A DNA stretch of 64,000 nucleotides, from IMG/VR virus record IMGVR_UViG_3300031088_000776, one strand, 5' to 3'. How positions within the stretch are numbered: the first letter of the stretch is position 1; each line of letters opens with the position of its first letter. The position numbers and the translations under genes were made by a program. Positions 1 to 64,000 of the stretch are shown here, piece by piece. Origin of the DNA: a virus. Its lineage: Duplodnaviria; Heunggongvirae; Uroviricota; Caudoviricetes. The notes below the pieces were generated by a model. It saw nothing but the letters and a program-made list of their open reading frames with translations. It did not search any database and had not been told where the DNA came from.

Positions 1-174
1 ATGGTAAGAAATCAATCAGATGAATCATTATATGTTGAAGGGATGCAGGCTGTAACACAGTCTCTTCCTATTGTTAATCAAGTTTTGACCCCTAAAGCAG
101 CTGAGGCATTCGCTGAGGGCGTTCAGGATGGTCGGCAGATTAAAGCGATCATTGATGCTGAAGTTTTAGATTAA
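1..174 (+). CDS. short ORF (57 aa) at the window edge, hypothetical
   Basis: ATG at 1, TAA at 172-174, followed by a hairpin terminator. It is below the ORF-track length cutoff and may be the tail of a longer upstream gene. Confidence 0.25.
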   Translation: MVRNQSDESLYVEGMQAVTQSLPIVNQVLTPKAAEAFAEGVQDGRQIKAIIDAEVLD

Positions 175-187
175 TCTTTAAATAAAA

Positions 188-229
188 AAGTAGGTGGTTG
201 GGGTAGTGACTCTTGACCACCTACTTTAG
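188..229 (+). terminator. intrinsic terminator-like hairpin
   Basis: aagtaggtggt ... accacctactt, an 11-bp stem followed by ttt. Confidence 0.55.
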
Positions 230-270
230 TAATTACTGAATGCTACATTGCTATTTTAAAAAAGATTGCA

Positions 271-438
271 GGTCGATTCTAAGCGTCTTGTAGCGTCAAA
301 TTTGGCTCTTAGGGTATAGTCATACAGTAGACGGCATTTACTGTAAAAACTGCAATTTTACTGCAAAAGACCACCTAGTTAGACCCGAGGCTATCACGGT
401 AAACTAGACGCGCTTAGTAGCGCAGTTTCTACTGCATC
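271..438 (+). repeat. family A composite repeat, copy A1 (degenerate 3' stem arm)
   Basis: Shares ggtcga..ctaagcgtc..tgtagc, ttagggtatagtcatacagtagac, the hairpin core gaccacctagtt and the ttagtagcgcagttt module with the copies at 15262, 29436, 52470 and 62826. Confidence 0.8.
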
Positions 439-467
439 AAGAAAATCGAAAAATATGCTGCTATAAT
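435..467 (+). promoter_or_regulatory. putative promoter with an extended -10 (TGcTATAAT at 459-467)
   Basis: The TGnTATAAT motif lies 31 bp upstream of the 498 start codon. The -35 element is weak. Confidence 0.3.
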
Positions 468-497
468 TCAAAAACTTAGTCATTTGATAAGATTGCT

Positions 498-1061
498 ATG
501 AGAATAAGAAAAGAATTGAAATTAGAGAATCTCAAAAAGGCGGTAGACCGAATGGCTGACAATAGTAAAAGAATCATGATTACTGGTCATCGAACAAGAG
601 ACTTCACTCTTGATCAGATCAAATACGCTCAAGAATCACTTCAAAAAGTCATCAAAGGGCTATTGAAGAGTAATCCCGATGCAATCTTCGTCTCAGGCGG
701 AGCAACTGGAACTGATACTTGGTGGAGTCTTCTGGCGCAAAAGTTTGAGCGGCCTTTAGAGTTGTATCTAGCCTTCCCAAATCAAGACTCACAGTGGAGC
801 AATAAAGAAAAGGCTCTTCATAGACATATTAAGAATTACGCCTCAGAAATCACATACGCCTCTGATGAATATAGTAAGTCAGCCTATCATATCCGGAATG
901 ACTCAATGCTAAAAGTTGCGGATATTGTAGTTGCCGTATATGATTCTAATAAGAATAAGTCTGGCACACATTCAGTAGTTCAAAAAGCTAGAAAAATGGG
1001 AAAGCCGCTAATTATCATAGATTTTATTAACGAAGAGATTATAAAGGAGAAAAATGGGTGA
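498..1061 (+). CDS. YpsA/DUF1273-like SLOG-family Rossmann protein
   Basis: The motifs IMITGHR, VSGGATGTDTWW and VVAVYD match the B. subtilis YpsA pattern (ITGYK, ISGQLG..W, LLLLYD). The gene overlaps the next gene by 8 bp. Confidence 0.55.
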   Translation: MRIRKELKLENLKKAVDRMADNSKRIMITGHRTRDFTLDQIKYAQESLQKVIKGLLKSNPDAIFVSGGATGTDTWWSLLAQKFERPLELYLAFPNQDSQWSNKEKALHRHIKNYASEITYASDEYSKSAYHIRNDSMLKVADIVVAVYDSNKNKSGTHSVVQKARKMGKPLIIIDFINEEIIKEKNG

Positions 1062-1581
1062 GATTAAGCTTGACGAGTCTATAAAAATGGCATACGTCTT
1101 GCGACATAACCCTAGTTCAGTAGGTCTAGAGTTAGATTCTAAGGGAACTGTAGAATTAAAGAAGTTTTGTGAAGCTCTTGGCTTTACTGAAGAGGTAGTT
1201 AGAGAAATCGTAGAGAATGACTCGAAAGGTCGTTTCGTTCTTCGTAGTGAGAGAATTTCAGCTGCTCAGGGCCACTCGATTAGCGTTGAAGCTGAATTAA
1301 GCTCTTTTACGCCTACTGATGTTGTCTACCATGGAACTAAGCGTAAATTTCTGAAGTCAATTATGAAGTCTGGCTTGAAGCCTATGAGCAGAACTTTAGT
1401 TCACCTTTCAACAACTGTTGACACTGCTCAGAAAGTTGCTGATCGACGTAAAGGTGAGTCAGTAATTCTTGTTATTGATGCAGTTAGCATGGTTTCTGAA
1501 GGTCATTTGCTAAAGATTTCTGAAAACGGAGTTGTTCTTGTTGAGCATGTTCCCTCAAAGTTCATAAGAATTATGGAGTAA
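1054..1581 (+). CDS. kptA: RNA 2'-phosphotransferase, Tpt1/KptA family
   Basis: YVLRHNPSSVGL, AAQGHS, VVYHGT and RTLVHLS align with the conserved motifs of E. coli KptA (VLRHKP, AVQGHS, LYHGT, VHLS). Confidence 0.9.
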   Translation: MGEIKLDESIKMAYVLRHNPSSVGLELDSKGTVELKKFCEALGFTEEVVREIVENDSKGRFVLRSERISAAQGHSISVEAELSSFTPTDVVYHGTKRKFLKSIMKSGLKPMSRTLVHLSTTVDTAQKVADRRKGESVILVIDAVSMVSEGHLLKISENGVVLVEHVPSKFIRIME

Positions 1582-1721
1582 TTTATTTTACTGTTCTGGC
1601 TTTACAACCCTTTAGGTTTGTTTATAGAAAGACAACGTTTAGTTATTGTAGGTTAGAAAATCGAGAATAATTCTGTACTTCAAGTTCGTTTTTTAAGAAT
1701 ATTCTAATAGTTAGGTATGGA

Positions 1722-1848
1722 TTAACGCTCAATACCATCTTAACAGTCAGTAGTTAAAGTCTAACAGCAGCTAAGTGAAAAGATGAACAAATACCCATCT
1801 GAATTTAGCTGCTGTTAGACTGTCTGGTGCCGCTGCTTAGAGCGTATT
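1722..1848 (+). repeat. family B repeat, copy B1 (candidate structured RNA)
   Basis: Core caacagtcag ... gactgtctggtgccgctg with an internal perfect 16-bp inverted repeat, gtctaacagcagctaa (1759-1774) and ttagctgctgttagac (1805-1820). Homologous to the copies at 16403 and 55636. Confidence 0.75.
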
Positions 1849-1871
1849 ATTTTTAAGTATTTAACAAAGCT

Positions 1872-2462
1872 TTAATCATTATTTATCTGCTCGCTACTTA
1901 TCCATTCTTCCGAATCAGCATCATCATATACTTCATCCTGCGAGTATGACTCAAAAGCTAACTCAAAGTCTTTAAGAGTTTTAGTAATATTCTTTAATAT
2001 TTCATGAGCGATCATGATTAAATGAGATAGTTGCTTGTCAAAGAAATCTTTAGAATCATTATCGAATGGTTCCTCCTTAGAAGAATTGATTCGATAAGTT
2101 ACCTGACCTGTTTGCGGATAGTATCTAGTTCCTCGAGCAAAGTCTTTAATATGGTAGTCTTCTTTATTTGCGTCTTCAAAAGTTGCTTCAATACTAAAGT
2201 TAGGCTCAAGATGCTCATCAATAGACTCTATTGCTTTCTTGAGTAAATCAGACTCATCACGCTCAAGTATTTGATTTTCGAAAATTATTGAACCATCGCC
2301 TCGATTGTCAGAAGTTTTACAAATTTTAATTGAGTATCCAGTTTCTTCCTCAGTTAAGACGATTGTTATAGTGCTGTCTCTTTGGTTTACTTCAAATCTT
2401 TTAGGAATTTTCATAATATTCCTCCTACAAAAAATAGTCGCTGATAACTTAGCTTGTAGCAT
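1872..2462 (-). CDS. hypothetical acidic protein
   Basis: 196-aa ORF with no recognised motif. Confidence 0.5.
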   Translation of the reverse strand: MLQAKLSATIFCRRNIMKIPKRFEVNQRDSTITIVLTEEETGYSIKICKTSDNRGDGSIIFENQILERDESDLLKKAIESIDEHLEPNFSIEATFEDANKEDYHIKDFARGTRYYPQTGQVTYRINSSKEEPFDNDSKDFFDKQLSHLIMIAHEILKNITKTLKDFELAFESYSQDEVYDDADSEEWISSEQINND

Positions 2463-2503
2463 TAATTATCAGCGACTTAGTCAATGAGATTATTGATTTT
2501 TAT

Positions 2504-2897
2504 TTAAAGGTCCATCTCAGAGTCAATAGTGTAGTAGACCTTCTTGATTCCAGCCTTACGTAGAGCGGCTTGGCAGTTTTCGCAGGGCTTGCTCATTGCT
2601 TGAGAATCATCCTTCAAGATTCGTGCTACATAAATGACAGCACCGCGAAGATCAGTCTTTCCGCAATTCCGGATAGCAGCTACTTCCGCGTGAACAGATA
2701 CTGCATGATCTGGATTTTCAACATAACCGTTTGAGAGTAGAGTACGGTTGACTCCTGACCCAACTTCTTTGCCGTTCTTAACTACGATTGCGGCGAGACG
2801 ATAAGTGCAGGTCGATGACTTTGCTAGCTCTGACGCCTTAGCTAGCTTCTCCTTTAGTGGAATGGGAAAGAGCCACCTTGAACTTCAAATCATTCAT
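2504..2897 (-). pseudogene. dCMP/cytidine deaminase paralog, frameshifted
   Basis: The reverse-strand translation MNDLKFKVALSHSTKGEAS* is followed, in another frame, by ...AIVVKNG...HAEVAAI...PCENC..., which is co-linear with the intact copy at 3000-3392. Confidence 0.7.
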
Positions 2898-2999
2898 GAT
2901 TCGTACTCCTAAAATTTAAGAATTTGTTTTAACAAGTATAACTATATCAAGTAGTTGTCTTTTGGCAAAACTTGCAAAAATATTTTAGACAGTATGTTC

Positions 3000-3392
3000 T
3001 TACAGATCCATTTCAGAATCAATAGTGTAGTAGACCTTCTTGATTCCTGCTTCTCGAAGTGAATTCTGGCATCGGTCGCAAGGCTTACTCATTACAGGGT
3101 CACCACACTTCGAAACGCGGGCCACATAGATAACAGCTCCATTAAGATCTGCGCCGCGGGACGCCTTGATAGCTGCTACTTCAGCATGGATTCCCGCTCC
3201 AGTCTTAGGATCAGTGATCTGACGAGGATTGTTAACTTTGTAATTAACTCCTTGAGAAATGACATTGCCATTCTTAACAATGATAGCGCCATGCTGATGG
3301 CGATACTTAGAAGTTTTTGCTAATTGTAAAGCACGGTCTAGTAGATCCTTAGTTCGCGCGGACTGCGGAGCTCGGAACTTCAAATTCGACAT
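3000..3392 (-). CDS. deoxycytidylate (dCMP) deaminase
   Basis: Carries the HAEVAAI and PCDRC zinc-binding motifs of the CMP/dCMP deaminase family. GAAAGG lies 11 nt upstream of the ATG that starts MSNLKF. The longer ORF reaching 3437 is possible. Confidence 0.85.
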   Translation of the reverse strand: MSNLKFRAPQSARTKDLLDRALQLAKTSKYRHQHGAIIVKNGNVISQGVNYKVNNPRQITDPKTGAGIHAEVAAIKASRGADLNGAVIYVARVSKCGDPVMSKPCDRCQNSLREAGIKKVYYTIDSEMDL

Positions 3393-3538
3393 GTGCTTTA
3401 AGCCTTTCAAAAAATCAATATGTAACTCATTAATCATACAAAAAATTCTTAAATATTCAAAATTGCGAAAAGCAGTATTGAAAATTTCATTAAAACTTTC
3501 AAAAAATAGTTATATTTGATATAGTTCTAACAAACAAT

Positions 3539-3610
3539 GCTTTTGTGGGCTATAGGTAGGCCAGTTGACTCTAAATCAACCGTATGCGAGTTCGATTCTC
3601 GTCAAAAGCA
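3539..3610 (+). tRNA. tRNA with anticodon CUA (amber suppressor, tRNA-Sup)
   Basis: Hand-folded cloverleaf. Acceptor stem GCTTTTG/CAAAAGC, U8, D-stem GGCT/GGCC with A14 and G18G19. Anticodon stem GTTGA/TCAAC around the loop C-T-CTA-A-A, with U33 and A37. 5-nt variable loop. T-stem GCGAG/CTCGT with a TTCGATT loop. Discriminator A. No encoded CCA. Confidence 0.85.
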
Positions 3611-3868
3611 CTTTAAAAACTTTTTAAATACACTCTAAAACGAAAGGTGATTCAAAAATGACCTAGGTACTTTTGACTCATAATTCACTTTATTTCAAGC
3701 GGGCTTGCTTACTGCATGCTCGCTTATTCAGCATGCTCTGTCGATTAAGAATATAAGATATGTGCGAATGCATAGTCAAAAAACATCGCGTAAAAAGACT
3801 TAAACATATAAACGCACATCTAACTATACCAGAAAACAATCTTAATCAATAGTACAGGAGTACTAATC

Positions 3869-4408
3869 ATGTCTAACATCAAAGACACTCTAGAAGAATT
3901 AAAAGCTGTAAGAGAATTTCGTGAAGTCAAGGCTAAGAGAGCTAGACTGGATCTTTATAAAGCAATAGAAAAAAGAAGAATCAAGGCGCGAGTGATTGTT
4001 CTAGCAGTCTTAAGAAAGAAATTTTCGAAAGATGATTTTTTGGCCCTTGAGTACCGAATTAAAACTCGTAAGAATCTTGACTACTCTAAAGAGTTGAACT
4101 GGGTTCTTCAAGAAAAAACTAATGATAGAGACTTCATTACTCAAGAGCAGATTATTTTGGCTTCTCTTTCTGTTCGAGAAGTTGCTAGAAGAACTCGAAT
4201 TGAGGTTGATGCTTTCAAGAAGTCTGAGAAACTTCGATTGAAAAAGAAAGAACTTCAAGAAAATATTGAGTTACACGATACTCTTAATAAAGAGAAGACT
4301 GAGAGATATATTAAGGACAGCATGATCCAAAAAGAGATTAATACTGCTCGTATAAGAAAGAATACTCTTATTAAAGAAATTCAAAAACTCGAAAGCGAAG
4401 TCAAGTAA
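3869..4408 (+). CDS. hypothetical coiled-coil protein
   Basis: ORF rich in Lys, Glu and Arg. Confidence 0.5.
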   Translation: MSNIKDTLEELKAVREFREVKAKRARLDLYKAIEKRRIKARVIVLAVLRKKFSKDDFLALEYRIKTRKNLDYSKELNWVLQEKTNDRDFITQEQIILASLSVREVARRTRIEVDAFKKSEKLRLKKKELQENIELHDTLNKEKTERYIKDSMIQKEINTARIRKNTLIKEIQKLESEVK

Positions 4409-4409
4409 A

Positions 4410-4922
4410 ATGAATCATCTGCAAAAAATTATTGTTAAATCAAATGAGTTAGACTCTAAGAGAGAAGAATTATCAGTAGCTCAGGAAGATTTTCTTAAAG
4501 AGGAACAAGTCTTCAATAAGAGTGTTTCGCGCGAGACTCTTAACTTGCTATTCGTTGGCCGCAATGTTCTTAAAAAGATCTTAAGCCCAATAGAGTTTAA
4601 GAAGTTTGAAAGAGGATACTATAAAACTCAGTTCTTCTCTGGGCTTAAATGGCTGAGAATCCATGACCCTAAAATTAGTTTTGAGGTATGGAGAACTGAC
4701 CCTAGTAAGGGAACAATTATTTTGAAGGGTTTTGATTGTAGTGGTAATTATCTAGCTTACTCTATTTCAGCAGATATTTTGAATTATAGTATTAGAGAAT
4801 TTGCGAAGATGGTTAGGGTTCAATCTAAAGAGGCTCTTATAAAGTCTTGGGAGGATGAAATTTTAAAGGCTGAAGAGACTATCGAGCGAAATAAAAAGAA
4901 TTTGAAGAAATTTACTCACTAA
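4410..4922 (+). CDS. hypothetical protein
   Basis: ORF whose start abuts the stop of the preceding gene. Confidence 0.5.
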   Translation: MNHLQKIIVKSNELDSKREELSVAQEDFLKEEQVFNKSVSRETLNLLFVGRNVLKKILSPIEFKKFERGYYKTQFFSGLKWLRIHDPKISFEVWRTDPSKGTIILKGFDCSGNYLAYSISADILNYSIREFAKMVRVQSKEALIKSWEDEILKAEETIERNKKNLKKFTH

Positions 4923-4991
4923 TGGTTTACTTTTTATTAGAAAATTGTTAGGATCACATTTACTAAAGGACTCACTTAAACTACGAAGAGG

Positions 4992-5402
4992 TTGATTGAA
5001 ATGACTGTTGAAGCTATCGCTAATATGCGTCTCGATAAAATCCGCTTGAAGAAAATTATTCAAAGACTTAATGAAGAGTTAGGCCCGGGGCTTGTTTCAA
5101 GGGCGGCTTCAGATAAGGGTTACTTCATGTCTATTGAGTGGTGCTCATATGGAGCTGGCCATGCTGAGCCTACTGCTACTGAAGAGGTTAAAATTTTAGC
5201 CTTAGCAACAACTTGGGAGGCACTTTCCCGATTCGGTTCCTCTAATGCTTTAGATTGGCTACAAAATAGCAATTCTCTTCTTGACAGTGAGAGTCCTATT
5301 GAAGTTTTGAGTAAAGGGCACTTCGAGGATTTTGATAATGCATTTGAAGCTCAACTCAATGAGATTCGAGATGTAAGATTAAAGCGAGGATTTGCCGCTT
5401 AG
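4992..5402 (+). CDS. hypothetical protein
   Basis: ORF ending in a tandem TAG TAG, followed by a terminator. Confidence 0.5.
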   Translation: MIEMTVEAIANMRLDKIRLKKIIQRLNEELGPGLVSRAASDKGYFMSIEWCSYGAGHAEPTATEEVKILALATTWEALSRFGSSNALDWLQNSNSLLDSESPIEVLSKGHFEDFDNAFEAQLNEIRDVRLKRGFAA

Positions 5403-5417
5403 TAGTATTTTTATTTC

Positions 5418-5457
5418 AAAGAGGGTTGAAGGTATCAATATGCTTTCAACCCTCTTT
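5418..5457 (+). terminator. intrinsic terminator
   Basis: aaagagggttgaa ... ttcaaccctcttt. Confidence 0.7.
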
Positions 5458-5587
5458 AAGCATAAACATCAACTATCGGCAACAATTAGAGTAAAGTTTG
5501 TTTAATCTATTAACTGATTCTTGTTGATTTTAAGAAATCTCAAAGACCTCCTTTTAGAAAAAGTTTAAACATTATGGGGGTTTAAAA

Positions 5588-6679
5588 GTGAAGTATCATG
5601 TTAACGATGAAGGTCGAGTTCTTGTTTGCAAGGCTGATGTTCGAAGCTGTAACTTCGGTGAAGAAGAAGGCGGTATTGGCCACTATCCTAACCCTAAAGA
5701 CGCTGAGAAAGCATATGAGCGTCATATGCAATCAAAAATTTTCGCGAATGTTTCACGTCATCCTGAAATTCGTTACGAAGCTCCTTTAGAGTCTGCTAGT
5801 TATCATGAAAAAGTCCTTAGAGACTGCTATGACCGAAACAAAGAAATGTCGCAAATACAGCTGGCTAAACATTATAACTATGTTAGCGATACTATTTCAG
5901 AGCTTTATAAAAAAGGGATGACTACTGAAAAGACTCACGCTAGAGAAACTAAAGCTGGCCTAGCATTTAATGATGAAAGAGTCAAGGCTCATACTGAAAT
6001 CATTAATGAATTTATCGAAAAATATAAAGAAGTTCCTGAAAATGGTGAGGCTTTGTTCGCTGGCGGTCTCGGCGGGGCAGGCAAGTCTACAGTTCTAGGG
6101 CAATACGCTGGAATTGATCAATCGAAGTACGTAACCTTAAACCCCGATGATATTAAAGAGATTATGGCTGAGAAAGGATTGATCCCTAAAGTTAAGGGTC
6201 TGACTCCAATGGAGGCATCTCCTTTAGTCCATGAAGAGGCATCGCATATTACTGCTATAATCTTTGAAAAGATTCGTCAAAAGAAAAAGAATATTATCTT
6301 CGATATAACAATGTCTAGTCTTGGTTCAGTACAAAATAGAATACTTCATCTTAAGAAAGCAGGATATACTAAAGTTAGTGGTGTTTTTGTGGATATTACT
6401 CCAGAGACTTCGCATGAGAGAGGCGAGTATCGCTACCGTCAAGGTCTTCAGGATTATCTGAAAAATAAAAACGGCCACGGTGGGAGATTCTTACCGGGTA
6501 ATATTACAAGTGGTTTAAAGACAGATGAAGATAGTCAATTTAAATCTAAGAATGCTGAAAACTTTGTGAATCTTGCTAAACTTGGCGGTTTCACGCATAT
6601 GCCTCGAGTTTTTAATAATAATGTTTTTGGTCGTGACCCACAAGAAATAAGCTTTAAGAAGTTCGTTAAAGGTGAGTAG
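5588..6679 (+). CDS. N-module family protein with a C-terminal P-loop kinase (zeta-toxin/AAA_33-like)
   Basis: N-terminus MKYHVNDEGRVLVCKADVRSCNFG..GHY..AEKAYE carries the shared module. The C-terminal domain has the Walker A motif GGLGGAGKST. Confidence 0.5.
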   Translation: MKYHVNDEGRVLVCKADVRSCNFGEEEGGIGHYPNPKDAEKAYERHMQSKIFANVSRHPEIRYEAPLESASYHEKVLRDCYDRNKEMSQIQLAKHYNYVSDTISELYKKGMTTEKTHARETKAGLAFNDERVKAHTEIINEFIEKYKEVPENGEALFAGGLGGAGKSTVLGQYAGIDQSKYVTLNPDDIKEIMAEKGLIPKVKGLTPMEASPLVHEEASHITAIIFEKIRQKKKNIIFDITMSSLGSVQNRILHLKKAGYTKVSGVFVDITPETSHERGEYRYRQGLQDYLKNKNGHGGRFLPGNITSGLKTDEDSQFKSKNAENFVNLAKLGGFTHMPRVFNNNVFGRDPQEISFKKFVKGE

Positions 6680-6761
6680 ATCTTAGTAGTTAGTTTAATG
6701 TCTTAAAATTTGATTATTAGAAGAATTGCGATATAGTAGTTAATGACGAAAGGATTTAATA

Positions 6762-6986
6762 ATGGAAACTACTCTTAAAGAACTCTTTGAAAAGTACTCG
6801 AACGGTGAATTGACTCTTGCGGAAATTAAGCCTCAACTTGCTAATGTTGCTTGGCCTGAAAAGAAGACTGAATCCGGAGAAACTTGGTATGAGGGCAATC
6901 AGGATAATACTGTTGCTGGAGTTCAGGCGACTCTTGAGACGCGCCGCGATCGGCGTAAGTTTGAAGAATTTCTCGCTATCATTTAA
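6762..6986 (+). CDS. hypothetical small protein
   Basis: 74-aa ORF. Confidence 0.4.
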   Translation: METTLKELFEKYSNGELTLAEIKPQLANVAWPEKKTESGETWYEGNQDNTVAGVQATLETRRDRRKFEEFLAII

Positions 6987-7006
6987 GCTATAAGTTTAGA
7001 ATTAAC

Positions 7007-7046
7007 TAAAGGGTTGAACCAACATTTTAATGGTTCAACCCTTTAG
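7007..7046. terminator. bidirectional terminator hairpin
   Basis: taaagggttgaacc ... ggttcaaccctttag, lying between convergent genes. Confidence 0.7.
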
Positions 7047-7068
7047 AGGCTTAAGATTATTGTATGTT

Positions 7069-7434
7069 CTATTCTTGCTTACCAACGAGATAGTCACCTG
7101 CAAATACACGAATAGTCTTGAAGTATCTTTTCATAGATTTCTCAATAGTATCCCCACCAACATTGTTAGAGGTATGCACAATGACTTCTTGAATATTTGG
7201 TGAGTTATCGAAAAAGCATAATTCTTCTATCTTGCTCAATACTGGAATAGTTGAATCTTTTTCTCCTTCAGGGGTTAATCCAAGATCATGATCAAACCAT
7301 AGTTGTTCAATGATAGTATTAGAATCAATAGAGTTGAGCCACTCTAGAGCTTCAGCGCTCGATCTCAGCACAATTGTGTCTTCCTTTTCGAATTTCTTCA
7401 GAAAACTTCTTTCATCGTCAATAAGAACAATCAT
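7069..7434 (-). CDS. CheY-like receiver (REC) domain protein, stand-alone
   Basis: MIVLIDDE (acidic pocket), WFDHDLG (candidate phospho-acceptor Asp), IVHTSN (Thr) and a later Lys follow the spacing of a REC domain. Confidence 0.4.
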   Translation of the reverse strand: MIVLIDDERSFLKKFEKEDTIVLRSSAEALEWLNSIDSNTIIEQLWFDHDLGLTPEGEKDSTIPVLSKIEELCFFDNSPNIQEVIVHTSNNVGGDTIEKSMKRYFKTIRVFAGDYLVGKQE

Positions 7435-7607
7435 TTTAATCCTTTTAAAATACTGAGATATTTTTCATCTTAAACTAACTATATCATACTGTTAATAAGA
7501 AGTCTTTATTTCTAGTCGATATGAACCTTTAACTTACTGTAATTGAATTTATTTTTCATTTTAGAAAATGTGCTATTTAGTTGAACTCAATACATTTGGA
7601 GCTATAA

Positions 7608-8381
7608 ATGACTAGATACCATATTAACGATGCGGGTAATCCTGGGCAGTGTGAAGCGAAGATCAAGTGCCGCTTTGGTGATTTAGAGACTGAGCATTAC
7701 GGATCGCGAGAAGAAGCTGCACAAGCCTATGAAGAGAAGCAAGAAAAGGAGATTCAAGAAGCGCGGAAAGCCTTAGACACTCTTAATAAACTTGAAGGTG
7801 TTAGCAGAAGTTTAACTAAAAACTCAGATAGACTTAGACAAAAGATTGAAGCTACAGAGAAGATCGTTAAAGTTGCGTCTAACGAGGGGAATTTAGATTC
7901 TTTCGAGAAGCATTATAATGAATTAAAAAAGCTTGAAGCAGAACGTAAAGAAGTTGAGACGAAACGAAAAGAAGTTGCTTCAATAATCTCTAAAAAAGAA
8001 GAGTTACAGAAATCAAGCTCACAAAAGACAACAGCTGCTCAACTACGAATTGCTGAAGATAAAACACTAGAGACTCGAGCTAAACTAATTAAAGATAAAT
8101 CAAAGTTGCAGGCTGCTGAAAAGAAGTTTAACTCAAAAATAGCCTCTAGGGCTGATATAAGCGAGCTGAAGCCACTTATGGAAGAACTTAAAATATTACA
8201 AGATCAAGTTGAACAATCTAACTCAGACTGGAAGAAGGCTACCTCTGAACTTTCAAAACTTAAGAAAGCGGAGCCAAAACGAAAGAAAAGCAATCCAGAA
8301 GTAAAGACGCTTAAGAAGTCTTCTCGAAGTGAAGATTACTACAATTATAATTGTGGTGGATACGGATCTGGTCGATGCTAA
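7608..8381 (+). CDS. N-module family protein with a Lys-rich coiled-coil C-terminus
   Basis: N-terminus MTRYHINDAGNPGQCEAKIKCRFG..EHY..AAQAYE. The remainder is a coiled coil that ends CGGYGSGRC. Confidence 0.5.
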   Translation: MTRYHINDAGNPGQCEAKIKCRFGDLETEHYGSREEAAQAYEEKQEKEIQEARKALDTLNKLEGVSRSLTKNSDRLRQKIEATEKIVKVASNEGNLDSFEKHYNELKKLEAERKEVETKRKEVASIISKKEELQKSSSQKTTAAQLRIAEDKTLETRAKLIKDKSKLQAAEKKFNSKIASRADISELKPLMEELKILQDQVEQSNSDWKKATSELSKLKKAEPKRKKSNPEVKTLKKSSRSEDYYNYNCGGYGSGRC

Positions 8382-9043
8382 AGTTAATAGGTATCTCAGG
8401 TAAACCAGGTAGTGAAAAGATGGTTTACGCTTTCAAAATCATTCAAGAATTAAGATTCCACGGTTATAAAACTCATCTAGTTTCTCTAGCTGAACCACTA
8501 TATAAAGAATTCAATGAGATTGCTGACCAAATAAAGATATATGGACAGGATGCTGATTATATAGTAAAGAACTATAGTCTAGAGGCTAAAGGGCTTGAAC
8601 TCTATAAGCTTCTTAAAGAGAATAATCTAGGTGAGAAAAGTCCAGTTTACGGATACTCTAGAAGGAATGAGTTTGTGCGTAAGGGATTAAGTATGCTTGG
8701 TAGTGAAATACGTAGAGAACAAGACCCTGATTACTTTATTAAGAAACTTACTAAAAACCTTCCGGAAGGCGATTTTGGAGTTCTGATTGATTTGAGATAT
8801 CCTAATGAAGCAGACTTCATTAATGACAATGATGGAATAGTGTTGAGAGCCTTAAGAGACTTTGAAAGTGAACACGGTGGATATAAGTATCAGCAAGGCA
8901 TGAATGACCCTACTGAAACTTCATTAGATGATTACGAAAATTTCTTAGATTATCTTGAATATGATAGTTTTGATAGAGTTAGCTTTGCAAAGAATCTTCT
9001 AAAAATGTATGATTTAGATACTAAGGAAGAAACTGTAAGATAG
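8375..9043 (+). CDS. dNMP kinase-like P-loop kinase (T4 gp1-like), paralog 1
   Basis: ISGKPGSEK P-loop, GSEIRREQDPDYFIKK and DLRYPNE, co-linear with the 10150 paralog. ATG at 8375 overlaps the upstream stop. Confidence 0.6.
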   Translation: MLKLIGISGKPGSEKMVYAFKIIQELRFHGYKTHLVSLAEPLYKEFNEIADQIKIYGQDADYIVKNYSLEAKGLELYKLLKENNLGEKSPVYGYSRRNEFVRKGLSMLGSEIRREQDPDYFIKKLTKNLPEGDFGVLIDLRYPNEADFINDNDGIVLRALRDFESEHGGYKYQQGMNDPTETSLDDYENFLDYLEYDSFDRVSFAKNLLKMYDLDTKEETVR

Positions 9044-9065
9044 TCTTTAATGCTTAATAAATAAT

Positions 9066-9105
9066 TTAAGGGTGGATAGCCTAGAATATTGCTATCCACC
9101 CTTAA
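9066..9105. terminator. bidirectional terminator hairpin
   Basis: ttaagggtggatagc ... gctatccacccttaa. Confidence 0.7.
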
Positions 9106-9164
9106 AGAGACCTTTTATTTAATTTTGAAAAAATCTTAGACTATATAGACTTTGGCTAAGGTAT

Positions 9165-9995
9165 TTAACTTGGGTTAGGGAAGTATGGAGATTTCTCTAT
9201 ATCAGTCAATTTAGGTCTTGTGACTGAATCATGGACATTACGCTCCACCATATCCCAAGAGTAATCAATAGCTGAATTATGGGTATTGCCAAGCCTATCA
9301 AATTCCTTAACATCATAAGTTAGTCTTATGAAAGTTCTCAGCCCTTTGAATTCTGCAAAACCTGATTCATGCACACTATAAGCATCCATGAAGTATACTG
9401 TGTCAGGTTCTGCAATTATGAAATCTTCAGCTTGAAGGTCGAACCCCATGAAAACATTGAAATATTTTGGATCGGCAACTACAAATCTCTGCGGATAGAA
9501 TCGAGTGCCACCGTTAGTTGTTGCAACATAATTTCTATTGACCTTAGTCTTCTTAAGTATTCGCTCACCTTGAAAACCGTCAACGTGAAGTCCGCCATGA
9601 CGCTGTTGTTCCTCTGGATCGACTTCTTTGCAGTCAATAGTTAAATAGGTATTGTACTCAATCCAGTTGGGATTATGATGGTGCTCTAGACTTATTATAG
9701 ATTCAATAAGTTCTTGAAGCCCCCACCATTCTTCAGGTAGTCTATACTCTTCAGATCCTGCTAATCGTAGAGGCATATCTAGGCAGCGATGGTATTCTTT
9801 ATTGAGGATTTCAGTACCTACTGATTCAATTTTGATTGGAGGGTGAATCTCTTCAGAGTATCTTTCGTATGTGAAAACTCTTTCATCTTCTTTAAGCCTT
9901 TCGTTAGATTCTAAAGTTTCTGTATTCTTGAGAATCCTATAGTTAGGGCTACTACTATATTTGTCAATAGTCTTGTCTTTATTTCTAGTAAGCAT
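9165..9995 (-). CDS. hypothetical protein, possible Fe(II)/2OG dioxygenase-like cupin
   Basis: LHVDGF (HxD), a downstream YSVHESG (His) and RTFIRLT (Arg) resemble the HxD...H...R triad. Confidence 0.3.
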   Translation of the reverse strand: MLTRNKDKTIDKYSSSPNYRILKNTETLESNERLKEDERVFTYERYSEEIHPPIKIESVGTEILNKEYHRCLDMPLRLAGSEEYRLPEEWWGLQELIESIISLEHHHNPNWIEYNTYLTIDCKEVDPEEQQRHGGLHVDGFQGERILKKTKVNRNYVATTNGGTRFYPQRFVVADPKYFNVFMGFDLQAEDFIIAEPDTVYFMDAYSVHESGFAEFKGLRTFIRLTYDVKEFDRLGNTHNSAIDYSWDMVERNVHDSVTRPKLTDIEKSPYFPNPS

Positions 9996-10149
9996 TGCAC
10001 TCCTTTAATTTTTTAGAAATATCGCTGGACTTTTTGTTTAAGTTGTTTTCTAAATTTTTTAAATATTTGCTTTCAAGTCTTCTGTCTATCTTTAGTAGTT
10101 CTTGGTAAAACAATCTTAACTATTGAAATAAGATTAAGGATAAACTACT

Positions 10150-10929
10150 GTGGGATTGAACGCAATTGAATTGTCAGAGAAATACGATTTAGACAGAACT
10201 TTAGTAGAGAGAGCATATTCTAATATTAAAGAAAAGAAAGTCGTATTCTTTGCTATTTCTGGAAAGATCGGTGCGGGGAAAGATTCAGTTGCGCCGCGTA
10301 TTCTAGAGGCTATGAATATTCGGTCAAATGATTGTGAGCATGAGTTTTTCGCTCGGCCTCTTAAGACTGAGGTTACACAATTAGTTAATATTTGCAGATA
10401 CTCTGGAGCTTTTGAAGAAGCTGTTGAAAGAACTATTAAAGAATTAAGTGTTAAGCCTGAAAGAGCAAAAGAAGCTGTCACACTTCTTTATCGTGATGTT
10501 AAGCAAGGTGAGGTCACTAGCGGTTATGATCGCACACCTTCAGTCCGTTTAGCCTTGCAGCATTGGGGTACTGAGGTTCGCCGTGAGCAAGACGATCTTT
10601 ACTGGGTGAAAAAAGCCTTGAAGAATACTATTGAAAAACTTGCTGAAGGAAAGAACGTATATATTACTGACACTCGATTCCCTAATGAGAATGATTCAAT
10701 TATCGATTCAACTGGGATTACTATTAGATTATTAGTCTCCCCAGAAGAGCAAATAAGACGAATCCAGTCCCGTGATGGAATCGAAGTTACTGAATCTTCA
10801 AGGAATCATATTTCTGAAACAGCGCTTGATGACTATACCGATTTTGACATTACTGTCGATACGGATGAGAATAGTATTGAAGAAGTTGTTGGAATTATTA
10901 AAGGAAGTGAAGTATGGCAGAGAAACTAA
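10150..10929 (+). CDS. deoxynucleoside monophosphate kinase (T4 gp1-like), paralog 2
   Basis: ISGKIGAGKDS P-loop. VRLALQHWGTEVRREQDDLYWVKK and YITDTRFPNEND match T4 gp1 (SGVKRSGKDT, VRRLMQALGTDL..MYWVK, YIVPDTRQDHE). Confidence 0.7.
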   Translation: MGLNAIELSEKYDLDRTLVERAYSNIKEKKVVFFAISGKIGAGKDSVAPRILEAMNIRSNDCEHEFFARPLKTEVTQLVNICRYSGAFEEAVERTIKELSVKPERAKEAVTLLYRDVKQGEVTSGYDRTPSVRLALQHWGTEVRREQDDLYWVKKALKNTIEKLAEGKNVYITDTRFPNENDSIIDSTGITIRLLVSPEEQIRRIQSRDGIEVTESSRNHISETALDDYTDFDITVDTDENSIEEVVGIIKGSEVWQRN

Positions 10930-11486
10930 TTCAACTTGCTATTGATCTAGACGAGGTAGTCTTTGATTATGTTGGCGGAGTTCGAGAGTATGGCAAGACT
11001 AAAGGTGTTATTTTGCCTGATAGCGAGCCTTCGCATTTCTCTATGACGGAATCTGGATGGTTTAAGACTATGAGTGACTTCCATGAATTTCATAGAGGGG
11101 CTGTAGTTGACAATATTTACCAGAATCTAAAGGTTATCGAGGGAGCTTCTGAAACTCTTCATGAACTTTCAGATTCAGGGTATGGGATTAATATCCTAAC
11201 TTCTCGCTTCGTTCTTCCGCGTCAGCATAATCTTGTTGTCACTCAGACTGTTAATGCTCTAGATATGTTTGACATCCCATATTCAAATATTACCTTTAGT
11301 AATGAGAAGTGGCGCCATAAGTATGATGCATATTTTGAGGATGCTCCGCATAATCTTATCCCTTTGCAAGAACATGGTCTTTATACTGTAACTTTTGATC
11401 GACTTTGGAATAGAGATGTTCCTGGTGATCGAGCAAGAGGTTGGAGCGAATTCCGTGAAGTTCTTAAGGGAAAGTTCGGGAAGTAA
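10914..11486 (+). CDS. HAD-family 5'(3')-deoxyribonucleotidase-like
   Basis: The N-terminal AIDLDEVVFDY is a DxDxV motif typical of the NT5C-type HAD nucleotidases. Confidence 0.5.
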   Translation: MAEKLIQLAIDLDEVVFDYVGGVREYGKTKGVILPDSEPSHFSMTESGWFKTMSDFHEFHRGAVVDNIYQNLKVIEGASETLHELSDSGYGINILTSRFVLPRQHNLVVTQTVNALDMFDIPYSNITFSNEKWRHKYDAYFEDAPHNLIPLQEHGLYTVTFDRLWNRDVPGDRARGWSEFREVLKGKFGK

Positions 11487-11666
11487 TTTTAGAATTGAAT
11501 AGGCTTTAGACTCTGTGAGGTTATTATACTTCGCAGGGTCTATTTCTTTACCTTTAGCCTGTATTTAATTTTTGCATTTTTAAAAAAATATGCGCTCAAT
11601 TTGAATTTTGGTATCTTACGATGTATTATTGTTTGTAGTTAATAATAAAACATCTAAGGAGTTATC

Positions 11667-12575
11667 TTGCTTTTTCTTACTGTAGTAATTGGCCTCTTGT
11701 TCATTGTAGGAATCGGAGCAATGTTTATCAAGGGTATTCGAGGGTATGGAGCCGGCGCTCTCATTCTATCTTTACTTATTGTTGGTTTTATGTCAGCAAC
11801 TCAAGTCGGCGCAAAAACGGTTGGTGTTATTACATCATTCGGTAAGATTTCTGAACGCACGCTTACTCCTGGTTTAAGTATGATTGCACCGTGGGAGAAG
11901 GTCATTAAGGTTGATGGAACTATTCAGTCGCTCAGTTTTGATGAGGGTAATCCAATTAAGGCTAAGATTGCTGATGGTTCTGAGGTAGGAGTCCGCGGTA
12001 AGGTTCGCTGGGAAATTGTTCCTGCAAAGGCTAATGAGCTTTATGGTTCCTTCCGAGATTCTGACCCTACTGCAAAGTTCAGTTCTGACGTTGTGATGCC
12101 TACTCTACAGGCTAAGGTTCAGGAGTCACTTGAGAATTATAACCCTATTGCTCAGGTAAAAGCTGGTGACGCTGATCAGTCATTCAACCCTGACTACGCT
12201 AAGATGTCTGAAGATATTAAAAATTCAGTAAATGAAGAGCTCGCTAAGAAGGGTCTTGGCCAGATCGAAAGCGTTGTTATCTCATATGTCTCTCTATCGG
12301 AACAGACTCAGTCTAAGCTAAACGATTTTGTTTCAGCAACTGGTGAGACTCGAATTGCTGAACAGCGTAAGGAAACAGCTCGGGCTCAGGCAGAGGCTAA
12401 CAAGATTCTATCCAACTCTGTAAGCAATAACCCTAACGTTCTTGTTTCCCGTTGCATGGATACTGTTGCTGATGCTGTTGAAAAGAATTATGCTCTACCT
12501 GCAGGCTTCTCATGCTGGTCAGGTGGCGGCTCTGTAGTCATCCCTGGTGCTAACTCTAATTCTAATTCTCAGTAA
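11667..12575 (+). CDS. SPFH/band-7-like membrane protein
   Basis: Two N-terminal TM helices. VGVITSFGKISERTLTPGLSMIAPWEKV resembles the start of an SPFH domain. AAGGAG RBS upstream. Confidence 0.4.
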   Translation: MLFLTVVIGLLFIVGIGAMFIKGIRGYGAGALILSLLIVGFMSATQVGAKTVGVITSFGKISERTLTPGLSMIAPWEKVIKVDGTIQSLSFDEGNPIKAKIADGSEVGVRGKVRWEIVPAKANELYGSFRDSDPTAKFSSDVVMPTLQAKVQESLENYNPIAQVKAGDADQSFNPDYAKMSEDIKNSVNEELAKKGLGQIESVVISYVSLSEQTQSKLNDFVSATGETRIAEQRKETARAQAEANKILSNSVSNNPNVLVSRCMDTVADAVEKNYALPAGFSCWSGGGSVVIPGANSNSNSQ

Positions 12576-12596
12576 AGCGTTAATTTAACTAAATAG

Positions 12597-12636
12597 AAAA
12601 CCGCCAAGCTTAAAATATCTAAGCTTGGCGGTTTTC
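12597..12636. terminator. bidirectional terminator
   Basis: aaaaccgccaagctta ... taagcttggcggtttt. Confidence 0.8.
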
Positions 12637-12678
12637 AGTATTAAGACTTAAGAATTATATTCAGAAACTTCAAAAAGA

Positions 12679-14052
12679 TTAATCTTCCTCTCCCTTCTCA
12701 ATTCTTGCGGCTTTCATCATTGCCATGAATTGATTTTTAACTCCTTGTTTTTCCCAAAAGTCCTTAATCTCGTTTCTTTGCTCTCCAGTAGTTGATTCGT
12801 CGCGGAAATCCTTAACACTAGCCCTTAAATCAGCAACTCTATCTTTTTTAGTTTGTTCCTTAGGCCATTGATATTCCCCAACTTCTTTGCGGTGAGTTTT
12901 GAAAATTGTTCGAAGATCTTTAAGGTCTTCATTCATAGCCTTACGATTATAGTCTTTACCAGTTTTAGCTCTAACGTTTTCCTCCATTCGGTCTCCAACA
13001 ACATCTAGAAGAGCTTTAGAGTTTAATTGGTAATTATCTTTTGTAGTATGGAAATTACGCCCTGGATTTTTAGGGTCAACAATTACCTTAGCGGTTGCCC
13101 AGTCTTTATACGGATTGTTGGCTGTATTCTCCCAATGCCCGTCAGAAATCTGCCCTTTAAGCTCATCTTCGAGCAACCATTTCTGCGCTTGAGTTCTAAC
13201 TCTAATAGTGTTGCCTTCGTCAGGAATCATGTGACCGAGACCGGCTTCTTCAAGCTCTGTCTGCTTATTCTCAACTTTTTTAATACTGTCTATCAATCGA
13301 CTACGAGCGCGTTCTTCACTTGCTTTATGCTTTTCAAGTCTCTCGACTAAATCAAATCCTTTACCTCTCGGATCAGAACCTGGAATCTTCTCTACTTTAT
13401 CAGTTTCTTTGTTGTAGCCGTAGTGATAGATACGACCTTCTTCTTCAGCATGTAGTTCATCATACTTCTTATGTCTCGAGATCATCTCGTTCAATTCGAG
13501 CCTTGCATAATTCTTATTTATAGCAGCAGTGTTCAATCCTTCAACCATAACCCTCTGCTTAGGTGTAGAGGTAATATTAGCTACGTAAGCGGGGATTTGT
13601 TGGATTGAATCTAGAGAGTCTTTCTCTTTTGCGTCAACATTACTCTCTACAGAGGCACCGTCTTCACGCTTCCAAGCCCCGTAACCTGCGCGAAGTTTTT
13701 CAGCAGTTGCAGATGTAGAAAGTTCCTTGCCTCCCTTGAAGGCTCGAACACTACCGTCTGGTTGAATCTCAATAACCTTACCCTGCGGATGCACATAACG
13801 CTCGACTTTAGAAGCGACTTCATATGCCCCACTAGTTAGAACACCGTTATTTGCTGAAGTAGGTTTATCATTAGTCTTTCTAGATTTCTTCATTGGTTTT
13901 TGAACTGTTTGTGAAGCCATTGAGAGTTCATATGCCTGCTGAGCTATCTCAGGTGACGAATAATGCTGTGCATCTCCACCAAATTTGCAATCACGAATTT
14001 CTGCAGTGCAGACTCCCGGGACTCCCTCATCGTTAACATGATATTTAGCCAT
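12679..14052 (-). CDS. N-module family protein (457 aa), C-terminal domain unknown
   Basis: N-terminus MAKYHVNDEGVPGVCTAEIRDCKFG..QHY..AQQAYE. Confidence 0.55.
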   Translation of the reverse strand: MAKYHVNDEGVPGVCTAEIRDCKFGGDAQHYSSPEIAQQAYELSMASQTVQKPMKKSRKTNDKPTSANNGVLTSGAYEVASKVERYVHPQGKVIEIQPDGSVRAFKGGKELSTSATAEKLRAGYGAWKREDGASVESNVDAKEKDSLDSIQQIPAYVANITSTPKQRVMVEGLNTAAINKNYARLELNEMISRHKKYDELHAEEEGRIYHYGYNKETDKVEKIPGSDPRGKGFDLVERLEKHKASEERARSRLIDSIKKVENKQTELEEAGLGHMIPDEGNTIRVRTQAQKWLLEDELKGQISDGHWENTANNPYKDWATAKVIVDPKNPGRNFHTTKDNYQLNSKALLDVVGDRMEENVRAKTGKDYNRKAMNEDLKDLRTIFKTHRKEVGEYQWPKEQTKKDRVADLRASVKDFRDESTTGEQRNEIKDFWEKQGVKNQFMAMMKAARIEKGEED

Positions 14053-14163
14053 TATATAGCCTCCGATTGAATTGAAATTGTAAAATGTTTTCTAAACTTA
14101 AATAAGCAGTTTAGTCTTAATTCTCGGTAAAATACTTAAAAGACAAACAGGAAGGGTAGCTTA

Positions 14164-14970
14164 ATGGAAAATCTAGCGCCGCCAGTGAATAGATATCTTA
14201 CGGGAAAGCTCCCGAGTCATTCTAGCAGCACAAAACTTTCAGAAAATTTTAAAGATCTTGACTCTAATGCTCTTAAGTTCATTCTTTTTAAAGGTGAGTA
14301 CATGACTCAAGAGGGTAAGCCTACGAAGAAAGCGGCTAATGACGGTTTGATTGATAGATGCGAAAAGTCAGTCTTATGGAATCTTGAGAAAGTACAGGAA
14401 AAGCTTGATGAATTAAACTTTCCAGTTGAGCGTCAATACGTTAATCAAGAATTAACTAATATAAACTCTGCAGATCCAGTATGGGTGAATCTTGGTACGT
14501 TAGGAACATATTTTAATGCGACTGCAAATCAAATTGGTAAGTGGCTCGATGAGTTAGGCTTGCGTGAAGCTAATGGTATGGCAACTAAAGAAGCGTTAGA
14601 TTTCGGTCTCGCTACAGAGATGGAAATGAATGCTGACTCGCGAGGCAAGAAAACCAGAAAGATTAATCAGTGGGACTTGCAATTGATGCAAGCGAGACTT
14701 GTTGAAGCTGGGCATCCTCTTGATTTTGATTATGAAGCGACGCTTAAGGGTAAGGGTAGAAATAGTGATGTTTCAGTTGATTCTCTTGACTCTAGAGCCC
14801 GCGATTTTGCTAAAGAATTCTTGAAGCTTTTTAAAGATCCAGAGACGAGAGGTCAGACGCCTGCATTAGTTAAAAAGCAACCTAAGATGATTTTAAAGAA
14901 GGCTGAGGACTTACTGAAAAAGCCTGGTTTTATTACTGATGGTATTTATTTGAAGCATTTGAAGAGGTGA
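14164..14970 (+). CDS. hypothetical protein
   Basis: 268-aa ORF. Confidence 0.5.
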   Translation: MENLAPPVNRYLTGKLPSHSSSTKLSENFKDLDSNALKFILFKGEYMTQEGKPTKKAANDGLIDRCEKSVLWNLEKVQEKLDELNFPVERQYVNQELTNINSADPVWVNLGTLGTYFNATANQIGKWLDELGLREANGMATKEALDFGLATEMEMNADSRGKKTRKINQWDLQLMQARLVEAGHPLDFDYEATLKGKGRNSDVSVDSLDSRARDFAKEFLKLFKDPETRGQTPALVKKQPKMILKKAEDLLKKPGFITDGIYLKHLKR

Positions 14971-14978
14971 TTGTTTAA

Positions 14979-15242
14979 ATGAATGAGTCCAATGACTATG
15001 AAGAACATGATGTTGAGTTAGAGTATAGGGAATCTAGTTTTAATATACTTTATCATTTGATGCTTTTTGGTGCTATATTTCTCATGGCTGTAGCTAACTG
15101 GGTGGGAGGAAATCCTATTTTCGCTGGTGCTCTTACTGTCTTTGCTATCATTTCAGGTTATATGCTTTTTAGATCTGCTGAAAATAATAGAAATGCTAAA
15201 GTAGCAGTCGAATTTGAGCGCCTCGATAAATTGTACTGGTAG
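14979..15242 (+). CDS. small membrane protein
   Basis: 87 aa with two hydrophobic helices. Confidence 0.45.
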   Translation: MNESNDYEEHDVELEYRESSFNILYHLMLFGAIFLMAVANWVGGNPIFAGALTVFAIISGYMLFRSAENNRNAKVAVEFERLDKLYW

Positions 15243-15261
15243 AACTGCTATTTTTTGATTT

Positions 15262-15433
15262 TCTTAGAGTAGCGAAAACTGCGCTACTAAGACCACCTAG
15301 TTTGCCGTGATAGGCTCGGGTCTAACTAGGTGGTCTTTTCATGTTTAGATGCAGTTTTAACGGAAAATACTGTTTACTGTATGACTATACCCTAGACAGT
15401 AAAACCGATGCTACAGGACGCTTAGGCTCGACC
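15262..15433 (-). repeat. family A composite repeat, copy A2 (reverse orientation; acts as a + strand terminator)
   Basis: ctgcgctactaa, then gaccacctagtt [21-nt loop] aactaggtggtc, then tttt, followed by the reverse complement of the ttagggtatagtcatacag module. Confidence 0.8.
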
Positions 15434-15590
15434 AGGTCTATAATAATAAAACAGAAGCTAAGATAGAATTCAGAAGTTAGAAGTTACGTTTTAGATTTTA
15501 TAGAAAACTTAAAAGGTAAAGACGATATTCTTTACTGAAAGTCTAAGTCTAGAGCTATAACCAGTCACGAGGCGCTCTAGACTTAGACAC

Positions 15591-16160
15591 TTAATCGTCT
15601 TTGTCAGGGTCGAATACCCGAGTGGTGACTTCAACATTATCTTCTTTTAGAACTCTTTTTAAGAATTGATCTATTTCTTCTATATGTTTAGTAATGTCTT
15701 CAAAAAATCCCTGTTCCCAGATAAACTCAACTTTATCTTTCGATGAAAATATTACGCTGGTTGAAATCCAAACATCGTCTGAAACGTTAATAGAACCTAT
15801 CTTACTCTCAAAGTAATCAATTGTTTCTTCTGTGACATCTTCCTTAAGAGTAATTTCAGTTGAAAGGCTCTTCAAGCTACCTGCAAAAGGTGAATAATCG
15901 TTAGAAACAAATACTTTTTCAGAACCTTCAAGAATATGGGAGACTAATCTATGTGTTCCATCAGCGACATGACCATCCTTTAAGATGATCGGCTCCCGAA
16001 AATAACCGACTCTTTTAAGTTCCCCTCGGAGTCTCTCAATAACTATAGAGTCATTCTTTAGCATGTACTCTATAACTCCGTTCCAATCATCGCATCCATA
16101 AAGATTTTCAAAATTGTTTAAAACATAGTCTATGCTCACTAAATCTTTATCTCTATCCAA
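15591..16160 (-). CDS. hypothetical protein, possible ParB/Srx-like domain
   Basis: ILKDGHVADGTHRLVS resembles the DGHHR motif of ParB-like nuclease domains. Confidence 0.3.
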   Translation of the reverse strand: MDRDKDLVSIDYVLNNFENLYGCDDWNGVIEYMLKNDSIVIERLRGELKRVGYFREPIILKDGHVADGTHRLVSHILEGSEKVFVSNDYSPFAGSLKSLSTEITLKEDVTEETIDYFESKIGSINVSDDVWISTSVIFSSKDKVEFIWEQGFFEDITKHIEEIDQFLKRVLKEDNVEVTTRVFDPDKDD

Positions 16161-16997
16161 AAAGACTCTCCTATCAAGCTATTTAACTCTAATATCCTAT
16201 CACATGAGCATCCATCTCCTCTAACACTTTAAGAGTTTTTGAATAGGGCTAAAAGTACAGTTTTCTGTTGCTAACTACCTTACCTACCATGGACATTAAC
16301 TTGAGGGGTATAGGGACCTGCTAAGTGAACAGTGCCACCATACCCTCACTTACTCAGACTCAACCCTCTCGACACATCGCCACTCTATCCCTAGTCACGG
16401 TGCTCGCTCAACATACACTCAACAGTCAGTAAACCCGGTTCTCTCAGCAGTATAGCGAAGAGGTGAACAAATACTCACGGAAAACTAGCTACTGCGAGAC
16501 TGTCTGGTGTCGCTGTTTAGCGTATATGACAAATCGACTATTGAGATTACTGATGTAGCTTGGTTTCTATAATTATATATTAGGCTGTTAGTCGAAGGAA
16601 CCTCTGAATAGTCATCTGACGTAATGTATTCTTCTCTAGTTTCAATGAGGCCTGACGAACTAGATATTTTTGTTTAATTGGGTTCTAGCTTCATTAGAAC
16701 TGACGCTAACTACCTTACCTACCATAGACTTTAGCTTGAGGTGTATACGCGTGCATAATCACCTGCTCCCACCGCTCACTCAAATTTACTAAAAAGTTAT
16801 AAAGATGGCCATAAGAAAGTTACTGGCAAAATTACAATCGCTGACAACACGTTATAGAAAAATAAAAAATTGCGTTAAAGCGAAGAGTTTGATAATGTTT
16901 GTGAGTGATGACCTATATCACGCAAATCTAGTTATCACTTGGTAAAAGTTTTTTGATAGGATAATCAAGTGTCACACTGCACCAACAAGGGGGAACA
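16161..16997. other. 837-bp ORF-free, C-rich structured region; candidate large ncRNA
   Basis: No ORF of 60 aa or more on either strand. It holds the B2 repeat (16403-16530), two copies of ctaactaccttacctaccat.gac (16271, 16706) and the hairpin gaggggtatagg/ccataccctc. Confidence 0.35.
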
Positions 16998-17285
16998 ATG
17001 ACTACTGCAACTATTAACAACGTTAAGTCCGGATCGACTCTATTCAATACTACGATTCCACAGGATCTAGTAATTGATGGCCCGCGACTTCTGAATAAAG
17101 ACCTATGCGAATACCGCTGCGGTCAAGCTTATGTTCGCTTTATCAGCCCTGATAGCTCACTAGAATTGCTTATGTGCGGAAGCCATGCTCGCCGTTCAAT
17201 TGCATCAATGATTGAAAAGAAATGGTTAATTGATGACCAGACACACTACCTTATGGAAGATAACCGCCATAAGGGAGAACTCTAA
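16998..17285 (+). CDS. hypothetical protein
   Basis: 95-aa ORF. Confidence 0.45.
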   Translation: MTTATINNVKSGSTLFNTTIPQDLVIDGPRLLNKDLCEYRCGQAYVRFISPDSSLELLMCGSHARRSIASMIEKKWLIDDQTHYLMEDNRHKGEL

Positions 17286-17761
17286 TATTTAAGTCTAATT
17301 AGAGGTGGTCATACAATTAACAGTATGACCACCTCTAAGAGTATTAATAATAAGATTTAAAAAAGATGATGATCTCTATTCTTAATAGAAATCAAATTCT
17401 ATATTGGATATCTGGTGATATTCTTAAAGAAGTCTTTGGTCAAATTGCTTTTAATATTTCCAACGTTTAGCGATAAAACTAACTTTTATATTAACCTAAA
17501 GAATACTTTGAAAGTTAAAATAATTTTTATTAGAATGAATTATGAGCTTTACATGATGCACTCCTATAGAGCTTTAAAAATATTAAACACTAACCTATTA
17601 CTAGTGAAAAAATAAAGAGATTAGACTTCAATTATGATAGAAAAATATTTGATTGTTCAAAAAATAGCAATCAAAGTAAAATGTTTCGCTTTTGAGGCGA
17701 CATGTGATAATGTTATTTTTGTCTGATGAAAAATTAGGCTTACACGAGAAGAGAAGGAACG

Positions 17762-18304
17762 ATGAGAACTATATGCCTTGACACTGAAATCGGAAAGCAC
17801 CAAGTGCTAGTTGTAGACTCCACAATGGAAATCAAGGGAACTATTGAATGGACTCGAGCAGTCACCTTGGTTGTCACTGATGAAGCCTACACACTGATTC
17901 CAAGAGCAGACGGTTCATTAGTTCGTAGCCCTAATTTTTCTATGAAGAAACCCCTTGTTGTTTGCTTAAAGCGTTTCGTGAATAGGCCAAATAAAACTTA
18001 CAGGAACGATGACATTGTTTCTAAGAAGACTATTCTTATTAGAGATAACTGGACTTGCCAATACTGCGGAAACTTCGGTGACACTATCGACCACATCCAC
18101 CCTAAGTCTAGAGGTGGCGGAAACACTTGGGGAAACCTTTGTGCTGCCTGCCATGACTGCAATGAGTCAAAGGCTAACAAAACACCTAAAGAAGCTGGAC
18201 TTAAGAGCCCTGTAATCCCTAAGAGTTTCGCACCTGCTCGAAAAAGCATGCTTCAATCTGCTGTGTATAAAGCTCTTGAGGATATGATGTTTGAGGAGTC
18301 GTAA
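17762..18304 (+). CDS. HNH endonuclease
   Basis: CQYCGNFGDTIDHIHPKSRGGGNTWGNLCAACHDCNESK contains the CxxC...H-N-H...CxxC signature. Confidence 0.8.
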   Translation: MRTICLDTEIGKHQVLVVDSTMEIKGTIEWTRAVTLVVTDEAYTLIPRADGSLVRSPNFSMKKPLVVCLKRFVNRPNKTYRNDDIVSKKTILIRDNWTCQYCGNFGDTIDHIHPKSRGGGNTWGNLCAACHDCNESKANKTPKEAGLKSPVIPKSFAPARKSMLQSAVYKALEDMMFEES

Positions 18305-18326
18305 GACTTTAACGAAAACTAGAATA

Positions 18327-18365
18327 AAATAGCCTACATTCTTATTTGTTATGTAGGCTATTTTA
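18327..18365 (+). terminator. intrinsic terminator
   Basis: aaaatagcctacat ... atgtaggctatttt. Confidence 0.6.
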
Positions 18366-18485
18366 AAGTCCTCTATTAATCCTGCTTTTTCTTAAAAACT
18401 CTAAAGAAAAGATATTGTATTTTGAATATTCTTAAAATTTCTTGGTAAAATACTAGACGAACAATAAAAAGACTAATGGAGTGTT

Positions 18486-19337
18486 ATGCCTAAAAAAGAA
18501 GAATTAACCGCAAGGGAACAAGTGCGGCTTGAAATGAAGAAAATGAATCAAGGTAATAAAAGAGGTGGCTTCTTTTCCAATAAGTTCGTAATCACGTTCG
18601 GAGTCATCTTTATTATCGCAGCATTTGTAGGCTCGCTTTTAATGTTTGGCGAAAAGCAGCAGGAAGAAGCTAAAAAAGCTATGGCCCCCGTTGTAGATTT
18701 AGTACCTGAAAAGGTTGACGAAAATGGTGCTTTCAGAGCTGTTCAAACAAAAAACAACGAACTTTCTAAGGATGCTGTTCGAGTAGATCTATTCTTCGAC
18801 CCACAATGCCCAGGCTGTGGAGCCATGGATAGAGCAATCGGTAGTGATCTTCGAGAACTTTCCGAAACTGGAGAAATTGATCTTTATTTGAGCCCAGTCG
18901 CGTTTTTAGATAATTCCGGTTATAACAGATACTCTACTAGAGCAACTAATGCTGTCGTCACTGTTGCTGAGGAATCACCTGAAAATCTTGTAAAATACAT
19001 AAACGCAATTTATTCTGAAGAATTCCAGCCTGCTGAAGGCGGCGCAGATCGCCGCACTGACGATGACCTCATTAACGAAGCTGTAGAGGTTGGAGTACCA
19101 CAGGATTCAGCTAATAAAATTAAGAATCACTCATACTTTAAATGGATTGAAGAGACTACAGAATTACAGACTAACCGTCAAGATCTGTTTGCAGGAGGAT
19201 TCTCCACTCCATCACTATTCTTAAATGTTGAGTACAGTGAAGATAATAAAGCTATTAACTTCAAGAAGCTTGATTTCTCTAACGGTTCAATTCAGGACGT
19301 ATTCAATAAAGAACTTAAAGAAGCTAAGAAAGGCTAG
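18486..19337 (+). CDS. membrane-anchored DsbA/thioredoxin-like thiol:disulfide oxidoreductase
   Basis: N-terminal TM helix followed by the CPGC active-site motif in FFDPQCPGCGAMD. The gene ends TAG TAA TAA. Confidence 0.55.
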   Translation: MPKKEELTAREQVRLEMKKMNQGNKRGGFFSNKFVITFGVIFIIAAFVGSLLMFGEKQQEEAKKAMAPVVDLVPEKVDENGAFRAVQTKNNELSKDAVRVDLFFDPQCPGCGAMDRAIGSDLRELSETGEIDLYLSPVAFLDNSGYNRYSTRATNAVVTVAEESPENLVKYINAIYSEEFQPAEGGADRRTDDDLINEAVEVGVPQDSANKIKNHSYFKWIEETTELQTNRQDLFAGGFSTPSLFLNVEYSEDNKAINFKKLDFSNGSIQDVFNKELKEAKKG

Positions 19338-19346
19338 TAATAAAAA

Positions 19347-19901
19347 ATGACTACAGTAAAAAATTTAGATAATCCACAGATTCTACCAATTAATAACCAC
19401 GGTGACTTACGTGGAGCGCATATTAAACTTTATGGATCTGTTCCTGAAAATCTTCTTATCGAAGGTTTTGAAATTAAAGAAGTTTTCATGACCGACTCTC
19501 ATAAAGATGTAGTACGAGGATTGCACTTCCAAGAAGGTGCCCCTCAGTCAAAGATTATTACGCCACTTACTGGTGCTATCCAAGTTAATGTAGTTTATCT
19601 TGATCCGAAGCACGAGAAGTTTGGAGAAGTTGAGCATTACACCTTAAACTCGACTGACAATAAAAGGCTATATGTTCCAGGAATGTGCGGACTTGGTTAT
19701 AGAGTTCTAACTAGTGAGACTAAAGTTCTATATATGGCTAACGAGCACTTCGTCCCAGGTGCTGATACTGGTATTGATCCATTCGATTCTGAATTGAATA
19801 CCTACTGGGGAGAAAACATCAATAAAGATTCTGCAATTCTTTCAGATCGAGATAAAGAACTAGGCTCATTTGCAGACTACGCTAAGAGAGTTGGTAGGTA
19901 G
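19347..19901 (+). CDS. RmlC-like cupin (dTDP/CDP-sugar 3,5-epimerase family)
   Basis: GDLRGAHIKLYGS and VVRGLHFQ resemble the RmlC substrate-binding motifs. Confidence 0.55.
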   Translation: MTTVKNLDNPQILPINNHGDLRGAHIKLYGSVPENLLIEGFEIKEVFMTDSHKDVVRGLHFQEGAPQSKIITPLTGAIQVNVVYLDPKHEKFGEVEHYTLNSTDNKRLYVPGMCGLGYRVLTSETKVLYMANEHFVPGADTGIDPFDSELNTYWGENINKDSAILSDRDKELGSFADYAKRVGR

Positions 19902-19902
19902 C

Positions 19903-20772
19903 ATGAAGTATACTGTAACCGGTGGAACTGGATTCCTTGGTGAGCATCTTGTCAAAAGACTTCTTAATGAGGGTCACGAAGTTAACTCAATTGTAAGGGC
20001 TGGAAATACAACTGCTCACAGAGACTTACTTGAAGCAAACGAAAAACTTTCAGTATTTGAGTATGACGGAACTAGGGATAGTCTAATTTCTTCTATTGAA
20101 GATGCTGATTATGTTATTCACTTAGCTGCTCTCTTCACTACGCGAAAAGAAGAAGCTTCTGTAAAAAGCTTAATGAAGTCGAATATTGATTACTCAGTAA
20201 ACTTATTGAGCGCTATTGATGAGTTTAATCCTAATGCTGGATTCGCATCAGCTTCTACATTTTCAGCATTCGACGAAACTGGGAGTTATAACCCACAGTC
20301 ATTCTACGCTGCTACTAAGCACGCTGTTGAAATTCTAGCAGCAGGTTTTAATGTTAAAGCGACATTCTTACGTTTTAGTGATACATACGGCACTAACGAT
20401 CCGCGAACTAAAATTATGAATCTTGTTCGGGATGCTGTTAAAGAAAACCGAGAGTTTAACTTCCAGTCTCCTGCAGATCAAAAAATCAATCTAACTCACT
20501 ATGATGATGTTGTAGATGCTTTAATTGAAGCCGCTAAGCAGTCTAAAGATCGCTCAGAATCTGGTGTTAAGGCTTACGATTTATTCTACCCTGAAAATGA
20601 AATCACTTTAGGGGAAATGGCAGATATTCTTAATGCAAAAACTAATACTCTGTTAAATTTCCCCATAGTTGGTAAAATAACTGAGTTACCTCCACAGATA
20701 GAGATTCTTCCGAATTTCACACCAAAGAGGACCCCACAAAAAGACTTAGCAAAAACAGTACTTGGAGAGTGA
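19903..20772 (+). CDS. NAD(P)-dependent sugar epimerase/dehydratase/reductase (extended SDR)
   Basis: MKYTVTGGTGFLG is a Rossmann GxxGxxG fold. YAATK supplies the catalytic YxxxK. Confidence 0.7.
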   Translation: MKYTVTGGTGFLGEHLVKRLLNEGHEVNSIVRAGNTTAHRDLLEANEKLSVFEYDGTRDSLISSIEDADYVIHLAALFTTRKEEASVKSLMKSNIDYSVNLLSAIDEFNPNAGFASASTFSAFDETGSYNPQSFYAATKHAVEILAAGFNVKATFLRFSDTYGTNDPRTKIMNLVRDAVKENREFNFQSPADQKINLTHYDDVVDALIEAAKQSKDRSESGVKAYDLFYPENEITLGEMADILNAKTNTLLNFPIVGKITELPPQIEILPNFTPKRTPQKDLAKTVLGE

Positions 20773-20780
20773 AGTAAAAA

Positions 20781-21920
20781 TTGACTGAAGAACTTAATGA
20801 AAAAATTCTTAAAGCGATAGAAGATGCTGACCCCTTAGCGTTTGGAGATATTATAGTCTCTACTGACAGCGCTGGCGTTACAGTTACTGGTAGACTACAT
20901 ACTGCTATTGACAAGGCTAAAGTTTTCAAAATAATGCAGAAAATTGTTGAAGATGTAGCACCCGGCACATCTTTTAACTTGGCATTAGAGGTACCACAAA
21001 AAGGCCTTAAAGTAAGAACTCGCCGAGGAAAAACTATTACTGAAGCAACTAATCGCCGCCGTGAAACGAAGCCTCTAGATGAAATTGAGACTATCTATTA
21101 CGGGATGATGAAAACTTCTGAATTAGAGTTGAACCCTAAGTACAAGCGAGTAAACCACGAGACCTATCAGCGTCTTATTGACATTGTAAGGGTTCTCAAC
21201 TTTATTGAACCGATTATTGTGGACAAGAACTATAAGATCATTGATGGCAATCTACGTCTTGAGGTAGCGCAAAAACTAAAAATTAAAGAAGTTCCAGTTG
21301 TAGTTATCGATGACGATGGGATCAAGTCTGACTTCATTCGATTAGCTAAAAACAGGATTACCGAATTCCAACGTTGGCGCTGGGATGAAGTTGATGAGTT
21401 TGTAGATTCAGTTCCTCAAGCTCAGCCGCTTCTAGAGCCACTAGGATTCTTCGGTGACAAGATTCTGCCAACCTCATACTTCGCTAACACAGTTCTAAAC
21501 TACGAACTTGATGAGTTTAACGATCAGCAGAAAAAGTACTCTCAAGATATTGGTCTTGCGCAATGGGCTGAAATGAGAAGAAAGCAACAGGCTCGACAGC
21601 TGAAAGCAAAAGAAAAGGCTAAAGAAGCTAAGAAAATTACTAGCGAGACTAAATCATTATTTGATTTAACCCCTAAGCCTAAAGACTTTCTAGAAACATA
21701 TAATGCTGAAGAAGAAATTGAGAAGAATACTGAATCTATGAAAGAACTAGCCGGTAAGATTACTGAAAACTTCGATAATGAAACTAAGGCAAAGAAAGAA
21801 GCTGAAGGTAAAGTCTGGCAGAATACTCGCCGCACTTCACAGCAACTCGCTGATGATAAGCGCGCTGCAGCAGCCGAGAAGAAAAAGGCTGAAAAGAAGT
21901 CTAAGAAGAAGAAAGATTAA
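20781..21920 (+). CDS. ParB-like nuclease domain protein with a Lys-rich tail
   Basis: IIDGNLRLEVAQKLKIKEVPVVVI resembles the ParB N-terminal GxRRxxA box. The C-terminus is KKAEKKSKKKKD. Confidence 0.5.
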   Translation: MTEELNEKILKAIEDADPLAFGDIIVSTDSAGVTVTGRLHTAIDKAKVFKIMQKIVEDVAPGTSFNLALEVPQKGLKVRTRRGKTITEATNRRRETKPLDEIETIYYGMMKTSELELNPKYKRVNHETYQRLIDIVRVLNFIEPIIVDKNYKIIDGNLRLEVAQKLKIKEVPVVVIDDDGIKSDFIRLAKNRITEFQRWRWDEVDEFVDSVPQAQPLLEPLGFFGDKILPTSYFANTVLNYELDEFNDQQKKYSQDIGLAQWAEMRRKQQARQLKAKEKAKEAKKITSETKSLFDLTPKPKDFLETYNAEEEIEKNTESMKELAGKITENFDNETKAKKEAEGKVWQNTRRTSQQLADDKRAAAAEKKKAEKKSKKKKD

Positions 21921-22080
21921 TCTAGAAAATAGATCTAACTGATCTTTCTATTGGCACAATACTTATATGAGTAAAGCCAATTAATCTTTTAATTTGAGGG
22001 TGGGTTCTCAACGCTAAGGGAACCCACCCTCAAAAAGAATTCTACAATATTACGCTTAAAGAACTGTAAGGAGAATATAA

Positions 22081-23373
22081 GTGTCCAAAAAAGATACTAA
22101 CGAGATTTTAGATGAGAATCAGCAGTCGCTTGAAGAAACTAGTAATGATTCAGTAAGTGAGCTACCAACAGAAGCTATAGAAAACTTCAAGTACTTCGAA
22201 AAAGGACCTAAACGCCCTAAACAGCTAAAAGAATCAAGTGATGAGCACATTTACTACCACTATGAGTTATTTACTGGATGGACTGATGAAGAAATTGAAG
22301 AAGCCAATCGCAAAGAGCGAGAAGAATCGGAAAAGGCTCTAGAGCAAATCAAGGCGGATGGTTTCATTGAATTTCCAATATGGTTCGAAAATGTAGATGG
22401 GGAGACTGTAGAGCGTTCAGCTTGGATACCACCTAATTTTGAACCTAGCTGTAGCGAAGGATTCCGTGAAAAATACGGAATGAACTATAATATCTATATT
22501 CCCTCATACGAGCGTTACGACAAAGCACTTACAATGAAGATGCTTGATCGCCTAGGCGTTAAGAATTACTACATTGCAGTTGACCCTACTCAATATGAGA
22601 AGTACAAAGCAGTCTTCGGTCCCGATAAAATTATTATTAGAGACATCTATTTTAAAGATACTGACATGCTTGACATGGCTACTTCAATTAAGTCTCCAAA
22701 TACTATGCACGGTACCGCAGGTATCTACAACTTCTTACTATCTTTCAGTAGATCTATCGGTGAAGAAAAATACTGGACTATGGACGATGACTTCTTAGGT
22801 ATGGCAATGAAAGCACATAAGGGTTCCGAAATTTGGAATCCCTCAGTTAAGCCTTATAATAAAGAAGATTTCTATCGTTGCTCTAACATTAAGTCAGAGT
22901 ATGGATTCAGTCAAGCGGAGTTCCTATGTTCTATGGAGGATCTTTCGAATAAGATGCGTAATCCAGGGTTCGTAGGTCTAGAGAAATTCGGAATCGTTTT
23001 TACACTTCCAGTAGTTTGGAAACTTGGAACAAGAGTCTACTCATTCTACCTTTCAGACAATAAGACTCAGATTAACCACTTTGGGGGAAACAACAATGAT
23101 GTAGTGACGAGTTTAGAGTTAAGCAAGCGCGGTCTAGTGAATATGCTCTTTGAAGGGATTTCTTATAATAGTGAACCAACCCAAGGGGGAGGCGGACTTA
23201 CAACATCATACAGAAGGTTCGGGACTTTACAAAAGGGTAAGATATTAGTTCGCGCAGTGCCTAACTTCTCAAAAATCTCCTACAATTATAGCAGAATCCA
23301 TCACTTCGTAGACTACAATGGCTACAACCGCCAGCGTATCGTTGGCGCTGTAAAACCTGAAGAAGAGAAGTAA
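22081..23373 (+). CDS. hypothetical protein, possible GT-A-like glycosyltransferase
   Basis: Acidic N-terminus. YWTMDDDF is a DxD-like motif. No strong motif evidence. Confidence 0.25.
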   Translation: MSKKDTNEILDENQQSLEETSNDSVSELPTEAIENFKYFEKGPKRPKQLKESSDEHIYYHYELFTGWTDEEIEEANRKEREESEKALEQIKADGFIEFPIWFENVDGETVERSAWIPPNFEPSCSEGFREKYGMNYNIYIPSYERYDKALTMKMLDRLGVKNYYIAVDPTQYEKYKAVFGPDKIIIRDIYFKDTDMLDMATSIKSPNTMHGTAGIYNFLLSFSRSIGEEKYWTMDDDFLGMAMKAHKGSEIWNPSVKPYNKEDFYRCSNIKSEYGFSQAEFLCSMEDLSNKMRNPGFVGLEKFGIVFTLPVVWKLGTRVYSFYLSDNKTQINHFGGNNNDVVTSLELSKRGLVNMLFEGISYNSEPTQGGGGLTTSYRRFGTLQKGKILVRAVPNFSKISYNYSRIHHFVDYNGYNRQRIVGAVKPEEEK

Positions 23374-23403
23374 TATAGATTAAAGAAAACTGAAAGGCTT
23401 TCT

Positions 23404-23886
23404 ATGGCTGGGCATAAAAGAGTACTATTCAAAGAAAAGTACCCTGAACTTCTAAAATTCTTTACTAAACCAATAGAACTTGAAAATATTACTATTGGTG
23501 ATCAAAGAAAATTTGAAGTAAAATGCTCTAAGGGCCATAGAAAGCCTATTCTTTTAAAGACTTTAATTAAAGAAAAGCGCGTACCATGTGGTTATTGTTC
23601 TGGATGATTAATTTACAAAGTTTCGGAAGAACAGAAGAAAGTCTCTTTAGGGTTAATCACAGGTGAGCTTGACAATCTAAGAAACGACTTTTGGTTTACG
23701 CACCCTCAATTAGCTGAGAATCTAGTTAATCCTGAAGAAGGACTCCTAATTGGACCTAATTCAACTAAAGCCTTAGACTTTATTTGCTCTAAGAAACATA
23801 TTTTAAAATTTAAAGCGAACACTAAAACCTCTTTGAATCCTGATTGTGGTTATTGCGTAAGAAAGAAACTATTTAGTTTTAAGTAA
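23404..23886 (+). pseudogene. remnant of a zinc-ribbon-repeat gene, with an in-frame TGA and no endonuclease domain
   Basis: The 67-aa ORF ends PCGYCSG-TGA. The same frame continues for 92 more codons to PDCGYCVRKK-TAA, and both halves carry the W/CxxC ribbon pattern of the 28576/30910/52725/54118 family. Confidence 0.45.
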
Positions 23887-24107
23887 GACAGCTCTTTTAG
23901 AAAAATACAAAATTAACAACGTAAGTTTTATGAAATTAGCAACCAGATTAGGTCTTGTTAGTAAAACGCATTACAAGAGTCTTAAGCATTAATAAAGAAG
24001 AAAATTGCGAATACTGCTAAATGTCTGTCAAATTCTCTTCGATTTGTGGTATAGTTTACTTTGAGATAATTTTGTAAGAATTTTTGTAGTGATTTGGAGG
24101 GTTCCTA

Positions 24108-24305
24108 ATGGTAAATATCACAGTTGAGATCAGAGACGCTTATACGGAAATCCCCAGTAATATTGAAGTTTTCTGGGCTGAGAATCATGAGAAAGTCGTT
24201 TTCTTCAAAGATGATGATTTTATTGACTTCGTTAACTTAACATCTTCTACAAATAACAAATCAGGGGCTGTGAAGGCTGCTTTAAAACACTTGAAGAAAG
24301 ATTAA
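24108..24305 (+). CDS. hypothetical small protein
   Basis: 65-aa ORF with GGAGGG upstream. Confidence 0.4.
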   Translation: MVNITVEIRDAYTEIPSNIEVFWAENHEKVVFFKDDDFIDFVNLTSSTNNKSGAVKAALKHLKKD

Positions 24306-24312
24306 TATAATA

Positions 24313-24981
24313 ATGTTACCACGCTTGTTTAATAGAAAGCCTAAGCCTACGAGAAGCGAATTAAGAGTTCAGAAAAATTTAGAAACTCTTAAAAGCGAGC
24401 AATCTATTTTAACTGTCAGTATTACACAGAAATCTCGCCGCGATGGTTCTGAAACTCGCCAAAGTATCTTTTATACTGATTCGTATGAGGTTAAAGGCCA
24501 GCCCGATCAATTATTAGATCATGCGAGTTTCCGTATTTTTGAATCCTACAATAAGATACTTAGATACGCTTCTAATTACAAAGGTACTAAGACTACTATG
24601 GAAAGGCCTTTTGACCCAAAGGAGTTTGAATGGCGTTATAATTTCAGTATTGATAGTTTGTACGGAATAGGTGGAAATGGTTCAAGCGGACCACTTAATT
24701 CAGCGAGATCTCTTTTAAATAGTTTCAATATTTTTAGAAATAATTTACCTAAGACTCTTGACTGTGAATTGATAAAAATGAATTATCTTATTGAAATGAC
24801 AGAAGACAAAAGACGTGAAGTTATGAATAGTTTGTCAAGTAGTGAAATGGGTTTCTTAGAGAAGGCCCCTAAAACGGCAGAAGAATATGTTAATAGTGCC
24901 CTTAATTCTAAAATGATGGAAGAATATTTTGATAAGAATGGTGAATACTTACTAAGATTGTCAAATTTAACTGAAGCTTAA
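24313..24981 (+). CDS. hypothetical protein
   Basis: 222-aa ORF. Confidence 0.5.
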   Translation: MLPRLFNRKPKPTRSELRVQKNLETLKSEQSILTVSITQKSRRDGSETRQSIFYTDSYEVKGQPDQLLDHASFRIFESYNKILRYASNYKGTKTTMERPFDPKEFEWRYNFSIDSLYGIGGNGSSGPLNSARSLLNSFNIFRNNLPKTLDCELIKMNYLIEMTEDKRREVMNSLSSSEMGFLEKAPKTAEEYVNSALNSKMMEEYFDKNGEYLLRLSNLTEA

Positions 24982-25072
24982 CTAGTTTTGATGACTTTAG
25001 ATTATTTTCAATATATAGTTAGTCTTTAATAAGTATAGTCTAGGTAAACATTAATTAAATTAGTAGGTTTTA

Positions 25073-25531
25073 ATGAGCGAATCAATAAATGATTTCAATA
25101 GATCCGACATTGTAAATAGGGCGATCATTCTAGCGAATAAAGCGCATTCCCAGGATATGTGGGGTGAGCACCCTTATTCAATTCATCTTGCGCTTACTGC
25201 AGTAAAGATTCGAGAAGTGATCCCTGGAGTTCCGATGGCGGAGGCAGCAGCTTGGCTTCATGATGTAGTTGAGGATCATCCAGAATATGCTTCACAGGTT
25301 CGCGAAGAGTTTCCTGAAGTCTATGAAGCTGTAGTGAACGTTTCTCGTAAGAGTGATGAGAGTTATGATGAGTTTATTGATAGAGTCATCGGAACTAAGG
25401 ATAGACTGACGATTTCTTTGAAATATGCGGATATGTCAGTAAATCTAGGTAATAATCCTCGCGAGAGTTTGCGTGAAAGATATGAGAAGAATATTGATAG
25501 GTTAGCAGAAGCCCTCAAAGAATTTGAATAA
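25073..25531 (+). CDS. HD-domain phosphohydrolase
   Basis: A His in HSQDMWGEHPYSIHLAL followed by LHDVVEDH gives the H...HD...D pattern. Confidence 0.55.
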   Translation: MSESINDFNRSDIVNRAIILANKAHSQDMWGEHPYSIHLALTAVKIREVIPGVPMAEAAAWLHDVVEDHPEYASQVREEFPEVYEAVVNVSRKSDESYDEFIDRVIGTKDRLTISLKYADMSVNLGNNPRESLRERYEKNIDRLAEALKEFE

Positions 25532-25671
25532 ACATATTAAAATCTTTGTTTTTGAAAGTCTATAATTTCTTGTTACAATTATTTTAGTGCGTTGCTTCTT
25601 ACTGCACTATAAAAACTAAGGAGCTGGTGGCGACCCTGATAATCAAAAAAATTTTGAAAGGTTGCAAAATA

Positions 25672-26724
25672 ATGAGAAAGCTAGTAACAGTAAAGACTAT
25701 CGACCAGATTACACCAATCCCAGATGCTGATCGCATCGAGGTAGCGAGAATTGATGGTTGGAATGTAGTCGTTGGTAAGGATCAGCATCATGTTGGAGAA
25801 AAGGTCGCTTTCTTCGAGATCGACTCTTTCCTTCGTGAAGATCTTCCAAGGTTCGAGCAGTTTCAGTCACGTGGTCAGAAGGCCATGGAGGTTGAAGGTG
25901 TAGAGCTTAGAGGCCATGTTCTTAAGACTATTAAGCTTCGAGGCGTATACTCTCAAGGGCTTATTATGAGCCTTGAAGCTGTTGGGTTCAATCCAAGCGA
26001 AGTGGCTGAACTTACTGAAGGTACGGACATTACTAATATTGCCGGCGCGTTAAAGTGGGAGCCTCCGCTTCCTACCTCTGTTGAAATCATTGGTGAGTTT
26101 GATACTCGTCACTCTCCGAAGACTGATGCAGTTCGATTACAAAACATTGTTGATCTGTGGGATGAGATTCGAGAAATTGACTGGACTCCTACAGTAAAGG
26201 TTGACGGAACATCCCAGACATTTGCTAACTTTGACGGTAAAATTCGTGTCTTTGGTAGAAATTGGGAACTCGATCCAGAAACTTCAGTAGGCCTTAAGCT
26301 CGCTCGTGAGAATGGTATTTTTGAAGATCTTGAAGAAATGGGTAATAGCTCTGTAATTCAGGCAGAGCTAGTCGGTCCAGGTATTCAGGCTAACTCTTTG
26401 AAGCTTCCAGGTAAGAGACTTATTGTTTTCTCTGTTTGGAGGAATGGAGTTAAGCTTGAGCGTAGCGAGTGGCCTGCTTCTGCATTGAAGCATTCGACTC
26501 CTATTCTAGGTGACGAATATCTTCCAAAGAACTTTGAAAGCGCTGAAGGTCTTATTGATTTTGTCAACGGTCTTAAGGGGAGCGTTAGCAAGAATGTTAA
26601 AGATGAGGGTGTGGTTTACCATCCAGTGAACCCATCTTCAGTACCTCTAGAGTTAGTGAATAGCCTTGATCGCAATCTTAACTTTAAGGTTATTTCAAAC
26701 GCTTGGCTTTTAAAGAATTCATAA
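25672..26724 (+). CDS. ATP-dependent RNA ligase (N-terminal OB-like domain plus nucleotidyltransferase)
   Basis: Motif I KVDGTS in TVKVDGTSQTF and motif IV EGVV in KDEGVVYHP, with a Lys-containing C-terminus. GAAAGG RBS lies before the ATG at 25672. Confidence 0.55.
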   Translation: MRKLVTVKTIDQITPIPDADRIEVARIDGWNVVVGKDQHHVGEKVAFFEIDSFLREDLPRFEQFQSRGQKAMEVEGVELRGHVLKTIKLRGVYSQGLIMSLEAVGFNPSEVAELTEGTDITNIAGALKWEPPLPTSVEIIGEFDTRHSPKTDAVRLQNIVDLWDEIREIDWTPTVKVDGTSQTFANFDGKIRVFGRNWELDPETSVGLKLARENGIFEDLEEMGNSSVIQAELVGPGIQANSLKLPGKRLIVFSVWRNGVKLERSEWPASALKHSTPILGDEYLPKNFESAEGLIDFVNGLKGSVSKNVKDEGVVYHPVNPSSVPLELVNSLDRNLNFKVISNAWLLKNS

Positions 26725-26901
26725 ATTTAATAAAGTGTAAAGCATGAGCAAGTTGTAAGGCTAAAAGAACTTAAAGACATGATACTTCGTGTTAATAGCT
26801 TCTTTTAGCCTTACGCAGTATTTCTTGAGCAATTTTATTTTGTGATAATAAAATCTTATGATAGGATAGATTCAAATAAACTTTTAATGGAGGGGTTAAC
26901 T

Positions 26902-28500
26902 TTGAGTAATAAAGAAATGGCCGGAGACGCAATTGTTCTTTCTAAGAAGAAAGCAATTGAAGAAATCCTAGAGAATATGCGAAAGCAAGACTACCCGGAA
27001 CACGCTATCAACCAGATGCGTGAAGATCTAGAGAATAATCAGACTACTCGAAAGCTTACTAAAACCGAAAGAGAGCTTTACGCTAGCGCTCTTGTTACAG
27101 CAGTTTCACAAATGAGCGCTTTCCGTGACGCTGTAAACATTCTCAACCCCTATATGGACGCATTAGCCCCTACTGCTTATGTTGACCAGTACGCACGAGT
27201 TGCTGTAAGCCCTTGGTTCCTTCATAAGATTGGAGCTTACGAGCGAGGCGCTGTTCTTCTACATGAGTCGATGCACGTTTTAAATAATCAGTTTGAACGC
27301 CGTGAGCGTGAAGGCATCAGCATGAAGTACTTCAACCTTGCTGGCGATATGGAAATCAATACTACCCTCAAAAAGGCTACTGGTGTCCCACTTCCTGAAG
27401 GTTGTATCTTCCCAGACGAAAAGCCATACCAATTCAATTCTGGCTTAACTATGGAGAAGTATGCTTCTCTACTAAAAGATTCTGACGCTGATGAAAAGAA
27501 ATTCGAAAATCAGCCAAATCCTAATGAGCAACAGCAGCAAGACCAGTCTGGCTCCCCGCAGTCAGGAGGCTCTAGTTCACAGGACCAGGAAGAGTCTGAA
27601 GGTGAATCAGATGGTAACTCTCAAGGTCAGCAAGATTCTGGTAATGGAGAGGAAGATAAGAATTCTAAAGGTAAGGGTTCTGGAAAATCTGAAAAAGACA
27701 GCAACTCTAAGGAATGGGGTTGTGGCGAGGTAACTGAAGAAAAGGTTCAGAATGCCGATGATATTGGTATTGAACGCGCTTCAGAAGCTGAACAAAACTC
27801 AGTAATTAAGAATACTGCGGCAAAGGTTGCTGAAGAGGCGGCTAAGGCTCGTCAAGCTGGCAGAAGCCATATGGATGAATTCTACAATCTAGTGTTAGAG
27901 CGTATGTACCGTCCTAAGGTGAACTGGCGAGATGTTTTCAGAAGTGCTGTAGGAAAGGCTAACAGCTCTGCTGCTCGAGGCCGTGCGCATTATTCATACC
28001 GTCGAACTAACCGCCGACTTAACAGTGGTAAGTTTATCTTCCCAGGCATGGTTACTTACAAGCCGACCATGATGCTAGGGCTTGATATTTCAGGGTCTAT
28101 GACTTCGCAGGATTACGAAATCTTTATGACTGAGCTTGAAAGCATTATGAAGAACTGCGCTCGCTCTAATGACTCACTAAAAATCTTCCCAGTGGATACG
28201 ACTGTAGGAAATACGCAGGTAGTTAAGTCAGTTAAAGATCTGAAACTCCGTGGAGGTGGAGGAACCATGATGGAGGTTGGATTGATGTACGTGAAGAGTC
28301 TTCCTAAAAAGACTGCGCCAGACATCTTCGTTCTTACAACCGACGGTGGTACTGACTGGAAGGCCTTCGAGCGCGAAGCTATTGATCTAATCAAGTACTG
28401 TAAAGTTATCGTTCTTGTGACTAGCAAATATGGCTGGGGAACTGTTCCTGATTCATTAAAGAATCTTCTCACAGTAATTGACGTTACTGAAGATAAGTAA
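26902..28500 (+). CDS. VWA-domain protein with an N-terminal metallopeptidase-like region (DUF2201-type MoxR partner)
   Basis: HESMHV (HExxH-like) and the MIDAS motif GLDISGSMTS. The centre is a Gln/Ser/Asp-rich low-complexity stretch. GGAGGGG RBS plus TTG start at 26902. Confidence 0.65.
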   Translation: MSNKEMAGDAIVLSKKKAIEEILENMRKQDYPEHAINQMREDLENNQTTRKLTKTERELYASALVTAVSQMSAFRDAVNILNPYMDALAPTAYVDQYARVAVSPWFLHKIGAYERGAVLLHESMHVLNNQFERREREGISMKYFNLAGDMEINTTLKKATGVPLPEGCIFPDEKPYQFNSGLTMEKYASLLKDSDADEKKFENQPNPNEQQQQDQSGSPQSGGSSSQDQEESEGESDGNSQGQQDSGNGEEDKNSKGKGSGKSEKDSNSKEWGCGEVTEEKVQNADDIGIERASEAEQNSVIKNTAAKVAEEAAKARQAGRSHMDEFYNLVLERMYRPKVNWRDVFRSAVGKANSSAARGRAHYSYRRTNRRLNSGKFIFPGMVTYKPTMMLGLDISGSMTSQDYEIFMTELESIMKNCARSNDSLKIFPVDTTVGNTQVVKSVKDLKLRGGGGTMMEVGLMYVKSLPKKTAPDIFVLTTDGGTDWKAFEREAIDLIKYCKVIVLVTSKYGWGTVPDSLKNLLTVIDVTEDK

Positions 28501-28575
28501 AAATAAATAACTCTTAGGCTAGAATTGGTAAAGTAATAGAAACAATTCTAGCCTAAGAAAGTATCTAAAGATAGA

Positions 28576-29409
28576 ATGAATAGAATTTATAGGAATCTTG
28601 AAGAAATTGCACCTCATTTAGTTTCAGAGTGGGATATAGAACGCAATGGGAATAATCTTTACACTCATTTTTGGAATACTCGAGAAGACCCACCCCACTG
28701 GAAATGCAAAAAAGACCACCGGTGGACTATGCGATGGGATGCTAGAGTTGATCAAGGGCAAAATTGCCCCTATTGCTCTGGTAGAAGAATTATAGTCGGG
28801 GAGAACGATCTTCAGACTCGATTTCCAGAGATTTCTAAAGATTGGTCATTCGAATTAAACGAGCGAACGCCTATTGATTATCACCCCTATTCCCATAACA
28901 GAGTTTGGTGGAATTGTTCTGAAAATATTCACAAACCCTATTCACAGTTAATCTCTAAAAGAACTGGTCGTGGTACAGGTTGCCCTGAATGCTCTAAAGG
29001 TAGGGGCTCATCTAAAGGTGAATTTGAAGTTGGCCAACTTCTTGAAAGCATGGGGCTAAATTTTATACAGAATTCTAGAAAGATTATTCCACCTATGGAA
29101 TTAGACTTTTATATTTCTTCTCTTAATATTGGGATTGAATACAATGGAGAGTGGATGCATTCTAATCAAGCCTTGAAGCCTGATTCAAAGGATTCAAGTT
29201 TTCGTGATTATCACCTTAGGAAAAAGCGGCTTGCTAATTCTGAGAGTATTGATTTAGTTTTTGTGTGGGAGCATGATTGGACTGTACATAGAGATATAGT
29301 AAAAGAAGCTTTAATAGTGTTTTTCAAAACTGGGAAAATTTCAAAAATTCTTTCTCGTTTAGAGTCTTTTAAAGATGTTGATAAGGATTGCTGTTTATCG
29401 CGAGTCTAG
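28576..29409 (+). CDS. zinc-ribbon repeats plus a Vsr/DUF559-like endonuclease domain (homing-endonuclease-like), paralog 1
   Basis: WKCKKDHRW..CPYCSG, WNCSENIH..CPECSKG, then ELDFYISSLNIGIEYNGEWMHS..DLVFVWEHDW, which resembles the Vsr FVDGCFWH core. Confidence 0.6.
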   Translation: MNRIYRNLEEIAPHLVSEWDIERNGNNLYTHFWNTREDPPHWKCKKDHRWTMRWDARVDQGQNCPYCSGRRIIVGENDLQTRFPEISKDWSFELNERTPIDYHPYSHNRVWWNCSENIHKPYSQLISKRTGRGTGCPECSKGRGSSKGEFEVGQLLESMGLNFIQNSRKIIPPMELDFYISSLNIGIEYNGEWMHSNQALKPDSKDSSFRDYHLRKKRLANSESIDLVFVWEHDWTVHRDIVKEALIVFFKTGKISKILSRLESFKDVDKDCCLSRV

Positions 29410-29435
29410 ACTGTTTTTGTGTATGAATTTAGATC

Positions 29436-29582
29436 AAGTAAAAACTGCGCTACTAAGACCACCTAGTTTGCCGTGATAGGCTCGGGTCTAACTAGGTGGT
29501 CTTTTGCAGTATTTTCGCAGTTTTACAGTGAAATGCTGTCTACTGTATGACTATACCCTAAGCAGCATTTTTGATGCTATAG
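29436..29582 (-). repeat. family A composite repeat, copy A3 (reverse orientation; terminator-like on the + strand)
   Basis: aaaactgcgctactaa, hairpin core, tttt, then the reverse complement of the ttagggtatagtcatacagtagac module. Confidence 0.8.
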
Positions 29583-29705
29583 ACTGCTGGTAGTCGCTTT
29601 GAGAATGGCTCAAAAAATTTCTTTCAAGCGATCTTTTTCGGTTCGCAGTTGGTAAGATATCTTTGACAAAATAATAGATAAGTAAGAAAGCAAGGAGTAA
29701 TCCAA

Positions 29706-30815
29706 TTGTCAAAAAATATTTCTACTAACTCAGAGCGCCAAGAACAATTCAATCAGCTTATTAAGAGTATTAACAAGCATAAGACTTTCACGACTGAGTC
29801 TGGCGATAATGTAATCTCTAAATTAGGCGATAATCCTCGAGAGATTGAAGTTATCTCTTCAGGAAGTTTGGTGCTTGATAGTATCCTCGGTGGAGGTCTC
29901 CCTAAGGGGCGTATTGTTGAAATTTACGGCCCTGAGTCTTCAGGTAAGACTTCAGTTGCTCTTACTGTTGCTGGTAATGTCCAGGCAAATGGTGGTAACG
30001 CTGCCCTTATCGACCTTGAGAACGCACTTGACCCATCTTACGCTAAAAAACTTGGTGTAGATATTGAGAATCTTGCTGTTTCACAGCCGGATGACGCTGA
30101 GCAAGCCCTTGATCTTCTTGTTGCTTTATGCTCATCACAATTAGTTGATCTTGTGATTGTTGACTCTCTAGCAGCATTAACTCCAAGAGCTGTACTTGAT
30201 GGAACTGCAGAACAGCAGACTATTGGTCTTGTTGCTCGCCTTCTTTCAACAAACTTGAAGAAAATCATTTCTCTAGCCAATAAGAATGGTGTTACTGTCA
30301 TTCTTATTAACCAGATTCGTGATAAGATTGGCGGCTTCTCTCCAGTCGGTACTCCAGAAACGACAACTGGTGGTCGCGCAACCAAATTCTATGCTTCACA
30401 GCGCATCGACATTCGTCGCCGCGAGATTGTTAAAGAGGGCAAGAAAGAAATTGGTACCCTCGTCCGAATGAAAGTAGTAAAGAACAAGGTTGCTCCACCT
30501 TTCCGTGAAGGCTTCACTGTTCTAACTTTCAATCATGGAATTAACCGTCAGGCAGAGATGATTGAGGTCGGGCCAGAAGCTGGAGTCGTTGGTCGCCCTA
30601 ATAACCGAACTTATGTTGAAGTTGAGACTGGCGAGATTATTGCTAAGTCTAAGGCTGACGCTATTGCTCGACTTGAGAGTGACCCTGAAATGTTCGAAAG
30701 ACTCTCTAAGGCTCTCGCTGACGCATTAAAGAATAAAGACGCTAAGGTTGATGAAACTGAGGCGCCGAAAGAAAATGATGATGCTGAAGAAGTCGAATCT
30801 AAAGATGATGAGTAA
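29706..30815 (+). CDS. recA: RecA recombinase (bacterial type)
   Basis: GGGLPKGRIVEIYGPESSGKTS, IDLENALDP, VDLVIVDSLAALTP and INQIRDKIG...PETTTGG match the E. coli RecA core almost residue for residue. Acidic C-terminal tail. AAGGAG RBS plus TTG start. Confidence 0.9.
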   Translation: MSKNISTNSERQEQFNQLIKSINKHKTFTTESGDNVISKLGDNPREIEVISSGSLVLDSILGGGLPKGRIVEIYGPESSGKTSVALTVAGNVQANGGNAALIDLENALDPSYAKKLGVDIENLAVSQPDDAEQALDLLVALCSSQLVDLVIVDSLAALTPRAVLDGTAEQQTIGLVARLLSTNLKKIISLANKNGVTVILINQIRDKIGGFSPVGTPETTTGGRATKFYASQRIDIRRREIVKEGKKEIGTLVRMKVVKNKVAPPFREGFTVLTFNHGINRQAEMIEVGPEAGVVGRPNNRTYVEVETGEIIAKSKADAIARLESDPEMFERLSKALADALKNKDAKVDETEAPKENDDAEEVESKDDE

Positions 30816-30839
30816 TCATTAAGTTTTAGAAACTGATTA

Positions 30840-30882
30840 AGAGCTCGCTACAAAGATTTTAGATTTTCTTTGTAGCGAGCTC
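30840..30882 (+). terminator. intrinsic terminator hairpin
   Basis: agagctcgctacaaag ... ctttgtagcgagctct. Confidence 0.65.
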
Positions 30883-30909
30883 TATCTATATTAAGATAAT
30901 GAATATTTT

Positions 30910-32049
30910 ATGAATACAGTGAACTTTAAAGGTAATAATTATGATACAGATAAAATCGCTCGACTTTATATTGAAGAAAATCTAACTCTTCAGGAAACCT
31001 TTGAAAAACTCAAAGATGAGATAGACTTAAATATTAAAGAGTTCAAAAGCTTAGTAAACAAGACTGGGCTTAAAAAGAGTGACTCTAATAGACGCGAGTC
31101 GCAGGGGATAAAGAATCATAGGATTACTCAAAGAATTCTTAAAATTATAGAATCTTCAGAAAAGAAACTTAACTCTTTTTCTAGTAAGACTGCTTATGCG
31201 AGATATCTCCACTCAGAGAATCCCGAGTATTCAGTTAGACAATTCGAGAAGAGGATTGTTATAGAAGATAAGAAAGATTTTGTAAGATTTTTTGAAGTTT
31301 ATCCAGAGTTGAAAGATTATTTATATGATAAAGACTCTTTAGATATAAACTCAATAAGTATCTCTAGTCATTTAATTGTTGATTGGATCTGCGATTTGTC
31401 TCATATCTATCAGAGGTCATTTCAGGAAATGAATAGAGTAAAGAAATATTGTTACTACTGTAGTAATCAAAAAGTTCTTAAAGGTTTTAATGATCTTAAA
31501 TCTCAGTATCCTTTGATTGCCCTTGATTATTCATTTAGCAATGATTTAAAAGCTGATGAGATTTATTGTAAGTCTAGCAGAATAGTTGAGTGGGTTTGCC
31601 ATAAATGTAGCCTTAAATGGTCTCAAGCTCTTTGCAATAGAACTTCTTATAGCGAATCAGAATGTTCTAATTGCACTGATCGTATTTCGAAGCATGAGTC
31701 GAGAGTTTTAGAATTTGTTAAGACTTTCTATACTGGAGAGATACTGAGAAATAAAATGCCTTTACGTGAGGGGTCATCAAGATTTCAGATAGACATTCTT
31801 TTACCCGAACTTAAACTTGGTTTTGAGGTTCAGGACTTCGCTACACACTCTAAGACTTCAGAAGATGAGGTTTCTAGATTTAAGGGTGTTACTGGGCTAA
31901 AGAAAGGTCCTAATTATCATGAGAATAAGCGGAGGCTTGCTAAAGAGCAATTAGATGTGACTTTGATAGATCTTTGGCAGGATGAGATTGAATCTGGAGA
32001 TTTTGAAGAAGTTATTTTAGAAGCTATTCGTGAAGTCAAGGGCGCTTAA
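30910..32049 (+). CDS. zinc-ribbon repeats plus a Vsr-like endonuclease-like domain, paralog 2 (divergent C-terminus)
   Basis: WICDLSH..CYYCSNQKVLKGFNDL and WVCHKCSLKW..CSNCTD, then QIDILLPELKLGFEVQD. Confidence 0.5.
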   Translation: MNTVNFKGNNYDTDKIARLYIEENLTLQETFEKLKDEIDLNIKEFKSLVNKTGLKKSDSNRRESQGIKNHRITQRILKIIESSEKKLNSFSSKTAYARYLHSENPEYSVRQFEKRIVIEDKKDFVRFFEVYPELKDYLYDKDSLDINSISISSHLIVDWICDLSHIYQRSFQEMNRVKKYCYYCSNQKVLKGFNDLKSQYPLIALDYSFSNDLKADEIYCKSSRIVEWVCHKCSLKWSQALCNRTSYSESECSNCTDRISKHESRVLEFVKTFYTGEILRNKMPLREGSSRFQIDILLPELKLGFEVQDFATHSKTSEDEVSRFKGVTGLKKGPNYHENKRRLAKEQLDVTLIDLWQDEIESGDFEEVILEAIREVKGA

Positions 32050-32217
32050 AATATTTTTACTATAAGTTTTGCATTGGTTTTATTTTCGTGTTAAGGTAGT
32101 TAGTGATACAGGAAAAGCTTGATGGAGAATAAAATTGCATGCAGTTTTGTTTTTCTTAAAGCTTATGATAAGATTTAAAAGTACAAGTAAGTTTCAAAAA
32201 ATTCTATGGAGGAATTA

Positions 32218-33450
32218 ATGACTGACAAAGTAAAGACTTCAAAGGTAGAATCTCTACACGATATTGACCTAGTTACCCTTCAGGCGGTAATGCAGGCTCG
32301 CGTTCCAGCCATGCTCGTGGGCCCTCCAGGTACTGGTAAAACTGCGACTATCAAGTCTATCGCTAAGAAGATTGGTTACCGCCTAGAAACAGTCATTGGT
32401 TCTCGTATGGACCCTACTGACGTTACTGGACTTCCTCGGTCTGAAGAGTTCGGTGAGACTAGTGATGGAACTAAGCTTTACGCTACATCGTATTCGATGC
32501 CGGTATGGCAGGCTAACATTCTTCGCCATCCTAAGACGATTCTGTTCTTGGATGAGTTCTCTAACACTCCAAGTGAGGTTCGAGCATCTTTCCTGAATAT
32601 TATTGAAGACCGTGAGTTCCCGTCTGGCGCTAAGATGCCTGCAGATACTATCATTGTTGGCGCGATGAACCCTACTGAACAGGCTGCAGACGGTTTTGAG
32701 CTTGACCTTCCAACTACTAACCGTATGTTCTTCATGGAGTGGCGACCAACCCTAGCTTCTTGGCTTGCAGGAATGAAAGACGATTGGGGTCGACCTGATA
32801 TTTCTGAACAGGAGCTTAAGTACCGCGAGAAGATTATTCGTTATATTGCTGATAATCCTGGTGACCTTGAAGCTTTCCCTGATGAAAATCAGGGTGCGAT
32901 TAGTCGATCAAATCCTTCTGCAACTGAGGTTGCTAAGTACGCTTGGGCCTCACGTCGTACTTGGAATAAGGTAGCAGTAGCTCTTGGCGTTGCTGAGGAG
33001 CGACCTATTATTCAGGATACTATCACTAAGGGACTTATTGGTTTTAGTAATTCTGCTAAATTCCGCGACTTCTTGACTCGAGACACTACTTTCGACCCTC
33101 ACGCTATTCTTGAAGACCCTAAGTCAATTGAGTGGGCTGAGCTCGAAGTCAATGACATGCGTCTTATTCTACAGAGTACTGTAGATATTACTGCTGAGGC
33201 GTTGTCTTCTGAAAATCTAAAGGATAACCCTAATGCACATATTCCGCTACTACAGATGATGAATATTCTTGCTTTAGTTGCTCACCACGAGCGCGGCTCT
33301 GAGGGTGTTGCATTCATGCAGGGTGTTCTTTCTATGTTCGGTTCTCATAAGCGTTCATTCTCTAAGGAGGGCGCTACGAAGCTGAAGGAAACTGTACAGA
33401 AGCTTATGCCGATGTACCGTGACTTCACTAAAGATGTGACTAAGAAGTAA
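32218..33450 (+). CDS. MoxR-family AAA+ ATPase
   Basis: Walker A MLVGPPGTGKTAT and Walker B ILFLDEF. GGAGG RBS lies before the ATG at 32218. Confidence 0.7.
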   Translation: MTDKVKTSKVESLHDIDLVTLQAVMQARVPAMLVGPPGTGKTATIKSIAKKIGYRLETVIGSRMDPTDVTGLPRSEEFGETSDGTKLYATSYSMPVWQANILRHPKTILFLDEFSNTPSEVRASFLNIIEDREFPSGAKMPADTIIVGAMNPTEQAADGFELDLPTTNRMFFMEWRPTLASWLAGMKDDWGRPDISEQELKYREKIIRYIADNPGDLEAFPDENQGAISRSNPSATEVAKYAWASRRTWNKVAVALGVAEERPIIQDTITKGLIGFSNSAKFRDFLTRDTTFDPHAILEDPKSIEWAELEVNDMRLILQSTVDITAEALSSENLKDNPNAHIPLLQMMNILALVAHHERGSEGVAFMQGVLSMFGSHKRSFSKEGATKLKETVQKLMPMYRDFTKDVTKK

Positions 33451-33470
33451 AATAATTTTCCTCCAAAAAT

Positions 33471-33514
33471 AAAAACACCTGGTTGCTTGGTAAAATGTAA
33501 CCAGGTGTTTTTTA
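33471..33514 (+). terminator. intrinsic terminator
   Basis: aaaaacacctggtt ... aaccaggtgtttttt. Confidence 0.85.
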
Positions 33515-33540
33515 GTCTTTTGTAAGGAGTTTTATAATCA

Positions 33541-35007
33541 ATGTCAAATAATGAAAGCGATCTATATAAGAAATCGCAAAGAATGCTTATTGCATCCTTG
33601 ATTTATAACGGAAGTGACGCAACAAGAGTATTCGAATTAATTACTCCTGAGGATTTTCAAGAGCCGTCATTCCAGCTAATCGCTGACGCTATAGTGGAGT
33701 TAATTCGTACAGACATAAAGATTACTGCAATCTCAATTGCGACTGAGCTTGAGAATCGTGGCCAGCTAGCTGCTGTAGGAGGAACTAGTGAGCTTTATGT
33801 TCTTAATAATGAAGGGCGCAAGTATCTTCGTGAGAACTCTATTACTCTCTACGCTTCAGTAGTCAAAGAGACCTCAGCAAAAGCGAAAATTCTTAACGAA
33901 ATTAAAGAATCAGCAAAAAGTCTTAAACCAGATTCAGGTATTTCAGCAGCTGAAACGCTAGCCTCATTGCAGTCTAATCTTAATGAGCAATTATATAGGT
34001 TGTCTGATGATTCTACAGTGACACAAATCGCTGAAATTATTCCAGAATATTTTGATCTTCTAGAAAAGCGCAAAATTACTGCTGAAGAAAACGCTAAGAA
34101 TGGTGGAGGTCTTCAAGGTATACCCTCTCTTATCCCAACTATTAATAAGATTACTACAGGATGGTTGCCAGCTCAGTTAATTACTATTGGCGCGCGTACT
34201 GGTATCGGTAAGTCTGTTTTTGCTGTAAACTCAGCTGTAGCTGCTGCAGAAGCTAACAAGTCAGTGTTATTCTTCTCGTTGGAAATGAAGAATGAAGAGA
34301 TTCATGACCGAATTCTTTCTTCAATGTCTGGAGTTGAGTTGTCTAAAATTAAAGAAGGCGACATTAGCGCAGAAGATAAGAAAAAATTAGAAGAGGCATC
34401 TGAAAGAGCCTCTAAAATGAAAATCATGATTGAGACTGAGCCTGAATTAACTGCGGAGGGTATTCGCGCTAAGGCTCTTCGCAGAGCTCAATCACCTGAA
34501 GGCTTAGATATTATTATTCTCGATTATCTACAGCTTCTCAAAGTTTCTAAGAAGTCTAATAACCGCCAGGAAGAGGTTGCTAATTTTTCAAGAACTATGA
34601 AGCTTTTAGCAAAGAGCCTTGACGTTCCTATTATGGTACTCGTACAGCTTCAGCGTGAAAAAGATGATGAAGAAAACTCACTACCTCAGATTCACCAAAT
34701 TCGTGAATCTGGTGCTATTGCTATGGACTCAGATATTGTTATTTTGATTCACAGAGACAAGACTATTGACGGAGAGATTCCTGATACGTTACTTATTGTT
34801 GCTAAGCATAGAAACGGTAGACAGGGTGATATTATTAGATGTAGTTCGAATCTTGAATACTCTCTCTTTAGAGAGATTAAGAGAGCTAAAGATGCTGAGA
34901 CTATAACTGATGATGACCTAGAGTCACTTATGGACGATGATTTAGAAATTGACGAATCAGATTTAAATGATCTTGATTTGGACGACGAGCTGGATTTTGG
35001 TGATTAA
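33541..35007 (+). CDS. dnaB: replicative DNA helicase, DnaB family
   Basis: The C-terminal RecA-like domain carries Walker A GARTGIGKS and FFSLEMKNEEI, with a DnaB-type N-terminal domain. Acidic C-terminal tail. Confidence 0.85.
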   Translation: MSNNESDLYKKSQRMLIASLIYNGSDATRVFELITPEDFQEPSFQLIADAIVELIRTDIKITAISIATELENRGQLAAVGGTSELYVLNNEGRKYLRENSITLYASVVKETSAKAKILNEIKESAKSLKPDSGISAAETLASLQSNLNEQLYRLSDDSTVTQIAEIIPEYFDLLEKRKITAEENAKNGGGLQGIPSLIPTINKITTGWLPAQLITIGARTGIGKSVFAVNSAVAAAEANKSVLFFSLEMKNEEIHDRILSSMSGVELSKIKEGDISAEDKKKLEEASERASKMKIMIETEPELTAEGIRAKALRRAQSPEGLDIIILDYLQLLKVSKKSNNRQEEVANFSRTMKLLAKSLDVPIMVLVQLQREKDDEENSLPQIHQIRESGAIAMDSDIVILIHRDKTIDGEIPDTLLIVAKHRNGRQGDIIRCSSNLEYSLFREIKRAKDAETITDDDLESLMDDDLEIDESDLNDLDLDDELDFGD

Positions 35008-35009
35008 TA

Positions 35010-35441
35010 ATGACAAAGAAAAAAAGCAAGCAAACTCCAATTCCTCACCGAAGGAATGCTCTACATCAGGGTTTACCAGGACTTGAATTTCCGAATATTA
35101 AGCCTGAAGACTTAATAGCATTAACGCCTGAGCAGAAGTCTGAGAAGTTTCTTACTAAATATATGCAGATTGTCGATCCTATTATTAGATACTCTGAATA
35201 CTTCGATTCTACAGCAAAAGAAATTTCAGTTATCTACAAGCAAATTAAAGTAGGGTATATCAATTTAGTTGTTACTGAAAAATGGACTGAGAAGAAATAT
35301 GTTGCTGTGATTAATAGGATTTTTGAGCAGAAGAGCGAAATCAATACCTTTATTCTTGATAGAATAGGTTTCATGTATGATAATGGAGTTCTTGATCAGC
35401 AGGAAAATAATAGAAATTCTGTAAGGAGAGTTAATAGATGA
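35010..35441 (+). CDS. hypothetical protein
   Basis: 143-aa ORF overlapping the next gene (ATGA). Confidence 0.45.
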   Translation: MTKKKSKQTPIPHRRNALHQGLPGLEFPNIKPEDLIALTPEQKSEKFLTKYMQIVDPIIRYSEYFDSTAKEISVIYKQIKVGYINLVVTEKWTEKKYVAVINRIFEQKSEINTFILDRIGFMYDNGVLDQQENNRNSVRRVNR

Positions 35442-36208
35442 GTATAGACGAGAATGATGATCTCACTAGATATGTGGGAGAAAACTTCAAGTTCATTAAT
35501 AAGAATGAAACTGACTTTGAGTCTTTTAATGCCCTTACTGACCGCATCAACTCAACTTTCGAGTCACTTGAAAAAGAAAGATCTCTTGAGGTAAGAAAGA
35601 AAAGATTAGTCATTTGGGATGACAAGACCCCACCTCGCTGGAAGGGCGCCTCACTTTCGCAAATTGAGAAAAATACTGCTAAAAGAATTCTAGGATTACT
35701 TAAAGAAGACTCCAGTGGTTCATTTTTCTTAACTGGCAGAGCCGCTAAAGACAAGAATTTCCATGCTTACGCTATTATGAGAAAGCTTATTGGCGCTGGA
35801 AAGATCGCACCTTCTAAAATTAAGATTATTTCAGAAGACACTTTACTTAGCTACTCTCAGACTGGTTTTGAGGGAAGAGCTAGAATTGATGAACTCTTAA
35901 GTGAAGAATATGATGGTTTCATTATTGATAACATTGGTTCCAAGGAATTTTATGACGCTAAGCGAGAAATCCCTGTTTTAGAGCAACTCCTATTGAATAT
36001 TTACAATAGATCTTTACCTACAGTTTTCATTAGTAATATCTCAGTTGAAGATTTCTATGGAATTCTAGGTAAGGGCCCTGCAGATAAGATGAGAGACATC
36101 TTAGATAATCGTATTATTGATTTAGGGTCTAGTGAGAAAAGACAGTCACGAGAAAGCTCGCCAGCAAAAACTTCACGTAAAAAAATTGAAGATAATTTTG
36201 ACGGTTAA
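35438..36208 (+). CDS. hypothetical protein, possible helicase-loader-like
   Basis: Sits directly downstream of dnaB. FFLTGRAAKDK is a degenerate P-loop-like segment. No canonical GKT. Confidence 0.3.
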   Translation: MSIDENDDLTRYVGENFKFINKNETDFESFNALTDRINSTFESLEKERSLEVRKKRLVIWDDKTPPRWKGASLSQIEKNTAKRILGLLKEDSSGSFFLTGRAAKDKNFHAYAIMRKLIGAGKIAPSKIKIISEDTLLSYSQTGFEGRARIDELLSEEYDGFIIDNIGSKEFYDAKREIPVLEQLLLNIYNRSLPTVFISNISVEDFYGILGKGPADKMRDILDNRIIDLGSSEKRQSRESSPAKTSRKKIEDNFDG

Positions 36209-36309
36209 AAATTTGACTTGGTTCATATTTTAAAATTCTTGATTTTTGGGAAGACTTTCGGTATAATAGATTAATAAGTGTTTACTATACAGAAAGAGGG
36301 TCAAAACTC

Positions 36310-37095
36310 ATGACTGAAAATAAAATTAAGAAGGTAGTAATCTTCGCGGGTGGAGAAGGAACTCGACTCGCGGAGCTTACTGAAAAAACTCCGAAGCCTT
36401 TAGTTAATATTGGCCCAGACCCAGTAATTGTCCATATCATGCGACACTTCTATCGTGCGGGTTACAGAGAATTTGTTATTGCTGTAGGTTATAAGTCTAT
36501 TGAGTTTAAGCGTTACTTTAGAGATTATGTTCTTGCAAAGCGTGATGTTACTTTTACTAAGAATGACATTCAAGTGAAAGACTCTAATGATGTTGAAGAC
36601 TGGATTGTCCATGTTGTAGAGACTGGCGAAAAATCCACTACAGCGCAACGATTAAATGCTGTAGCGCCATATATTGATGGCGAACCATTCTTCCTCACTT
36701 ATGGTGATACTGTATCAGATGTAGACTTAAAGAAGCTTGAAGAAGTTCATTTCTCACGCCCTGAAGGAAATCTAGCAACGCTAACTGCAGTCAATATTGA
36801 AGAGCGTTTCGGTATTCTTAAGTTGAATAAAGAAACTGGTGCAGTTGATAAATTCAGCGAGAAGTCTTCTGATAAAGAAAATATGATCAATGGCGGCTTT
36901 ATTGTATGTAATCCTGAATTGCTCAATGAGGTGAATGAAAACTCAGGTGACTTTAGCCATGAGACGCTTAATCGCTTAGGTGACGAAAACAAGTTGAGTT
37001 TCTATCGTCATGATGGATTCTGGAGCGCTATGGACACTAAGCGCGATAATGACAAGCTTAATAAGCTATACGTCACGAATCCAGAATTATTCTAG
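36310..37095 (+). CDS. glucose-1-phosphate cytidylyl/thymidylyltransferase (RfbF/RmlA-like)
   Basis: VVIFAGGEGTRLAELTEKTPKPLVNIG matches the N-terminal GGxGTRL nucleotidyltransferase signature. Confidence 0.8.
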   Translation: MTENKIKKVVIFAGGEGTRLAELTEKTPKPLVNIGPDPVIVHIMRHFYRAGYREFVIAVGYKSIEFKRYFRDYVLAKRDVTFTKNDIQVKDSNDVEDWIVHVVETGEKSTTAQRLNAVAPYIDGEPFFLTYGDTVSDVDLKKLEEVHFSRPEGNLATLTAVNIEERFGILKLNKETGAVDKFSEKSSDKENMINGGFIVCNPELLNEVNENSGDFSHETLNRLGDENKLSFYRHDGFWSAMDTKRDNDKLNKLYVTNPELF

Positions 37096-37159
37096 ATTTT
37101 TTGATAAAAAGAAATAGTGGAAAGAAAGTTAGAAACACAGTAAGGAAAGAGAGAACATA

Positions 37160-39499
37160 TTGTCTAAAAGAAGTAGAAGAAAAGAAGCAGAAGAAGAGTC
37201 ATTCATTGACTTCTTCTCAGATAAAGCTCTCGTAGTTGAAGAATATAAAGAAAAGAAAACTTTCAGCAAAAACCTTAAAGCAGTTGCTGGCTTTCTTTCA
37301 CTATCAGTAATTCTCGGTTTAATCGTGACTATATACCCTATCATGGGGTTAAGTGCAGCGGCTAAGGTTGCTGAACCAATTGCTAAATATTGGAAAGACC
37401 TACCTTCAGAACTTGGCGAGACTTCAATCGCTGAAAGAAACGTTCTTTATGATAAGAATGGTAATATATTTGCGGAGGTTTGGGCTGAAGACCGCGTTCA
37501 GCTAAACTCCTTAGATGAAATTAGCGATTATGCTAAAAATGGTCTTATTGCGACTGAAGATAAGAGGTTCTATGAGCATGCTGGAATTGACTTCATAGGT
37601 ACGGCTCGATCAGCAATTTCGGGCTCAGGTGGCGGTTCAGGCATCACTCAGCAGCTTATCAAAAACTTGCAATTCTATGATCAAGCAGGTAAGGAAAAGA
37701 AAGCTGATGCGATTGAGCATTCATTATCAAGAAAGCTACAAGAATTAAAATACTCTATGGAGTACGAGAAGAGTCATTCTAAAGATGAAATACTTCTTGA
37801 ATATTTCAATACAGTAGCTTTTGGTGGCCCTAATACATATTCTATTGAAGCCGCTTCCCAATACTTCTTCGGAAAATCTGCTAAAAAGTTAGACCTTGCT
37901 GAGGCTTCAGCTCTCATTGGCACGGCAAACAATCCAGTTCTATTTAACCTTAAGCATACTGACGATGATGCACGGTGGAAAGACAGGCAGAAAGCTGTTC
38001 TAGATCGGATGGTAGCTGAAGGGCACATTACATCTGAAGAAGCTAAAAAGGCTGCAAAACAAAAACTTAAAATAGTCTTAAAAAAGTCACGTGGTAATTG
38101 TACTTCAAGCGAATATCCTTTTTACTGTGAGTATGTTATTGATTATTTAACCGACTCTGAAAAACTTGGTGAAGCTGCTGAGGAACGCGCTGCAGTTATC
38201 GCTAAGGGCGGTCTTCACATTAAGACTCATATGGACCCCGCTGCAATGGATCAAATTGATAAGAAACTTGAAGCAGAATTTGGGAACAACAATAGAGTTG
38301 TAGCACCTGTCGCCTTAGTCGAAGCTGGAACAGGCGGAGTCACTGCATTTGGTGTTAATAGAGATTACGGTGAAGGAAAAGGTAAGACTGTAATCAATGT
38401 TGCTAATAATCCCGCAGCAACGGGTTCAGCATATAAGGTATTCACTCTAGCAGCTGCTTTAAATTCTGGAAGAACAGAGTCTAGCTTAACTTTTGATGCA
38501 CCGTGTGTTTTTGCTCCTCAGGGTTATGATTATCCTAATAGCGGTTTTAAGAACTCTCAAGGTTGCGGTAAGCAGGCCGGTGTTCTAAACTATCAGCAAG
38601 CAACGGCTTACTCTTCTAACACTTGGTATACTAAATTAGCCACACAAATTGGATTAGATAAAGTTTACGACATTAGTCGGCAGTTGAATCTTAATGTCCC
38701 TGAAAACCTAACTAATAGAAGTCTTTCATTTGTTCTAGGTCCTGTTGAGAACTCTCCTATTGACATGGCAGCGGCATATGCTACATTTACTAATAAGGGA
38801 GTCTTCTGTCCAGCAACGCCCATTGAAGAATACCATTATTCTGATGGATCAGTTCCTGCGGTACCAGATACATACAGACCTGAAGATGATTCTTGTAAGC
38901 GTGTAACTTCACCAGCTACAGCTAGTACTGTATTAAAGGCTATGCGAGCAAATACTTATGGCGATGGAATTCCTGGTGCTTTTGGTACTCAAGGTCGAAT
39001 TAGTGGTTATGACTCTGTAGGTAAGTCTGGTACTAACCAGAGATATAATTACACTCAGGGTCAAGTCTCCGCTGATTATGGATTCTTTATTGACATTTAC
39101 GATATGGATAAAGTAAATAGAGGGGTTTATCAGAATAGTTATTATAGAGGTCAATTATGGCCTTACAACTACTCCGCTAAAGCGACTTCTTCAATCTTTG
39201 GGTCAGTTTTGAAAATGGGTAAGAATAAGAGTCTAGATTTCAACAATAAAGACACTTCATTCACTCCAGTGGAAATTGAAAAGAGAGATTATTTTACGAT
39301 TCCTTCAGTTCTTGGTATGACTGCTGAACAAGCAATGGATGCTATGTCTTCTATTGGCATACCCGTCTACGTCAGTAAGGAAACTGTAAAGGCTGATGGA
39401 CAATTCCCTGTCGGGGTCATTGGTGAGCAATCAATTTCCCCAGGCGAGGAGTTACCAGTTGGCACTAAGAAAGAAATTGTTCTTTACATAACTGAATAG
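37160..39499 (+). CDS. class A penicillin-binding protein (GT51 transglycosylase plus transpeptidase) with a C-terminal PASTA domain
   Basis: N-terminal TM helix. GT51 motif IATEDKRFYEHAGIDF. Transpeptidase motifs GSAYK (SxxK), SSN (SxN) and KSG. The C-terminal segment IPSVLGMTAEQAMDAMSSIGIPVYV is PASTA-like. Confidence 0.8.
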   Translation: MSKRSRRKEAEEESFIDFFSDKALVVEEYKEKKTFSKNLKAVAGFLSLSVILGLIVTIYPIMGLSAAAKVAEPIAKYWKDLPSELGETSIAERNVLYDKNGNIFAEVWAEDRVQLNSLDEISDYAKNGLIATEDKRFYEHAGIDFIGTARSAISGSGGGSGITQQLIKNLQFYDQAGKEKKADAIEHSLSRKLQELKYSMEYEKSHSKDEILLEYFNTVAFGGPNTYSIEAASQYFFGKSAKKLDLAEASALIGTANNPVLFNLKHTDDDARWKDRQKAVLDRMVAEGHITSEEAKKAAKQKLKIVLKKSRGNCTSSEYPFYCEYVIDYLTDSEKLGEAAEERAAVIAKGGLHIKTHMDPAAMDQIDKKLEAEFGNNNRVVAPVALVEAGTGGVTAFGVNRDYGEGKGKTVINVANNPAATGSAYKVFTLAAALNSGRTESSLTFDAPCVFAPQGYDYPNSGFKNSQGCGKQAGVLNYQQATAYSSNTWYTKLATQIGLDKVYDISRQLNLNVPENLTNRSLSFVLGPVENSPIDMAAAYATFTNKGVFCPATPIEEYHYSDGSVPAVPDTYRPEDDSCKRVTSPATASTVLKAMRANTYGDGIPGAFGTQGRISGYDSVGKSGTNQRYNYTQGQVSADYGFFIDIYDMDKVNRGVYQNSYYRGQLWPYNYSAKATSSIFGSVLKMGKNKSLDFNNKDTSFTPVEIEKRDYFTIPSVLGMTAEQAMDAMSSIGIPVYVSKETVKADGQFPVGVIGEQSISPGEELPVGTKKEIVLYITE

Positions 39500-39511
39500 T
39501 CTTAAATATAG

Positions 39512-39590
39512 ACAGCGAGATACTGCAGTCAAACAAGCGTAGCCTTTAAAGAGGTTAGTTTATTGTTTGACTGCAGTATCGCTGTTTAAA
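39512..39590 (+). terminator. long hairpin terminator
   Basis: acagcgagatactgcagtcaaacaa ... ttgtttgactgcagtatcgctgt (stem of about 23 bp), then ttaaa. Confidence 0.65.
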
Positions 39591-39651
39591 CTGTAAAAAG
39601 TTGGTAAAATAAATAAAAGTAAAATAAACAATCTATGGAGGGATAAAGACT

Positions 39652-40215
39652 ATGTCTGAATTTCAAGATTTTATGAAAGATGTTGACTCTAAAGTAGAGG
39701 GATATCTCAAAGCAAAGAAAGAACTGGAAGAGGCTAAAAGAAATCTTGACAGTTTTCTAGATAGCGCGAAGATTCTATCTACTAAAATTTCAGGAATGCT
39801 TTCTGAAGATTCGACTGAAAGCGAAGCAGAGCCTAAAGAGGTTAAACCCTCAAAGCCTGTTAAGGCTAAAGAAGAAAAGCCCTCTAAGGAAGAACCTGAG
39901 GTAGTTTCTGAACCTGAGGTTTCAATTGAAGATGAAGCTATTGAAGAGAAGCCATCTAAAGAAAAAGTTGCCCCCAAAAAACCTGCGAAAAAAGTAGAGC
40001 CTGAAAAAGTTGTTGAAACTAAGTCTGAAGAATCAAACAAATCTGAAGAAAGTTCGGTAAAACATACTAAGGACGAAAAGATCGCTGATTTAGACGATTC
40101 TCTTGATGTTGAGTTCGATAACATGTTCAGCGATGACGAGCTCTCAGGATTAGGCTTAGACTTTAGCCTTGATGCCGAATTAGGCGATTCTGACGTAGAT
40201 AATATTGAACTTTAA
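39652..40215 (+). CDS. acidic low-complexity protein (KPSK/EE repeats)
   Basis: 187 aa rich in Glu, Lys, Pro and Ser. Confidence 0.5.
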   Translation: MSEFQDFMKDVDSKVEGYLKAKKELEEAKRNLDSFLDSAKILSTKISGMLSEDSTESEAEPKEVKPSKPVKAKEEKPSKEEPEVVSEPEVSIEDEAIEEKPSKEKVAPKKPAKKVEPEKVVETKSEESNKSEESSVKHTKDEKIADLDDSLDVEFDNMFSDDELSGLGLDFSLDAELGDSDVDNIEL

Positions 40216-40241
40216 GAAAGAATGATAGGAATATAAGAAAT

Positions 40242-41486
40242 ATGAAACTAACACTTGATTCAAAGGCTTTTGTTGAAGCAGTAGCCTGGGTTACTAAAAA
40301 TTACGACGCTAAAGACACTAAAGCATATGTGTCACTTTCTGTAGCGGAAGACGGAAAAGCTATCGTCTCACATGAAAGCCGTAGCTCATACATTCAAACT
40401 GAACTAGCCTTGATTAACACTGATTTCACAGGTGATTCTGTAAATAAAGCTGATCTCGCACTTGATGGTCGATTCCTTCAGCGTCTTTCAGGGGCCTTGA
40501 GTGGCACTTCAGGCGAGATCGTTCTTTCAAAGAAGCTTGATGATAATAAGACCGTAGATGATATGGATGACTTTGAAGACGAAGATTCACATGAGGAGAT
40601 TGTAGGCAAGAGTACTCCGCTACAAGTCAAGACTAGCTCAGGTACATTCACTGTGCCAGTATTCCACGCTGCACCTTCAAAGCAGCCGAAAATTGTCGAA
40701 TTTGGTGAAGTTCTAGAAGTTGAGCTATTCGATTCACTTCAGCGCGTAGCAAAACTGACTGACGTAGCTAATGCTAGCGTTCTTCCGGCTCTGGGATGTG
40801 TAGACATTAGACTGTCTGCTGAGGATGAAACTCTCTCAATGATGACTACAGACCGATTTGCTATGAGTGAGATTACTCTTGATTTTGCGCCGACTGATAA
40901 TGGAGAGCTAGAAAACCATAACATTGATATTCTGCTTCCTTATGATAGTGCTATCACTGTTCCAGCATCTAAAAATACTGGTGATTCAGTAAAGGTCGTT
41001 TACGCGCCTAAGACAAAGAAATTCGGCTTCTCTTTCACCGATGGTCGAATTGCACTATTCTCTCTTGAAAGCGCAGATCCGCTAGAATACAAGCCACTCA
41101 TCGAACACGCTAACGAAACTGTTGAGCATTCAATGATTGTCTCAACTAACGATCTTAAGAAAGCAGTTGCTAACGTATCTAATCTTTCTTGGGAAGAAAA
41201 TATGATTTGGATGAATATTTCTGAATCAGGTGATCTTACGGTTACAGATCAGCATCAGACTAACGTTCAGAAAGTTGAAGGTACTGACGCTGAAATTGAG
41301 GGTGACTTCAGAGTTTCTTTCAACCGTGCAGTACTAAACAAGGCATTTAGCCCAATTAGCACTTCACGAGTTCAGCTCCGCTGGTTGAATGAATCAAAGC
41401 AATTCTGCTTTAGCTTAGTTCTTGATGATGACACAATTGCTGATAATGTATTTATTCTAGTACAGCCTTCAGTAGAAAACGACTAA
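40242..41486 (+). CDS. DNA polymerase sliding clamp (beta-clamp-like)
   Basis: The N-terminus MKLTLDSKAFVEAVAWVTK...LSVAEDGKAIVSHESRSSYIQTEL follows the DnaN pattern of MKFtveR..L...vs, ....L.L..dg.l.l.gtD.e. Confidence 0.45.
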   Translation: MKLTLDSKAFVEAVAWVTKNYDAKDTKAYVSLSVAEDGKAIVSHESRSSYIQTELALINTDFTGDSVNKADLALDGRFLQRLSGALSGTSGEIVLSKKLDDNKTVDDMDDFEDEDSHEEIVGKSTPLQVKTSSGTFTVPVFHAAPSKQPKIVEFGEVLEVELFDSLQRVAKLTDVANASVLPALGCVDIRLSAEDETLSMMTTDRFAMSEITLDFAPTDNGELENHNIDILLPYDSAITVPASKNTGDSVKVVYAPKTKKFGFSFTDGRIALFSLESADPLEYKPLIEHANETVEHSMIVSTNDLKKAVANVSNLSWEENMIWMNISESGDLTVTDQHQTNVQKVEGTDAEIEGDFRVSFNRAVLNKAFSPISTSRVQLRWLNESKQFCFSLVLDDDTIADNVFILVQPSVEND

Positions 41487-41508
41487 TAACTCTTAGGAGC
41501 TTAAAATA

Positions 41509-42195
41509 ATGGAGCCAATGGTTCTTGAATCTTTACTAATTTTTGCCGCATCTCTTTTAATTCCGGCAGGCTTACTTATACTCTCACTTAAAAGAAAGCC
41601 AGTATGGGTTCCTGAAGGACCATTGGCTCCATTCTGGTCTAAATTAAACTATTTTAGTTTCGGCCTTTCAGCTTTAGTTTCAGCTTTGGTAGTTATCTTT
41701 TATAAAGATTATGCATTCACTTTTAAAGGATTAGTGGCTTTAACTGTAGCGCCTTATGCCTACATATTTCTTCAAACTCTTTTTACAGACTTTAAGCAAA
41801 GGCTAGCTGACAGAAGAATCTTAAATATTAGCATTGTATTTTCAGCGATATTAGGGATAATTTTCTTAAATCATTATAATTATCCTGATCTAGTCAACTT
41901 TGTTCTATTCTTTATTTTTACTGCAATACTATTCTTTATCCCGTCAATTGGTGAGTCCGATACTCGAGCCTTAGCCTTGACATTGTCTGTAGCTTATCCT
42001 ATTATTGGTCTAACTGGAATTAAGCTTGCATTAATATTATTCTTCCCGCTTCTTATTAGTTATTTTATTTATTTAGCAATAAAGAATAAGAACTTTAAAG
42101 CTGCTTTTGCTGCTCGAGTCTCTATTCCTATGGTCCCTTTTATAATTCTACCCGCACTTCTTCTTGTAGTTTCATATCCGTTTATGAGCTTTTAA
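41509..42195 (+). CDS. polytopic membrane protein
   Basis: At least six predicted TM helices. Confidence 0.5.
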   Translation: MEPMVLESLLIFAASLLIPAGLLILSLKRKPVWVPEGPLAPFWSKLNYFSFGLSALVSALVVIFYKDYAFTFKGLVALTVAPYAYIFLQTLFTDFKQRLADRRILNISIVFSAILGIIFLNHYNYPDLVNFVLFFIFTAILFFIPSIGESDTRALALTLSVAYPIIGLTGIKLALILFFPLLISYFIYLAIKNKNFKAAFAARVSIPMVPFIILPALLLVVSYPFMSF

Positions 42196-42266
42196 GAAGA
42201 AATAATCTCGCTTTAACGAAAGTAGCGATATTCTCTAAATAACACGCTCCAACGTAAGGAAAACAA

Positions 42267-43157
42267 ATGTCTGACATTCTTGATAGCATTGACGATATTC
42301 TAGATGGCGAGACTGATGAAGATTTAGTCTCAGGCGAAATTCTAGATGACAGCGAAGATTTTTCTGAAGACTTCGATCTAGACAATATTGAAGCACCAGC
42401 AATGGATTCAGATGAAGCCCAGGAGATTACTGAGGCGATTAGAGCTTCAGCAACGGCAACATACATTCTTTTAGCCCAAGCCCATGCTGGTAAAGCATAT
42501 AAAGCTCTAGGTTATAGTACTTGGGCTGACTATGTAAACGAAGAATTCTCTATATCTTCATCCCGTAGCTATCAGCTTTTAGATCTTTCTAAAGCTGTTA
42601 AAATGATTGAAGAAGCTTCACCTGAGGGTACTGAAGTCAAATTGACTGAAGCGCAGGCCCGTGGAATTAAGAAAGAACTTCCAAGAATTACAGAACAAAT
42701 CAAGGAAGCCACTAAGGATAAGAGCCCTACTGAGGCTGCTGAAATGATTGACGAAATCATTGACGAAGCTAGAGAGCAGAGAAAAGCTGACGAGAAGGTA
42801 ACTAAAGAAAAGCAAGCTAAAATTGATGAAGCTGCTGAAGATGGTTACCGAGCAGGACTTGAAGCTGCTGCAGACGCATTCCTTGAAGAGAATGGCGGTA
42901 AGTATGACAAAGACGATGATGACGATGATTCTAGCGAAGACTATGGTTCGTCTGAAGGCGGCGCAACTATAACTGCTCAAGACTCTATGGATATTTACAA
43001 TTTCTTAAGTGTTCTTACTGGGATTACATCACTGCCTGAACCTGAGAGACTACTCCGAATCATTCCAGACGAAAGAATGACTGAGGTCGGTAATCAGTTG
43101 GATGAAGCAGTAAAATGGTTCACAAATTTCAAAACTGTTTGGGATGAACAAGAATAA
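42267..43157 (+). CDS. highly acidic protein
   Basis: 296 aa, rich in Asp and Glu. Confidence 0.5.
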   Translation: MSDILDSIDDILDGETDEDLVSGEILDDSEDFSEDFDLDNIEAPAMDSDEAQEITEAIRASATATYILLAQAHAGKAYKALGYSTWADYVNEEFSISSSRSYQLLDLSKAVKMIEEASPEGTEVKLTEAQARGIKKELPRITEQIKEATKDKSPTEAAEMIDEIIDEAREQRKADEKVTKEKQAKIDEAAEDGYRAGLEAAADAFLEENGGKYDKDDDDDDSSEDYGSSEGGATITAQDSMDIYNFLSVLTGITSLPEPERLLRIIPDERMTEVGNQLDEAVKWFTNFKTVWDEQE

Positions 43158-43226
43158 TCTAGAATTATTTGGTAAGATTGTAGTGAACAAAAAAATGTAA
43201 GCTTTTTGAAAGACGGGGTTTTATTT

Positions 43227-45248
43227 ATGACTAACAATCTTACCAACCTAGATAGCACTAATTTTGACCTAGATGAGGTTGATTCAATCGCCCCGCATAA
43301 GATCAGAATTCTTGAAGAAATTGCGAAATCAAAAAAGATCGCATATAAAGAATTTCCTGAAGCTGTGAGGGAGTCGCTCGATGAGATGGCTATGAGTTTG
43401 CTAGATAACCATGCTGGCAGACTTATGATCATTGGTTATGAGCGCGTAGGTAAGTCATTTCTTATTGAGCAGCTAGCCTTCAATAAGTCTGTATTTATTG
43501 AAAAAACCGGTCGAGATAATCTAACTTTTATTGTAATCAATGAATCAGAACTACGTTCTATTGATAAGACTTTTGAAAGCTGGGCAGACTATCTAGGATA
43601 TGTTGAAAGCATTACCGGCGCAACTGAAGAGACAATTTGTTTCGTAACCAGCGATGCATATGTTGCTAAAGAACTTTCAGAAATTTCTATCAACAGTAAA
43701 ATTATTCTTGAGACTAGCATTAATACAATCAGTAATCTTCTTGCCTCAGAATTTGAGGGCGAGACTAACATGTGGACATCTTGGGATGCACATGACGCTA
43801 ACTTTGTCTACATGAAGAAGCCTGAACTAATTAAAATGCTAAATGCGAGCATTCTACCTCTAGTGATTGAATCATACGGTAACATTCTTAACGAAAAGAA
43901 AATTGAAAACTTCGTTAATATTATTCTTCAAGAGGTTCCAATCACAGTTCAGGATAAGGTTATTTATGCACCAGCAGGTCTATTTGCTTTCATGATTAGA
44001 AGACTTGCAGGATACTTAGCTCTAGGTAGCGCATCGGATCTAGTTTCTTCTAAAGGTTCTCCTACATTTGCTAAAACTTCTAAAAAAGTAATTATGGAGT
44101 TCATGAATGTTTTTGACTCTTTCTTGGGTAACTCTAATGGAATGGGTTTCGCAAACTCTATTAGCGAAGCAGATGCTCCAATTGAGGGTGGCCGCCAAAC
44201 TCTTCATATTACTCAAGATGACATTGAAAAACTTATTGAGATTAAAAAAGAACGTGAGCGTATCGAACGTGGAGAACCAAGCCAAGATGACAACTTTGCA
44301 TTCTCTGATATGAGCACACTTGCAGATCGGTTAAAGAAAGAAGTAATCGGCCAAGATGACGCTATTAATAAAGTCGTAGGAAATATGATTATTCCTGCTG
44401 CAGGATTAAATGACCCCGAGAAACCAATTACTAGCTTGCTCCTCTTAGGCCCAACCGGCGTTGGTAAAACTAAAATTGCTCAAACTCTTGCTAAAGAATT
44501 AATGAATAAAGAGCTCAACTTTGTTCGTCTAGATATGTCAGAATATGCTGAAAAGCATACAGCTAACAGACTCTTCGGTTCACCTTCAGGATACATCGGA
44601 CACGATAAAGGTGGAGAGCTCACAAACGCTATCATGGATAAGCCTCATTCAGTCATTCTACTTGATGAAGTAGAGAAAGCTCACCCTCTGATCTGGGACA
44701 GCTTCTTGCAGGTATTCGATGCTGGTCGAATGACAAGTGGTAAAGGCGAAACGGTAGATTTCTCGAAGTCTATTATCATCATGACTAGTAACCTTGGAGC
44801 CCGTGAAGTTTCTAAAAAGAATATGGGATTTGCTGGCGGAACTCTAATGAATAAAGCTTCGAACTACATTGATTCTAAATCAACTGTAATGCAGGCTGTT
44901 GAAGATTATTTCAAGCCTGAAATGCTTAATAGAATTGATGAAATTGTTCTCCTTAATTCACTAGACATGGATACTGCTAAACTGATTGTTCAGAAAGAAT
45001 TGAATATTGTATTTAGTAGAGCTAATTCTGCAGGCTACACTATCAATGAACCTAATAGCGATATTATTGATGTTCTGCTCGAAAAGGCTGACATTAATAA
45101 ATATGGTGCTCGCGAGATTCAGCGTATTATTAAGAACAATCTTTCCGCAGTCTTAGCATCAGCAATGCTTGACGAAAACCGAAAGTCAGACATGATCGAT
45201 TTTGCTATTAGCGAGGAGAACAAGATCATAGTGACTTACGAAAATTAA
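43227..45248 (+). CDS. ClpA/ClpB-family two-domain AAA+ ATPase
   Basis: D1 Walker A GYERVGKS. D2 has VIGQDDAI, LLLGPTGVGKT, ILLDEVEKAH and SNLGA, all Clp/Hsp100 D2 signatures. Confidence 0.75.
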   Translation: MTNNLTNLDSTNFDLDEVDSIAPHKIRILEEIAKSKKIAYKEFPEAVRESLDEMAMSLLDNHAGRLMIIGYERVGKSFLIEQLAFNKSVFIEKTGRDNLTFIVINESELRSIDKTFESWADYLGYVESITGATEETICFVTSDAYVAKELSEISINSKIILETSINTISNLLASEFEGETNMWTSWDAHDANFVYMKKPELIKMLNASILPLVIESYGNILNEKKIENFVNIILQEVPITVQDKVIYAPAGLFAFMIRRLAGYLALGSASDLVSSKGSPTFAKTSKKVIMEFMNVFDSFLGNSNGMGFANSISEADAPIEGGRQTLHITQDDIEKLIEIKKERERIERGEPSQDDNFAFSDMSTLADRLKKEVIGQDDAINKVVGNMIIPAAGLNDPEKPITSLLLLGPTGVGKTKIAQTLAKELMNKELNFVRLDMSEYAEKHTANRLFGSPSGYIGHDKGGELTNAIMDKPHSVILLDEVEKAHPLIWDSFLQVFDAGRMTSGKGETVDFSKSIIIMTSNLGAREVSKKNMGFAGGTLMNKASNYIDSKSTVMQAVEDYFKPEMLNRIDEIVLLNSLDMDTAKLIVQKELNIVFSRANSAGYTINEPNSDIIDVLLEKADINKYGAREIQRIIKNNLSAVLASAMLDENRKSDMIDFAISEENKIIVTYEN

Positions 45249-45267
45249 GATCGGAGACCCTTATAAA

Positions 45268-46368
45268 ATGGCTAAAAAGCATTTTGTAGAAGACAATAAA
45301 GGATCAGGCTTCGCTGTTGAAGGTGGCGGGGATATTGACTCCCTGCTAAGCTTCGCTACAAGTAGCGTTGAAGATGAAGAAGGTGACACTTCGCATTTCT
45401 TCATGGGAATGGAAGGAGCAAGCGAGGAGTCAAAACCTACTGTTACGCCAACCCCTAAAGATGTTGCAGAAAATTCTAAAATTGAAAAAGAAGAATACGA
45501 GCAGCAACCAATCACACTTGAATTAAGTGAAGATGAAGAAGATGAAGCGGATGTTAACTTCGAGCTTGAAGATGAAGAATATTCAGAGGGCGCTTCAAAT
45601 GAAACATTGTCGACTAGCGATCACGAAGAAAGCTACGTTGAACCTGAAGATAATGATCTAAAGGTTGATAGTAAATCTAACGAACGCTGGGATGCTTCAG
45701 ATGAATCCCATAATGAAGGCTTCAATACCACTTCAAGCGAAGAAATCAATAACACTGAATACTATGATGAAGATGAATATTATTCAAGCCCCGTTTCAAA
45801 TAAGCCTCCAAAGAGAGATTCAATGAGAACTATCCAGGAGGAAGATTTCCAGCAAACTTCATCAGTAAAAGAAGTGTCAAATGTAAATGAGGCACCGCAG
45901 CAACACCGAAGATTCAATATCCCAAGTGAGTCTGATCAGATTGACTTCGCACTTAAGGTGATTAATGTTATTGATACATATAGAAGCCTAAAGTCCGATG
46001 AAAAGGCTGTAGTCGAGCAAATTATAACTAATGAGGACGAAACTACAGGGGATGAATCAAGAATTGCTATTAAAGCAATAAATGCGGACCCTATGCTTTC
46101 AATAACTATGAAAAACTTCAGAGAAGCTAAAGAATCTGAAGCAGTTGATAGAGCCTTCTATGTTATCAGTCTACCAGATAATCATTTATTTAGCTTAGGT
46201 AATATGGCTTCAGCATTCACTAATGAATATATTGATGAAAGTCTTGGTAAAATTGAATATGCACGAAAACTAGTTGATGCTATTGCTAAACTTGACAATA
46301 ATGCAGTTAAGTACATTACCTCCACAGAATCTGTACTTGCTGCAGCTTCTGAGGAGAAAAATAAGTAA
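45268..46368 (+). CDS. highly acidic protein
   Basis: 366 aa with an acidic N-terminal half. Confidence 0.5.
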   Translation: MAKKHFVEDNKGSGFAVEGGGDIDSLLSFATSSVEDEEGDTSHFFMGMEGASEESKPTVTPTPKDVAENSKIEKEEYEQQPITLELSEDEEDEADVNFELEDEEYSEGASNETLSTSDHEESYVEPEDNDLKVDSKSNERWDASDESHNEGFNTTSSEEINNTEYYDEDEYYSSPVSNKPPKRDSMRTIQEEDFQQTSSVKEVSNVNEAPQQHRRFNIPSESDQIDFALKVINVIDTYRSLKSDEKAVVEQIITNEDETTGDESRIAIKAINADPMLSITMKNFREAKESEAVDRAFYVISLPDNHLFSLGNMASAFTNEYIDESLGKIEYARKLVDAIAKLDNNAVKYITSTESVLAAASEEKNK

Positions 46369-49145
46369 TGAAAGAAATTGATCTATGGGCTGGGGAGCCG
46401 TTACTCCCTACAATGGAAGAACCAAAAAGAGAAGAAATAGACTTAAACTCTATCATGGGAAACTCTGATGATTTTGATCTTGACTTTGATGATGTTCTTG
46501 ATAACAGCTCCCCAGACTTTGGGTCAAATGATTACATTCTAGAAATAAAAGATCGTGATATTTACCTTCACAGTAAAACACAAATCACATCTCGAGATAT
46601 TCTAGGTATTCGAGGCACTAAAGAAGTTGAATTAAAGGATTCTTACCGTTACGACATTTATAACAATCAATTCTCCTCTTATGCCTTAAAACACTATCTT
46701 GCCGGAGAGAAACTATCTATCTCAAATGAAGATCTCAAAAAGATTGAAGAAGCTGCAGAAAAAGTACCTACGCCAAGAGTAAGCATTACTGAAGATCGTA
46801 AGCACGCTCATATCAATATCTTCAATCATGAAGTCTACGTAAATCTTTTAAATAAGGTTAATGGTTACCCTTTAAGGAACACTCCAGCATACCGCTTTAA
46901 CATATCTAGACTTCTAGATTTTGAGGCTATGGCAGCTAATCTTGAAACTAAGATGCCGCCAATTTTCTTCGAGAAAGAGGCGTTAGAGGTAAATAGAGAA
47001 CCAATCGTAGGGTTCGATGGAACTATTGAGTCGCTTAAAGATATTTCTGTTGGTGCTCTTAATGTTGTAGCGGCAAATACTCAGTCAAACCGAAATGCTC
47101 AAAAATCTTCTAAAACACTTGAAGAAAAAATGGCAGCATTCGGGATAACGACACTACATGATCTAATGTTCTGGCTACCTAAACGGTATATTGACAAGTC
47201 AAAACCTCAAGACATTAGCGATCTAATTGAAGGTGAATCTTCAACAATTATCGGTAAAGTAAAGTCTGCTAACGATATGCCTAAAAATATGGGTGTAGCG
47301 TTTGTTATTGAGACTGCTTCAGGCCAAAAAATCGAATCAATCTTCTGGCGTCAAACTTGGTTAAAGAATAAGTTCAAAGAAGGTTCAGAGGTAATGCTTA
47401 CTGGTAAACTTTCTTTCTATCGCCGTCCAGGACAAAAGCCTAAGCCTCAATTTGGCGGATCGTCTATCGAGTTCTCTGAAGAAGCTTCAATTCTTCCAAT
47501 TGTCCCTATTTATCGTCAGTCTGAAGCAAAAGGAATTACTACAGCCTTCCTAATGGCTGCTAGCCGCGAGCTTCTTTCACGAATTAAAGGCTTAAAACTT
47601 CCAGTATATCTTCGCCAAGAGGATCGAGTAGACTATCATACTGCACTTACTGAGTTGCATTTCCCTAGTTCTATCGAGAACCATAAGGAAGCTGTAGCCT
47701 CTCTAGCTTACTACGAGTTAGTTCACATGCAATTAATCATGCAAGAAGCTAAAGAAAAGTCTACTGACAGAACTGGGATAGAGCAAGAAGCTACGCCAAG
47801 AAAGCTTCAGGCTCGAGCAATAAAGACTCTACCATTTGAATTGACTAAATCTCAAAAGAGAGCTGTAGTTCAAATGAATAAGAATATTTCCGGAAGTACT
47901 CCAAGCTCAACCCTACTGAGTGCGGATGTTGGATCGGGGAAAACGCTCGTTGCACAACTTTCTGCTCTTAAGTCAGTTGATGCTGGCTATCAAGCTATAT
48001 TACTAGGCCCTACAGACATCCTCGCTCGTCAGCTTTACGCAACCTTAGAGAAGCTTGTTGAAAACATTAAGAAAACTGGTGTTGAAGTAAACATATGCTA
48101 TCTTTCAGGCGGTATGAAAGTCCGAGAAAAGAAACCTTTATTGAAGTCTATTGCTGAAGGTGAAATAGATATCATCGTTGGAACTCACTCGGTTATCAGC
48201 GATTCAATGAAGTATAAGAATCTAGGTTTTGTCGCTATTGACGAACAGCAAAAGTTTGGTGCAAGCCAAAGAACTAACATTCTTAATAGTAGAGAAGACG
48301 GTAGAATTCCAGACTTACTAATGATGTCCGCGACTCCGATCCCTAGAACTACAGCACAGGCTTACTACGGCGATATGGATATTATTGAGCTTAAAGAGAA
48401 GCCACCAGGAAGACTACCAATCATCACTGAATGGATTGAAGAGGATCCAGTTGAGTTCACAGAACAATTAGTGAATAAAGTATGGTCAGACGTAAGAGCT
48501 GAGGCTGCAGCGGGGAATCAGACTTTCGTTATTACACCTATGGTTAACGAATCGGATAAGATTGATGCAGCGTCTGTTGAAAGAACATTCAAGAATCTTA
48601 CTGAAACAAGTCTGCCAGACTTGCGGATCGGCTTCGCTCACGGGCAAATGAAGCCTGATGAGCAACGTCAAGCAATGCAAGACTTCAGGGATAAAAAATT
48701 TGATGTACTTGTAGCTTCGACAGTAGTAGAAGTCGGTGTAGATATCCCAGATGCTACAGTTGTAGTTGTCTTGTCTGCTGAAAGACTTGGCGCCTCAAGT
48801 AGCCACCAAATTAGAGGGCGTGTAGGACGTAACTCTAAACAATCTAAATGCTATTTAGTATCTTTAGGTAAGACTGAGAATAGTCGCACTAGACTTCAAG
48901 CTCTAGTTGATAATACTGATGGGTTTGAAATCGCTAAAGTTGACTTGAAAGTACGCGGTGAAGGTCAAATGTTCGGAACGGAGCAATCAGGAAGATCAGA
49001 AATGATTTTCGCAAGTCTTCTTGAACATGGGAACAGAATTGCTGAAGCAAGAGACGAGGCAAAGAGAATCTTAAGATCAGGATTCAAGGATAAAGCACTT
49101 GAAGATAGTAGAAGAAAATTTGAAGCAGATGAGAGGTTATTCTAA
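46368..49145 (+). CDS. RecG-like SF2 DNA helicase with a long N-terminal extension
   Basis: VGSGKT, DEQQKFG, MSATPIPRT and QIRGRVGR are the RecG/Mfd helicase motifs. Confidence 0.8.
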   Translation: MKEIDLWAGEPLLPTMEEPKREEIDLNSIMGNSDDFDLDFDDVLDNSSPDFGSNDYILEIKDRDIYLHSKTQITSRDILGIRGTKEVELKDSYRYDIYNNQFSSYALKHYLAGEKLSISNEDLKKIEEAAEKVPTPRVSITEDRKHAHINIFNHEVYVNLLNKVNGYPLRNTPAYRFNISRLLDFEAMAANLETKMPPIFFEKEALEVNREPIVGFDGTIESLKDISVGALNVVAANTQSNRNAQKSSKTLEEKMAAFGITTLHDLMFWLPKRYIDKSKPQDISDLIEGESSTIIGKVKSANDMPKNMGVAFVIETASGQKIESIFWRQTWLKNKFKEGSEVMLTGKLSFYRRPGQKPKPQFGGSSIEFSEEASILPIVPIYRQSEAKGITTAFLMAASRELLSRIKGLKLPVYLRQEDRVDYHTALTELHFPSSIENHKEAVASLAYYELVHMQLIMQEAKEKSTDRTGIEQEATPRKLQARAIKTLPFELTKSQKRAVVQMNKNISGSTPSSTLLSADVGSGKTLVAQLSALKSVDAGYQAILLGPTDILARQLYATLEKLVENIKKTGVEVNICYLSGGMKVREKKPLLKSIAEGEIDIIVGTHSVISDSMKYKNLGFVAIDEQQKFGASQRTNILNSREDGRIPDLLMMSATPIPRTTAQAYYGDMDIIELKEKPPGRLPIITEWIEEDPVEFTEQLVNKVWSDVRAEAAAGNQTFVITPMVNESDKIDAASVERTFKNLTETSLPDLRIGFAHGQMKPDEQRQAMQDFRDKKFDVLVASTVVEVGVDIPDATVVVVLSAERLGASSSHQIRGRVGRNSKQSKCYLVSLGKTENSRTRLQALVDNTDGFEIAKVDLKVRGEGQMFGTEQSGRSEMIFASLLEHGNRIAEARDEAKRILRSGFKDKALEDSRRKFEADERLF

Positions 49146-49705
49146 TGCTTTTTCGTAAAAGTTTAGTAAGAATTCGAAAAGAGTATAACACTAATAAGAA
49201 GAACCTCTTCATATACTCTTCCGTTATATCAGCGTTTTTTATTGCAGTAAGTTTTCTTGTTGACGCATTTGTGCCTTTCGATAATCTATGGAATATCTTA
49301 AGAACTGTAATACTAATCCCTACTTCTGCTTCATTATTTGTACTATTCTATAGCGTCGGACTCATTAGACATTATAGTTTACTACAAAATGATCCCGAGT
49401 GGAAGCCTTTTAGAATGAGGGTCTCACCTTCTTGGAGAAGAAGAATTTCAGCAATTGTAGCGGCTATTGGATTTATTGCTGTATATGCTAACGGTTACCG
49501 AATTGGATACACCCTTGTTTCTTCTCTCTTCGTCGTTCTCATTATAGCTTTATTTGCTTACATGCGAACAACTAGGGATGAAGCACAAAGAGAAGAGTTC
49601 AATATTCCAGATCCGCGCGATACGCAATACGATTCTTTCAAAAAGCAAATGGAAGACAAGCGTTATCAGAAGTCTCTACAAAAGAAGAGAGACAAGAAGG
49701 AATAA
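49145..49705 (+). CDS. membrane protein
   Basis: Four TM helices. The start overlaps the recG-like stop. Confidence 0.5.
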   Translation: MLFRKSLVRIRKEYNTNKKNLFIYSSVISAFFIAVSFLVDAFVPFDNLWNILRTVILIPTSASLFVLFYSVGLIRHYSLLQNDPEWKPFRMRVSPSWRRRISAIVAAIGFIAVYANGYRIGYTLVSSLFVVLIIALFAYMRTTRDEAQREEFNIPDPRDTQYDSFKKQMEDKRYQKSLQKKRDKKE

Positions 49706-50216
49706 TATTCTAAGGATTCTTATTTTTAGGTGTAGACGGTTATTGTAGTGCTTTTAATTTCTGTCTACATCTAAAATATTCCTCAAAAAATAAACATAAC
49801 ATTTACTCTATAGGCTGATAGAAAGAGTCAAGCAGTTTAGATAAATACACATGAAAACCTATTGAAATGATAAGGCAAAAATATTCTAAAAATTTTAATA
49901 GATGACCCAAAAACTACAGAATAAGAACATGAATGAATGTCTCTTGCACGATTAGCAGGGGGCTGATTTTAGTCTCAACTGATAAAAAGTCTATTAGAAT
50001 AATAAAATTTTAGAATACCCAAAAACAACCTACTTCACCTTCTAATTAAGGTCTACGTTGGTACAATACAAATCAATAGCAAAAGATAGCTCTAAAAATA
50101 GAATTAGCAAAATTCTTTAATAGAACAAAGGTGTAGCGTTAGTCAAAAGATTAAAGCAGCTATCAAAGCATAAACAAAAACTTGAATAAATCATAAAAGA
50201 TACAGGAGAAAAATCC

Positions 50217-52388
50217 ATGCAGGAAACACAGTACAAATGGTACGAGGCTCCACAGGGAGTCAAGCAAAGCGACTACACCAGCCTAAATGCTCAATTGAAT
50301 CTTGTTGGCGAAAATAAGATCAACTTCGAAGCAGACAAAGAGGCTGCACGTCAATACATCATCAACGAGATCAACCACAACATGGTCTACTTCCTAAATC
50401 TTCGTGAAAAGCTAGAGCACCTAGTTGACAACGGATACTATGAAGAAGAAACCATCGAGCAGTACACTTTCGACTTCGTTAAAAGCTTGTTCAAGAGAGC
50501 CTACAATAAAGAATACCGCTTCCAATCATTCATGGGAGCATACAAATTCTATACTTCATACGCTATGAAGACCTTCGACGGTAAGCGCTACCTAGAACGC
50601 TACGAAGATCGCGTCACTATGACTGCTCTTTATCTAGCGTGCGGTGACGAAGCCCTTGCTGAAAGTATTCTTGATGAAATTATGAGCGGTCGCTTCCAGC
50701 CAGCTACACCTACCTTCTTAAACGCAGGTAAAGCACAGCGTGGAGAGCTAGTTTCATGCTTCCTACTTCGAGTTGAAGACAACATGGAGTCAATCTCTCG
50801 AGCAGTTAACTCTTCACTACAGCTATCAAAGCGCGGCGGCGGTGTAGCATTAAACCTTACTAACCTCCGCGGAAAAGGTGCTCCAATCAAAATGATTGAG
50901 AACCAATCTTCAGGTGTTGTCCCAGTAATGAAAATGCTTGAAGATGCTTTCAGCTACGCAAACCAGCTAGGAGCTCGACAGGGCGCAGGAGCTGCTTACT
51001 TAAATGTCCACCACCCAGACATTAATCAATTCCTAGATACTAAGCGCGAGAATGCTGACGAGAAAATCCGAATTAAGACTCTATCTCTAGGTGTTGTTAT
51101 CCCAGATATCACCTTCGAGCTCTCAAAGCGTAATGAAGATATGTACCTATTCTCTCCATACGATGTTGAGAAAGTCTACGGCGTTCCAATGTCAGACATT
51201 TCCATCACTGAAAAGTACTACGAAATGGTTGATGATCCACGAATCACTAAGACTAAGACTAACGCTCGCGAACTATTCAAGACTCTTGCTGAAATTCAGT
51301 TCGAATCAGGTTACCCATACCTAATGTTCGAAGATACTGTAAACCGTGAAAACCCAATTCAAGGTCGAATCTCTATGAGCAACCTATGCTCAGAAATTCT
51401 GCAAGTTTCAGAGCCGTCAACTTACAAGGAAAATCTAGACTACGACACAATCGGCAAAGATATTTCTTGCAACCTCGGATCAATGAACATTGCTATGGCT
51501 TTCGACGGCCCAGACTTCGAAAAGACTATTGACGTTGCTGTTAATGCCCTATCAACAGTTTCTGATCTATCCAACATTGCATCAGTACCATCAATTGAAT
51601 CAGGCAACAACCGCTCACACGCTATCGGTCTTGGACAAATGAATCTCCACGGATTCCTTGCTCGTGAAGAAATCATGTACGACTCTAAAGAGGCTGTAGA
51701 CTTTACCAACATCTACTTCTACTCAGTTCTTTACCACGCTCTAAAAGCATCAAACAAAATCGCTATCAAACGCGGTGAAACTTTCGACAACTTCGAAAAT
51801 TCTAAATATGCTAACGGTGAAGCACTACGTAAGTACATTGAAAAAGACTGGTCCACTCCGGAAACAGAAAAGGTTAAAGAACTATTCACTAGAACTTCAA
51901 TCTACATTCCGACTCCAGAGGACTGGGTGAAGCTTTCCGAAAGTATTCAAAAACACGGTATCTACAACCAGAACTTGCTTGCAGTACCGCCTACCGGTTC
52001 GATCAGCTACATCAACAACTCTACTTCGAGTATCCACCCTGTAGCAGCACCGATTGAAATTAGAAAGGAAGGCAAGCTAGGCAGAGTTTACTATCCAGCT
52101 CCATTCATGAACAACGATAACATCAAGTACTACAAAGATGCTTACATGATTGGTTATGAAGCGATCATCGACGTCTATGCTGCTGCAACGCAACATACGG
52201 ATCAAGGACTAAGCTTGACCTTATTCTTCATGAGTGACGTTAGCACTCGAGATATTAATAAGGCTCAGATTCTAGCTTGGCGTAAAGGGATAAAGACACT
52301 GTATTACATTCGACTACGCCAGAAAGCCTTGGAGGGTACAGAGTCTGAAGGAAACGCTGCAGAGTTCTGCGAATCTTGCATGCTTTAA
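50217..52388 (+). CDS. nrdE: ribonucleoside-diphosphate reductase alpha subunit, class Ib (NrdE-like)
   Basis: N-terminal YTSLNAQLN, the catalytic region SNLCSEI, and C-terminal cysteines CESC. Confidence 0.9.
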
Positions 52389-52404
52389 TAATTAAATAAT
52401 AGTT

Positions 52405-52457
52405 AATAGGGACACGATTGAAATATTACAAATTCATCGTGTCCCTATTGCTCTTTT
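52405..52457 (+). terminator. intrinsic terminator
   Basis: aatagggacacgat ... atcgtgtccctatt, then gctctttt. Confidence 0.8.
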
Positions 52458-52491
52458 AGTAAGTATTTTTAGTCTTAGTAGCGCTGTTTTT
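52451..52491. repeat. left 41-bp terminal inverted repeat of the 52451-54067 cassette
   Basis: ctcttttagtaagtatttttagtcttagtagcgctgttttt. Its reverse complement occurs at 54027-54067 with 41 of 41 identities. Confidence 0.85.
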
Positions 52492-52640
52492 AGACAGTAT
52501 TTTCTTCCTTAGGGTATAGTCATACAGTAGACAGTATTTCACTGCAAAACTGCATAGAAACAGTAAAAGACCACCTAGTTTGCCGTGATATTCTCGGGTC
52601 TAACTAGGTGGTCTTAGTAGCGCAGTTTCTACTCGATCTA
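52470..52640 (+). repeat. family A composite repeat, copy A4 (loop inverted relative to A1-A3)
   Basis: ttagggtatagtcatacagtagacag ... gaccacctagtt tgccgtgatattctcgggtct aactaggtggtc ttagtagcgcagttt. Confidence 0.8.
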
Positions 52641-52724
52641 GAAAACAGCAAAATTATCAATCTAAAATAACTTTCAGTACAATCTTGATAAATACTATAT
52701 GATTACGAAAGAAAGTTTCAAATA

Positions 52725-53786
52725 ATGTCTAAGAAAGTCCTAAGGGGAGTCACAGATCTATCCTCACAAAAACCAGACGTAGCAAAAGATTGGGATTATT
52801 CTAAAAATTCTAAAACTCCAGGTGAAGTGTCTCAATACTCTAATAAGACAGCATGGTGGGTTTGCAATGAGCTTCACTCATGGGAGTCTGTTATTGCGAA
52901 TAGATCTAAAGGTTCGGGATGCCCCGAATGCGCTAAAACTACTCGCGGTGAAAATATTAGTAAAGCTAAAAATATTAGTAATAAGCCATTATATGGTCAT
53001 AAAGAGCTTAAGAAAGAATTCTGCATAGTTAATTCTTACAATCCATACATTAAAGGAAATTCATATCAATCAAAAGTTCTATGGATATGCTCGGAATGTT
53101 CAAAAAGTTGGGTTGCTAAGATTAGCAAAAGAATTAAAGGTAGTGGTTGCCCAAATTGCTGGAAGTTAAACAAAGGTAAAGAATATGTTAAATCAATAGT
53201 TAGATCTAAAGGTTCACTATTCTACACTAATCCAGAAGTTCAAGAATATTGGGACTACGAGAAGAATAAGTTACATAAAATTTATCCAGAAAAGTTTTCA
53301 GCAGGGTCTCACTCTTACGCCTATTGGTTTTGCCCAAAATGCAAGCATTCATGGAGGGCAATAATAAAAAGTGTCGCAATCAAGGGTTCAAGATGTTCTA
53401 AGTGCATGAGTAAAACATCTAAAGGGGAAGAAGAATTATTTAATTTCGTTAGAAGTCTTTATAAAGACGCAATCAAGAATGATAGGAAAATTGTCAATCC
53501 TAAAGAATTAGATATTTATATTCCTAGCAAGAAAGTAGCAATAGAGTACAACGGTGAATATTGGCACTCTAATGAAGTTATGTCTGTTAGAATAAACAGA
53601 ATTTCTGAAGAATATCACAGAGAGAAGATACAGATTTGTGAGGCATATGGAATTGATTTACTTTTTGTCTGGGAGGATGATTGGCTTAGGAATAAAGACA
53701 CAGTTAAAGAATTAATTATAAGATACTTTGATAATAGACAAAAGAACAGCATATTTAAAAGACTTATTTCTAATAGAGATCTATAG
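52725..53786 (+). CDS. zinc-ribbon repeats (at least five) plus a Vsr/DUF559-like endonuclease domain, paralog 3
   Basis: WWVCNELHSW..GSGCPECAK, WICSECSKSW..GSGCPNCWK and WFCPKCKHSW..GSRCSKCMSK. The C-terminus is ELDIYIPSKKVAIEYNGEYWHS..LLFVWEDDW. Confidence 0.6.
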   Translation: MSKKVLRGVTDLSSQKPDVAKDWDYSKNSKTPGEVSQYSNKTAWWVCNELHSWESVIANRSKGSGCPECAKTTRGENISKAKNISNKPLYGHKELKKEFCIVNSYNPYIKGNSYQSKVLWICSECSKSWVAKISKRIKGSGCPNCWKLNKGKEYVKSIVRSKGSLFYTNPEVQEYWDYEKNKLHKIYPEKFSAGSHSYAYWFCPKCKHSWRAIIKSVAIKGSRCSKCMSKTSKGEEELFNFVRSLYKDAIKNDRKIVNPKELDIYIPSKKVAIEYNGEYWHSNEVMSVRINRISEEYHREKIQICEAYGIDLLFVWEDDWLRNKDTVKELIIRYFDNRQKNSIFKRLISNRDL

Positions 53787-53790
53787 AGGT

Positions 53791-54000
53791 ATGATGGAGT
53801 CAGCGAGAATTGGTTTTATATATACTATAAGACATTTTGAGAAAATTCTTTATGTAAGTCAAACTGTCAATCCTGATAAAAGAATTGATTCTCATAAGAG
53901 AAAGCTTTATCGTGGAGACCATAAGCTTGAGTCTCTTCAACATCTTTTTATCGTATTAAGAATTCATAAAGAGTATATTCTGCTAAAAATCCTAGATTGA
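53791..54000 (+). CDS. small GIY-YIG nuclease-like protein (UPF0213/YhbQ-like)
   Basis: MMESARIGFIYTIRHFEKILYVSQTVNPDKRIDSHKRKLYRG parallels E. coli YhbQ ([39 protein letters not shown]). It lies inside the inverted-repeat-bounded cassette. Confidence 0.45.
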   Translation: MMESARIGFIYTIRHFEKILYVSQTVNPDKRIDSHKRKLYRGDHKLESLQHLFIVLRIHKEYILLKILD

Positions 54001-54026
54001 TAATTTTGCTTTTTTAGAATTCGAGT

Positions 54027-54067
54027 AAAAACAGCGCTACTAAGACTAAAAATACTTACTAAAAGAG
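54027..54067. repeat. right 41-bp terminal inverted repeat
   Basis: aaaaacagcgctactaagactaaaaatacttactaaaagag, the exact reverse complement of 52451-52491. Confidence 0.85.
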
Positions 54068-54117
54068 TAATAGTAAACTTGGTAAAATTACAAAAACTGA
54101 AGTTGTAAGGAGCCATT

Positions 54118-55608
54118 TTGCCAAGCAAAACAATAGAAAGAATCTGTTCTTTAGGTCATAAATATCCAAGTTATAAAAATATGAGATTAAGATGTCCCTA
54201 TTGTAACAATAAGAAACTTCTTAAAGGTTTTAATGACCTAAAGACTAAAAGACCAGACTTGGTTTTAGATTGGGGCAACAATAACAAAAAGAGTGTTAAG
54301 GATATAACTATAACATCAGATTATGAGGCCGAGTGGATTTGTCATAAATGCAAACATTGTTGGGTAACTGCTGTTCGCAATAGATCAAACAATAACAATT
54401 GCGTCTCCTGTGAAGACAAAAATTCAGGTAAAGAAAATAGTTTTCATTCTAATAGAGAAAATTTTAAGAAGCTATGGAGCGAGAAGTTAAATGGAGAGCT
54501 ACCTGTATATTTACCTAAATCCTCTTTAAGCATTTACTGGTTCACATGCGGTCAATTTGATCATGAATACCAAGCAACTGTGAAGTCTACTTTTAAAACA
54601 AAATTCAATTGCCAAGTCTGTTCTGGGAATGTTTTTAAAGTGGGGGTTAACGACGCTGAGAGTCTCTATCCTGAGTTAATTAGCAAATGGAGTTCAAGAA
54701 ATGACTTGAAACTTTCTGAAGTAAACCCAAAGTCAACTAAAGAGTATCTTTGGGTTTGTCAAGAGAACCATGAGTCTTTTAAAACTGTTCCAAGAGTGCT
54801 TTCTAAGCCTAATTGCAAGTATTGTCTAAAGAAGGATATAGAACTAGAGGATTCGATCTTATCTACGCATCCAGAATTAGCAAAGAATTGGTCTTCATTA
54901 AATTCTAAAAAATCTTCAGAAATTTCTTCAGGCTCAGGGTATACTGCAGTTTGGAATTGCACTGAGGAGGATCATTCGTTTAAGAGGATTGTCCATAGGT
55001 ATATCAGCAGTAACAACTCTTGCCCTATCTGTAAAGGACATAAACTTCTTAAAGGGTTTAACGATGTTTCTACTGTCTGGCCACAACTGAATGATTTACT
55101 TTCAGAAAGAAATGAGAATCAAAATATTCTTTCTGAAATAACTTTTAAGTTCTCTACCAAGCTTTACTGGACTTGTAAAAGGGGTCATGAAACTTATTGT
55201 TCAGCATATCAAAGAGCTAACTTTTCATGTGGTAAATGCACTAGCAGTAAGGGTGAAGACGAGTTAAATGACTTCGTTAACAGCCTTAAGTTAGATTCTA
55301 TTCAAGGCTGCAAAACCTTAATTAATCCTTTTGAAATAGATATCTATATTCCAAAATTGAATATTGCTTTAGAGTTTAATGGAGACTATTGGCATTCAGA
55401 TGAGATTGTTGCTGGTAAGAGTCGTTTTAAGACTGCTGAAGAATACCACTCATATAAAAAGCTTCTTTGTCGGGAAAAGAATATTGACCTGTACTTCATC
55501 TGGGAGAGCGATTGGATAGATAATCAAAGTGAAGTCAAAAGCTCTTTGAAAAGACTTCTCGAAGGAAATAAATCGGACCCTATTCTAGAAAAGTTATCGA
55601 ACTCTTAA
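54118..55608 (+). CDS. zinc-ribbon repeats (at least seven) plus a Vsr/DUF559-like endonuclease domain, paralog 4
   Basis: Multiple W.C..H/CxxC ribbons. The C-terminus is EIDIYIPKLNIALEFNGDYWHS..DLYFIWESDW. AAGGAG RBS plus TTG start. Confidence 0.6.
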   Translation: MPSKTIERICSLGHKYPSYKNMRLRCPYCNNKKLLKGFNDLKTKRPDLVLDWGNNNKKSVKDITITSDYEAEWICHKCKHCWVTAVRNRSNNNNCVSCEDKNSGKENSFHSNRENFKKLWSEKLNGELPVYLPKSSLSIYWFTCGQFDHEYQATVKSTFKTKFNCQVCSGNVFKVGVNDAESLYPELISKWSSRNDLKLSEVNPKSTKEYLWVCQENHESFKTVPRVLSKPNCKYCLKKDIELEDSILSTHPELAKNWSSLNSKKSSEISSGSGYTAVWNCTEEDHSFKRIVHRYISSNNSCPICKGHKLLKGFNDVSTVWPQLNDLLSERNENQNILSEITFKFSTKLYWTCKRGHETYCSAYQRANFSCGKCTSSKGEDELNDFVNSLKLDSIQGCKTLINPFEIDIYIPKLNIALEFNGDYWHSDEIVAGKSRFKTAEEYHSYKKLLCREKNIDLYFIWESDWIDNQSEVKSSLKRLLEGNKSDPILEKLSNS

Positions 55609-55635
55609 ATAGCGTTTAATATTGACTGAGAAATC

Positions 55636-55750
55636 ATGCTCAACAGTCAGTAAACCGGGTTCTCTCAGTAGCATAGCGAAGAGACGAACAAATACCAACC
55701 TAAAACTAGCTACTGCGAGACTGTCTGGTGCCGCTGTTTAGATCATATTA
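55636..55750 (+). repeat. family B repeat, copy B3
   Basis: caacagtcagtaaaccgggttctctcagtagcatagcgaag ... aaaactagctactgcgagactgtctggtgccgctgtttag. Confidence 0.75.
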
Positions 55751-55782
55751 AAAATTTCACTAAAGTCAACCTAAAAGATAAT

Positions 55783-55828
55783 AACCCGCGAAGCGCATTC
55801 TATGGAGGAGTATAGCGCTTCGCGGGTT
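55783..55828. terminator. bidirectional GC-rich terminator
   Basis: aacccgcgaagcgc ... gcgcttcgcgggtt, with an A/T run on both sides. Confidence 0.8.
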
Positions 55829-55856
55829 AAAGTTTATTTAATTTTATTTAAGAATT

Positions 55857-57062
55857 TTACTGTTCATTAAGATGAGCAATAATTCTATCAGCTTCAGAAT
55901 AAGTTAGATTCTTGCGGCTGTCAACTTCACGACCAAGGAAGTCAGAGAGCCATTTTAGTGCTCTTGATTTCTCCCAATTGTAAATTCCAATAAATTCAAG
56001 CCCTGCGAAGATTTCTCCACGCTGGTAGTTAGTCATATTGTAAACAGTTGAACCGCTATTAGCTTTAGAGGTCATTGAGTCTGATGATTCAGTAGTTTTA
56101 GTATCATTGTCAACACTTGTTGAAACACTTTCAGAATCTTTCGTAGAATCCTTAACTGAATCTTCACTCTTAGTGGAGTAGATACCTGACTTCAACGGCG
56201 CATTAAGAACATCAATGATTTCATATTTGTCTGTGCGGCCCTTCTGAGCATCACAGTCTGTAGGAATACTGACTACGTTCGCAGGATGAATCTTTAGCAA
56301 GAATACGTTTCCATCGCGAGAGTGACCCTGAGCAAAGTTGAGAGTCGAGAAGTGCAAGCCTGGTCCACACCCTTGAGCGGGATCTGCAGTAACGTCAGAA
56401 CGCTTCATGAAGACTGTAGTCCCTACCTCATTTGGAATTTGCGAATTAACGTAATCAGTAACTTCACCGTTCTTTAGGACTGAAGAGTTACCTGACCAAC
56501 CTGAGTAGTGAACACCATCTTTAATGACTGGGCATCCCTTGTAAGCTAGGAAGTAACCATCATCAGTAATCGTGAATCCACCGTGAGCGGCCTGCATAGA
56601 AGCTAACCATGAGTACAGTTGATCACGGACGAATGGGTCAGTGTTCTGCTGTAAGTTTTCAACAAACTTAGCGAATGATGACCAAATCTTCTCGTCTCGA
56701 GGTGAAGAGTCGCTCTTGAACATTCTCGTAATGTGTGCGGAAAGGTGCTCGTTTAACTTCTCTCCATTGTAATATACTGAAGCGTCTTTAGTAGTAAAGA
56801 TACCGTTAGTAGGAGACTTCAATGCTTTGCGAACTCGAGCCTTAGTGTCGATTAGCTCAATAATCTCAGTCGCAATTCTGCTTTCTTCCTCGGGGGATTC
56901 GGCCTTATTGTATTCAGAGAATAATTCGCGAGCGCTACTGAATCTTTCTGAACCTTCTGAAACAGAGGCCCAACGCTGAACATTGTCTTCATCTTTAAAG
57001 AGTAGCTTAAGGGTTTTCTTCCCTGAAGTGTCTTTAGTAAAATTTGCTGTAACGATTTCCAT
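55857..57062 (-). CDS. hypothetical protein (401 aa)
   Basis: ORF with a Ser/Thr/Asp-rich middle segment and no confident motif. Confidence 0.5.
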   Translation of the reverse strand: MEIVTANFTKDTSGKKTLKLLFKDEDNVQRWASVSEGSERFSSARELFSEYNKAESPEEESRIATEIIELIDTKARVRKALKSPTNGIFTTKDASVYYNGEKLNEHLSAHITRMFKSDSSPRDEKIWSSFAKFVENLQQNTDPFVRDQLYSWLASMQAAHGGFTITDDGYFLAYKGCPVIKDGVHYSGWSGNSSVLKNGEVTDYVNSQIPNEVGTTVFMKRSDVTADPAQGCGPGLHFSTLNFAQGHSRDGNVFLLKIHPANVVSIPTDCDAQKGRTDKYEIIDVLNAPLKSGIYSTKSEDSVKDSTKDSESVSTSVDNDTKTTESSDSMTSKANSGSTVYNMTNYQRGEIFAGLEFIGIYNWEKSRALKWLSDFLGREVDSRKNLTYSEADRIIAHLNEQ

Positions 57063-57111
57063 TATTTCACTACTTTCTTGTTTGTAAGCTTACTTTTCTA
57101 TTTTACCAAAT

Positions 57112-59511
57112 TTATGCGCTGATTGATTTGACTCGATCAATGTAAACTGCCCTCATGCTACGCTTCAGTTCTTCATCTTGAACGTTAAGAGACTCAATAG
57201 AAAAATTGTTGTGGACTAAGAACATAGCTTTATTGAGAAGATCTTTTGTCTTCTTTGGGGCCTTCGATGACTTCAGAGTGTCCTTAAGTCCTCTAAAATT
57301 GTCATTGGTTAGCATATGGTACAAAGTATAATCAATTTCTCCGCTGTAATAGAGTTTTCTAAAGTTAAGATCAGGTGTTGAAGCCTTCATTTTACCCATC
57401 TCTGTTGGGAATAATGCTTCTAATTCATTTAGCTCTAGGCTTCTCTTGTAGCTTGAGAAGTAGTAAGTCATGATTAACTTGAATAGATTCTCAGGGTCAT
57501 TTTCGATCAACTTTGAAATTGCTCGACGCATATTAGCTTCGGGCTTCACAAGGTTTTTCTTAGCATATTCAGTAAGATAAACTCCACGAGGTGGCATTGT
57601 AGTGAATACGCACTTTTTACCTTTTGACTCTAATTCTTGAAGGTGGCTAGTCTTAAAATCATTGTAGTCAACGAATAGAACACAATCGCTCTCGACATCA
57701 ATTTTCTCTGAATTGTCAGCTCCGTTTGCAGCGTGCTCAATCTTGCAATCGCTACTCCGATAAACAATAACAGAATCAATCTCATTTAGACTATAAGTTT
57801 TCTTGAAAGCTTTAATGCCAATACTGTCTTTAGGGGATAACCAGCCTTTAATCAATCCACTATCTGCGCTTACAGAATTAGAACCTCTTGACTTCTTATT
57901 TTCGCGCTTATACTTTCGAGCCTCAGCAAGAAGATCTAGCATCGAAATAAACTCAATCTCACAGTCAAAGAGAACTCCCTTTGTAGAAATCAACTTAGGC
58001 ACTTCAAAACCTTCTTCAAGAATAATGAAAATGCTCTTACGCTTATCACCGCGAGAAGCTAGGAAACCGCGGCGGTGCTCATGCCAACCCTTAATAGTTT
58101 CGCTGCTAGCACCTGTTACGAAGAAGACATTATCAAAATCAGAACTTTCACCGCTTCTCGTAATGTTTTCATGGACGACAGAGCTATAAAAATCTTTTGG
58201 CTCGTGAGCATCGAAATTCTTTTCGAATTCCTTTGGTGAGCACTTCTCGATGTTGCATGTGTCTGAATATTCATAATTAACTTTATCTGAATTATTATTA
58301 GGAGAATTATGGCGTCTTCTAGCCACAATTGCTTCACGAACCCCTTTAGAATCAACAAGATTTCTAATAGTGTTGTAAATGCTTAGAGACTCGATTTTTT
58401 CTTTGTATGACTCATCAAATTTCAATACTGAATGAACAGTTCCAGATTGCGCAACTCTTCCGAAGTAAGATACACACATGTTCATAGCCTTAAGAGCTCT
58501 CTTCTCAAGAGATGTATTCATAGAGTCTACCGCCTTCAAGCAGTCAAACTTAAACTCAGGACCATTAATATAATCGTGAATCTTTCTATTTAGCTCTTCA
58601 CTGCGATTATCATGAGTAACTTCATCACGCGACGAGCTAAAGTTTACTACACCAGGCTTCAACTCAAATAGGATATTAGGCTCATCATTGTAGTAGTAGT
58701 TCCGATACTGTGAACCCTGTGAATAAACCCAGCCTCCAAGCCATAAAGCGGGGTTCAAGCGACTAATGTTCAATTCTGAGTTCATAAAGACTCGACCGTA
58801 AGTCTTTTCACCAGTCTTCTCGTCTTCATCAAGTAGTATCTCACCGATAGTGATCCAGTCCTTGGAGGCCTCGAAGCTATCTTCACCGTTGATGACAATT
58901 TCAAGGTCAAGTGAGTACTTCTGATACTTTTTAACAAGCTTCAGGAATTCTGAAGTGTCATCCTCTTTTACGGGGATAGAGACTTCAGTACCAGTAGAGT
59001 CATTCGTGGGACGATTCTTATAGACTACTTTAAGTTTGTAGCCAGCACTAGTATTGCTAAGAATGACAAGATTGGCTAGGCCGTCTTTAATAGATCGAAT
59101 ACTGAATTCAGTAGTGTAAGAGAGAGGCGCCTTGATACCTAGACCGTGCGAACCGATCTGAGTCATATCATCACCCTTATCGCTAGCACCGTAGTATCGG
59201 CAGTACTTAGTGAGAGAATCATAGTCCATACCAACACCGAAGTCACGAGTGATAAAAGTTCCCTGAATAGAGTCAAACTCTACCTGAATAGGCTTAGCAT
59301 TAGGTACTCTTACTGATGCGTCAATAGCATTAGAGATAGTTTCTCGAACTGTAGCTTCTTTAGGGTTCTTGTAAAGAAGAGTTAATCGGTCGATAATGTG
59401 ATTACGAGATTCCGAAAGTACATCCATATCAAATTCTTCAACAGGTTCAATAAGAGACTCTACAGTCTCCTTAGAAATTGTTGAATTATTTGATGATTTA
59501 GACAAAGCCAT
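57112..59511 (-). CDS. GHKL-superfamily (Hsp90/MORC-like) ATPase domain protein, about 800 aa
   Basis: N-box TISNAIDAS, G1 ITRDFGVGMD and G2 GSHGLGIKAPLS. GGAGGAG RBS lies before the ATG at 59511, which starts MALSKSS. Confidence 0.55.
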   Translation of the reverse strand: MALSKSSNNSTISKETVESLIEPVEEFDMDVLSESRNHIIDRLTLLYKNPKEATVRETISNAIDASVRVPNAKPIQVEFDSIQGTFITRDFGVGMDYDSLTKYCRYYGASDKGDDMTQIGSHGLGIKAPLSYTTEFSIRSIKDGLANLVILSNTSAGYKLKVVYKNRPTNDSTGTEVSIPVKEDDTSEFLKLVKKYQKYSLDLEIVINGEDSFEASKDWITIGEILLDEDEKTGEKTYGRVFMNSELNISRLNPALWLGGWVYSQGSQYRNYYYNDEPNILFELKPGVVNFSSSRDEVTHDNRSEELNRKIHDYINGPEFKFDCLKAVDSMNTSLEKRALKAMNMCVSYFGRVAQSGTVHSVLKFDESYKEKIESLSIYNTIRNLVDSKGVREAIVARRRHNSPNNNSDKVNYEYSDTCNIEKCSPKEFEKNFDAHEPKDFYSSVVHENITRSGESSDFDNVFFVTGASSETIKGWHEHRRGFLASRGDKRKSIFIILEEGFEVPKLISTKGVLFDCEIEFISMLDLLAEARKYKRENKKSRGSNSVSADSGLIKGWLSPKDSIGIKAFKKTYSLNEIDSVIVYRSSDCKIEHAANGADNSEKIDVESDCVLFVDYNDFKTSHLQELESKGKKCVFTTMPPRGVYLTEYAKKNLVKPEANMRRAISKLIENDPENLFKLIMTYYFSSYKRSLELNELEALFPTEMGKMKASTPDLNFRKLYYSGEIDYTLYHMLTNDNFRGLKDTLKSSKAPKKTKDLLNKAMFLVHNNFSIESLNVQDEELKRSMRAVYIDRVKSISA

Positions 59512-59885
59512 TTGTTCTCCTCCAAGATAGTAAATGTTCTTAAACATCCTATATGAAGAATTTAAAAGTTGCAAATCATTAATCAGAACTCTGTAAAGAA
59601 GACATTCTTAATAGTTTTATCTTCTACGTATTGCCTTAAAGAGTAAAACGCGAGGTAAAGATCATCTAAACAGCAAAAACGCTATCAATTAAAATTCAGT
59701 ATTCAGTTGCTATAGAAACGAAGAACTGATTTTAGAAAACTTTTTAAAAATTTTTAGAATTTTCATATTCAGGCTGTATCTCAGATGGTATATTGATTTT
59801 GCTCAATTCGATATTATTCCAAATTTTTAGTGCGGTGGCTCGCAAGGTCGCTAAACAAAGACTGTTTTAGCATAAGGAGTTTGTC

Positions 59886-60479
59886 ATGAACACCTCTATC
59901 TTTTCCGAATACAGCGACCTATACATGCGCCCATTCGAGCGTAATAATGACGCTATAAGTATTGCCCATATTTTACTTGACGAGAGAACCTGGTCGGGTG
60001 GTTTCGCAGACTCTTCTCGAACTCCAACTTCAATTGAAGACGCACTCGAGTTAGTTGATACTAGAAATGAAAACTCCACTATTTTTACTATTCTAAAAGC
60101 TTCAAGTAACACTATTGTTGGAAGTACTGGAGTAACAATGTGGGATCTTGAACGTGAGACAGCAAAAATTGGAAGAACTCTCATCAACCCTGACTTCTGG
60201 GGTCAAGGTGTCAATCATGAAATGAAGCTAATGTTCTTAGATCAGTTATTCATAAATAGCATTGGAAGAGTTGAATGCGATGTAGCGCCAACAAATGTCA
60301 ATAGTATGAGATCTCTTGAAAGATTTGGATTCACTTTTGAGGGTGTAAAGCGCCGGGCAGTGCAAAGACTCGACGGCACTTGGCGCGACACTGCAATTTT
60401 CTCTATGACAATAGAAGAATGGCCCTACAAGCGTGAACCGATTGTTGAAAGCTTAAAGTCAAAAATGAAGTCTTCGTAA
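59886..60479 (+). CDS. GNAT family N-acetyltransferase
   Basis: FWGQGVNHE (motif A-like) and SMRSLERFGFTFEGV (motif B-like). Confidence 0.65.
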   Translation: MNTSIFSEYSDLYMRPFERNNDAISIAHILLDERTWSGGFADSSRTPTSIEDALELVDTRNENSTIFTILKASSNTIVGSTGVTMWDLERETAKIGRTLINPDFWGQGVNHEMKLMFLDQLFINSIGRVECDVAPTNVNSMRSLERFGFTFEGVKRRAVQRLDGTWRDTAIFSMTIEEWPYKREPIVESLKSKMKSS

Positions 60480-60502
60480 AATTTAAGAATAAAAATAAAA
60501 TA

Positions 60503-60550
60503 AGAGGCGGTAGGAAAATACTCATTTTATTTCCTACCGCCTCTGCTTTT
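60503..60550 (+). terminator. intrinsic terminator
   Basis: agaggcggtaggaaa ... tttcctaccgcctct, then gctttt. Confidence 0.8.
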
Positions 60551-60612
60551 AAAGCATTTAGCTTAGCATAATTGAATTAGAAAACAATTAAAGTTTCTCT
60601 AAAGGAGTAAAT

Positions 60613-61695
60613 ATGGCGAAGTACCACATTAGCGAAGACGATCAAGTGCGAGCTTGCAAGGCAAAAATAAAATGCCCTCTAGGTGGAGAGGAAGAGCATT
60701 ATTCTGACAAGAAAGAGGCTTTAGAAAGTCTTGAAAAAATTATTGAAATGGAAATGTCTATTGCTGAAAAGAAACCACAGAAAAGAGCGCCACAGTTAAC
60801 TCAAGCTTTAAAGTCTAAAATGAAATATACAGGTGAAGAGCCAGAGTGGTTTAAAAGTATCAAAGAAGAGTCTTCAGAATTATTTGGAAAACCTTCAGAA
60901 ATTATTGACGAAATTGAGATTGAAGGTCGCCCTACTCTAGTCGTATGGAATAACGAGTCACTCCGCAAACAAGATCGCGGACCTCAGCGGTCAGGATACA
61001 GTGTAAGCAGACTTGAATATAGAGACAAAGAAACTGGAGAAGAGCAGGCCTATCTTAATACTATTTACTCTACAGACGAGTCTTCCGAAAGAGTTTTCAA
61101 AAATGACGAATTGACTCCAATACGCTATCTAGCTAATGAGAACTCCTACTTCTATAGCTATAAAGATGAAGATAAACTACGAAAACTTAAAAAACTTGAA
61201 GAAAACGATAAAGGGTCTGAAGAAACTTATAACGAAAAAATAAAACTATGGAAGTTAGGTACTTTTCATCTTCGAGCAGACTTAGGTAGACGCCCCATTG
61301 AAGGGTACAGCTTTGACGAAAAAGACATACCAAAAGACGAAAAAGATCTTGATAAAGACATTGAGAAAATTATCGAAGCAGGTAAAGTCAAATACGACGA
61401 GTATAGGTTAAGATCTAAGACTCCGGGCATTGATTACTCTAGAGTCTCAGATAAGTTAAGAGGCAAAGGATTAGGTGCTTCACTCTATATCTATACCGCA
61501 AAAAAGCTTGCTGAAAAAGATCTAGTTTTATCCTCTTCAACAAACCAAACTGAAGAAGCTTTAAAGGCTTGGCAGAGAATGGGAAAGGACACTAAAATCC
61601 CAATGAAAGTTGTAGTCACTAAATATGTTAACGATGGTTACTCGTCTAATCAAGAAAGGTTTGCTATAGATTTTAGGAAAGATAAGACTAAGTGA
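60613..61695 (+). CDS. N-module family protein, C-terminus possibly GNAT-like
   Basis: N-terminus MAKYHISEDDQVRACKAKIKCPLGGEEEHYS..EALESLE. In the C-terminus, LRGKGLGASLYIY resembles GNAT motif A (R/Q-x-x-G-x-G/A). Confidence 0.5.
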   Translation: MAKYHISEDDQVRACKAKIKCPLGGEEEHYSDKKEALESLEKIIEMEMSIAEKKPQKRAPQLTQALKSKMKYTGEEPEWFKSIKEESSELFGKPSEIIDEIEIEGRPTLVVWNNESLRKQDRGPQRSGYSVSRLEYRDKETGEEQAYLNTIYSTDESSERVFKNDELTPIRYLANENSYFYSYKDEDKLRKLKKLEENDKGSEETYNEKIKLWKLGTFHLRADLGRRPIEGYSFDEKDIPKDEKDLDKDIEKIIEAGKVKYDEYRLRSKTPGIDYSRVSDKLRGKGLGASLYIYTAKKLAEKDLVLSSSTNQTEEALKAWQRMGKDTKIPMKVVVTKYVNDGYSSNQERFAIDFRKDKTK

Positions 61696-61742
61696 TAGCG
61701 AACAAAAGTAACTCTCAAATAATTTAGGAAAATACTAGAAAA

Positions 61743-62813
61743 ATGGCAAAATACCACATCTCCAAAAATGGCGAAGCTAAAATTTGCACAGCTAAGAAAA
61801 GAGCCTGTCGATACGAGAGTGAAGAACACTTTGAATCTTATGAAGCAGCGCAATCAAAGTCTGAAGAAATACTTTCTAAAAGATTTGGGAATATTGAAAC
61901 TATTAAAAGAGATACATCAGTAAGAAATAATAAGGCTTCAAAGTCTCGAAGCAATGACAAAGCCTTTACTGTAAGTCAATTAACAAAAGATATTCAAAGT
62001 TTTGCAAAAAATACTCCTCCAAGAAGATTAAATAAGTCTTTTAAGCTTCCTGAGGTTGCGCAAATCAAGGCTGAACTATTAAAATTCAACAATTCTGGAG
62101 ACCACTATCTTGACGAGAAGACTTTGCGATTCTACGAAAATAAGATAAGTATTATGGCGACCTTCAAAGATTTCGATGACGCTCCAACCTTACTTTACAT
62201 TGACAAGAGAAGCGGGACACTTTCGATCCGAGACAATCTAGATGAGATTGATGAAAAAGAAGATGATGATCTTGTAGTAAGATATATAGAAACCAAACTC
62301 AGTGATGAAGAGCTAGAAGACCCTTATAAAATTTCTGAAAAGGTTGCTGATCTCATGGATGATGCTGATAGGATTAAAGACTGGGGCTCACAAGAAAGGG
62401 CTGTTGCTGCTGCATATCTATCTTATGAGCATTATAGAATTAACGAAGCTTTGAGGAACAATACAGCAAGCGATAGCTTAAAGAAATCTATAGAAAAACT
62501 TGAGAGACAGCACACTTTAAAAGAGGAGAAAGTTGTCTACAGAGGGTTGAGAAACTTAAGTGCAGATATTGCAGAAAGCTTATCAAATGGTTCATTTAAA
62601 GATGGTGGGTTATTATCGACCTCTACTAACCCAAAGACAGCATTAGGCTTCTCAGGCAATAAAAAAGACTCAATAATACTCAAAATAATACTCCCTAAAG
62701 GTACTGAATGCTGGAACATGAGTGATGATTCAGAGAATGAGATAATTCTGCCTCGAAACTTCGATCTTTCAAAAGCTCAAATTCTGAAACTTAACGAAAG
62801 ACTAGACGTGTAA
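61743..62813 (+). CDS. N-module family protein with a C-terminal ADP-ribosyltransferase domain (R-S-E class, C3/VIP2/Alt-like)
   Basis: N-terminus MAKYHISKNGEAKICTAKKRACRY..EHF..AAQ. The C-terminus has YLSYEHYRINEALRN, VVYRGL (Arg), LLSTSTN (STS) and ENEIILP (ExE). Confidence 0.65.
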   Translation: MAKYHISKNGEAKICTAKKRACRYESEEHFESYEAAQSKSEEILSKRFGNIETIKRDTSVRNNKASKSRSNDKAFTVSQLTKDIQSFAKNTPPRRLNKSFKLPEVAQIKAELLKFNNSGDHYLDEKTLRFYENKISIMATFKDFDDAPTLLYIDKRSGTLSIRDNLDEIDEKEDDDLVVRYIETKLSDEELEDPYKISEKVADLMDDADRIKDWGSQERAVAAAYLSYEHYRINEALRNNTASDSLKKSIEKLERQHTLKEEKVVYRGLRNLSADIAESLSNGSFKDGGLLSTSTNPKTALGFSGNKKDSIILKIILPKGTECWNMSDDSENEIILPRNFDLSKAQILKLNERLDV

Positions 62814-62825
62814 TTTGCTTGTTCT

Positions 62826-62990
62826 AAGGTTGAGCCTAAGCGGTCTATAGAGTCGAAAATACTGCTTAGGGTATAGTCATACAGTAGACAGCATTTTCCG
62901 TTAAAACTGTCATTTTACAGCAAAAGACCACCTAGTTTGCCGTGATAGGCTCGGGTCTAACTAGGTGGTCTTAGTAGCGCAGTTTTCGCT
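62826..62990 (+). repeat. family A composite repeat, copy A5 (loop inverted; terminator-like on the - strand)
   Basis: gagcctaagcggtctatagagtc ... ttagggtatagtcatacagtagacag ... gaccacctagtt tgccgtgataggctcgggtct aactaggtggtc ttagtagcgcagttttcgctac. Confidence 0.8.
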
Positions 62991-63028
62991 ACATTATAGA
63001 ATCAGTATTTTCAACTTCTATTCAGTCT

Positions 63029-63439
63029 TTAAAATAATTCAAGCGTAAAGAAAATATAACCTAATTTACCCCATACAATCAGATATGCTATAGTAAGAGG
63101 CAATTCAATTGCTAAAAAATTTTTAAAATTATTACTATAAACATCACCTTTTATTAAAGTCTTTTTGTTTTTTGATGAAACCCAAAAATTCAGAAATAAG
63201 AAGAAGATTATAATAGCTAAAATATTCCATAAATCAAAACCATAAAAAGGAGACAATAATGTCACATATATAAATCCTATAAAAGTTAGAATAAGGGATC
63301 TATTCTGATTCTTAGATTCCCAACTCAATCTTCTTTCTTCGCCAAGTTGGCTAAAAATAGAAACATTATGAAAGTTCCTCCAAAAAATTGTAAAAGTGAA
63401 GGATAGAATCAGTAAACTTGCAGATATTATGTTTAACAC
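63029..63439 (-). CDS. small polytopic membrane protein (immunity- or holin-like)
   Basis: 136 aa with four TM helices. It overlaps the upstream Gly-rich gene by 7 bp. Confidence 0.4.
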   Translation of the reverse strand: MLNIISASLLILSFTFTIFWRNFHNVSIFSQLGEERRLSWESKNQNRSLILTFIGFIYVTLLSPFYGFDLWNILAIIIFFLFLNFWVSSKNKKTLIKGDVYSNNFKNFLAIELPLTIAYLIVWGKLGYIFFTLELF

Positions 63440-63915
63440 TCGTCTTTGCCTTTCGTTGATAGATAACCTACTCTATCTAAAGCGAAGCCTGATGATTGAG
63501 TAGAGCTATAAGCTATTTTTTGATTTAAATTTTTAGCTCTTAATACTGCATCTTCGATTGAATTTGATCTTGTCTTAGAGTAATTAATTGTTGAGTTATA
63601 CATACCATCAAAATATTTCCTGCCAGGACCTACAAAAGGTATTGCTGATACAGTTGTAGAGGCTATTCCCCATCCACATGTTGCGTCTAAATTGTTAAGA
63701 CAGTTACCGATTGTAGCGCCAGCGCCTGAGGCTAAACTAGCGAATCCCATTACTCCTGCTACTGCTCCAGTAAAAGGGGCTGTTATTGGTACAAATACAG
63801 CGACTGTAGCACTTGCTGCTGCTATACCTCCAGTAATAGTACTTAACTTACCAAGAACTTCAATTGTATTTTCATCTGTTATAAAGTTTTTCACTCTATT
63901 TCCTAGCTCTCCCAT
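63433..63915 (-). CDS. Gly/Ala-rich membrane-active protein with a possible double-glycine leader (bacteriocin-like)
   Basis: N-terminus ...NTIEVLGKLSTITGG is followed by a GxxxG-rich hydrophobic segment (IAAASATVAVFVPITAPFTGAVAGVMGFASLASGAGATIG) and a C.....C pair. Confidence 0.3.
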   Translation of the reverse strand: MGELGNRVKNFITDENTIEVLGKLSTITGGIAAASATVAVFVPITAPFTGAVAGVMGFASLASGAGATIGNCLNNLDATCGWGIASTTVSAIPFVGPGRKYFDGMYNSTINYSKTRSNSIEDAVLRAKNLNQKIAYSSTQSSGFALDRVGYLSTKGKDEC

Positions 63916-64000
63916 GAGAATAATCCTAGTGGAAGTATTAAGTCAAGAATAGTTTAATAATAAAATAAGTTACTATGTATATTTTTGACAAACTTCACAT

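What the first reader, a model, noticed from the sequence alone, without database searches (positions are those of the whole stretch)
498..1581. YpsA-like SLOG protein and Tpt1/KptA RNA 2'-phosphotransferase in an overlapping operon
The two genes overlap by 8 bp.

Tpt1 uses NAD to remove 2'-phosphates from RNA junctions and can ADP-ribosylate 5'-phosphate ends. SLOG/YpsA domains are predicted to bind NAD- or ADP-ribose-derived ligands.

Together with the RNA ligase at 25672-26724 this suggests a phage RNA-repair route, for example healing tRNAs cut by host anticodon nucleases through a 2'-PO4 ligation pathway. The pair could alternatively act as a sponge or processor for ADPR-derived defence signals.
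Basis: partly seen in the sequence, partly recalled or inferred. Interest (0 to 1): 0.7.

Follow-up and report, generated by a model that had tools for sequence, protein, structure and literature searches.

The report
Phage SLOG–Tpt1 two-gene NAD/RNA module
A huge uncultivated phage carries a tightly coupled gene pair: an intact NAD-dependent RNA 2'-phosphotransferase (Tpt1/KptA) and, just upstream, a small YpsA-like SLOG protein of the kind predicted to handle ADP-ribose derivatives. Both families are already known in big phages, but this pairing is conserved only in this phage lineage.

Summary
ORFs 498/552-1061 and 1054-1581 overlap by 8 bp (ATGGGTGA). They encode a YpsA-family SLOG protein and a Tpt1/KptA.

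- **SLOG:** Pfam 51 bits; AlphaFold pLDDT 97; best fold match is B. subtilis YpsA (2NX2), TM 0.80.
- **Tpt1:** Pfam 132 bits. The Arg17-His18-Arg60-Arg113 tetrad is intact, as are K58, H93 and R131.
- **Genome:** a 697,643-bp contig with rIIA/rIIB, a TET-associated glycosyltransferase and a dNMP kinase, so a huge phage.
- **Conservation of the pair:** the YpsA-then-Tpt1 order holds in relatives down to 35%/46% protein identity. There an RNA ligase, an HD protein and, in two of the three loci, an RNA-repair HAD phosphatase lie 3-5 kb upstream. Only 3 of 76 dereplicated Tpt1 lineages have it.
- **SLOG relatives:** 21 of 149 are fused to NADAR, and some to Macro or DUF4326.
- **Best reading:** Tpt1 removes RNA phosphates using NAD, and the SLOG partner binds or processes the ADP-ribose product.
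- **2'-PO4 ligation route:** weakly supported. The ligase 24 kb away is a nick-sealing Rnl5 type, and no 2H esterase was seen.

Published comparative genomics (Iyer et al. 2022) already predicts most of this. I rate it a new variant of a known kind, of moderate interest.

The parts
498..1061 (+). YpsA-like SLOG protein gene (187 aa from ATG 498; more likely 169 aa from ATG 552)
   Evidence: ORF. PF06908 scores 51 bits. AF2 pLDDT 97.1. Foldseek top hit is 2NX2 YpsA, TM 0.80. Family-invariant residues, in 169-aa numbering, are G12, R14, G49, G53, D55, R115 and G138; H13 and T139 are conserved in at least 90%. The public gene call starts at 552.
1054..1581 (+). Tpt1/KptA NAD+-dependent RNA 2'-phosphotransferase gene (175 aa)
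   Evidence: PF01885 scores 131.7 bits and phrog_5470 E 3e-47. Best PDB sequence matches are 9LD4 (TkoTpt1 per PMC12678800), 8TFI and 6E3A. R17, H18, K58, R60, H93, R113 and R131 are invariant.
1044..1049 (+). Shine-Dalgarno AAGGAG for Tpt1, inside the end of the SLOG gene (translational coupling)
   Evidence: Read directly from the sequence.
179..235 (.). Strong hairpin after the preceding small gene. It marks the upstream boundary of the bicistron and is followed by a roughly 260-320 nt leader.
   Evidence: Inverted repeat I2; it is also the dominant stem in the fold.
1758..1821 (.). Perfect 17-bp inverted repeat between Tpt1 and the convergent gene 1872..2462 (-). It marks the downstream boundary.
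   Evidence: Inverted repeat I1; ORF layout.
7069..7434 (-). cREC_REC protein. Possible associate only: literature predicts it is a cyclic phosphodiesterase for RNA 2',3'>p or ADP-ribose 1'',2''>p.
   Evidence: Precomputed PF20274. Conserved at the same relative position in L003. Prediction from PMC9503650. Association not shown.
5588..6679 (+). Zeta_toxin/AAA_33 P-loop kinase with the KYHxxxxG N-terminal module. Possible 5'-OH polynucleotide kinase candidate only.
   Evidence: Precomputed PF06414/PF13671. No match to any solved-structure sequence. Substrate unknown.
25073..25531 (+). HD-domain protein just upstream of the RNA ligase (weak, below the Pfam cut-off)
   Evidence: PF13328 HD_4 scores 22.3 bits against a cut-off of 27.2. 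An RNA ligase followed by an HD protein also lies upstream of the YpsA-Tpt1 pair in L087, L089 and L171.
25627..26724 (+). Rnl5-family nick-sealing RNA ligase (N-terminal OB domain plus adenylyltransferase; likely start 25672)
   Evidence: PF21189 84 bits plus PF09414 39 bits. Naegleria NgrRnl 5COT, E 1.3e-47 over the full length.

Best explanation
The two genes form one bicistronic unit of a huge phage. It couples an active NAD+-dependent phosphotransferase to a partner that handles its ADP-ribose chemistry.

Tpt1 attacks NAD+ with a 2'-phosphate, or a terminal phosphate, on RNA. [quoted passage not shown] The YpsA-like SLOG protein is made from the same mRNA by translational coupling. It binds or hydrolyses the ADP-ribose-derived product, or the phospho-ADP-ribosyl-RNA intermediate or cap, so that the reaction runs to completion and the by-product is detoxified or recycled. 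The module probably serves early-infection RNA repair or anti-defence.

Shown here: gene structure, family membership, intact catalytic residues, the SLOG fold, conservation of gene order in one phage lineage, and fusion of SLOG relatives to ADP-ribose hydrolase domains.

Inferred: that the two proteins act in one pathway, the SLOG ligand, and the physiological RNA substrate.
For: 1. Structure of the unit: an 8-bp overlap with an internal SD, bracketed by hairpins, with a convergent downstream gene.
2. Tpt1 looks catalytically competent. R17/H18/R60/R113 are invariant, as are K58, H93 and R131. These map onto the TkoTpt1 and CthTpt1 residues shown to be essential.
3. The SLOG fold prediction is of very high confidence and matches YpsA. 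Polar residues are strictly conserved: G12, R14, G-x-D55, R115 and G138 invariant, H13 and T139 in at least 90%. This suggests a specific ligand or catalysis.
4. The order YpsA-then-Tpt1 is kept in L003 (62%/69% identity, 17-bp overlap). It is also kept in L087, L089 and L171 (35-36%/46-49% identity, 68-bp gap), although no other flanking ORF gives a full-length match.
5. In those distant relatives an RNA ligase and an HD protein lie 3-5 kb upstream on the same strand, with HAD_SAK_2 as well in L087 and L089.
6. 21 of 149 SLOG relatives are fused to NADAR. Others are fused to Macro or DUF4326.
7. An unrelated phage lineage has NadV-HAD-KptA-x-Macro-SLOG...NadE.
8. Other phage Tpt1 genes sit beside Pnkp/tRNA_bind or NADAR genes.
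9. The literature predicts viral YpsA-like SLOG, cREC and NADAR domains process ADP-ribose derivatives, and that KptA in jumbo phages serves RNA repair (PMC9503650).
Against: - No biochemical data exist for any viral YpsA-like SLOG.
- No SLOG-Tpt1 fusion was found among the 149 closest SLOG representatives.
- 71 of 76 dereplicated Tpt1 lineages have no SLOG within 4-6 kb, and the neighbours of phage Tpt1 are otherwise highly variable. Tpt1 therefore does not generally need this partner.
- In cultured phages the SLOG relatives sit without a KptA neighbour. The one phage found with both genes has them 31 kb apart.
- Conserved adjacency within one lineage could partly reflect shared ancestry rather than selection.
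- No source of internal 2'-PO4 RNA is identified in the window.
Confidence: 0.45

Rival explanations
1. The functions are independent and the genes are merely co-located in an early anti-defence region. The SLOG protein is a sponge or degrader of host ADP-ribose-derived immune signals (cADPR isomers of Thoeris-type systems). Tpt1 separately repairs or trims RNA ends.
For: Iyer et al. 2022 propose exactly this role for viral YpsA-like SLOG domains. Most Tpt1 genes lack a SLOG neighbour, and most SLOG relatives in cultured phages lack a KptA neighbour. SLOG domains of ThsA bind cADPR isomers (abstracts listed).
Against: Gene order is conserved across about 35-46% identity with otherwise unconserved flanks. 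Overlap or coupling is seen in two of three lineages. This argues for more than chance co-location. The relatives' fusion partners (NADAR, Macro, DUF4326) act on ADP-ribose conjugates or phosphates rather than being known sponges.
Confidence: 0.25
2. tRNAs cut by host anticodon nucleases are healed to 2'-PO4/3'-OH and 5'-PO4 ends, sealed by the ligase at 25.6 kb to give a 2'-PO4 junction, and finished by Tpt1, as in fungal/plant tRNA splicing.
For: The window holds an RNA ligase preceded by a weak HD-domain match (below the Pfam cut-off), a cREC predicted cyclic phosphodiesterase and a P-loop kinase within 6 kb, and a tRNA gene 2 kb away. Relatives have RNA ligase-HD (plus HAD_SAK_2 in two) close to the pair. 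One phage Tpt1 is next to Pnkp and a tRNA-binding protein.
Against: The ligase is Rnl5 (NgrRnl/DraRnl type). These seal 3'-OH/5'-PO4 nicks in duplexes and are not known to require or leave a 2'-PO4. No Trl1-type ligase or 2H esterase was found in the window proteins scanned (and the precomputed Pfam). cREC activity has never been tested. The ligase is 24 kb away in another gene block.
Confidence: 0.15
3. A writer/controller or toxin-antitoxin-like pair. Tpt1 ADP-ribosylates 5'-phosphate ends of host RNA or DNA, as a cap or block, and the upstream SLOG protein restrains or reverses it. This would be analogous to DarT-DarG/NADAR or ShosT-ShosA (DprA-like SLOG antitoxin) pairs.
For: Tpt1 enzymes do ADP-ribosylate 5'-phosphates (PMC12678800, PMC11833690). 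The architecture, a small upstream gene overlapping an ART-fold gene, resembles TA operons. The SLOG shows weak similarity to ShosA.
Against: The residues needed for step 2 (K58, R60, R131/R132) are kept, so the ADP-ribosyl adduct should be resolved rather than persist. No PADLOC defence model matches Tpt1, and the SLOG gives only a superfamily-level ShosA hit. KptA is not known to be toxic, and nearly all phage KptA genes lack such a partner.
Confidence: 0.1

Closest known systems
Tpt1/KptA RNA 2'-phosphotransferases (yeast Tpt1, E. coli KptA, Runella, Clostridium thermocellum and Thermococcus kodakarensis enzymes)
   Same: Full-length match to PF01885 and to solved Tpt1 sequences (E 2e-32). 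Two-lobe size of about 175 aa. Arg-His-Arg-Arg tetrad plus the Lys, His and Arg residues shown to matter in TkoTpt1.
   Different: Phage-encoded. The Arg of the I-R-A-x-Q-G-H-S motif, Arg in most of the other 25 aligned sequences, is Ser69 here. It is Phe or Trp in the close relatives (P0004-P0007, P0010-P0012); YpsA pairing was confirmed for P0004, P0007, P0011 and P0012. The role of that residue is not described in the papers read. Activity untested.
B. subtilis YpsA (PDB 2NX2), SPbeta YoqJ and the viral YpsA-like SLOG clade
   Same: Same Pfam family and fold (TM 0.80) with the GxD/E motif. SPbeta/phi3T YoqJ and the Microbacterium phage 'DprA-like' proteins are detectable relatives.
   Different: No gpsB neighbour. 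The motif is T-G-H-R instead of T-G-Y-K after strand 1, and G-G-T instead of G-S-P. It is therefore not 'YpsA proper'. It best fits the branch that Brzozowski et al. 2019 link to NAD processing contexts.
NADAR-SLOG, NADAR-SLOG-Macro and DUF4326-SLOG fusion proteins
   Same: The SLOG domain of these fusions is the closest sequence family outside the immediate relatives, at 29-38% identity.
   Different: Here the SLOG is a stand-alone protein. Its partner is an ADP-ribosyl-transferring enzyme (Tpt1) encoded next door, not a fused hydrolase.
KptA-based phage RNA-repair and ADP-ribose-processing networks predicted by Iyer, Burroughs, Anantharaman and Aravind (Viruses 2022)
   Same: A jumbo-phage KptA, with cREC, an RNA ligase, a SLOG and an extra ART all in one genome region.
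   Different: That paper describes KptA with 2H, Macro, NADAR or Nudix, and SLOG with Macro or NADAR. A directly coupled SLOG-KptA operon is not mentioned in the passages I read; its figures were not available to me.
Yeast disposal route for the Tpt1 product: Tpt1, then Cpd1 (2H), then Poa1 (Macro). From established knowledge, not tested here.
   Same: [quoted passage not shown] The KptA-Macro-SLOG cluster in L080 echoes it.
   Different: There is no 2H or Macro in this window. A SLOG, and possibly cREC, would have to take their place.

Membership tests
Tpt1/KptA (PF01885) | Whole-protein profile match above the curated cut-off, covering both lobes | tested here: met
   131.7 bits against 26, covering profile positions 7-176 of 177. 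NCBIfam PRK00819 models score 81.8-180.6 bits, below their equivalog cut-offs of 231-279.
Tpt1/KptA (PF01885) | [quoted passage not shown] | tested here: met
   R17, H18, R60 and R113 are invariant in 34 sequences. They align to the tetrad positions of TkoTpt1 (R17, H18, R65, R118); R17A and R118A give no product and H18A and R65A stall at the intermediate. The tetrad is defined in PMC6333775.
Tpt1/KptA (PF01885) | NAD+-dependent removal of an RNA 2'-phosphate, yielding ADP-ribose-1'',2''>p | not testable with these tools
   Needs an enzyme assay.
YpsA family of the SLOG superfamily (PF06908) | Profile match above the curated cut-off | tested here: met
   51 bits against 27.7. The family profile matches the 2NX2 sequence at E 1.3e-14.
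YpsA family of the SLOG superfamily (PF06908) | Rossmannoid SLOG fold | tested here: met
   AF2 pLDDT 97.1, pTM 0.91. Foldseek gives 2NX2 at E 8e-11, TM 0.80, then DprA, ShosA, MCP and LOG.
YpsA family of the SLOG superfamily (PF06908) | Conserved GxD/E motif after strand 2 | tested here: met
   G53-T-D55 in 169-aa numbering, invariant in 61 sequences. The motif is named in PMC6459960.
'YpsA proper' (Firmicute cell-division regulator) | Conserved coupling with gpsB and the residues needed for division inhibition | tested here: not met
   No gpsB is nearby. The motifs differ from B. subtilis YpsA. The paper says that in the phage homologue YoqJ several of the residues essential for YpsA's division function are not conserved.
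SLOG as an ADP-ribose-derivative binder or enzyme | Binding or turnover of NAD, ADPR, cADPR or ADPR>p | not testable with these tools
   Contextual support only.
Fungal/plant-type 2'-PO4 tRNA ligation pathway | A ligase that requires a 2'-PO4 (Trl1/AtRNL type) with kinase and 2H cyclic phosphodiesterase modules | tested here: not met
   The only ligase in the window is Rnl5 type. No 2H hit appeared among the window proteins scanned. The other 630 kb of the genome was not seen.
Known anti-phage defence or toxin-antitoxin systems (PADLOC: Shosta, Thoeris, DarTG and others) | Match to system-specific protein models in the right gene combination | tested here: not met
   Only a weak ShosA hit for the SLOG (E 1.8e-6) and none for Tpt1.

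The most novel reading that the evidence does not exclude
The YpsA-like SLOG protein is a dedicated enzymatic partner of Tpt1. [quoted passage not shown] That would give the first biochemical function for viral YpsA-like SLOG domains. It would also give a physiological context for Tpt1 in organisms that have no 2'-PO4-generating ligase.
Probability: 0.2. Interest if true: 0.65.

Novelty: new variant of a known kind. Interest (0 to 1): 0.4.

Why it matters
Two open questions meet at this locus. First, what does Tpt1/KptA do in bacteria and phages that lack a yeast-type ligase? The Tpt1 structure paper calls this a long-standing conundrum (PMC6333775). Second, what do the SLOG domains found in about a third of jumbo phages do? 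They are still uncharacterised experimentally (PMC9503650). A compact, translationally coupled operon whose gene order is conserved gives a simple two-protein system to express and assay together. If the SLOG acts on the Tpt1 product or intermediate, that would define a new step in phage NAD/ADP-ribose metabolism, relevant to RNA repair and to evasion of NAD-based immunity. If it does not, the pair is just two known accessory genes sitting side by side.

Tried and rejected
- Megablast of window 1-4000 against 50,697 phage genomes found no match.
- A single-protein scan of IMG/VR for close Tpt1 relatives found none.
- SLOG alignments (A2, A3) and the broad Tpt1 alignment (A1) were too divergent for pattern scans of the viral, metagenome or genome collections. 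As a result, SLOG-side neighbourhoods could not be sampled at scale and cellular genomes were not surveyed.
- The metagenome scan with the narrow Tpt1 alignment returned only relatives at 46% identity or less, and none has a SLOG nearby.
- No SLOG-Tpt1 fusion was found among 149 SLOG representatives.
- Unbiased clustering of Tpt1 neighbours in 76 dereplicated loci found no widely shared partner. The top real family occurs in 6 of 76.
- Neighbours of KptA in Klebsiella phage FBKp24 have no Pfam match.
- Sigma-70 promoter and terminator consensus scans were not above the shuffled expectation.
- The 5' leader folds with z = -2.9, but this is dominated by the upstream terminator hairpin. There was no Rfam hit.
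- The P-loop kinase at 5588-6679 has no relative among solved-structure sequences, so a polynucleotide-kinase role is unsupported.
- I first considered a small bacterium (a CPR-like 0.7-Mb genome) because of pilus, PBP and RecA genes. I rejected this after finding rIIA/rIIB, TAGT and DNMK hits.
Full report
**Observation.** The window has two same-strand ORFs, 498..1061 (187 aa) and 1054..1581 (175 aa). The second ATG (1054) lies 5 nt before the first gene's TGA (1059-1061), which gives the 8-bp overlap ATGGGTGA. An AAGGAG ribosome-binding site at 1044-1049 lies inside the end of the first gene. Public gene calls on identical contigs start the first gene at ATG 552, giving 169 aa. Homology begins only around residue 24-26 of the long ORF, so 552 is the likelier start. 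The pair is set off by a strong hairpin at 179-235, after the preceding small gene, and by a perfect 17-bp inverted repeat at 1758-1821. The next gene (1872..2462) is convergent. So it is a discrete bicistron.

**Family assignments.** ORF1 matches Pfam YpsA/SLOG PF06908 at 51 bits (cut-off 27.7), with weaker hits to DprA, cpYpsA and other SLOG families. ORF2 matches PF01885 Tpt1/KptA at 131.7 bits over essentially the whole profile. PHROGs gives phrog_289 and phrog_5470, the latter annotated 'RNA 2'-phosphotransferase'.

- An AlphaFold2 model of ORF1, built with 61 homologues, has pLDDT 97.1 and pTM 0.91 and an alternating beta/alpha Rossmannoid topology. Its best structural match is B. subtilis YpsA 2NX2 (E 8e-11, TM 0.80). 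DprA, ShosA, the Moco carrier protein and LOG follow, which is the SLOG superfamily. The family profile also finds the 2NX2 sequence at E 1.3e-14.
- In a 34-sequence Tpt1 alignment, R17, H18, R60 and R113 are invariant, as are K58, H74, H93-G-T, H117-L-S and R131. These align with R17, H18, K63, R65, H98, R118 and R136 of T. kodakarensis Tpt1 and with the tetrad defined for the yeast, Runella and C. thermocellum enzymes.
- One deviation: the Arg of the I-R-A-x-Q-G-H-S motif, Arg in most of the other 25 aligned sequences, is Ser69 here. It is Phe or Trp in the close relatives (P0004-P0007, P0010-P0012); YpsA pairing was confirmed for P0004, P0007, P0011 and P0012. The papers I read assign it no role.

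**What genome this is.** The window is part of a 697,643-bp metagenomic contig, ENA ERZ27247443. It encodes:
- rIIA and rIIB homologues;
- a TET-associated glycosyltransferase;
- a weak T4-type dNMP kinase match, a dCMP deaminase and NT5C;
- RecA, DnaB, a clamp, RecG and a ribonucleotide reductase, read from the translations.

I conclude it is a huge phage, although no capsid or terminase gene lies in the part I could see. GC content is 37.9%. No isolated phage is similar at the DNA level.

**Is the pairing conserved?**
- Within one lineage, yes. A 17-kb contig (L003) has the same pair at 62%/69% identity with a 17-bp overlap and the same neighbours.
- Three much more distant contigs (L087, L089, L171) again have YpsA immediately upstream of Tpt1, with a 68-bp gap. 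There YpsA is 35-36% and Tpt1 46-49% identical to the window proteins. No other flanking ORF gives a full-length match to a window ORF; the only other hits are short N-terminal matches.
- In those three contigs an RNA ligase (PF09414) and an HD phosphohydrolase lie 3-5 kb upstream on the same strand. L087 and L089 also carry a HAD_SAK_2 phosphatase, 'HAD domain in Swiss Army Knife RNA repair proteins'.
- Outside this lineage the pairing is rare. I collected 172 Tpt1 loci from IMG/VR, metagenomes and look-ups, which dereplicate to 76 clusters at 80% identity. A SLOG gene is immediately upstream in only these 3 clusters and within 1-3.5 kb in 2 more.
- One of the two is informative: L080/L081 reads NadV-HAD-KptA-x-Macro-SLOG...NadE, an NAD-salvage and ADP-ribose-processing island.
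- Other phage Tpt1 genes sit beside a Pnkp plus a tRNA-binding protein (L173) or near NADAR genes (L172, L027, L078, L109).
- In isolated phages KptA occurs in 97 records, mostly jumbo phages of Erwinia, Dickeya and Klebsiella. SLOG relatives occur in 73 records, including the Microbacterium phage 'DprA-like' proteins and SPbeta YoqJ. Only Bacillus phage C30-3 appears in both listings, with the two genes 31 kb apart.

**What the SLOG relatives say.** An exhaustive HMMER search finds 1,701 relatives at E 1e-3 or better.
- Of the 149 closest representatives, 35 are longer than 215 aa and 21 carry a NADAR domain. Individual cases add Macro (P0123, P0201) or DUF4326 (P0151, P0238). None carries Tpt1.
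- NADAR and Macro are ADP-ribosyl hydrolases. Macro and PARG enzymes, but not NADAR, remove the 5'-phosphate ADP-ribose that Tpt1/KptA-type enzymes add (PMC11833690).
- The family keeps G12, R14, G-x-D55, R115 and G138 strictly invariant, with H13 and T139 in at least 90% of sequences (T-G-H-R, G-x-D, R-N and G-G-T motifs). That fits a specific phosphate/ribose ligand or catalysis rather than a purely structural role. This last point is my inference.

**How it most likely works.**
- Tpt1 is predicted to be fully active. [quoted passage not shown] This is established chemistry (PMC6333775, PMC12678800).
- I propose that the co-translated SLOG protein binds or processes that ADP-ribose product, or the phospho-ADP-ribosyl nucleic-acid intermediate. 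The unit would belong to the phage's early RNA-repair/anti-defence repertoire.
- Several possible partners lie nearby: a cREC protein (7069-7434, a predicted but untested cyclic phosphodiesterase), a P-loop kinase (5588-6679), a suppressor tRNA (3539-3611), and an Rnl5 ligase preceded by a weak HD-domain match that falls below the Pfam cut-off (25073-26724).
- Shown: gene structure, families, catalytic residues, fold, lineage-level conservation of order, and the fusion partners. Inferred: the functional coupling, the ligand, and the RNA substrate. I put this at about 0.45.

The ligase at 25.6 kb is an Rnl5 enzyme (Naegleria NgrRnl, E 1.3e-47, full length; PF21189 OB domain plus PF09414). Rnl5 ligases seal 3'-OH/5'-PO4 nicks in duplexes whose 3'-OH strand is RNA, and their physiological role is unknown. 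Only Trl1-type ligases are known to need and leave a 2'-PO4 (PMC6379707 abstract). I found no 2H esterase, Macro, NADAR or Nudix among the window proteins scanned. The '2'-PO4 ligation' route is therefore possible but not supported by the ligase type. The looser claim, that the pair belongs to an RNA-repair/NAD-ADP-ribose network, is supported. The alternative 'sponge or processor of ADPR-derived signals' matches what Iyer et al. 2022 propose for viral SLOG domains. It remains a live rival at about 0.25. A toxin-antitoxin-like or writer/eraser reading is less likely, because the step-2 residues are intact, no defence model matches, and most KptA genes have no such partner.

**Novelty.** Both families, their abundance in jumbo phages, the SLOG-NADAR/Macro fusions, and the KptA-cREC/2H-ligase RNA-repair idea are already in the literature (PMC9503650, PMC6459960). 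What I did not find described is a directly coupled YpsA-like SLOG-KptA operon conserved across a lineage of huge phages. I could not see that paper's figures. I therefore rate it a new variant of a known kind, interest about 0.4. Its value is as a clean two-protein system for testing what viral SLOG domains and non-splicing Tpt1 enzymes do.

**Limits.**
- I could not sample SLOG-side neighbourhoods at scale, because pattern scans failed on the divergent alignment.
- I could not survey cellular genomes.
- I saw only 74 kb of the 698-kb contig.
- Nothing here is biochemical.

Noticed in passing
window 3539-3611 (+): A tRNA with a CUA anticodon, an amber suppressor (ARAGORN labels it 'Pyl'; Rfam tRNA 62.6 bits). 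TAG still terminates 10 of 56 window ORFs, so there is no blanket TAG recoding in this region. It may serve late genes elsewhere in the genome.
   Followed up: partly
window 5588-6679, 7608-8381, 12679-14052 (-), 60613-61695, 61743-62813: Five paralogous proteins share a roughly 45-aa N-terminal module, M-x-K-Y-H-[VI]-x3-G-x4-C-x-A-x4-C...H-[YF]...AYE, with invariant Y, H, C, C, H and no Pfam match. It is fused to different C-termini: a Zeta-toxin/AAA_33 kinase, a coiled coil, unknowns, and an ADP-ribosyltransferase. ORFs flanking the YpsA-Tpt1 pair in L087/L089 give short BLAST matches (40-104 aa) to these paralogues. It looks like a shared targeting or zinc-binding module on variable effectors.
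   Followed up: partly
window 61743-62813 (+): A second NAD-using enzyme: an R-S-E type ADP-ribosyltransferase (PF03496 ADPrib_exo_Tox, 40 bits) with YRG...STS...ExE motifs, carrying the KYH N-terminal module.
   Followed up: partly
L001 677-9137 (same contig, just upstream of the window); window 37160-39499 and 41509-42195: The huge phage contig encodes a type IV pilus-like set: two T2SSE ATPases, T2SSF, a prepilin peptidase, PilM and PilO. It also has an M50 peptidase. Inside the window are ORFs that look, from their translations only, like a class A penicillin-binding protein with a PASTA domain and a prepilin-peptidase-like membrane protein. This is unusual cargo for a phage.
   Followed up: no
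window 55857-59574 (-), 22081-23373 (+): rIIB and rIIA homologues and a TET-associated glycosyltransferase (TAGT). Together with a weak dNMP kinase match, a dCMP deaminase and NT5C at 3000-11486, these suggest hypermodified (glycosylated hydroxymethyl-pyrimidine) DNA.
   Followed up: partly
window 28576-29409, 30910-32049, 52725-53786, 54118-55608: Four ORFs with cysteine-rich zinc-finger-like repeats and a shared C-terminal region that looks endonuclease-like by eye. DUF4379 treble-clef zinc-finger repeats were confirmed by Pfam for the first two only. They are scattered among the replication genes (RecA, DnaB, RNR), like homing-endonuclease-type selfish insertions.
   Followed up: partly
L080 2017-7301; L173 1269-7040: Other phage Tpt1 contexts. 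One, read from ORF translations, is an NAD-salvage island (NadV-HAD-KptA-x-Macro-SLOG...NadE). The other is a Pnkp (Metallophos + PNKP_ligase)-CTP_transf_like-tRNA_bind-x-Tpt1-NT5C cluster.
   Followed up: partly
Tpt1 residue 69 (window 1258-1260): The Arg of the I-R-A-x-Q-G-H-S motif is replaced by Ser, Phe or Trp in exactly the clade of Tpt1 proteins nearest the query. The members whose upstream gene could be seen all have a YpsA gene there. This may be a clade marker or an adaptation to the partner.
   Followed up: partly

Follow-up and report, generated by a model that had tools for sequence, protein, structure and literature searches.

A constrained family of intergenic palindromic repeats in a probable huge phage, with a possible role as cis-acting RNA hairpins

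Three copies of an intergenic repeat, referred to here as family B, occur on the same strand of a 64,000-nt stretch of viral DNA (hereafter the window; positions 159,909-223,908 of the 697,643-bp metagenomic contig ENA ERZ27247443 k141_1324127). The analysis establishes the family, the positions of its copies, their hairpin potential and a strong sequence constraint in an orthologue. B is a well-defined and, to judge from the comparison of sequences, clearly constrained element; an RNA structure is not demonstrated. It appears to be a lineage-restricted, multi-copy imperfect palindrome of a probable huge phage. The preferred reading, to which a rough probability of 40% is given, is that B is a sense-transcribed 3'-UTR or intercistronic RNA hairpin with a role in processing or stability.

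The non-coding elements of huge phages are almost unexplored, and the present genome has at least three conserved intergenic repeat families, at which assemblies of short reads also break. Should B turn out to function as RNA, the few structured RNAs known to be encoded by phages would gain a new family, and a handle on the organisation of gene expression or mRNA decay in a phage of 700 kb would be available. Should it instead be a module at the DNA level, the PeSL (promoter-early stem-loop) idea of repeat-mediated gene shuffling would extend beyond T4-type phages.

The three copies and their surroundings

The full copies, all on the + strand, are located at 1722-1850 (B1), 16401-16532 (B2) and 55622-55753 (B3). 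An nhmmer profile of the three recovers 1726-1849 (E 5e-37), 16404-16529 (E 7e-41) and 55630-55750 (E 5e-39) on the + strand and nothing further below E 0.01 in the window. A covariance model built on the B alignment (R1) scores them at 136-148 bits (136.4, 144.8 and 148.5 for B1, B2 and B3, respectively), and scanning the window plus 10 kb of contig flank on each side (loci L001 and L003) with R1 revealed no additional copy. The repeat family itself is far beyond chance, and these scores bear out the three same-strand copies (at 1722, 16403 and 55636) that an earlier note on this DNA had listed. Over the 103-nt core, B1 is 72-75% identical to B2 and B3, which share 90% identity with each other. 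The homologous span begins at about CGCTCAA in B1 and B2, or CTCAACAG in B3, and reaches ...TTTAG(N)4-5TAT(T)A, which makes B about 105-125 nt long. The B1 core, from the CTTAACAG foot through CTGCTTAG, occupies 1739-1840 and is followed by ATTATTTTT; those of B2 and B3 lie at 16418-16520 and 55639-55741. The Logan contig L002 carries B1 unchanged.

Logan contigs assembled at k=31 from two samples end inside B3 or its orthologue, at points corresponding to 55713 and 55708 of the window, five bases apart. Since no 31-mer of B3 is repeated within the window, these ends suggest that additional copies with the same 3' block exist elsewhere in both genomes.

Outside this lineage, B is without match in public phage, viral, metagenome or GTDB sequence. 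The pattern AACAGTCAGTA N55-80 GACTGTCTGGTG, searched exactly, has no occurrence in GTDB genomes, JGI metagenomes or IMG/VR, and the 19-nt pattern AGACTGTCTGGTGNCGCTG has none in IMG/VR. Seventeen metagenome matches to the latter were dismissed as chance: nhmmer aligns the pattern alone, and the covariance model finds nothing there. Comparison of B1 and B3 with GenBank phages by blastn gave no match. Rfam 15 at gathering thresholds identifies one tRNA in the whole window and nothing else. When Rfam was run copy by copy in E-value mode, the sole hits were sub-threshold microRNA-precursor hairpins (12-21 bits against cut-offs of 50-100), so that membership of a known RNA family was rejected; no Rfam ribozyme, riboswitch or sRNA family is matched by B. 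An attachment site derived from tRNA or tmRNA was likewise discarded, as ARAGORN and Rfam find only the tRNA at 3539-3611, and so was a hidden gene under an alternative code in the ORF-free region, TAG being an ordinary stop in the window.

The positions described in the earlier note (after kptA, inside the large ORF-free region and after the fourth of a set of paralogs) are correct for all three copies; its statement that each copy follows a + strand gene fails for B2, the preceding ORF (15591-16160) being on the - strand. B1 lies 141 nt past the stop of kptA/Tpt1 (1054-1581, +), with a convergent ORF beyond it (1872-2462, -), and its closing stem is followed by AUUAUUUUU. B2 occupies an 837-nt ORF-free stretch (16161-16997) between the divergent ORFs 15591-16160 (-) and 16998-17285 (+). 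It is bracketed by 48-nt direct repeats (16265-16312 and 16700-16747; 88% identical, 435 bp apart), which might be promoter or leader modules, and upstream of it, at a distance of 90 nt, is a repeated module found ahead of the next genes as well. Behind the repeat at 16265-16312 comes a GC-rich hairpin, GAGGGGTATAGG...CCATACCCTC.

B3 begins about 25 nt past the stop codon (55606-55608) of an endonuclease-like DUF4379 paralog (54118-55608), and its convergent neighbour is rIIB (55857-57062, -). Between the two, 40 nt downstream of B3 and ahead of rIIB, a bidirectional terminator-like hairpin that is not part of B spans 55782-55829, with 15-bp perfect arms in an inverted-repeat search. Its counterpart at 7100-7150 of a contig from a related genome (L006, see below) has compensatory changes in the stem (AACCCGCGAAGCGC versus AGCCCGCAAGGTGT, with their complements) and the same 13-nt loop, TCTATGGAGGAGT. 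Lying between a stop codon and a canonical terminator, B3 should belong to the mRNA of the DUF4379 paralog as part of its 3' UTR. Both B1 and B3 thus directly follow + strand genes at convergent junctions. The copies are spaced 14.7 and 39.2 kb apart. Ordinary short-loop terminator hairpins follow many genes in the window; at the B copies themselves a scan finds no intrinsic terminator, a U-rich run following B1 only, and no sigma-70-type promoter or intrinsic terminator is common to the copies.

Hairpin potential and sequence constraint

The hairpin potential of B is real: in folding models all copies are capable of a long irregular hairpin, with the poorest pairing in B2. The inner hairpin of B1 (1758-1821, +) has perfect arms at 1758-1774 and 1805-1821 that are 100% complementary in an inverted-repeat search and Watson-Crick at 17/17 pairs, without G.U. 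The inner stem of B1 is therefore perfect, as the earlier note had it, and 17 rather than 16 bp long. Its 30-nt loop contains a small apical hairpin, AGAUG/CAUCU. The outer stem that had been proposed, ACAGTC...GACTGT, is present and invariant in 3/3 copies, so that it carries no covariation information. It cannot coexist with the full inner stem: its 3' arm (GACTGT, 1818-1823) overlaps the inner 3' arm (1805-1820) by GAC, and with these bases common to the two arms both stems cannot form in full. The RNAalifold consensus is instead a rod of four helices, namely a foot pairing CUCAACAGU with GCUGUUUAG, a second helix of (A)ACCGGG with UCUGGU, the inner stem and the small apical hairpin. Here the partner of ACAGU is GCUGU, farther downstream, and not the outer stem first drawn.

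Two blocks stand out. The apical-loop decamer GAACAAATAC (1785-1794, 16465-16474 and 55686-55695, +) lies in an apical loop with 9/10 columns invariant. The most conserved block, GACTGTCTGGTG(C/T)CGCTG (1818-1835, 16498-16515 and 55719-55736, +), has three matches where 0 are expected, and is identical at the relative's locus on L006. Invariant columns make up 30/36 of the 3' half of B (83%) and 23/38 of the 5' half (60%). They amount to 46/66 among paired positions and 25/37 among unpaired ones, and this equal conservation suggests a constraint on sequence more than on pairing.

Compensatory base changes between the copies had been put forward as a sign of a conserved RNA structure. Of that proposal, the long hairpin in all copies and two compensatory pairs in the same register are retained; the claim of covariation is weak, as 73/500 shuffles of the 3' letters reach every observed covariation measure. 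B2 and B3 do not share one 5' arm as supposed: B3 reads TCTCAGTAGCA and not TCTCAGCAGTA, two positions being different (5' arms CAGCAGTA in B2 and CAGTAGCA in B3), and the 3' arms of the two are identical. The comparison of agcagC/Gctgct with agcagT/Actgc also falls, since B1 pairs column 51 with 88 and column 91 with 48; columns 51 and 91 face each other only in the register of B2, shifted by three bases. The exchange of aaca/tgtt for ctc/gag is right in part. Pair 43-96, in the register of B1, is compensatory (A-U in B1, C-G in B2 and B3), and pair 44-95 changes from A-U to a U.C mismatch. The second same-register compensatory pair of the rod, 48-91, forms as C-G in B1 and as U-A in B3, and is mismatched (C.A) in B2. 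A further one sits in the apical hairpin, which is broken in B3. In the consensus structure of the three full sequences, 3/33 pairs are changed on both sides.

The consensus rod has 89.9% of its cells paired; sliding the 3' partners by 1-3 columns lowers this to 25-46%. These slid controls show only that the three copies have a palindrome in common, which common descent already explains. With three sequences, the covariation of B is not beyond chance, and alignments of this size cannot separate selection on an RNA fold from inheritance of an ancestral palindrome. Two base pairs, three sequences and a comparison that was partly out of register do not establish a conserved RNA structure.

Folding energies give a similar picture. 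The z-scores against shuffled sequence are -7.4 for B1 (minimum free energy, MFE, -50 kcal/mol), -1.3 for B2 and -1.9 for B3, and only B1 folds better than shuffled sequence. The minimum-energy fold of B3 is the consensus rod (-29.0 kcal/mol for the consensus versus -30.0 for the MFE), whereas the MFE fold of B2 differs from it. As regards the strand, the consensus energy is -26.4 kcal/mol for the reverse and -25.1 kcal/mol for the forward strand. In the helix 33-38/103-108, 5/6 pairs are kept through G.U-type changes valid on the + strand only, and in B1 the second helix depends on G.U pairs for its survival, a point in favour of the + strand; the reverse-complement consensus preserves the apical hairpin better, and these hints cancel.

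Evidence that does support a function of B comes from a related genome. A search with the rIIB protein returned a single relative (P0002, Logan run SRR29026073), whose rIIB shares 70% amino-acid and 69% nucleotide identity with that of the window; an rIIB search of IMG/VR found no relative. Its 7.2-kb contig, L006, is collinear with 55708-62806 of the window at 69-79% nucleotide identity. It terminates within a B element at the same position downstream of rIIB, a fourth, partial copy. This copy (AGCTACTGCGAGACTGTCTGGTGCCGCTGT.TAGAT) is identical to B3 at 35/36 nt, against about 60% past the end of B and about 60-69% in its surroundings overall. A neutral repeat would diverge like its flanks, so that B, or at least its 3' half, is clearly under purifying selection and strong constraint. 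The stretch from rIIB to the ADP-ribosyltransferase gene is collinear in the two genomes, without rearrangement at B, and at the one orthologous site examined B is present in both. More distant phages that carry rIIB (P0003 and P0005) are without B.

Candidate functions

According to the preferred reading, B would do its work in cis, on the transcript that contains it. Sense transcription would place it at the end of the message of the upstream + strand gene, or between cistrons, and the RNA would fold into a long irregular hairpin that serves in processing or stabilises the 3' end. A protein or a nuclease would then contact GAACAAAUAC, the invariant apical loop, and GACUGUCUGGUGCCGCUG, the 3' block. 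Transcription, acting strand and role are alike inferred. Counted in favour are the common strand, with B1 and B3 directly after + strand genes; the place of B3 between stop and terminator and the AUUAUUUUU behind the closing stem of B1; the pairing of the rod, its two compensatory pairs and its + strand G.U-type pairs; the near-identity of the L006 copy next to an intergenic flank at about 60%; and the lack of a conserved ORF or a known RNA family. In addition, an inverted repeat of 17 bp around a 30-nt spacer would extrude poorly as a cruciform from duplex DNA, which favours a single-stranded form. Counted against it are the shuffle result, the equally good reverse-strand fold, the z-scores of B2 and B3 and the deviating MFE fold of B2, together with the position of B2 away from any + strand gene upstream, the equal conservation of stems and loops, and the want of a common promoter or terminator among the copies.

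Nearly as likely as the cis-acting RNA hairpin is a repeat that functions as DNA, whether a protein-binding site, a substrate for homologous recombination comparable to PeSL, or a selfish palindrome of the MITE or REP type. The paired changes would then come from template switching or arm-to-arm gene conversion and not from selection at the RNA level. Indeed, template switching during replication can create clustered paired changes and perfect arms in one step, without RNA-level selection, and the B1 arms, fully Watson-Crick and without G.U, are as it would yield them (PMC8794818). The equal folding of forward and reverse strands, a conservation beyond the needs of a hairpin and equal in stems and loops, and the breaking of short-read contigs from two samples within B all agree with this possibility, as does the occurrence in the genome of other intergenic repeat families, one with a loop inverted across its stem; such repeats drive module shuffling in T4-type phages (PMC2839356, PMC4122927). 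However, when the ends of the copies are read, terminal inverted repeats with a target-site duplication are not found. The foot CT(C/T)AACAG / CTG(T/C)TTAG acts as a terminal inverted repeat and ATCAT stands on either side of B3; B1 and B2 are without such a duplication, none is common to the copies, and the flanks are partly homologous between them. Moreover, a neutral selfish element should diverge like its flanks, and the presence/absence polymorphism and neutral divergence typical of a MITE are not seen: the orthologous site examined is occupied in both genomes at 35/36 identity, against about 60-69% around it. The two arms, unequal in their invariant columns (83% versus 60%), are unlike a symmetric dimer-binding palindrome. 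B is also without the terminator-plus-promoter make-up of PeSL, and the gene order shared with the relative between rIIB and the ADP-ribosyltransferase gene, undisturbed at B, also counts against this possibility.

It is rather improbable that each copy is a gene in its own right for a small RNA (about 100-125 nt) that acts in trans, is encoded in multiple copies and pairs with targets or binds protein through its apical loop or 3' block. The loop decamer invariant in all copies, the isolation of B2 in an ORF-free region downstream of a repeated module, the strong conservation of the family in the relative and the absence of any resemblance in Rfam are in its favour; yet the copies are not flanked by a common promoter or terminator, B3 closely follows a stop codon and lies upstream of the terminator of the same gene, complementary targets of the conserved blocks are absent elsewhere in the window, and the reverse consensus is as good as the forward one. 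The broader proposal that B represents a new, multi-copy family of structured non-coding RNAs in a lineage of phages of about 700 kb is doubtful too; there, a protein of the phage or its host would recognise GAACAAAUAC and the 3' block, or these would pair with targets, making B a phage-specific riboregulator or decoy and not a passive repeat. Two further ideas have very little probability. One frame is similar in three copies and could specify a small Cys-rich peptide, NKY....S(Y/C)C(E)TVWCRCL, if the TAG in B1 were read by the amber-suppressor-like tRNA at 3539-3611, whose CTA anticodon lies 1.7 kb away; in the S.C.TVWCRCL block 3/5 substitutions are synonymous changes at Cys third positions, a proportion that is not significant. 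Such a gene was rejected because B3 has ACG in place of the start codon, with an in-frame stop just upstream, B1 has its TAG in frame, the purine-rich stretch abuts the start codon without a spacer, and the local code is standard, TAG ending 8/52 long ORFs of the window. Just as slight is the chance that B marks the 3' end of a gene cassette as a recombination site similar to integron attC (VCR). Its core of about 103 nt and its imperfect-palindrome form resemble attC sites, which measure 57-141 nt, and Vibrio cholerae repeats, of roughly 124 nt; B1 and B3 follow genes in the same orientation; and the 5' foot, GCTCAAC or ACTCAAC in B2 and B3 and TCTTAAC in B1, fits RYYYAAC as (G/A)CTCAAC in the former two. 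The 3' foot does not comply, being GTTTAGA/GTTTAGC in B2 and B3 and GCTTAGA in B1, so that GTTRRRY fails in 3/3 and the invariant GTT is missing from B1. In attC cassette arrays the sites follow one another at distances of a few hundred bp up to about 1,500 bp, and an IntI integrase lies close by; copies at the spacing of B form no array, no integrase is found among the 40 window proteins scanned, and the attC identity was accordingly discarded.

Known systems offer partial parallels to B, those nearest to the preferred reading being the RNase III sites of T7 and the REP/ERIC-type palindromes of bacterial 3' UTRs. The RNase III hairpins of the T7 early genes (R0.3, R0.5, R1, R1.1 and R1.3) are, like B, related intergenic phage hairpins placed along the direction of transcription and interrupted by internal loops, and after cleavage they leave a 3' hairpin that stabilises the upstream message. 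They have no sequence similarity to B, whose rod is longer (about 105 nt) and whose apical loop is invariant; B2 is not downstream of a co-oriented gene, and cleavage of B is putative. The bacterial ERIC/IRU, REP/BIME, BOX and RUP repeats are also dispersed, multi-copy, intergenic imperfect palindromes that are probably transcribed, ERIC (about 127 nt) being similar to B in length, and effects on mRNA stability have been suggested for them. In contrast to B, which has three copies per 83 kb in a probable phage, they are chromosomal with tens to hundreds of copies; no sequence is common to them and B, and the orthologue of B is far more conserved than its flanks. Attachment sites of the attC type and Vibrio cholerae repeats share with B the form of imperfect palindromes of about 60-140 nt at gene 3' ends and the RYYYAAC-like 5' foot, and differ in the 3' core, the arrays and the integrase. 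PeSL cassettes, in which a stem-loop terminator is joined to a conserved early promoter (PMC4122927), are conserved repeated intergenic motifs of T4-type phages, whose genomes also have rIIA/rIIB and homing-endonuclease-like genes, and motifs of this type can be recombination points (PMC2839356, PMC4122927). A PeSL is a small composite of terminator and early promoter, whereas the B copies have neither a promoter-like site nor a U-tract terminator in common, for which reason B was rejected as a PeSL-type cassette; the layout is better fitted by a second repeat family of the window (15275-15416 and relatives).

Other repeats and the nature of the replicon

This second intergenic family, of about 150 nt, has copies at 308-454, 52508-52654 and 62865-63011 in one orientation and at 15275-15416 and 29441-29582 in the reverse one, with a fragment at 54021-54046. 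It consists of a 14-15-bp hairpin, AAGACCACCTAGTT...AACTAGGTGGTCTT, that has a U-tract to one side and is flanked by conserved modules, and by its sequence it looks like a PeSL-like terminator joined to a possible promoter. In the copy at 308-454 the 22-nt loop is inverted relative to its flanks in comparison with the copies at 52508 and 62865, which points to an inversion across the stem, a DNA-level event. The Logan contigs L002 and L006 both begin inside copies of this family.

A possible distant relative of B is located at 39493-39601 (+), with an R1 score of 18.6 bits (E 0.037 over 123 kb). Its hairpin, 39507-39588, has 18-bp perfect arms (39519-39536 and 39563-39580; about 23 bp with a bulge), a 26-nt loop and the foot ACAGCG/CGCTGTTTA, similar to the ACAG.../CGCTGTTTA foot of B. 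It lies without a U-tract between a PBP1A-like gene (37160-39499) and the next + strand gene. R1 has no match at E<=10 in 1.25 Mb of unrelated bacterial DNA, and the nhmmer profile of B does not find 39493-39601; this segment may be a distant member of the family.

The replicon is probably an uncultivated huge phage. The window (GC 38%) carries a range of phage-like genes, including adjacent rIIA and rIIB, a dNMP kinase, a TET-associated glycosyltransferase (TAGT), a PHA02142-type RNA ligase, Tpt1/KptA, dCMP deaminase, ribonucleotide reductase, an Alt-like ADP-ribosyltransferase, DnaB with its loader and a sliding clamp. The best GTDB matches of its RecA reach only 41-54% identity and are spread across Fusobacteriota, Acidobacteriota, Actinomycetota and Bacillota, which argues against a represented bacterial lineage, and rIIA is 25-27% identical to that of the nearest GenBank phages. 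Doubts on the phage identity arise from the PBP1A-like class A penicillin-binding protein with its PASTA domain and from a full type IV pilus gene set, found with an M50 protease in the 10 kb upstream of the window (L001); such genes would be unusual cargo for a phage.

Four DUF4379 paralogs (28576-29409, 30910-32049, 52725-53786 and 54118-55608) contain repeated treble-clef zinc fingers and a Vsr/DUF559-like endonuclease C-terminal region, and by these domains look like homing endonucleases. A profile search with the four returned unrelated bacterial and phage proteins only, a match on a 733-kb contig being set aside as bacterial and not related. For 54118-55608, a large protein search gave no close orthologue (best non-self match 34% identical), and the gene may be absent from the relative with the 70%-identical rIIB.

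The tRNA at 3539-3611 (+; 62.6 bits with the Rfam tRNA model) has the anticodon CTA, which would read amber UAG, and ARAGORN labels it 'Pyl' from the anticodon alone. The use of TAG as a stop points to a standard code in this region; the tRNA could serve stop-codon recoding elsewhere in the huge phage genome. A 150-nt direct repeat with 72% identity (2504-2653 and 3000-3149) has one copy within the dCMP-deaminase gene (3000-3437, -); the other lies in the spacer upstream, and this spacer copy may be a gene-fragment duplication.

Follow-up and report, generated by a model that had tools for sequence, protein, structure and literature searches.

The classical amber suppressors, supF, supE and supD of E. 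coli and psu1+ of T4, each arose in laboratory selections through one mutation in a parent tRNA that can be identified. Phage-encoded tRNA-Sup(CUA) genes have been described in TAG-recoded Lak, crAss-like and other 'code 15' gut phages (bioRxiv 10.1101/2021.08.26.457843, PMC9523058, PMC13037316). In phages that have recoded a stop, the in-frame stops concentrate in structural and lysis genes (PMC13037316; bioRxiv 10.1101/2021.08.26.457843). The proposed route to recoding begins with depletion of TAG, and accessory genes of a code change, such as release factor 2 (RF2) and synthetases, are optional even in recoded phages (bioRxiv 10.1101/2021.08.26.457843). Most phage suppressor tRNAs of this kind do not encode their CCA, and where the tRNA forms a unit with a theta ribozyme, the ribozyme must start within ~5 nt of the tRNA 3' end (PMC10879173). 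Suppressor tRNAs also occur in standard-code relatives of recoded phages; a standard-code phage of the Agate clade, for instance, carries a TGA suppressor in a genome of ~80-100 kb, within a low-GC clade that is already stop-depleted (bioRxiv 10.1101/2021.08.26.457843, Fig. 3A).

The tRNA gene described here lies in what we call the window, the whole 64,000-nt stretch of DNA that was analysed, which belongs to a 697,643-bp phage-like contig (ENA ERZ27247443 k141_1324127) and spans its positions 159,909-223,908. Our searches covered 83 kb, that is, the window plus 9-10 kb past each end, or ~12% of the contig. Only one tRNA was found within the 83 kb, and ARAGORN reports it as the single tRNA of the window (3539-3611, + strand, anticodon CTA at gene position 33). 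The Rfam tRNA model RF00005 matches the gene (Table 1) over its full length (model positions 1-71/71) with 62.6 bits (gathering score 29; E = 3.5e-11). In the Rfam alignment, a 7-bp acceptor stem (GCUUUUG/CAAAAGC) and U8 are joined by a D arm with a 4-bp stem and GG in its loop, an anticodon arm with a 5-bp stem and the loop C-U-CUA-A-A at 3569-3575, including U33 and A37, a variable loop of 5 nt, and a T arm with UUCGAUU. An earlier note on this DNA had claimed a canonical 72-nt cloverleaf with a CUA anticodon; every feature that it listed is present in the alignment, and ARAGORN confirms the anticodon. The gene resembles most phage suppressor tRNAs in leaving CCA unencoded, the bases after 3610 being CTT. 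The locus holds a genuine CUA-anticodon tRNA in a phage. Like the tRNA-Sup(CUA) genes of recoded gut phages, it is canonical, belongs to a very large phage, sits among standard-code early-type genes and comes from animal faeces (PMC13185236).

Table 1. Positions of the tRNA gene and of the elements around it in the window
Feature	Position	Strand	Details and basis
Promoter-like extended -10 element	3516-3526	+	TTGATATAGTT (TG-n-TATAGT); ends 13 nt before mature tRNA 5' end
tRNA gene, 72 nt	3539-3610	+	Anticodon CUA, discriminator A at 3610; ARAGORN, Rfam, syntenic copies
Anticodon CTA (reads UAG)	3571-3573	+	Loop CUCUAAA with A36-A37-A38; ARAGORN and Rfam
Shine-Dalgarno-like site	3642-3649	+	GAAAGGTG; 8 nt upstream of small-ORF ATG; read from sequence
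Candidate small ORF	3658-3756	+	32 codons plus TAA; in-frame TAG is codon 3 (3664-3666); MT-x-VLLTHNSLYFKRACLLHARLFSMLCRLRI
Conserved hairpin inside small ORF	3697-3725	+	AAGCGGGCTTGC - TTACT - GCATGCTCGCTT; no U-tract after

A CUA anticodon is also found in tRNA-Pyl, whose hallmarks are an anticodon stem of 6 bp, a variable loop of 3 nt, a very short D loop that lacks G18G19, and the absence of T-psi-C. The anticodon is the sole feature that tRNA-Pyl and the window tRNA have in common, and it alone accounts for the label 'Pyl' that ARAGORN gave. We rejected this class on the 5-bp anticodon stem, the 5-nt variable loop, the D-loop GG and the T-loop UUCGA, and the Pfam annotations of the 83 kb contain no Pyl genes. 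Comparisons bearing on the amino acid and the parent tRNA were less telling. A BLAST search against phage records matched the T arm only, and nearest-neighbour scoring with 82 annotated phage tRNAs gave no indication of the amino acid. Of 18 GTDB tRNAs that share its acceptor stem (and T loop), 11 are tRNA-Thr, but outside these parts they match poorly, and the anticodon determinants of ThrRS are absent. A parent with a sense anticodon was found neither in phage records nor in IMG/VR or the GTDB species representatives. The loop CUCUAAA is that of supF-type suppressors, and lies one substitution from the loops of tRNA-Tyr (GUA), tRNA-Trp (CCA) and tRNA-Lys (CUU). The window tRNA shares this loop with the classical amber suppressors, and, like theirs, its suppression would be partial, with release factor 1 contending for the codon. 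It differs from them in having no parent that we could find, and in that the CUA state is common to lineages ~28% apart in DNA.

The tRNA occupies the same spacer in three relatives (L006, L027 and L028), which come from three other samples and sequencing runs. The most informative comparison is with L006, whose DNA is ~72% identical to the window and whose proteins are 45-91% identical. Its tRNA differs from that of the window by ten substitutions and one single-base deletion, has G as its discriminator where the window has A, and retains 21/21 stem pairs, two of them compensatory, while the anticodon loop is identical in the window, L006 and L027. Over the three distinct tRNA sequences, which come from four assemblies, all 63 stem cells are paired; two pairs have changed by compensation, and two one-sided changes leave the pairing intact. 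A shuffle control on this pairing gave 54/500, and has low power because the sequences are few. On this comparison the tRNA is evidently maintained by selection, since the pairing, the anticodon loop and the extended -10 motif are all kept at ~72% DNA identity. Distant relatives, found through their dCMP deaminase (57-65% identity), have no tRNA nearby, and neither exact nor anticodon-free tRNA patterns gave a match in IMG/VR or GTDB.

Losses of the locus occur among closer relatives. L026, at ~91% DNA identity, is without window positions ~3503-4367, which hold the tRNA, the small ORF that follows it and the next gene, and L027 keeps the tRNA with ~3619-3878 missing. The TAG stops of neighbouring genes are unchanged whether the tRNA is present or absent. 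Judged from the L026 contig, the tRNA appears to be dispensable. These deletion variants are short-read contigs from enrichment cultures (PMC13185236). It is conceivable that the L026 and L027 deletions represent defective sub-populations, or that a second copy of the suppressor is encoded elsewhere.

Upstream of the tRNA, a consensus scan finds TTCAAA-16-TATAGT plus an upstream TG at 3498-3525. As read from the sequences, L028 and L006 carry TGATATAGT or TGATATAAT 11 nt ahead of the tRNA, and an 11-mer identical to that of the window also precedes the neighbouring deaminase paralogue (2940-2950, - strand). We infer that the extended -10 element serves as a promoter of the tRNA. On the 3' side, the scan gave no terminator-like site after the tRNA, and the first ~30 nt are AT-rich and unconserved. 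A theta/HDV ribozyme and a T-box leader were rejected: an Rfam E-value scan of 3400-3900 gave no HDV-like match, the ribozyme search being one with Rfam models. The locus does resemble the theta-ribozyme/tRNA-Sup units (PMC10879173) in its unencoded CCA, in a conserved structured RNA downstream and in the presence of a DRB0094/Rnl5-type RNA ligase in the genome. Unlike in those units, the conserved element here begins 32 nt downstream of the tRNA and has the look of a ribosome-binding site with an ORF and a hairpin behind it.

Around this tRNA, UAG is an ordinary stop, and throughout the 83 kb the local code is standard. In a non-overlapping gene set TAG ends 14 of the 89 genes, or 16% of stops, and TGA ends 15%; set against a background share of TAG among stop trinucleotides of 20-27%, the depletion of TAG is milder than that of TGA. 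The earlier note's count of at least ten TAG-terminated genes holds as well, with ten TAG-ending ORFs of 100 aa or longer. Reading TAG as sense raises ORF coverage from 83.6% in the standard code (code 11) to 85.9%, and reading TGA as sense raises it to 85.5%; the gain for TAG falls short of the 5-10% gain in coding density at which recoding is called (PMC10879173), and is in substance no greater than the TGA control. No long ORF in the 83 kb is split by TAG, and a scan for in-frame TAG returned one short ORF, the candidate next to the tRNA, and no sizeable gene. Among orthologues, L006 has TAA at four of the window's TAG stops, and TAG in place of one TAA.

The same note had drawn attention to second stops behind TAG in four genes. 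All four contexts are as it described them, with TAGTAG after 4992-5402, TAGTAATAA after 18486-19337, TAG ATT TTT TGA after 36310-37095 and TAG TCT TAA after 37160-39499, but they are nothing special to TAG genes. Another in-frame stop comes within two codons in 4/14 cases for TAG, 18/62 for TAA and 6/13 for TGA, and the argument from protective backup stops fails because the frequency for TAG equals that for TAA and lies below that for TGA. Its suggestion that TAG is leaky rather than reassigned is reasonable for the visible region as far as the absence of reassignment in the 83 kb goes; the leakiness, which would show as readthrough, is not borne out. With UAG an ordinary stop locally, the tRNA is a familiar kind of phage gene and gives no evidence of a changed code here.

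We favour, with moderate confidence, the reading that this tRNA is a functional, selectively maintained amber suppressor, an accessory gene of a ~0.7 Mb phage that serves a few ORFs. We infer that its own extended -10 promoter would drive transcription by the host RNA polymerase, that host enzymes would trim the ends and add CCA, that A37, in its A36-A37-A38 context, would probably be isopentenylated as in other UNN-reading tRNAs, that a host synthetase would charge the tRNA, and that the charged tRNA would then read UAG in competition with release factor 1. Ordinary UAG termination in the 83 kb, together with loss of the gene in a close relative, leads us to propose the role of a partial suppressor for a small number of amber-containing ORFs, which would be no engine of a genome-wide code change. 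The Agate-clade phage offers a parallel, in that both phages, the present one as far as seen, terminate normally at the stop cognate to their suppressor, even though the suppressor here reads TAG, the phage is of ~0.7 Mb and its TAG is undepleted. This likeness fits a suppressor acquired before, or without, recoding. An efficient suppressor made early would lengthen 16% of the local proteins, so weak suppression is implied, and the benefit that would then remain is questionable. Two further points count against an accessory suppressor: the part of the contig examined comes to 12%, and suppressor tRNAs are statistically tied to recoding (bioRxiv 10.1101/2021.08.26.457843).

That tie is the starting point of the strongest alternative, which is possible but on balance unlikely. 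The tRNA could be the code-switch device of a partly recoded phage, as in the Lak/crAss-like/'code 15' model, and the window its standard-code early region; the tRNA would be made early and would later enable structural and lysis genes with in-frame TAG elsewhere in the genome. The association of suppressor tRNAs with TAG recoding is strong, and the genes for the code change themselves keep to the standard code (bioRxiv 10.1101/2021.08.26.457843). Recoding in jumbo phages spares most of the genome and clusters in hallmark genes (PMC13037316), and the gene content of our window is limited to replication, repair and nucleotide metabolism, to the exclusion of structural and lysis genes. Conservation of the tRNA and its host-type promoter speak for this model too, and the Rnl5-like ligase family is enriched in phages with tRNA-associated theta ribozymes, many of which are recoded (PMC10879173). 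Against this, the TAG stop rate is normal, at 16% vs 15% for TGA, whereas depletion of TAG is where the proposed route begins. Unlike recoded phages, this one has neither a sizeable in-frame-TAG gene nor a coding gain specific to TAG in the 83 kb, and no recoded gene appears within the 12% of the genome examined. [quoted passage not shown]

In the 83 kb, no ORF with an in-frame TAG was found other than the small one that starts 47 nt downstream of the tRNA. The L006 counterpart of this small ORF has 33 codons, with a 3-nt indel that preserves the frame and a stop at the same aligned position, and the GAAAGGT of the Shine-Dalgarno-like site is retained there. Between the window and L006, synonymous codon differences number 9 in the frame of the small ORF vs 5 and 3 in the other frames, and in a simulation of uniform substitution, 8 or more synonymous differences together with an uninterrupted ORF arose with P ~0.005. 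A 22-nt block, AAAATGACCTAGGTACTTTTGA, is invariant between the two, unique in the window and absent from IMG/VR. The hairpin inside the ORF appears in the minimum-free-energy folds of both lineages, with 23/24 cells paired, one compensatory pair and two one-sided changes. These comparisons are suggestive of a conserved amber-containing coding sequence, rather than establishing one, because the sequences are two only, and the internal hairpin could account for part of the conservation. The region of the small ORF is deleted in both L026 and L027.

This arrangement raises a more speculative idea, to which we give a small probability, namely that the tRNA and the small ORF together form a self-contained amber-gated switch, a stop-codon-suppression sensor or leader-peptide device that would work without genome-wide recoding. 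Ribosomes would halt after two codons (ATG ACC TAG) unless the phage tRNA had been made, matured and charged; in the suppressed state they would translate 29 more codons through the hairpin and yield a 32-residue peptide. Alternatively, the output might be the melting of the hairpin, which would then control the two downstream genes that are co-lost in the deletion variants.

Also quite improbable is that the tRNA does not decode at all. It would then be a passenger, neutral or in decay, for example a sense tRNA with a mutated anticodon, or a tRNA-shaped RNA acting as a decoy for a host anticodon nuclease, as a processing signal for the downstream transcript or as an attachment site. The module does look to be decaying in one sub-lineage, in which L026 has lost the tRNA and L027, besides its downstream loss, has an altered -10 element and a G-C to G.U change in the T stem. 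RNA-repair genes lie near, with Tpt1 at 1054-1581 and the DRB0094/Rnl5-like RNA ligase at 25627-26724, and the amino-acid identity was unassignable by the comparisons made. However, ~28% DNA divergence has left all stem pairs, the canonical tertiary positions and the CUA loop itself in place, with compensatory changes, and such conservation is the signature of a tRNA that still has to fit the translation machinery. A cleaved sense tRNA, moreover, is not replaceable by one with a CUA anticodon, and the searches for a sense-anticodon parent described above found none.

The accessory-suppressor reading that we prefer takes the tRNA to be phage-encoded, for which the evidence from gene content is strong but not complete, since capsid and terminase genes are absent from the 83 kb seen. 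The phage-type genes comprise rIIA-like and rIIB genes, two deoxynucleotide monophosphate kinases, a TET-associated glycosyltransferase (TAGT) and PHROG hits; HNH and DUF4379 endonuclease-like genes are present as well, and the sliding clamp is picked up by a PHROG profile alone. A GC content of 38% and Gram-positive-type domains (PASTA, G5, DUF3039) point weakly away from the Bacteroidota hosts of Lak/crAss phages. The first 20 kb gave no megablast match among GenBank phages, and a search for paralogues of the DUF4379 protein gave no further protein from the same contig. A query built from the KYH-N domain and two neighbouring proteins, in a search that seemed to select hits by length, brought up just proteins known from the window. 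A repeat occurs six times in the 83 kb, and its 20-nt core matches two ~1.5 kb JGI metagenome contigs and nothing in IMG/VR. That the contig is instead a small-genome bacterium or other extrachromosomal element, and the tRNA a cellular suppressor, is highly improbable, because the size of the contig and its cell-like genes (a type IV pilus operon, a site-2 protease, a class A penicillin-binding protein, RecA, DnaB, RecG and NrdE), which would suit such an origin, stand against the phage-type and endonuclease-like genes and the PHROG-only clamp, the lack of a Pfam family for most proteins, and an 83 kb with one tRNA and no ribosomal protein, rRNA or synthetase genes.

Phage suppressor tRNAs are now read almost automatically as the sign of an alternative code. 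This locus offers three local counterpoints: a TAG stop that is undepleted in 83 kb, the apparent dispensability of the tRNA in a close relative, and a sole in-frame TAG that falls in the adjoining ORF. Should the rest of the ~0.7-Mb genome prove to be in standard code, the locus would provide a well-documented case of a suppressor whose retention serves limited or regulatory readthrough and not a code switch, a stage that has been proposed to precede recoding. If, on the other hand, the late genes carry TAG, then TAG recoding would gain a new giant-phage lineage, one that seems to lie outside the groups infecting Bacteroidota.

With moderate confidence, we read the sole tRNA gene of the window as a functional amber suppressor that has its own promoter and is an accessory gene of its phage, which is the best-supported interpretation. 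ARAGORN calls exactly one tRNA in the 64 kb, at 3539-3611 (+) with anticodon CTA, and the Rfam tRNA model, the only family to reach threshold in the window, aligns with 3539-3610 along its entire length (62.6 bits, gathering score 29, E = 3.5e-11). The cloverleaf and CUA anticodon described in an earlier note, which had proposed ARAGORN as a check, are right in every structural detail. ARAGORN labels the gene tRNA-Pyl because of the anticodon alone; we reject this label, as the architecture differs from tRNA-Pyl and matches ordinary elongator tRNAs. No CCA is encoded, and CTT comes next.

A dCMP deaminase gene and a gene for a 179-aa protein flank the 430-nt spacer that contains the tRNA gene, and sequence comparison indicates that the tRNA is maintained in relatives with its stems kept paired. 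Among three distinct full-length sequences, all 63 of 63 stem cells hold standard pairs, the anticodon loop is invariant, two pairs carry double substitutions (G11-C24 to A-U and U29-A41 to C-G), and two more change at one partner with pairing retained. Pairing falls to 27-51% when partners are slid by one to three columns; a shuffle control, which is weak with three sequences, gave 54/500. An extended -10 element is conserved 11-13 nt 5' of the mature tRNA end (TGATATAGT in the window and the related contig L028, TGATATAAT in the related contig L006), which suggests that host polymerase transcribes the gene. Relatives at greater distance, recognized by their dCMP deaminases (57-65% identity) and including the 475,513-bp contig L011, have no tRNA nearby.

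Within the 83 kb formed by the window and its flanks, which is 12% of the contig, TAG is not reassigned and the code is standard. ORFs of 100 aa or more take up 83.6% of these 82,862 bp (flanks of ~9 kb and ~10 kb) under the standard code; the share is 85.9% when TAG is read as sense and 85.5% when TGA is. The gain from TAG is about that from TGA and so is not TAG-specific, and it is far under the 5-10% taken as a criterion for recoding (PMC10879173). Stops in a greedy non-overlapping gene set comprise 62 TAA, 14 TAG and 13 TGA; set against background stop trinucleotides (TAG 20-27%, TGA 33-41%), TAG is less depleted than TGA among real stops. Four TAG stops of the window are TAA in their L006 orthologues and the deaminase TAA is TAG there, while the related contigs L026, without the tRNA, and L027, with it, have the same TAG stops. 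The earlier note had suggested, from second stops closely following some TAG stops, that TAG may be leaky rather than reassigned. That TAG is not reassigned holds within the 83 kb by both coverage and stop usage, and the four tandem-stop contexts of the note are all real. However, backup stops occur at the background rate of this 38% GC genome, a second in-frame stop following within two codons at 4/14 TAG (29%), 18/62 TAA (29%) and 6/13 TGA (46%) stops, which gives no evidence of buffering against readthrough in TAG-terminated genes.

The main rival is the established code-switch model, in which late genes elsewhere in the genome would carry in-frame TAG. In its favor, the region examined is a small fraction of the contig, and the recoding of jumbo phages clusters in hallmark genes (PMC13037316). 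Against it stand TAG stops that show no depletion and a relative that has naturally lost the tRNA; both make it less probable, and we consider it unlikely, if the most serious competitor. Deletions in this spacer are read from contigs assembled from two cattle-faeces enrichment metagenomes. L026 (~91% identity) is missing the tRNA together with the spacer 3' of it and the 179-aa gene, along with a second segment. L027 (~91% identity) keeps the tRNA with an altered -10 element and has two different deletions that remove most of two downstream genes. The small ORF described below is gone from both. Provided that the assemblies are true to the genomes, the tRNA and the next two genes would be an accessory module decaying in that sub-lineage, a loss that would be hard to reconcile with essential late genes needing the tRNA.

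A scan of the 83 kb for in-frame TAG, which the earlier note had advised for the full genome, found no long ORF split by a TAG and one small ORF of 32 codons, 47 nt past the tRNA, which reads ATG ACC TAG, 29 further codons and TAA. A Shine-Dalgarno-like GAAAGGTG precedes its ATG by 8 nt, and a 22-nt block spanning start and TAG does not vary and occurs once in the window. The L006 frame has 33 codons, with a frame-preserving 3-nt indel and the stop at the same aligned position. Synonymous differing codons between the two number 9 in the ORF frame, compared with 5 and 3 in the two alternative ones, and a uniform-substitution simulation, a simple model, gives P ~0.005 for at least 8 synonymous differences plus an open frame. 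A 12-bp hairpin inside the ORF is also kept in L006 (23/24 cells paired, one compensatory pair); no U-tract lies 3' of it and no terminator is predicted there. With two sequences, between which coding and structural constraint are not separable, these observations are suggestive of a conserved amber-containing coding frame. That the tRNA and small ORF form a self-contained suppression-sensing switch seems improbable.

An arrangement with theta ribozymes has been described for suppressor tRNAs of gut phages (PMC10879173). It is absent here: conservation is lacking in the AT-rich first ~30 nt 3' of the window tRNA, and Rfam at permissive settings found no HDV-like ribozyme or T-box in 3400-3900. 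Pfam annotations of the 83 kb include no release factor, synthetase or CCA-adding enzyme. A DRB0094/Rnl5-type RNA ligase (PHA02142 OB domain plus RNA_ligase), a Tpt1/KptA RNA 2'-phosphotransferase and an HD-domain protein suggest a capacity for RNA or tRNA repair; the ligase family is reported to be enriched in phages with tRNA-associated theta ribozymes (PMC10879173).

As for amino-acid identity, the tRNA is of class I and its variable loop has 5 nt, which rules out a body of the bacterial Tyr, Leu or Ser type. It has G1-C72, C2-G71 and U3-A70; the window lineage has discriminator A, L006 discriminator G. A single substitution would turn the anticodon loop into a typical Trp, Lys or Tyr loop. 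U35 is a determinant common to GlnRS and LysRS, and many engineered CUA tRNAs receive Gln or Lys in E. coli because of it. Charging based on U35 is also discussed elsewhere (bioRxiv 10.1101/2021.08.26.457843). Searches of phage records, IMG/VR and GTDB found no sense-anticodon parent; 11/18 GTDB tRNAs sharing the acceptor stem and T loop are tRNA-Thr, their remaining sequence matches poorly, and the window tRNA is without ThrRS anticodon determinants.

Exact protein matches place the window at 159,909-223,908 of a 697,643-bp metagenomic contig (ENA ERZ27247443 k141_1324127), and the Logan assembly of SRR8867410 holds fragments identical to it. Phage-type gene classes point to a giant phage: rIIB and rIIA-like genes, a 5'-nucleotidase and two deoxynucleotide monophosphate kinases, a TET-associated glycosyltransferase, HNH and DUF4379 endonuclease-like genes, and a helicase loader and sliding clamp detectable through PHROG profiles only. 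That the contig is not a phage is very improbable, since the cell-like genes of the same stretch (RecA, DnaB, RecG, NrdE, class A penicillin-binding protein) and the type IV pilus operon stand against rIIA-like/rIIB, nucleotide kinases, glycosyltransferase, PHROG matches and an 83 kb with no ribosomal or synthetase genes and tRNA-CUA as its sole tRNA.

The pilus operon (two PilB/PilT-type ATPases, PilC, prepilin peptidase, PilM and a PilO-like gene), within the 9 kb just upstream of the window, is cargo unusual for a virus, as are a site-2 protease, a PASTA-domain class A penicillin-binding protein and a second peptidase-A24-like membrane protein. Close relatives in the runs SRR34902453 and SRR34902456 come from cattle-farm floor faeces grown as Acinetobacter enrichment cultures (PMC13185236). 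The window's own sample contains L011 (ENA ERZ27247443 k141_1824480), with a related deaminase and 52% GC across 20 kb, and other ENA and JGI contigs, of 542-828 kb, encode homologues of window proteins, which suggests a broader group of giant phages.

Just downstream of the annotated deaminase is a second cytidine/dCMP-deaminase paralogue, annotated by no gene caller and readable only with a +1 shift. Its frame MNDLKFKVALSHSTK is opened by ATG, and at ACT AAA G GAG the G is skipped, with the homologous body in the +1 frame. The arrangement is present in 5/5 assemblies from three lineages; window and L006 bodies differ at 41 synonymous versus 4 non-synonymous codons, about half of the differing N-terminal codons are synonymous in their own frame, and an invariant stretch of 47 nt 3' of the site contains a GCTAGCT...AGCTAGC hairpin. 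By these comparisons it looks like a candidate programmed +1 ribosomal frameshift, with tRNA-Lys slipping from AAA to AAG.

A ~150-nt intergenic repeat in six copies contains two blocks that do not vary, TAGGGTATAGTCATACAGTA and AAAGACCACCTAGTT...AACTAGGTGGTCTTAGTAGCGCAGTTT; the latter forms a 14-bp stem around a variable inner stem. It matches no Rfam family, its 20-nt core matches only two short JGI contigs, and it may be a promoter/terminator cassette, small RNA or miniature mobile element. A second intergenic family (~90-117 nt) has a long inverted repeat, TCTAACAGCAGCTAA...TTAGCTGCTGTTAGA, then CTGTCTGGTGCCGCTG. Six otherwise unrelated proteins share a ~45-residue N-terminal module, M-x-KYH(V/I)N..G....C.A....C.(F/Y)G....H(Y/F)....EA, with no Pfam match; several further contigs of 0.5-0.8 Mb carry homologues, and the module resembles a small Cys/His domain joined to varied effectors (zeta-toxin-like kinase, ADP-ribosyltransferase, others). 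Four paralogous DUF4379 zinc-ribbon-repeat proteins with a Vsr-like C-terminal region are inserted beside recA and after nrdE in the fashion of homing endonucleases; the window has no nrdF after nrdE.

Features of the tRNA locus, its relatives and the surrounding region (window positions unless a contig is named)
Feature	Location	Detail	Source
Acceptor stem	tRNA 3539-3610 (+)	7 bp, then U8	Rfam alignment
D stem	tRNA 3539-3610 (+)	4 bp; GG in loop	Rfam alignment
Anticodon stem	tRNA 3539-3610 (+)	5 bp; loop CUCUAAA	Rfam alignment
Variable loop	tRNA 3539-3610 (+)	5 nt	Rfam alignment
T loop	tRNA 3539-3610 (+)	UUCGAUU	Rfam alignment
Discriminator	tRNA 3539-3610 (+)	A	Rfam alignment
tRNA in L006	equivalent spacer	tRNA-CUA; proteins 45-91% identical, DNA ~72%	SRR29026073
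tRNA in L027		present; one G-C to G.U change; DNA ~91%	SRR34902453
tRNA in L028	contig end	promoter and first 33 nt; DNA ~93%	SRR27391386
dCMP deaminase gene	3000-3437 (-)		
179-aa gene	3869-4408		
Shine-Dalgarno-like element	3642-3649		
Small ORF	3658-3756 (+)		
Small-ORF hairpin	3697-3725		
L026 deletions	~3503-4367; ~4482-4745	L026:9600-10000 (window ~3500-4870)	
L027 deletions	~3619-3878; ~3949-4871	L027:9630-10000 (window ~3500-4870)	
RNA ligase	25627-26724		
Tpt1/KptA	1054-1581		
HD-domain protein	25073-25531		
Type IV pilus operon	L004 (left flank):175-7358		
Site-2 protease, penicillin-binding protein, A24-like protein	37160-39499; 41509-42195; left flank		
Deaminase paralogue	2504-2897 (-)	ATG 2897-2895; AAA 2855-2853; skipped G 2852; 0-frame TAA 2840-2838	
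Paralogue, equivalent copies	L006 ~1900-2300; L026/L027 ~10,540-10,930; L028 ~670-1,060		
~150-nt repeat	308-454; 15275-15416 (rc); 29441-29582 (rc); 52508-52654; 62865-63011	sixth ~5.1 kb past right end (L002, right flank)	
~90-117-nt repeat	1760-1849; 16418-16534; 55639-55755; L006 1251-1372		
KYH-N module proteins	5588-6679; 7608-8381; 12679-14052 (-); 60613-61695; 61743-62813	right flank ~69315-70622 (-)	
DUF4379 paralogues	28576-29409; 30910-32049; 52725-53786; 54118-55608		

As a functional suppressor, tRNA-CUA would probably act on UAG at partial efficiency against RF1, and would have few targets in a region whose code is otherwise standard. Genes for tRNA-Sup(CUA) are already well known from phages. 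What this one adds is its setting: a genome of ~0.7 Mb that appears to fall outside the Lak and crAss lineages, with a standard local code, natural deletion variants and, immediately downstream, a candidate amber-gated small ORF.
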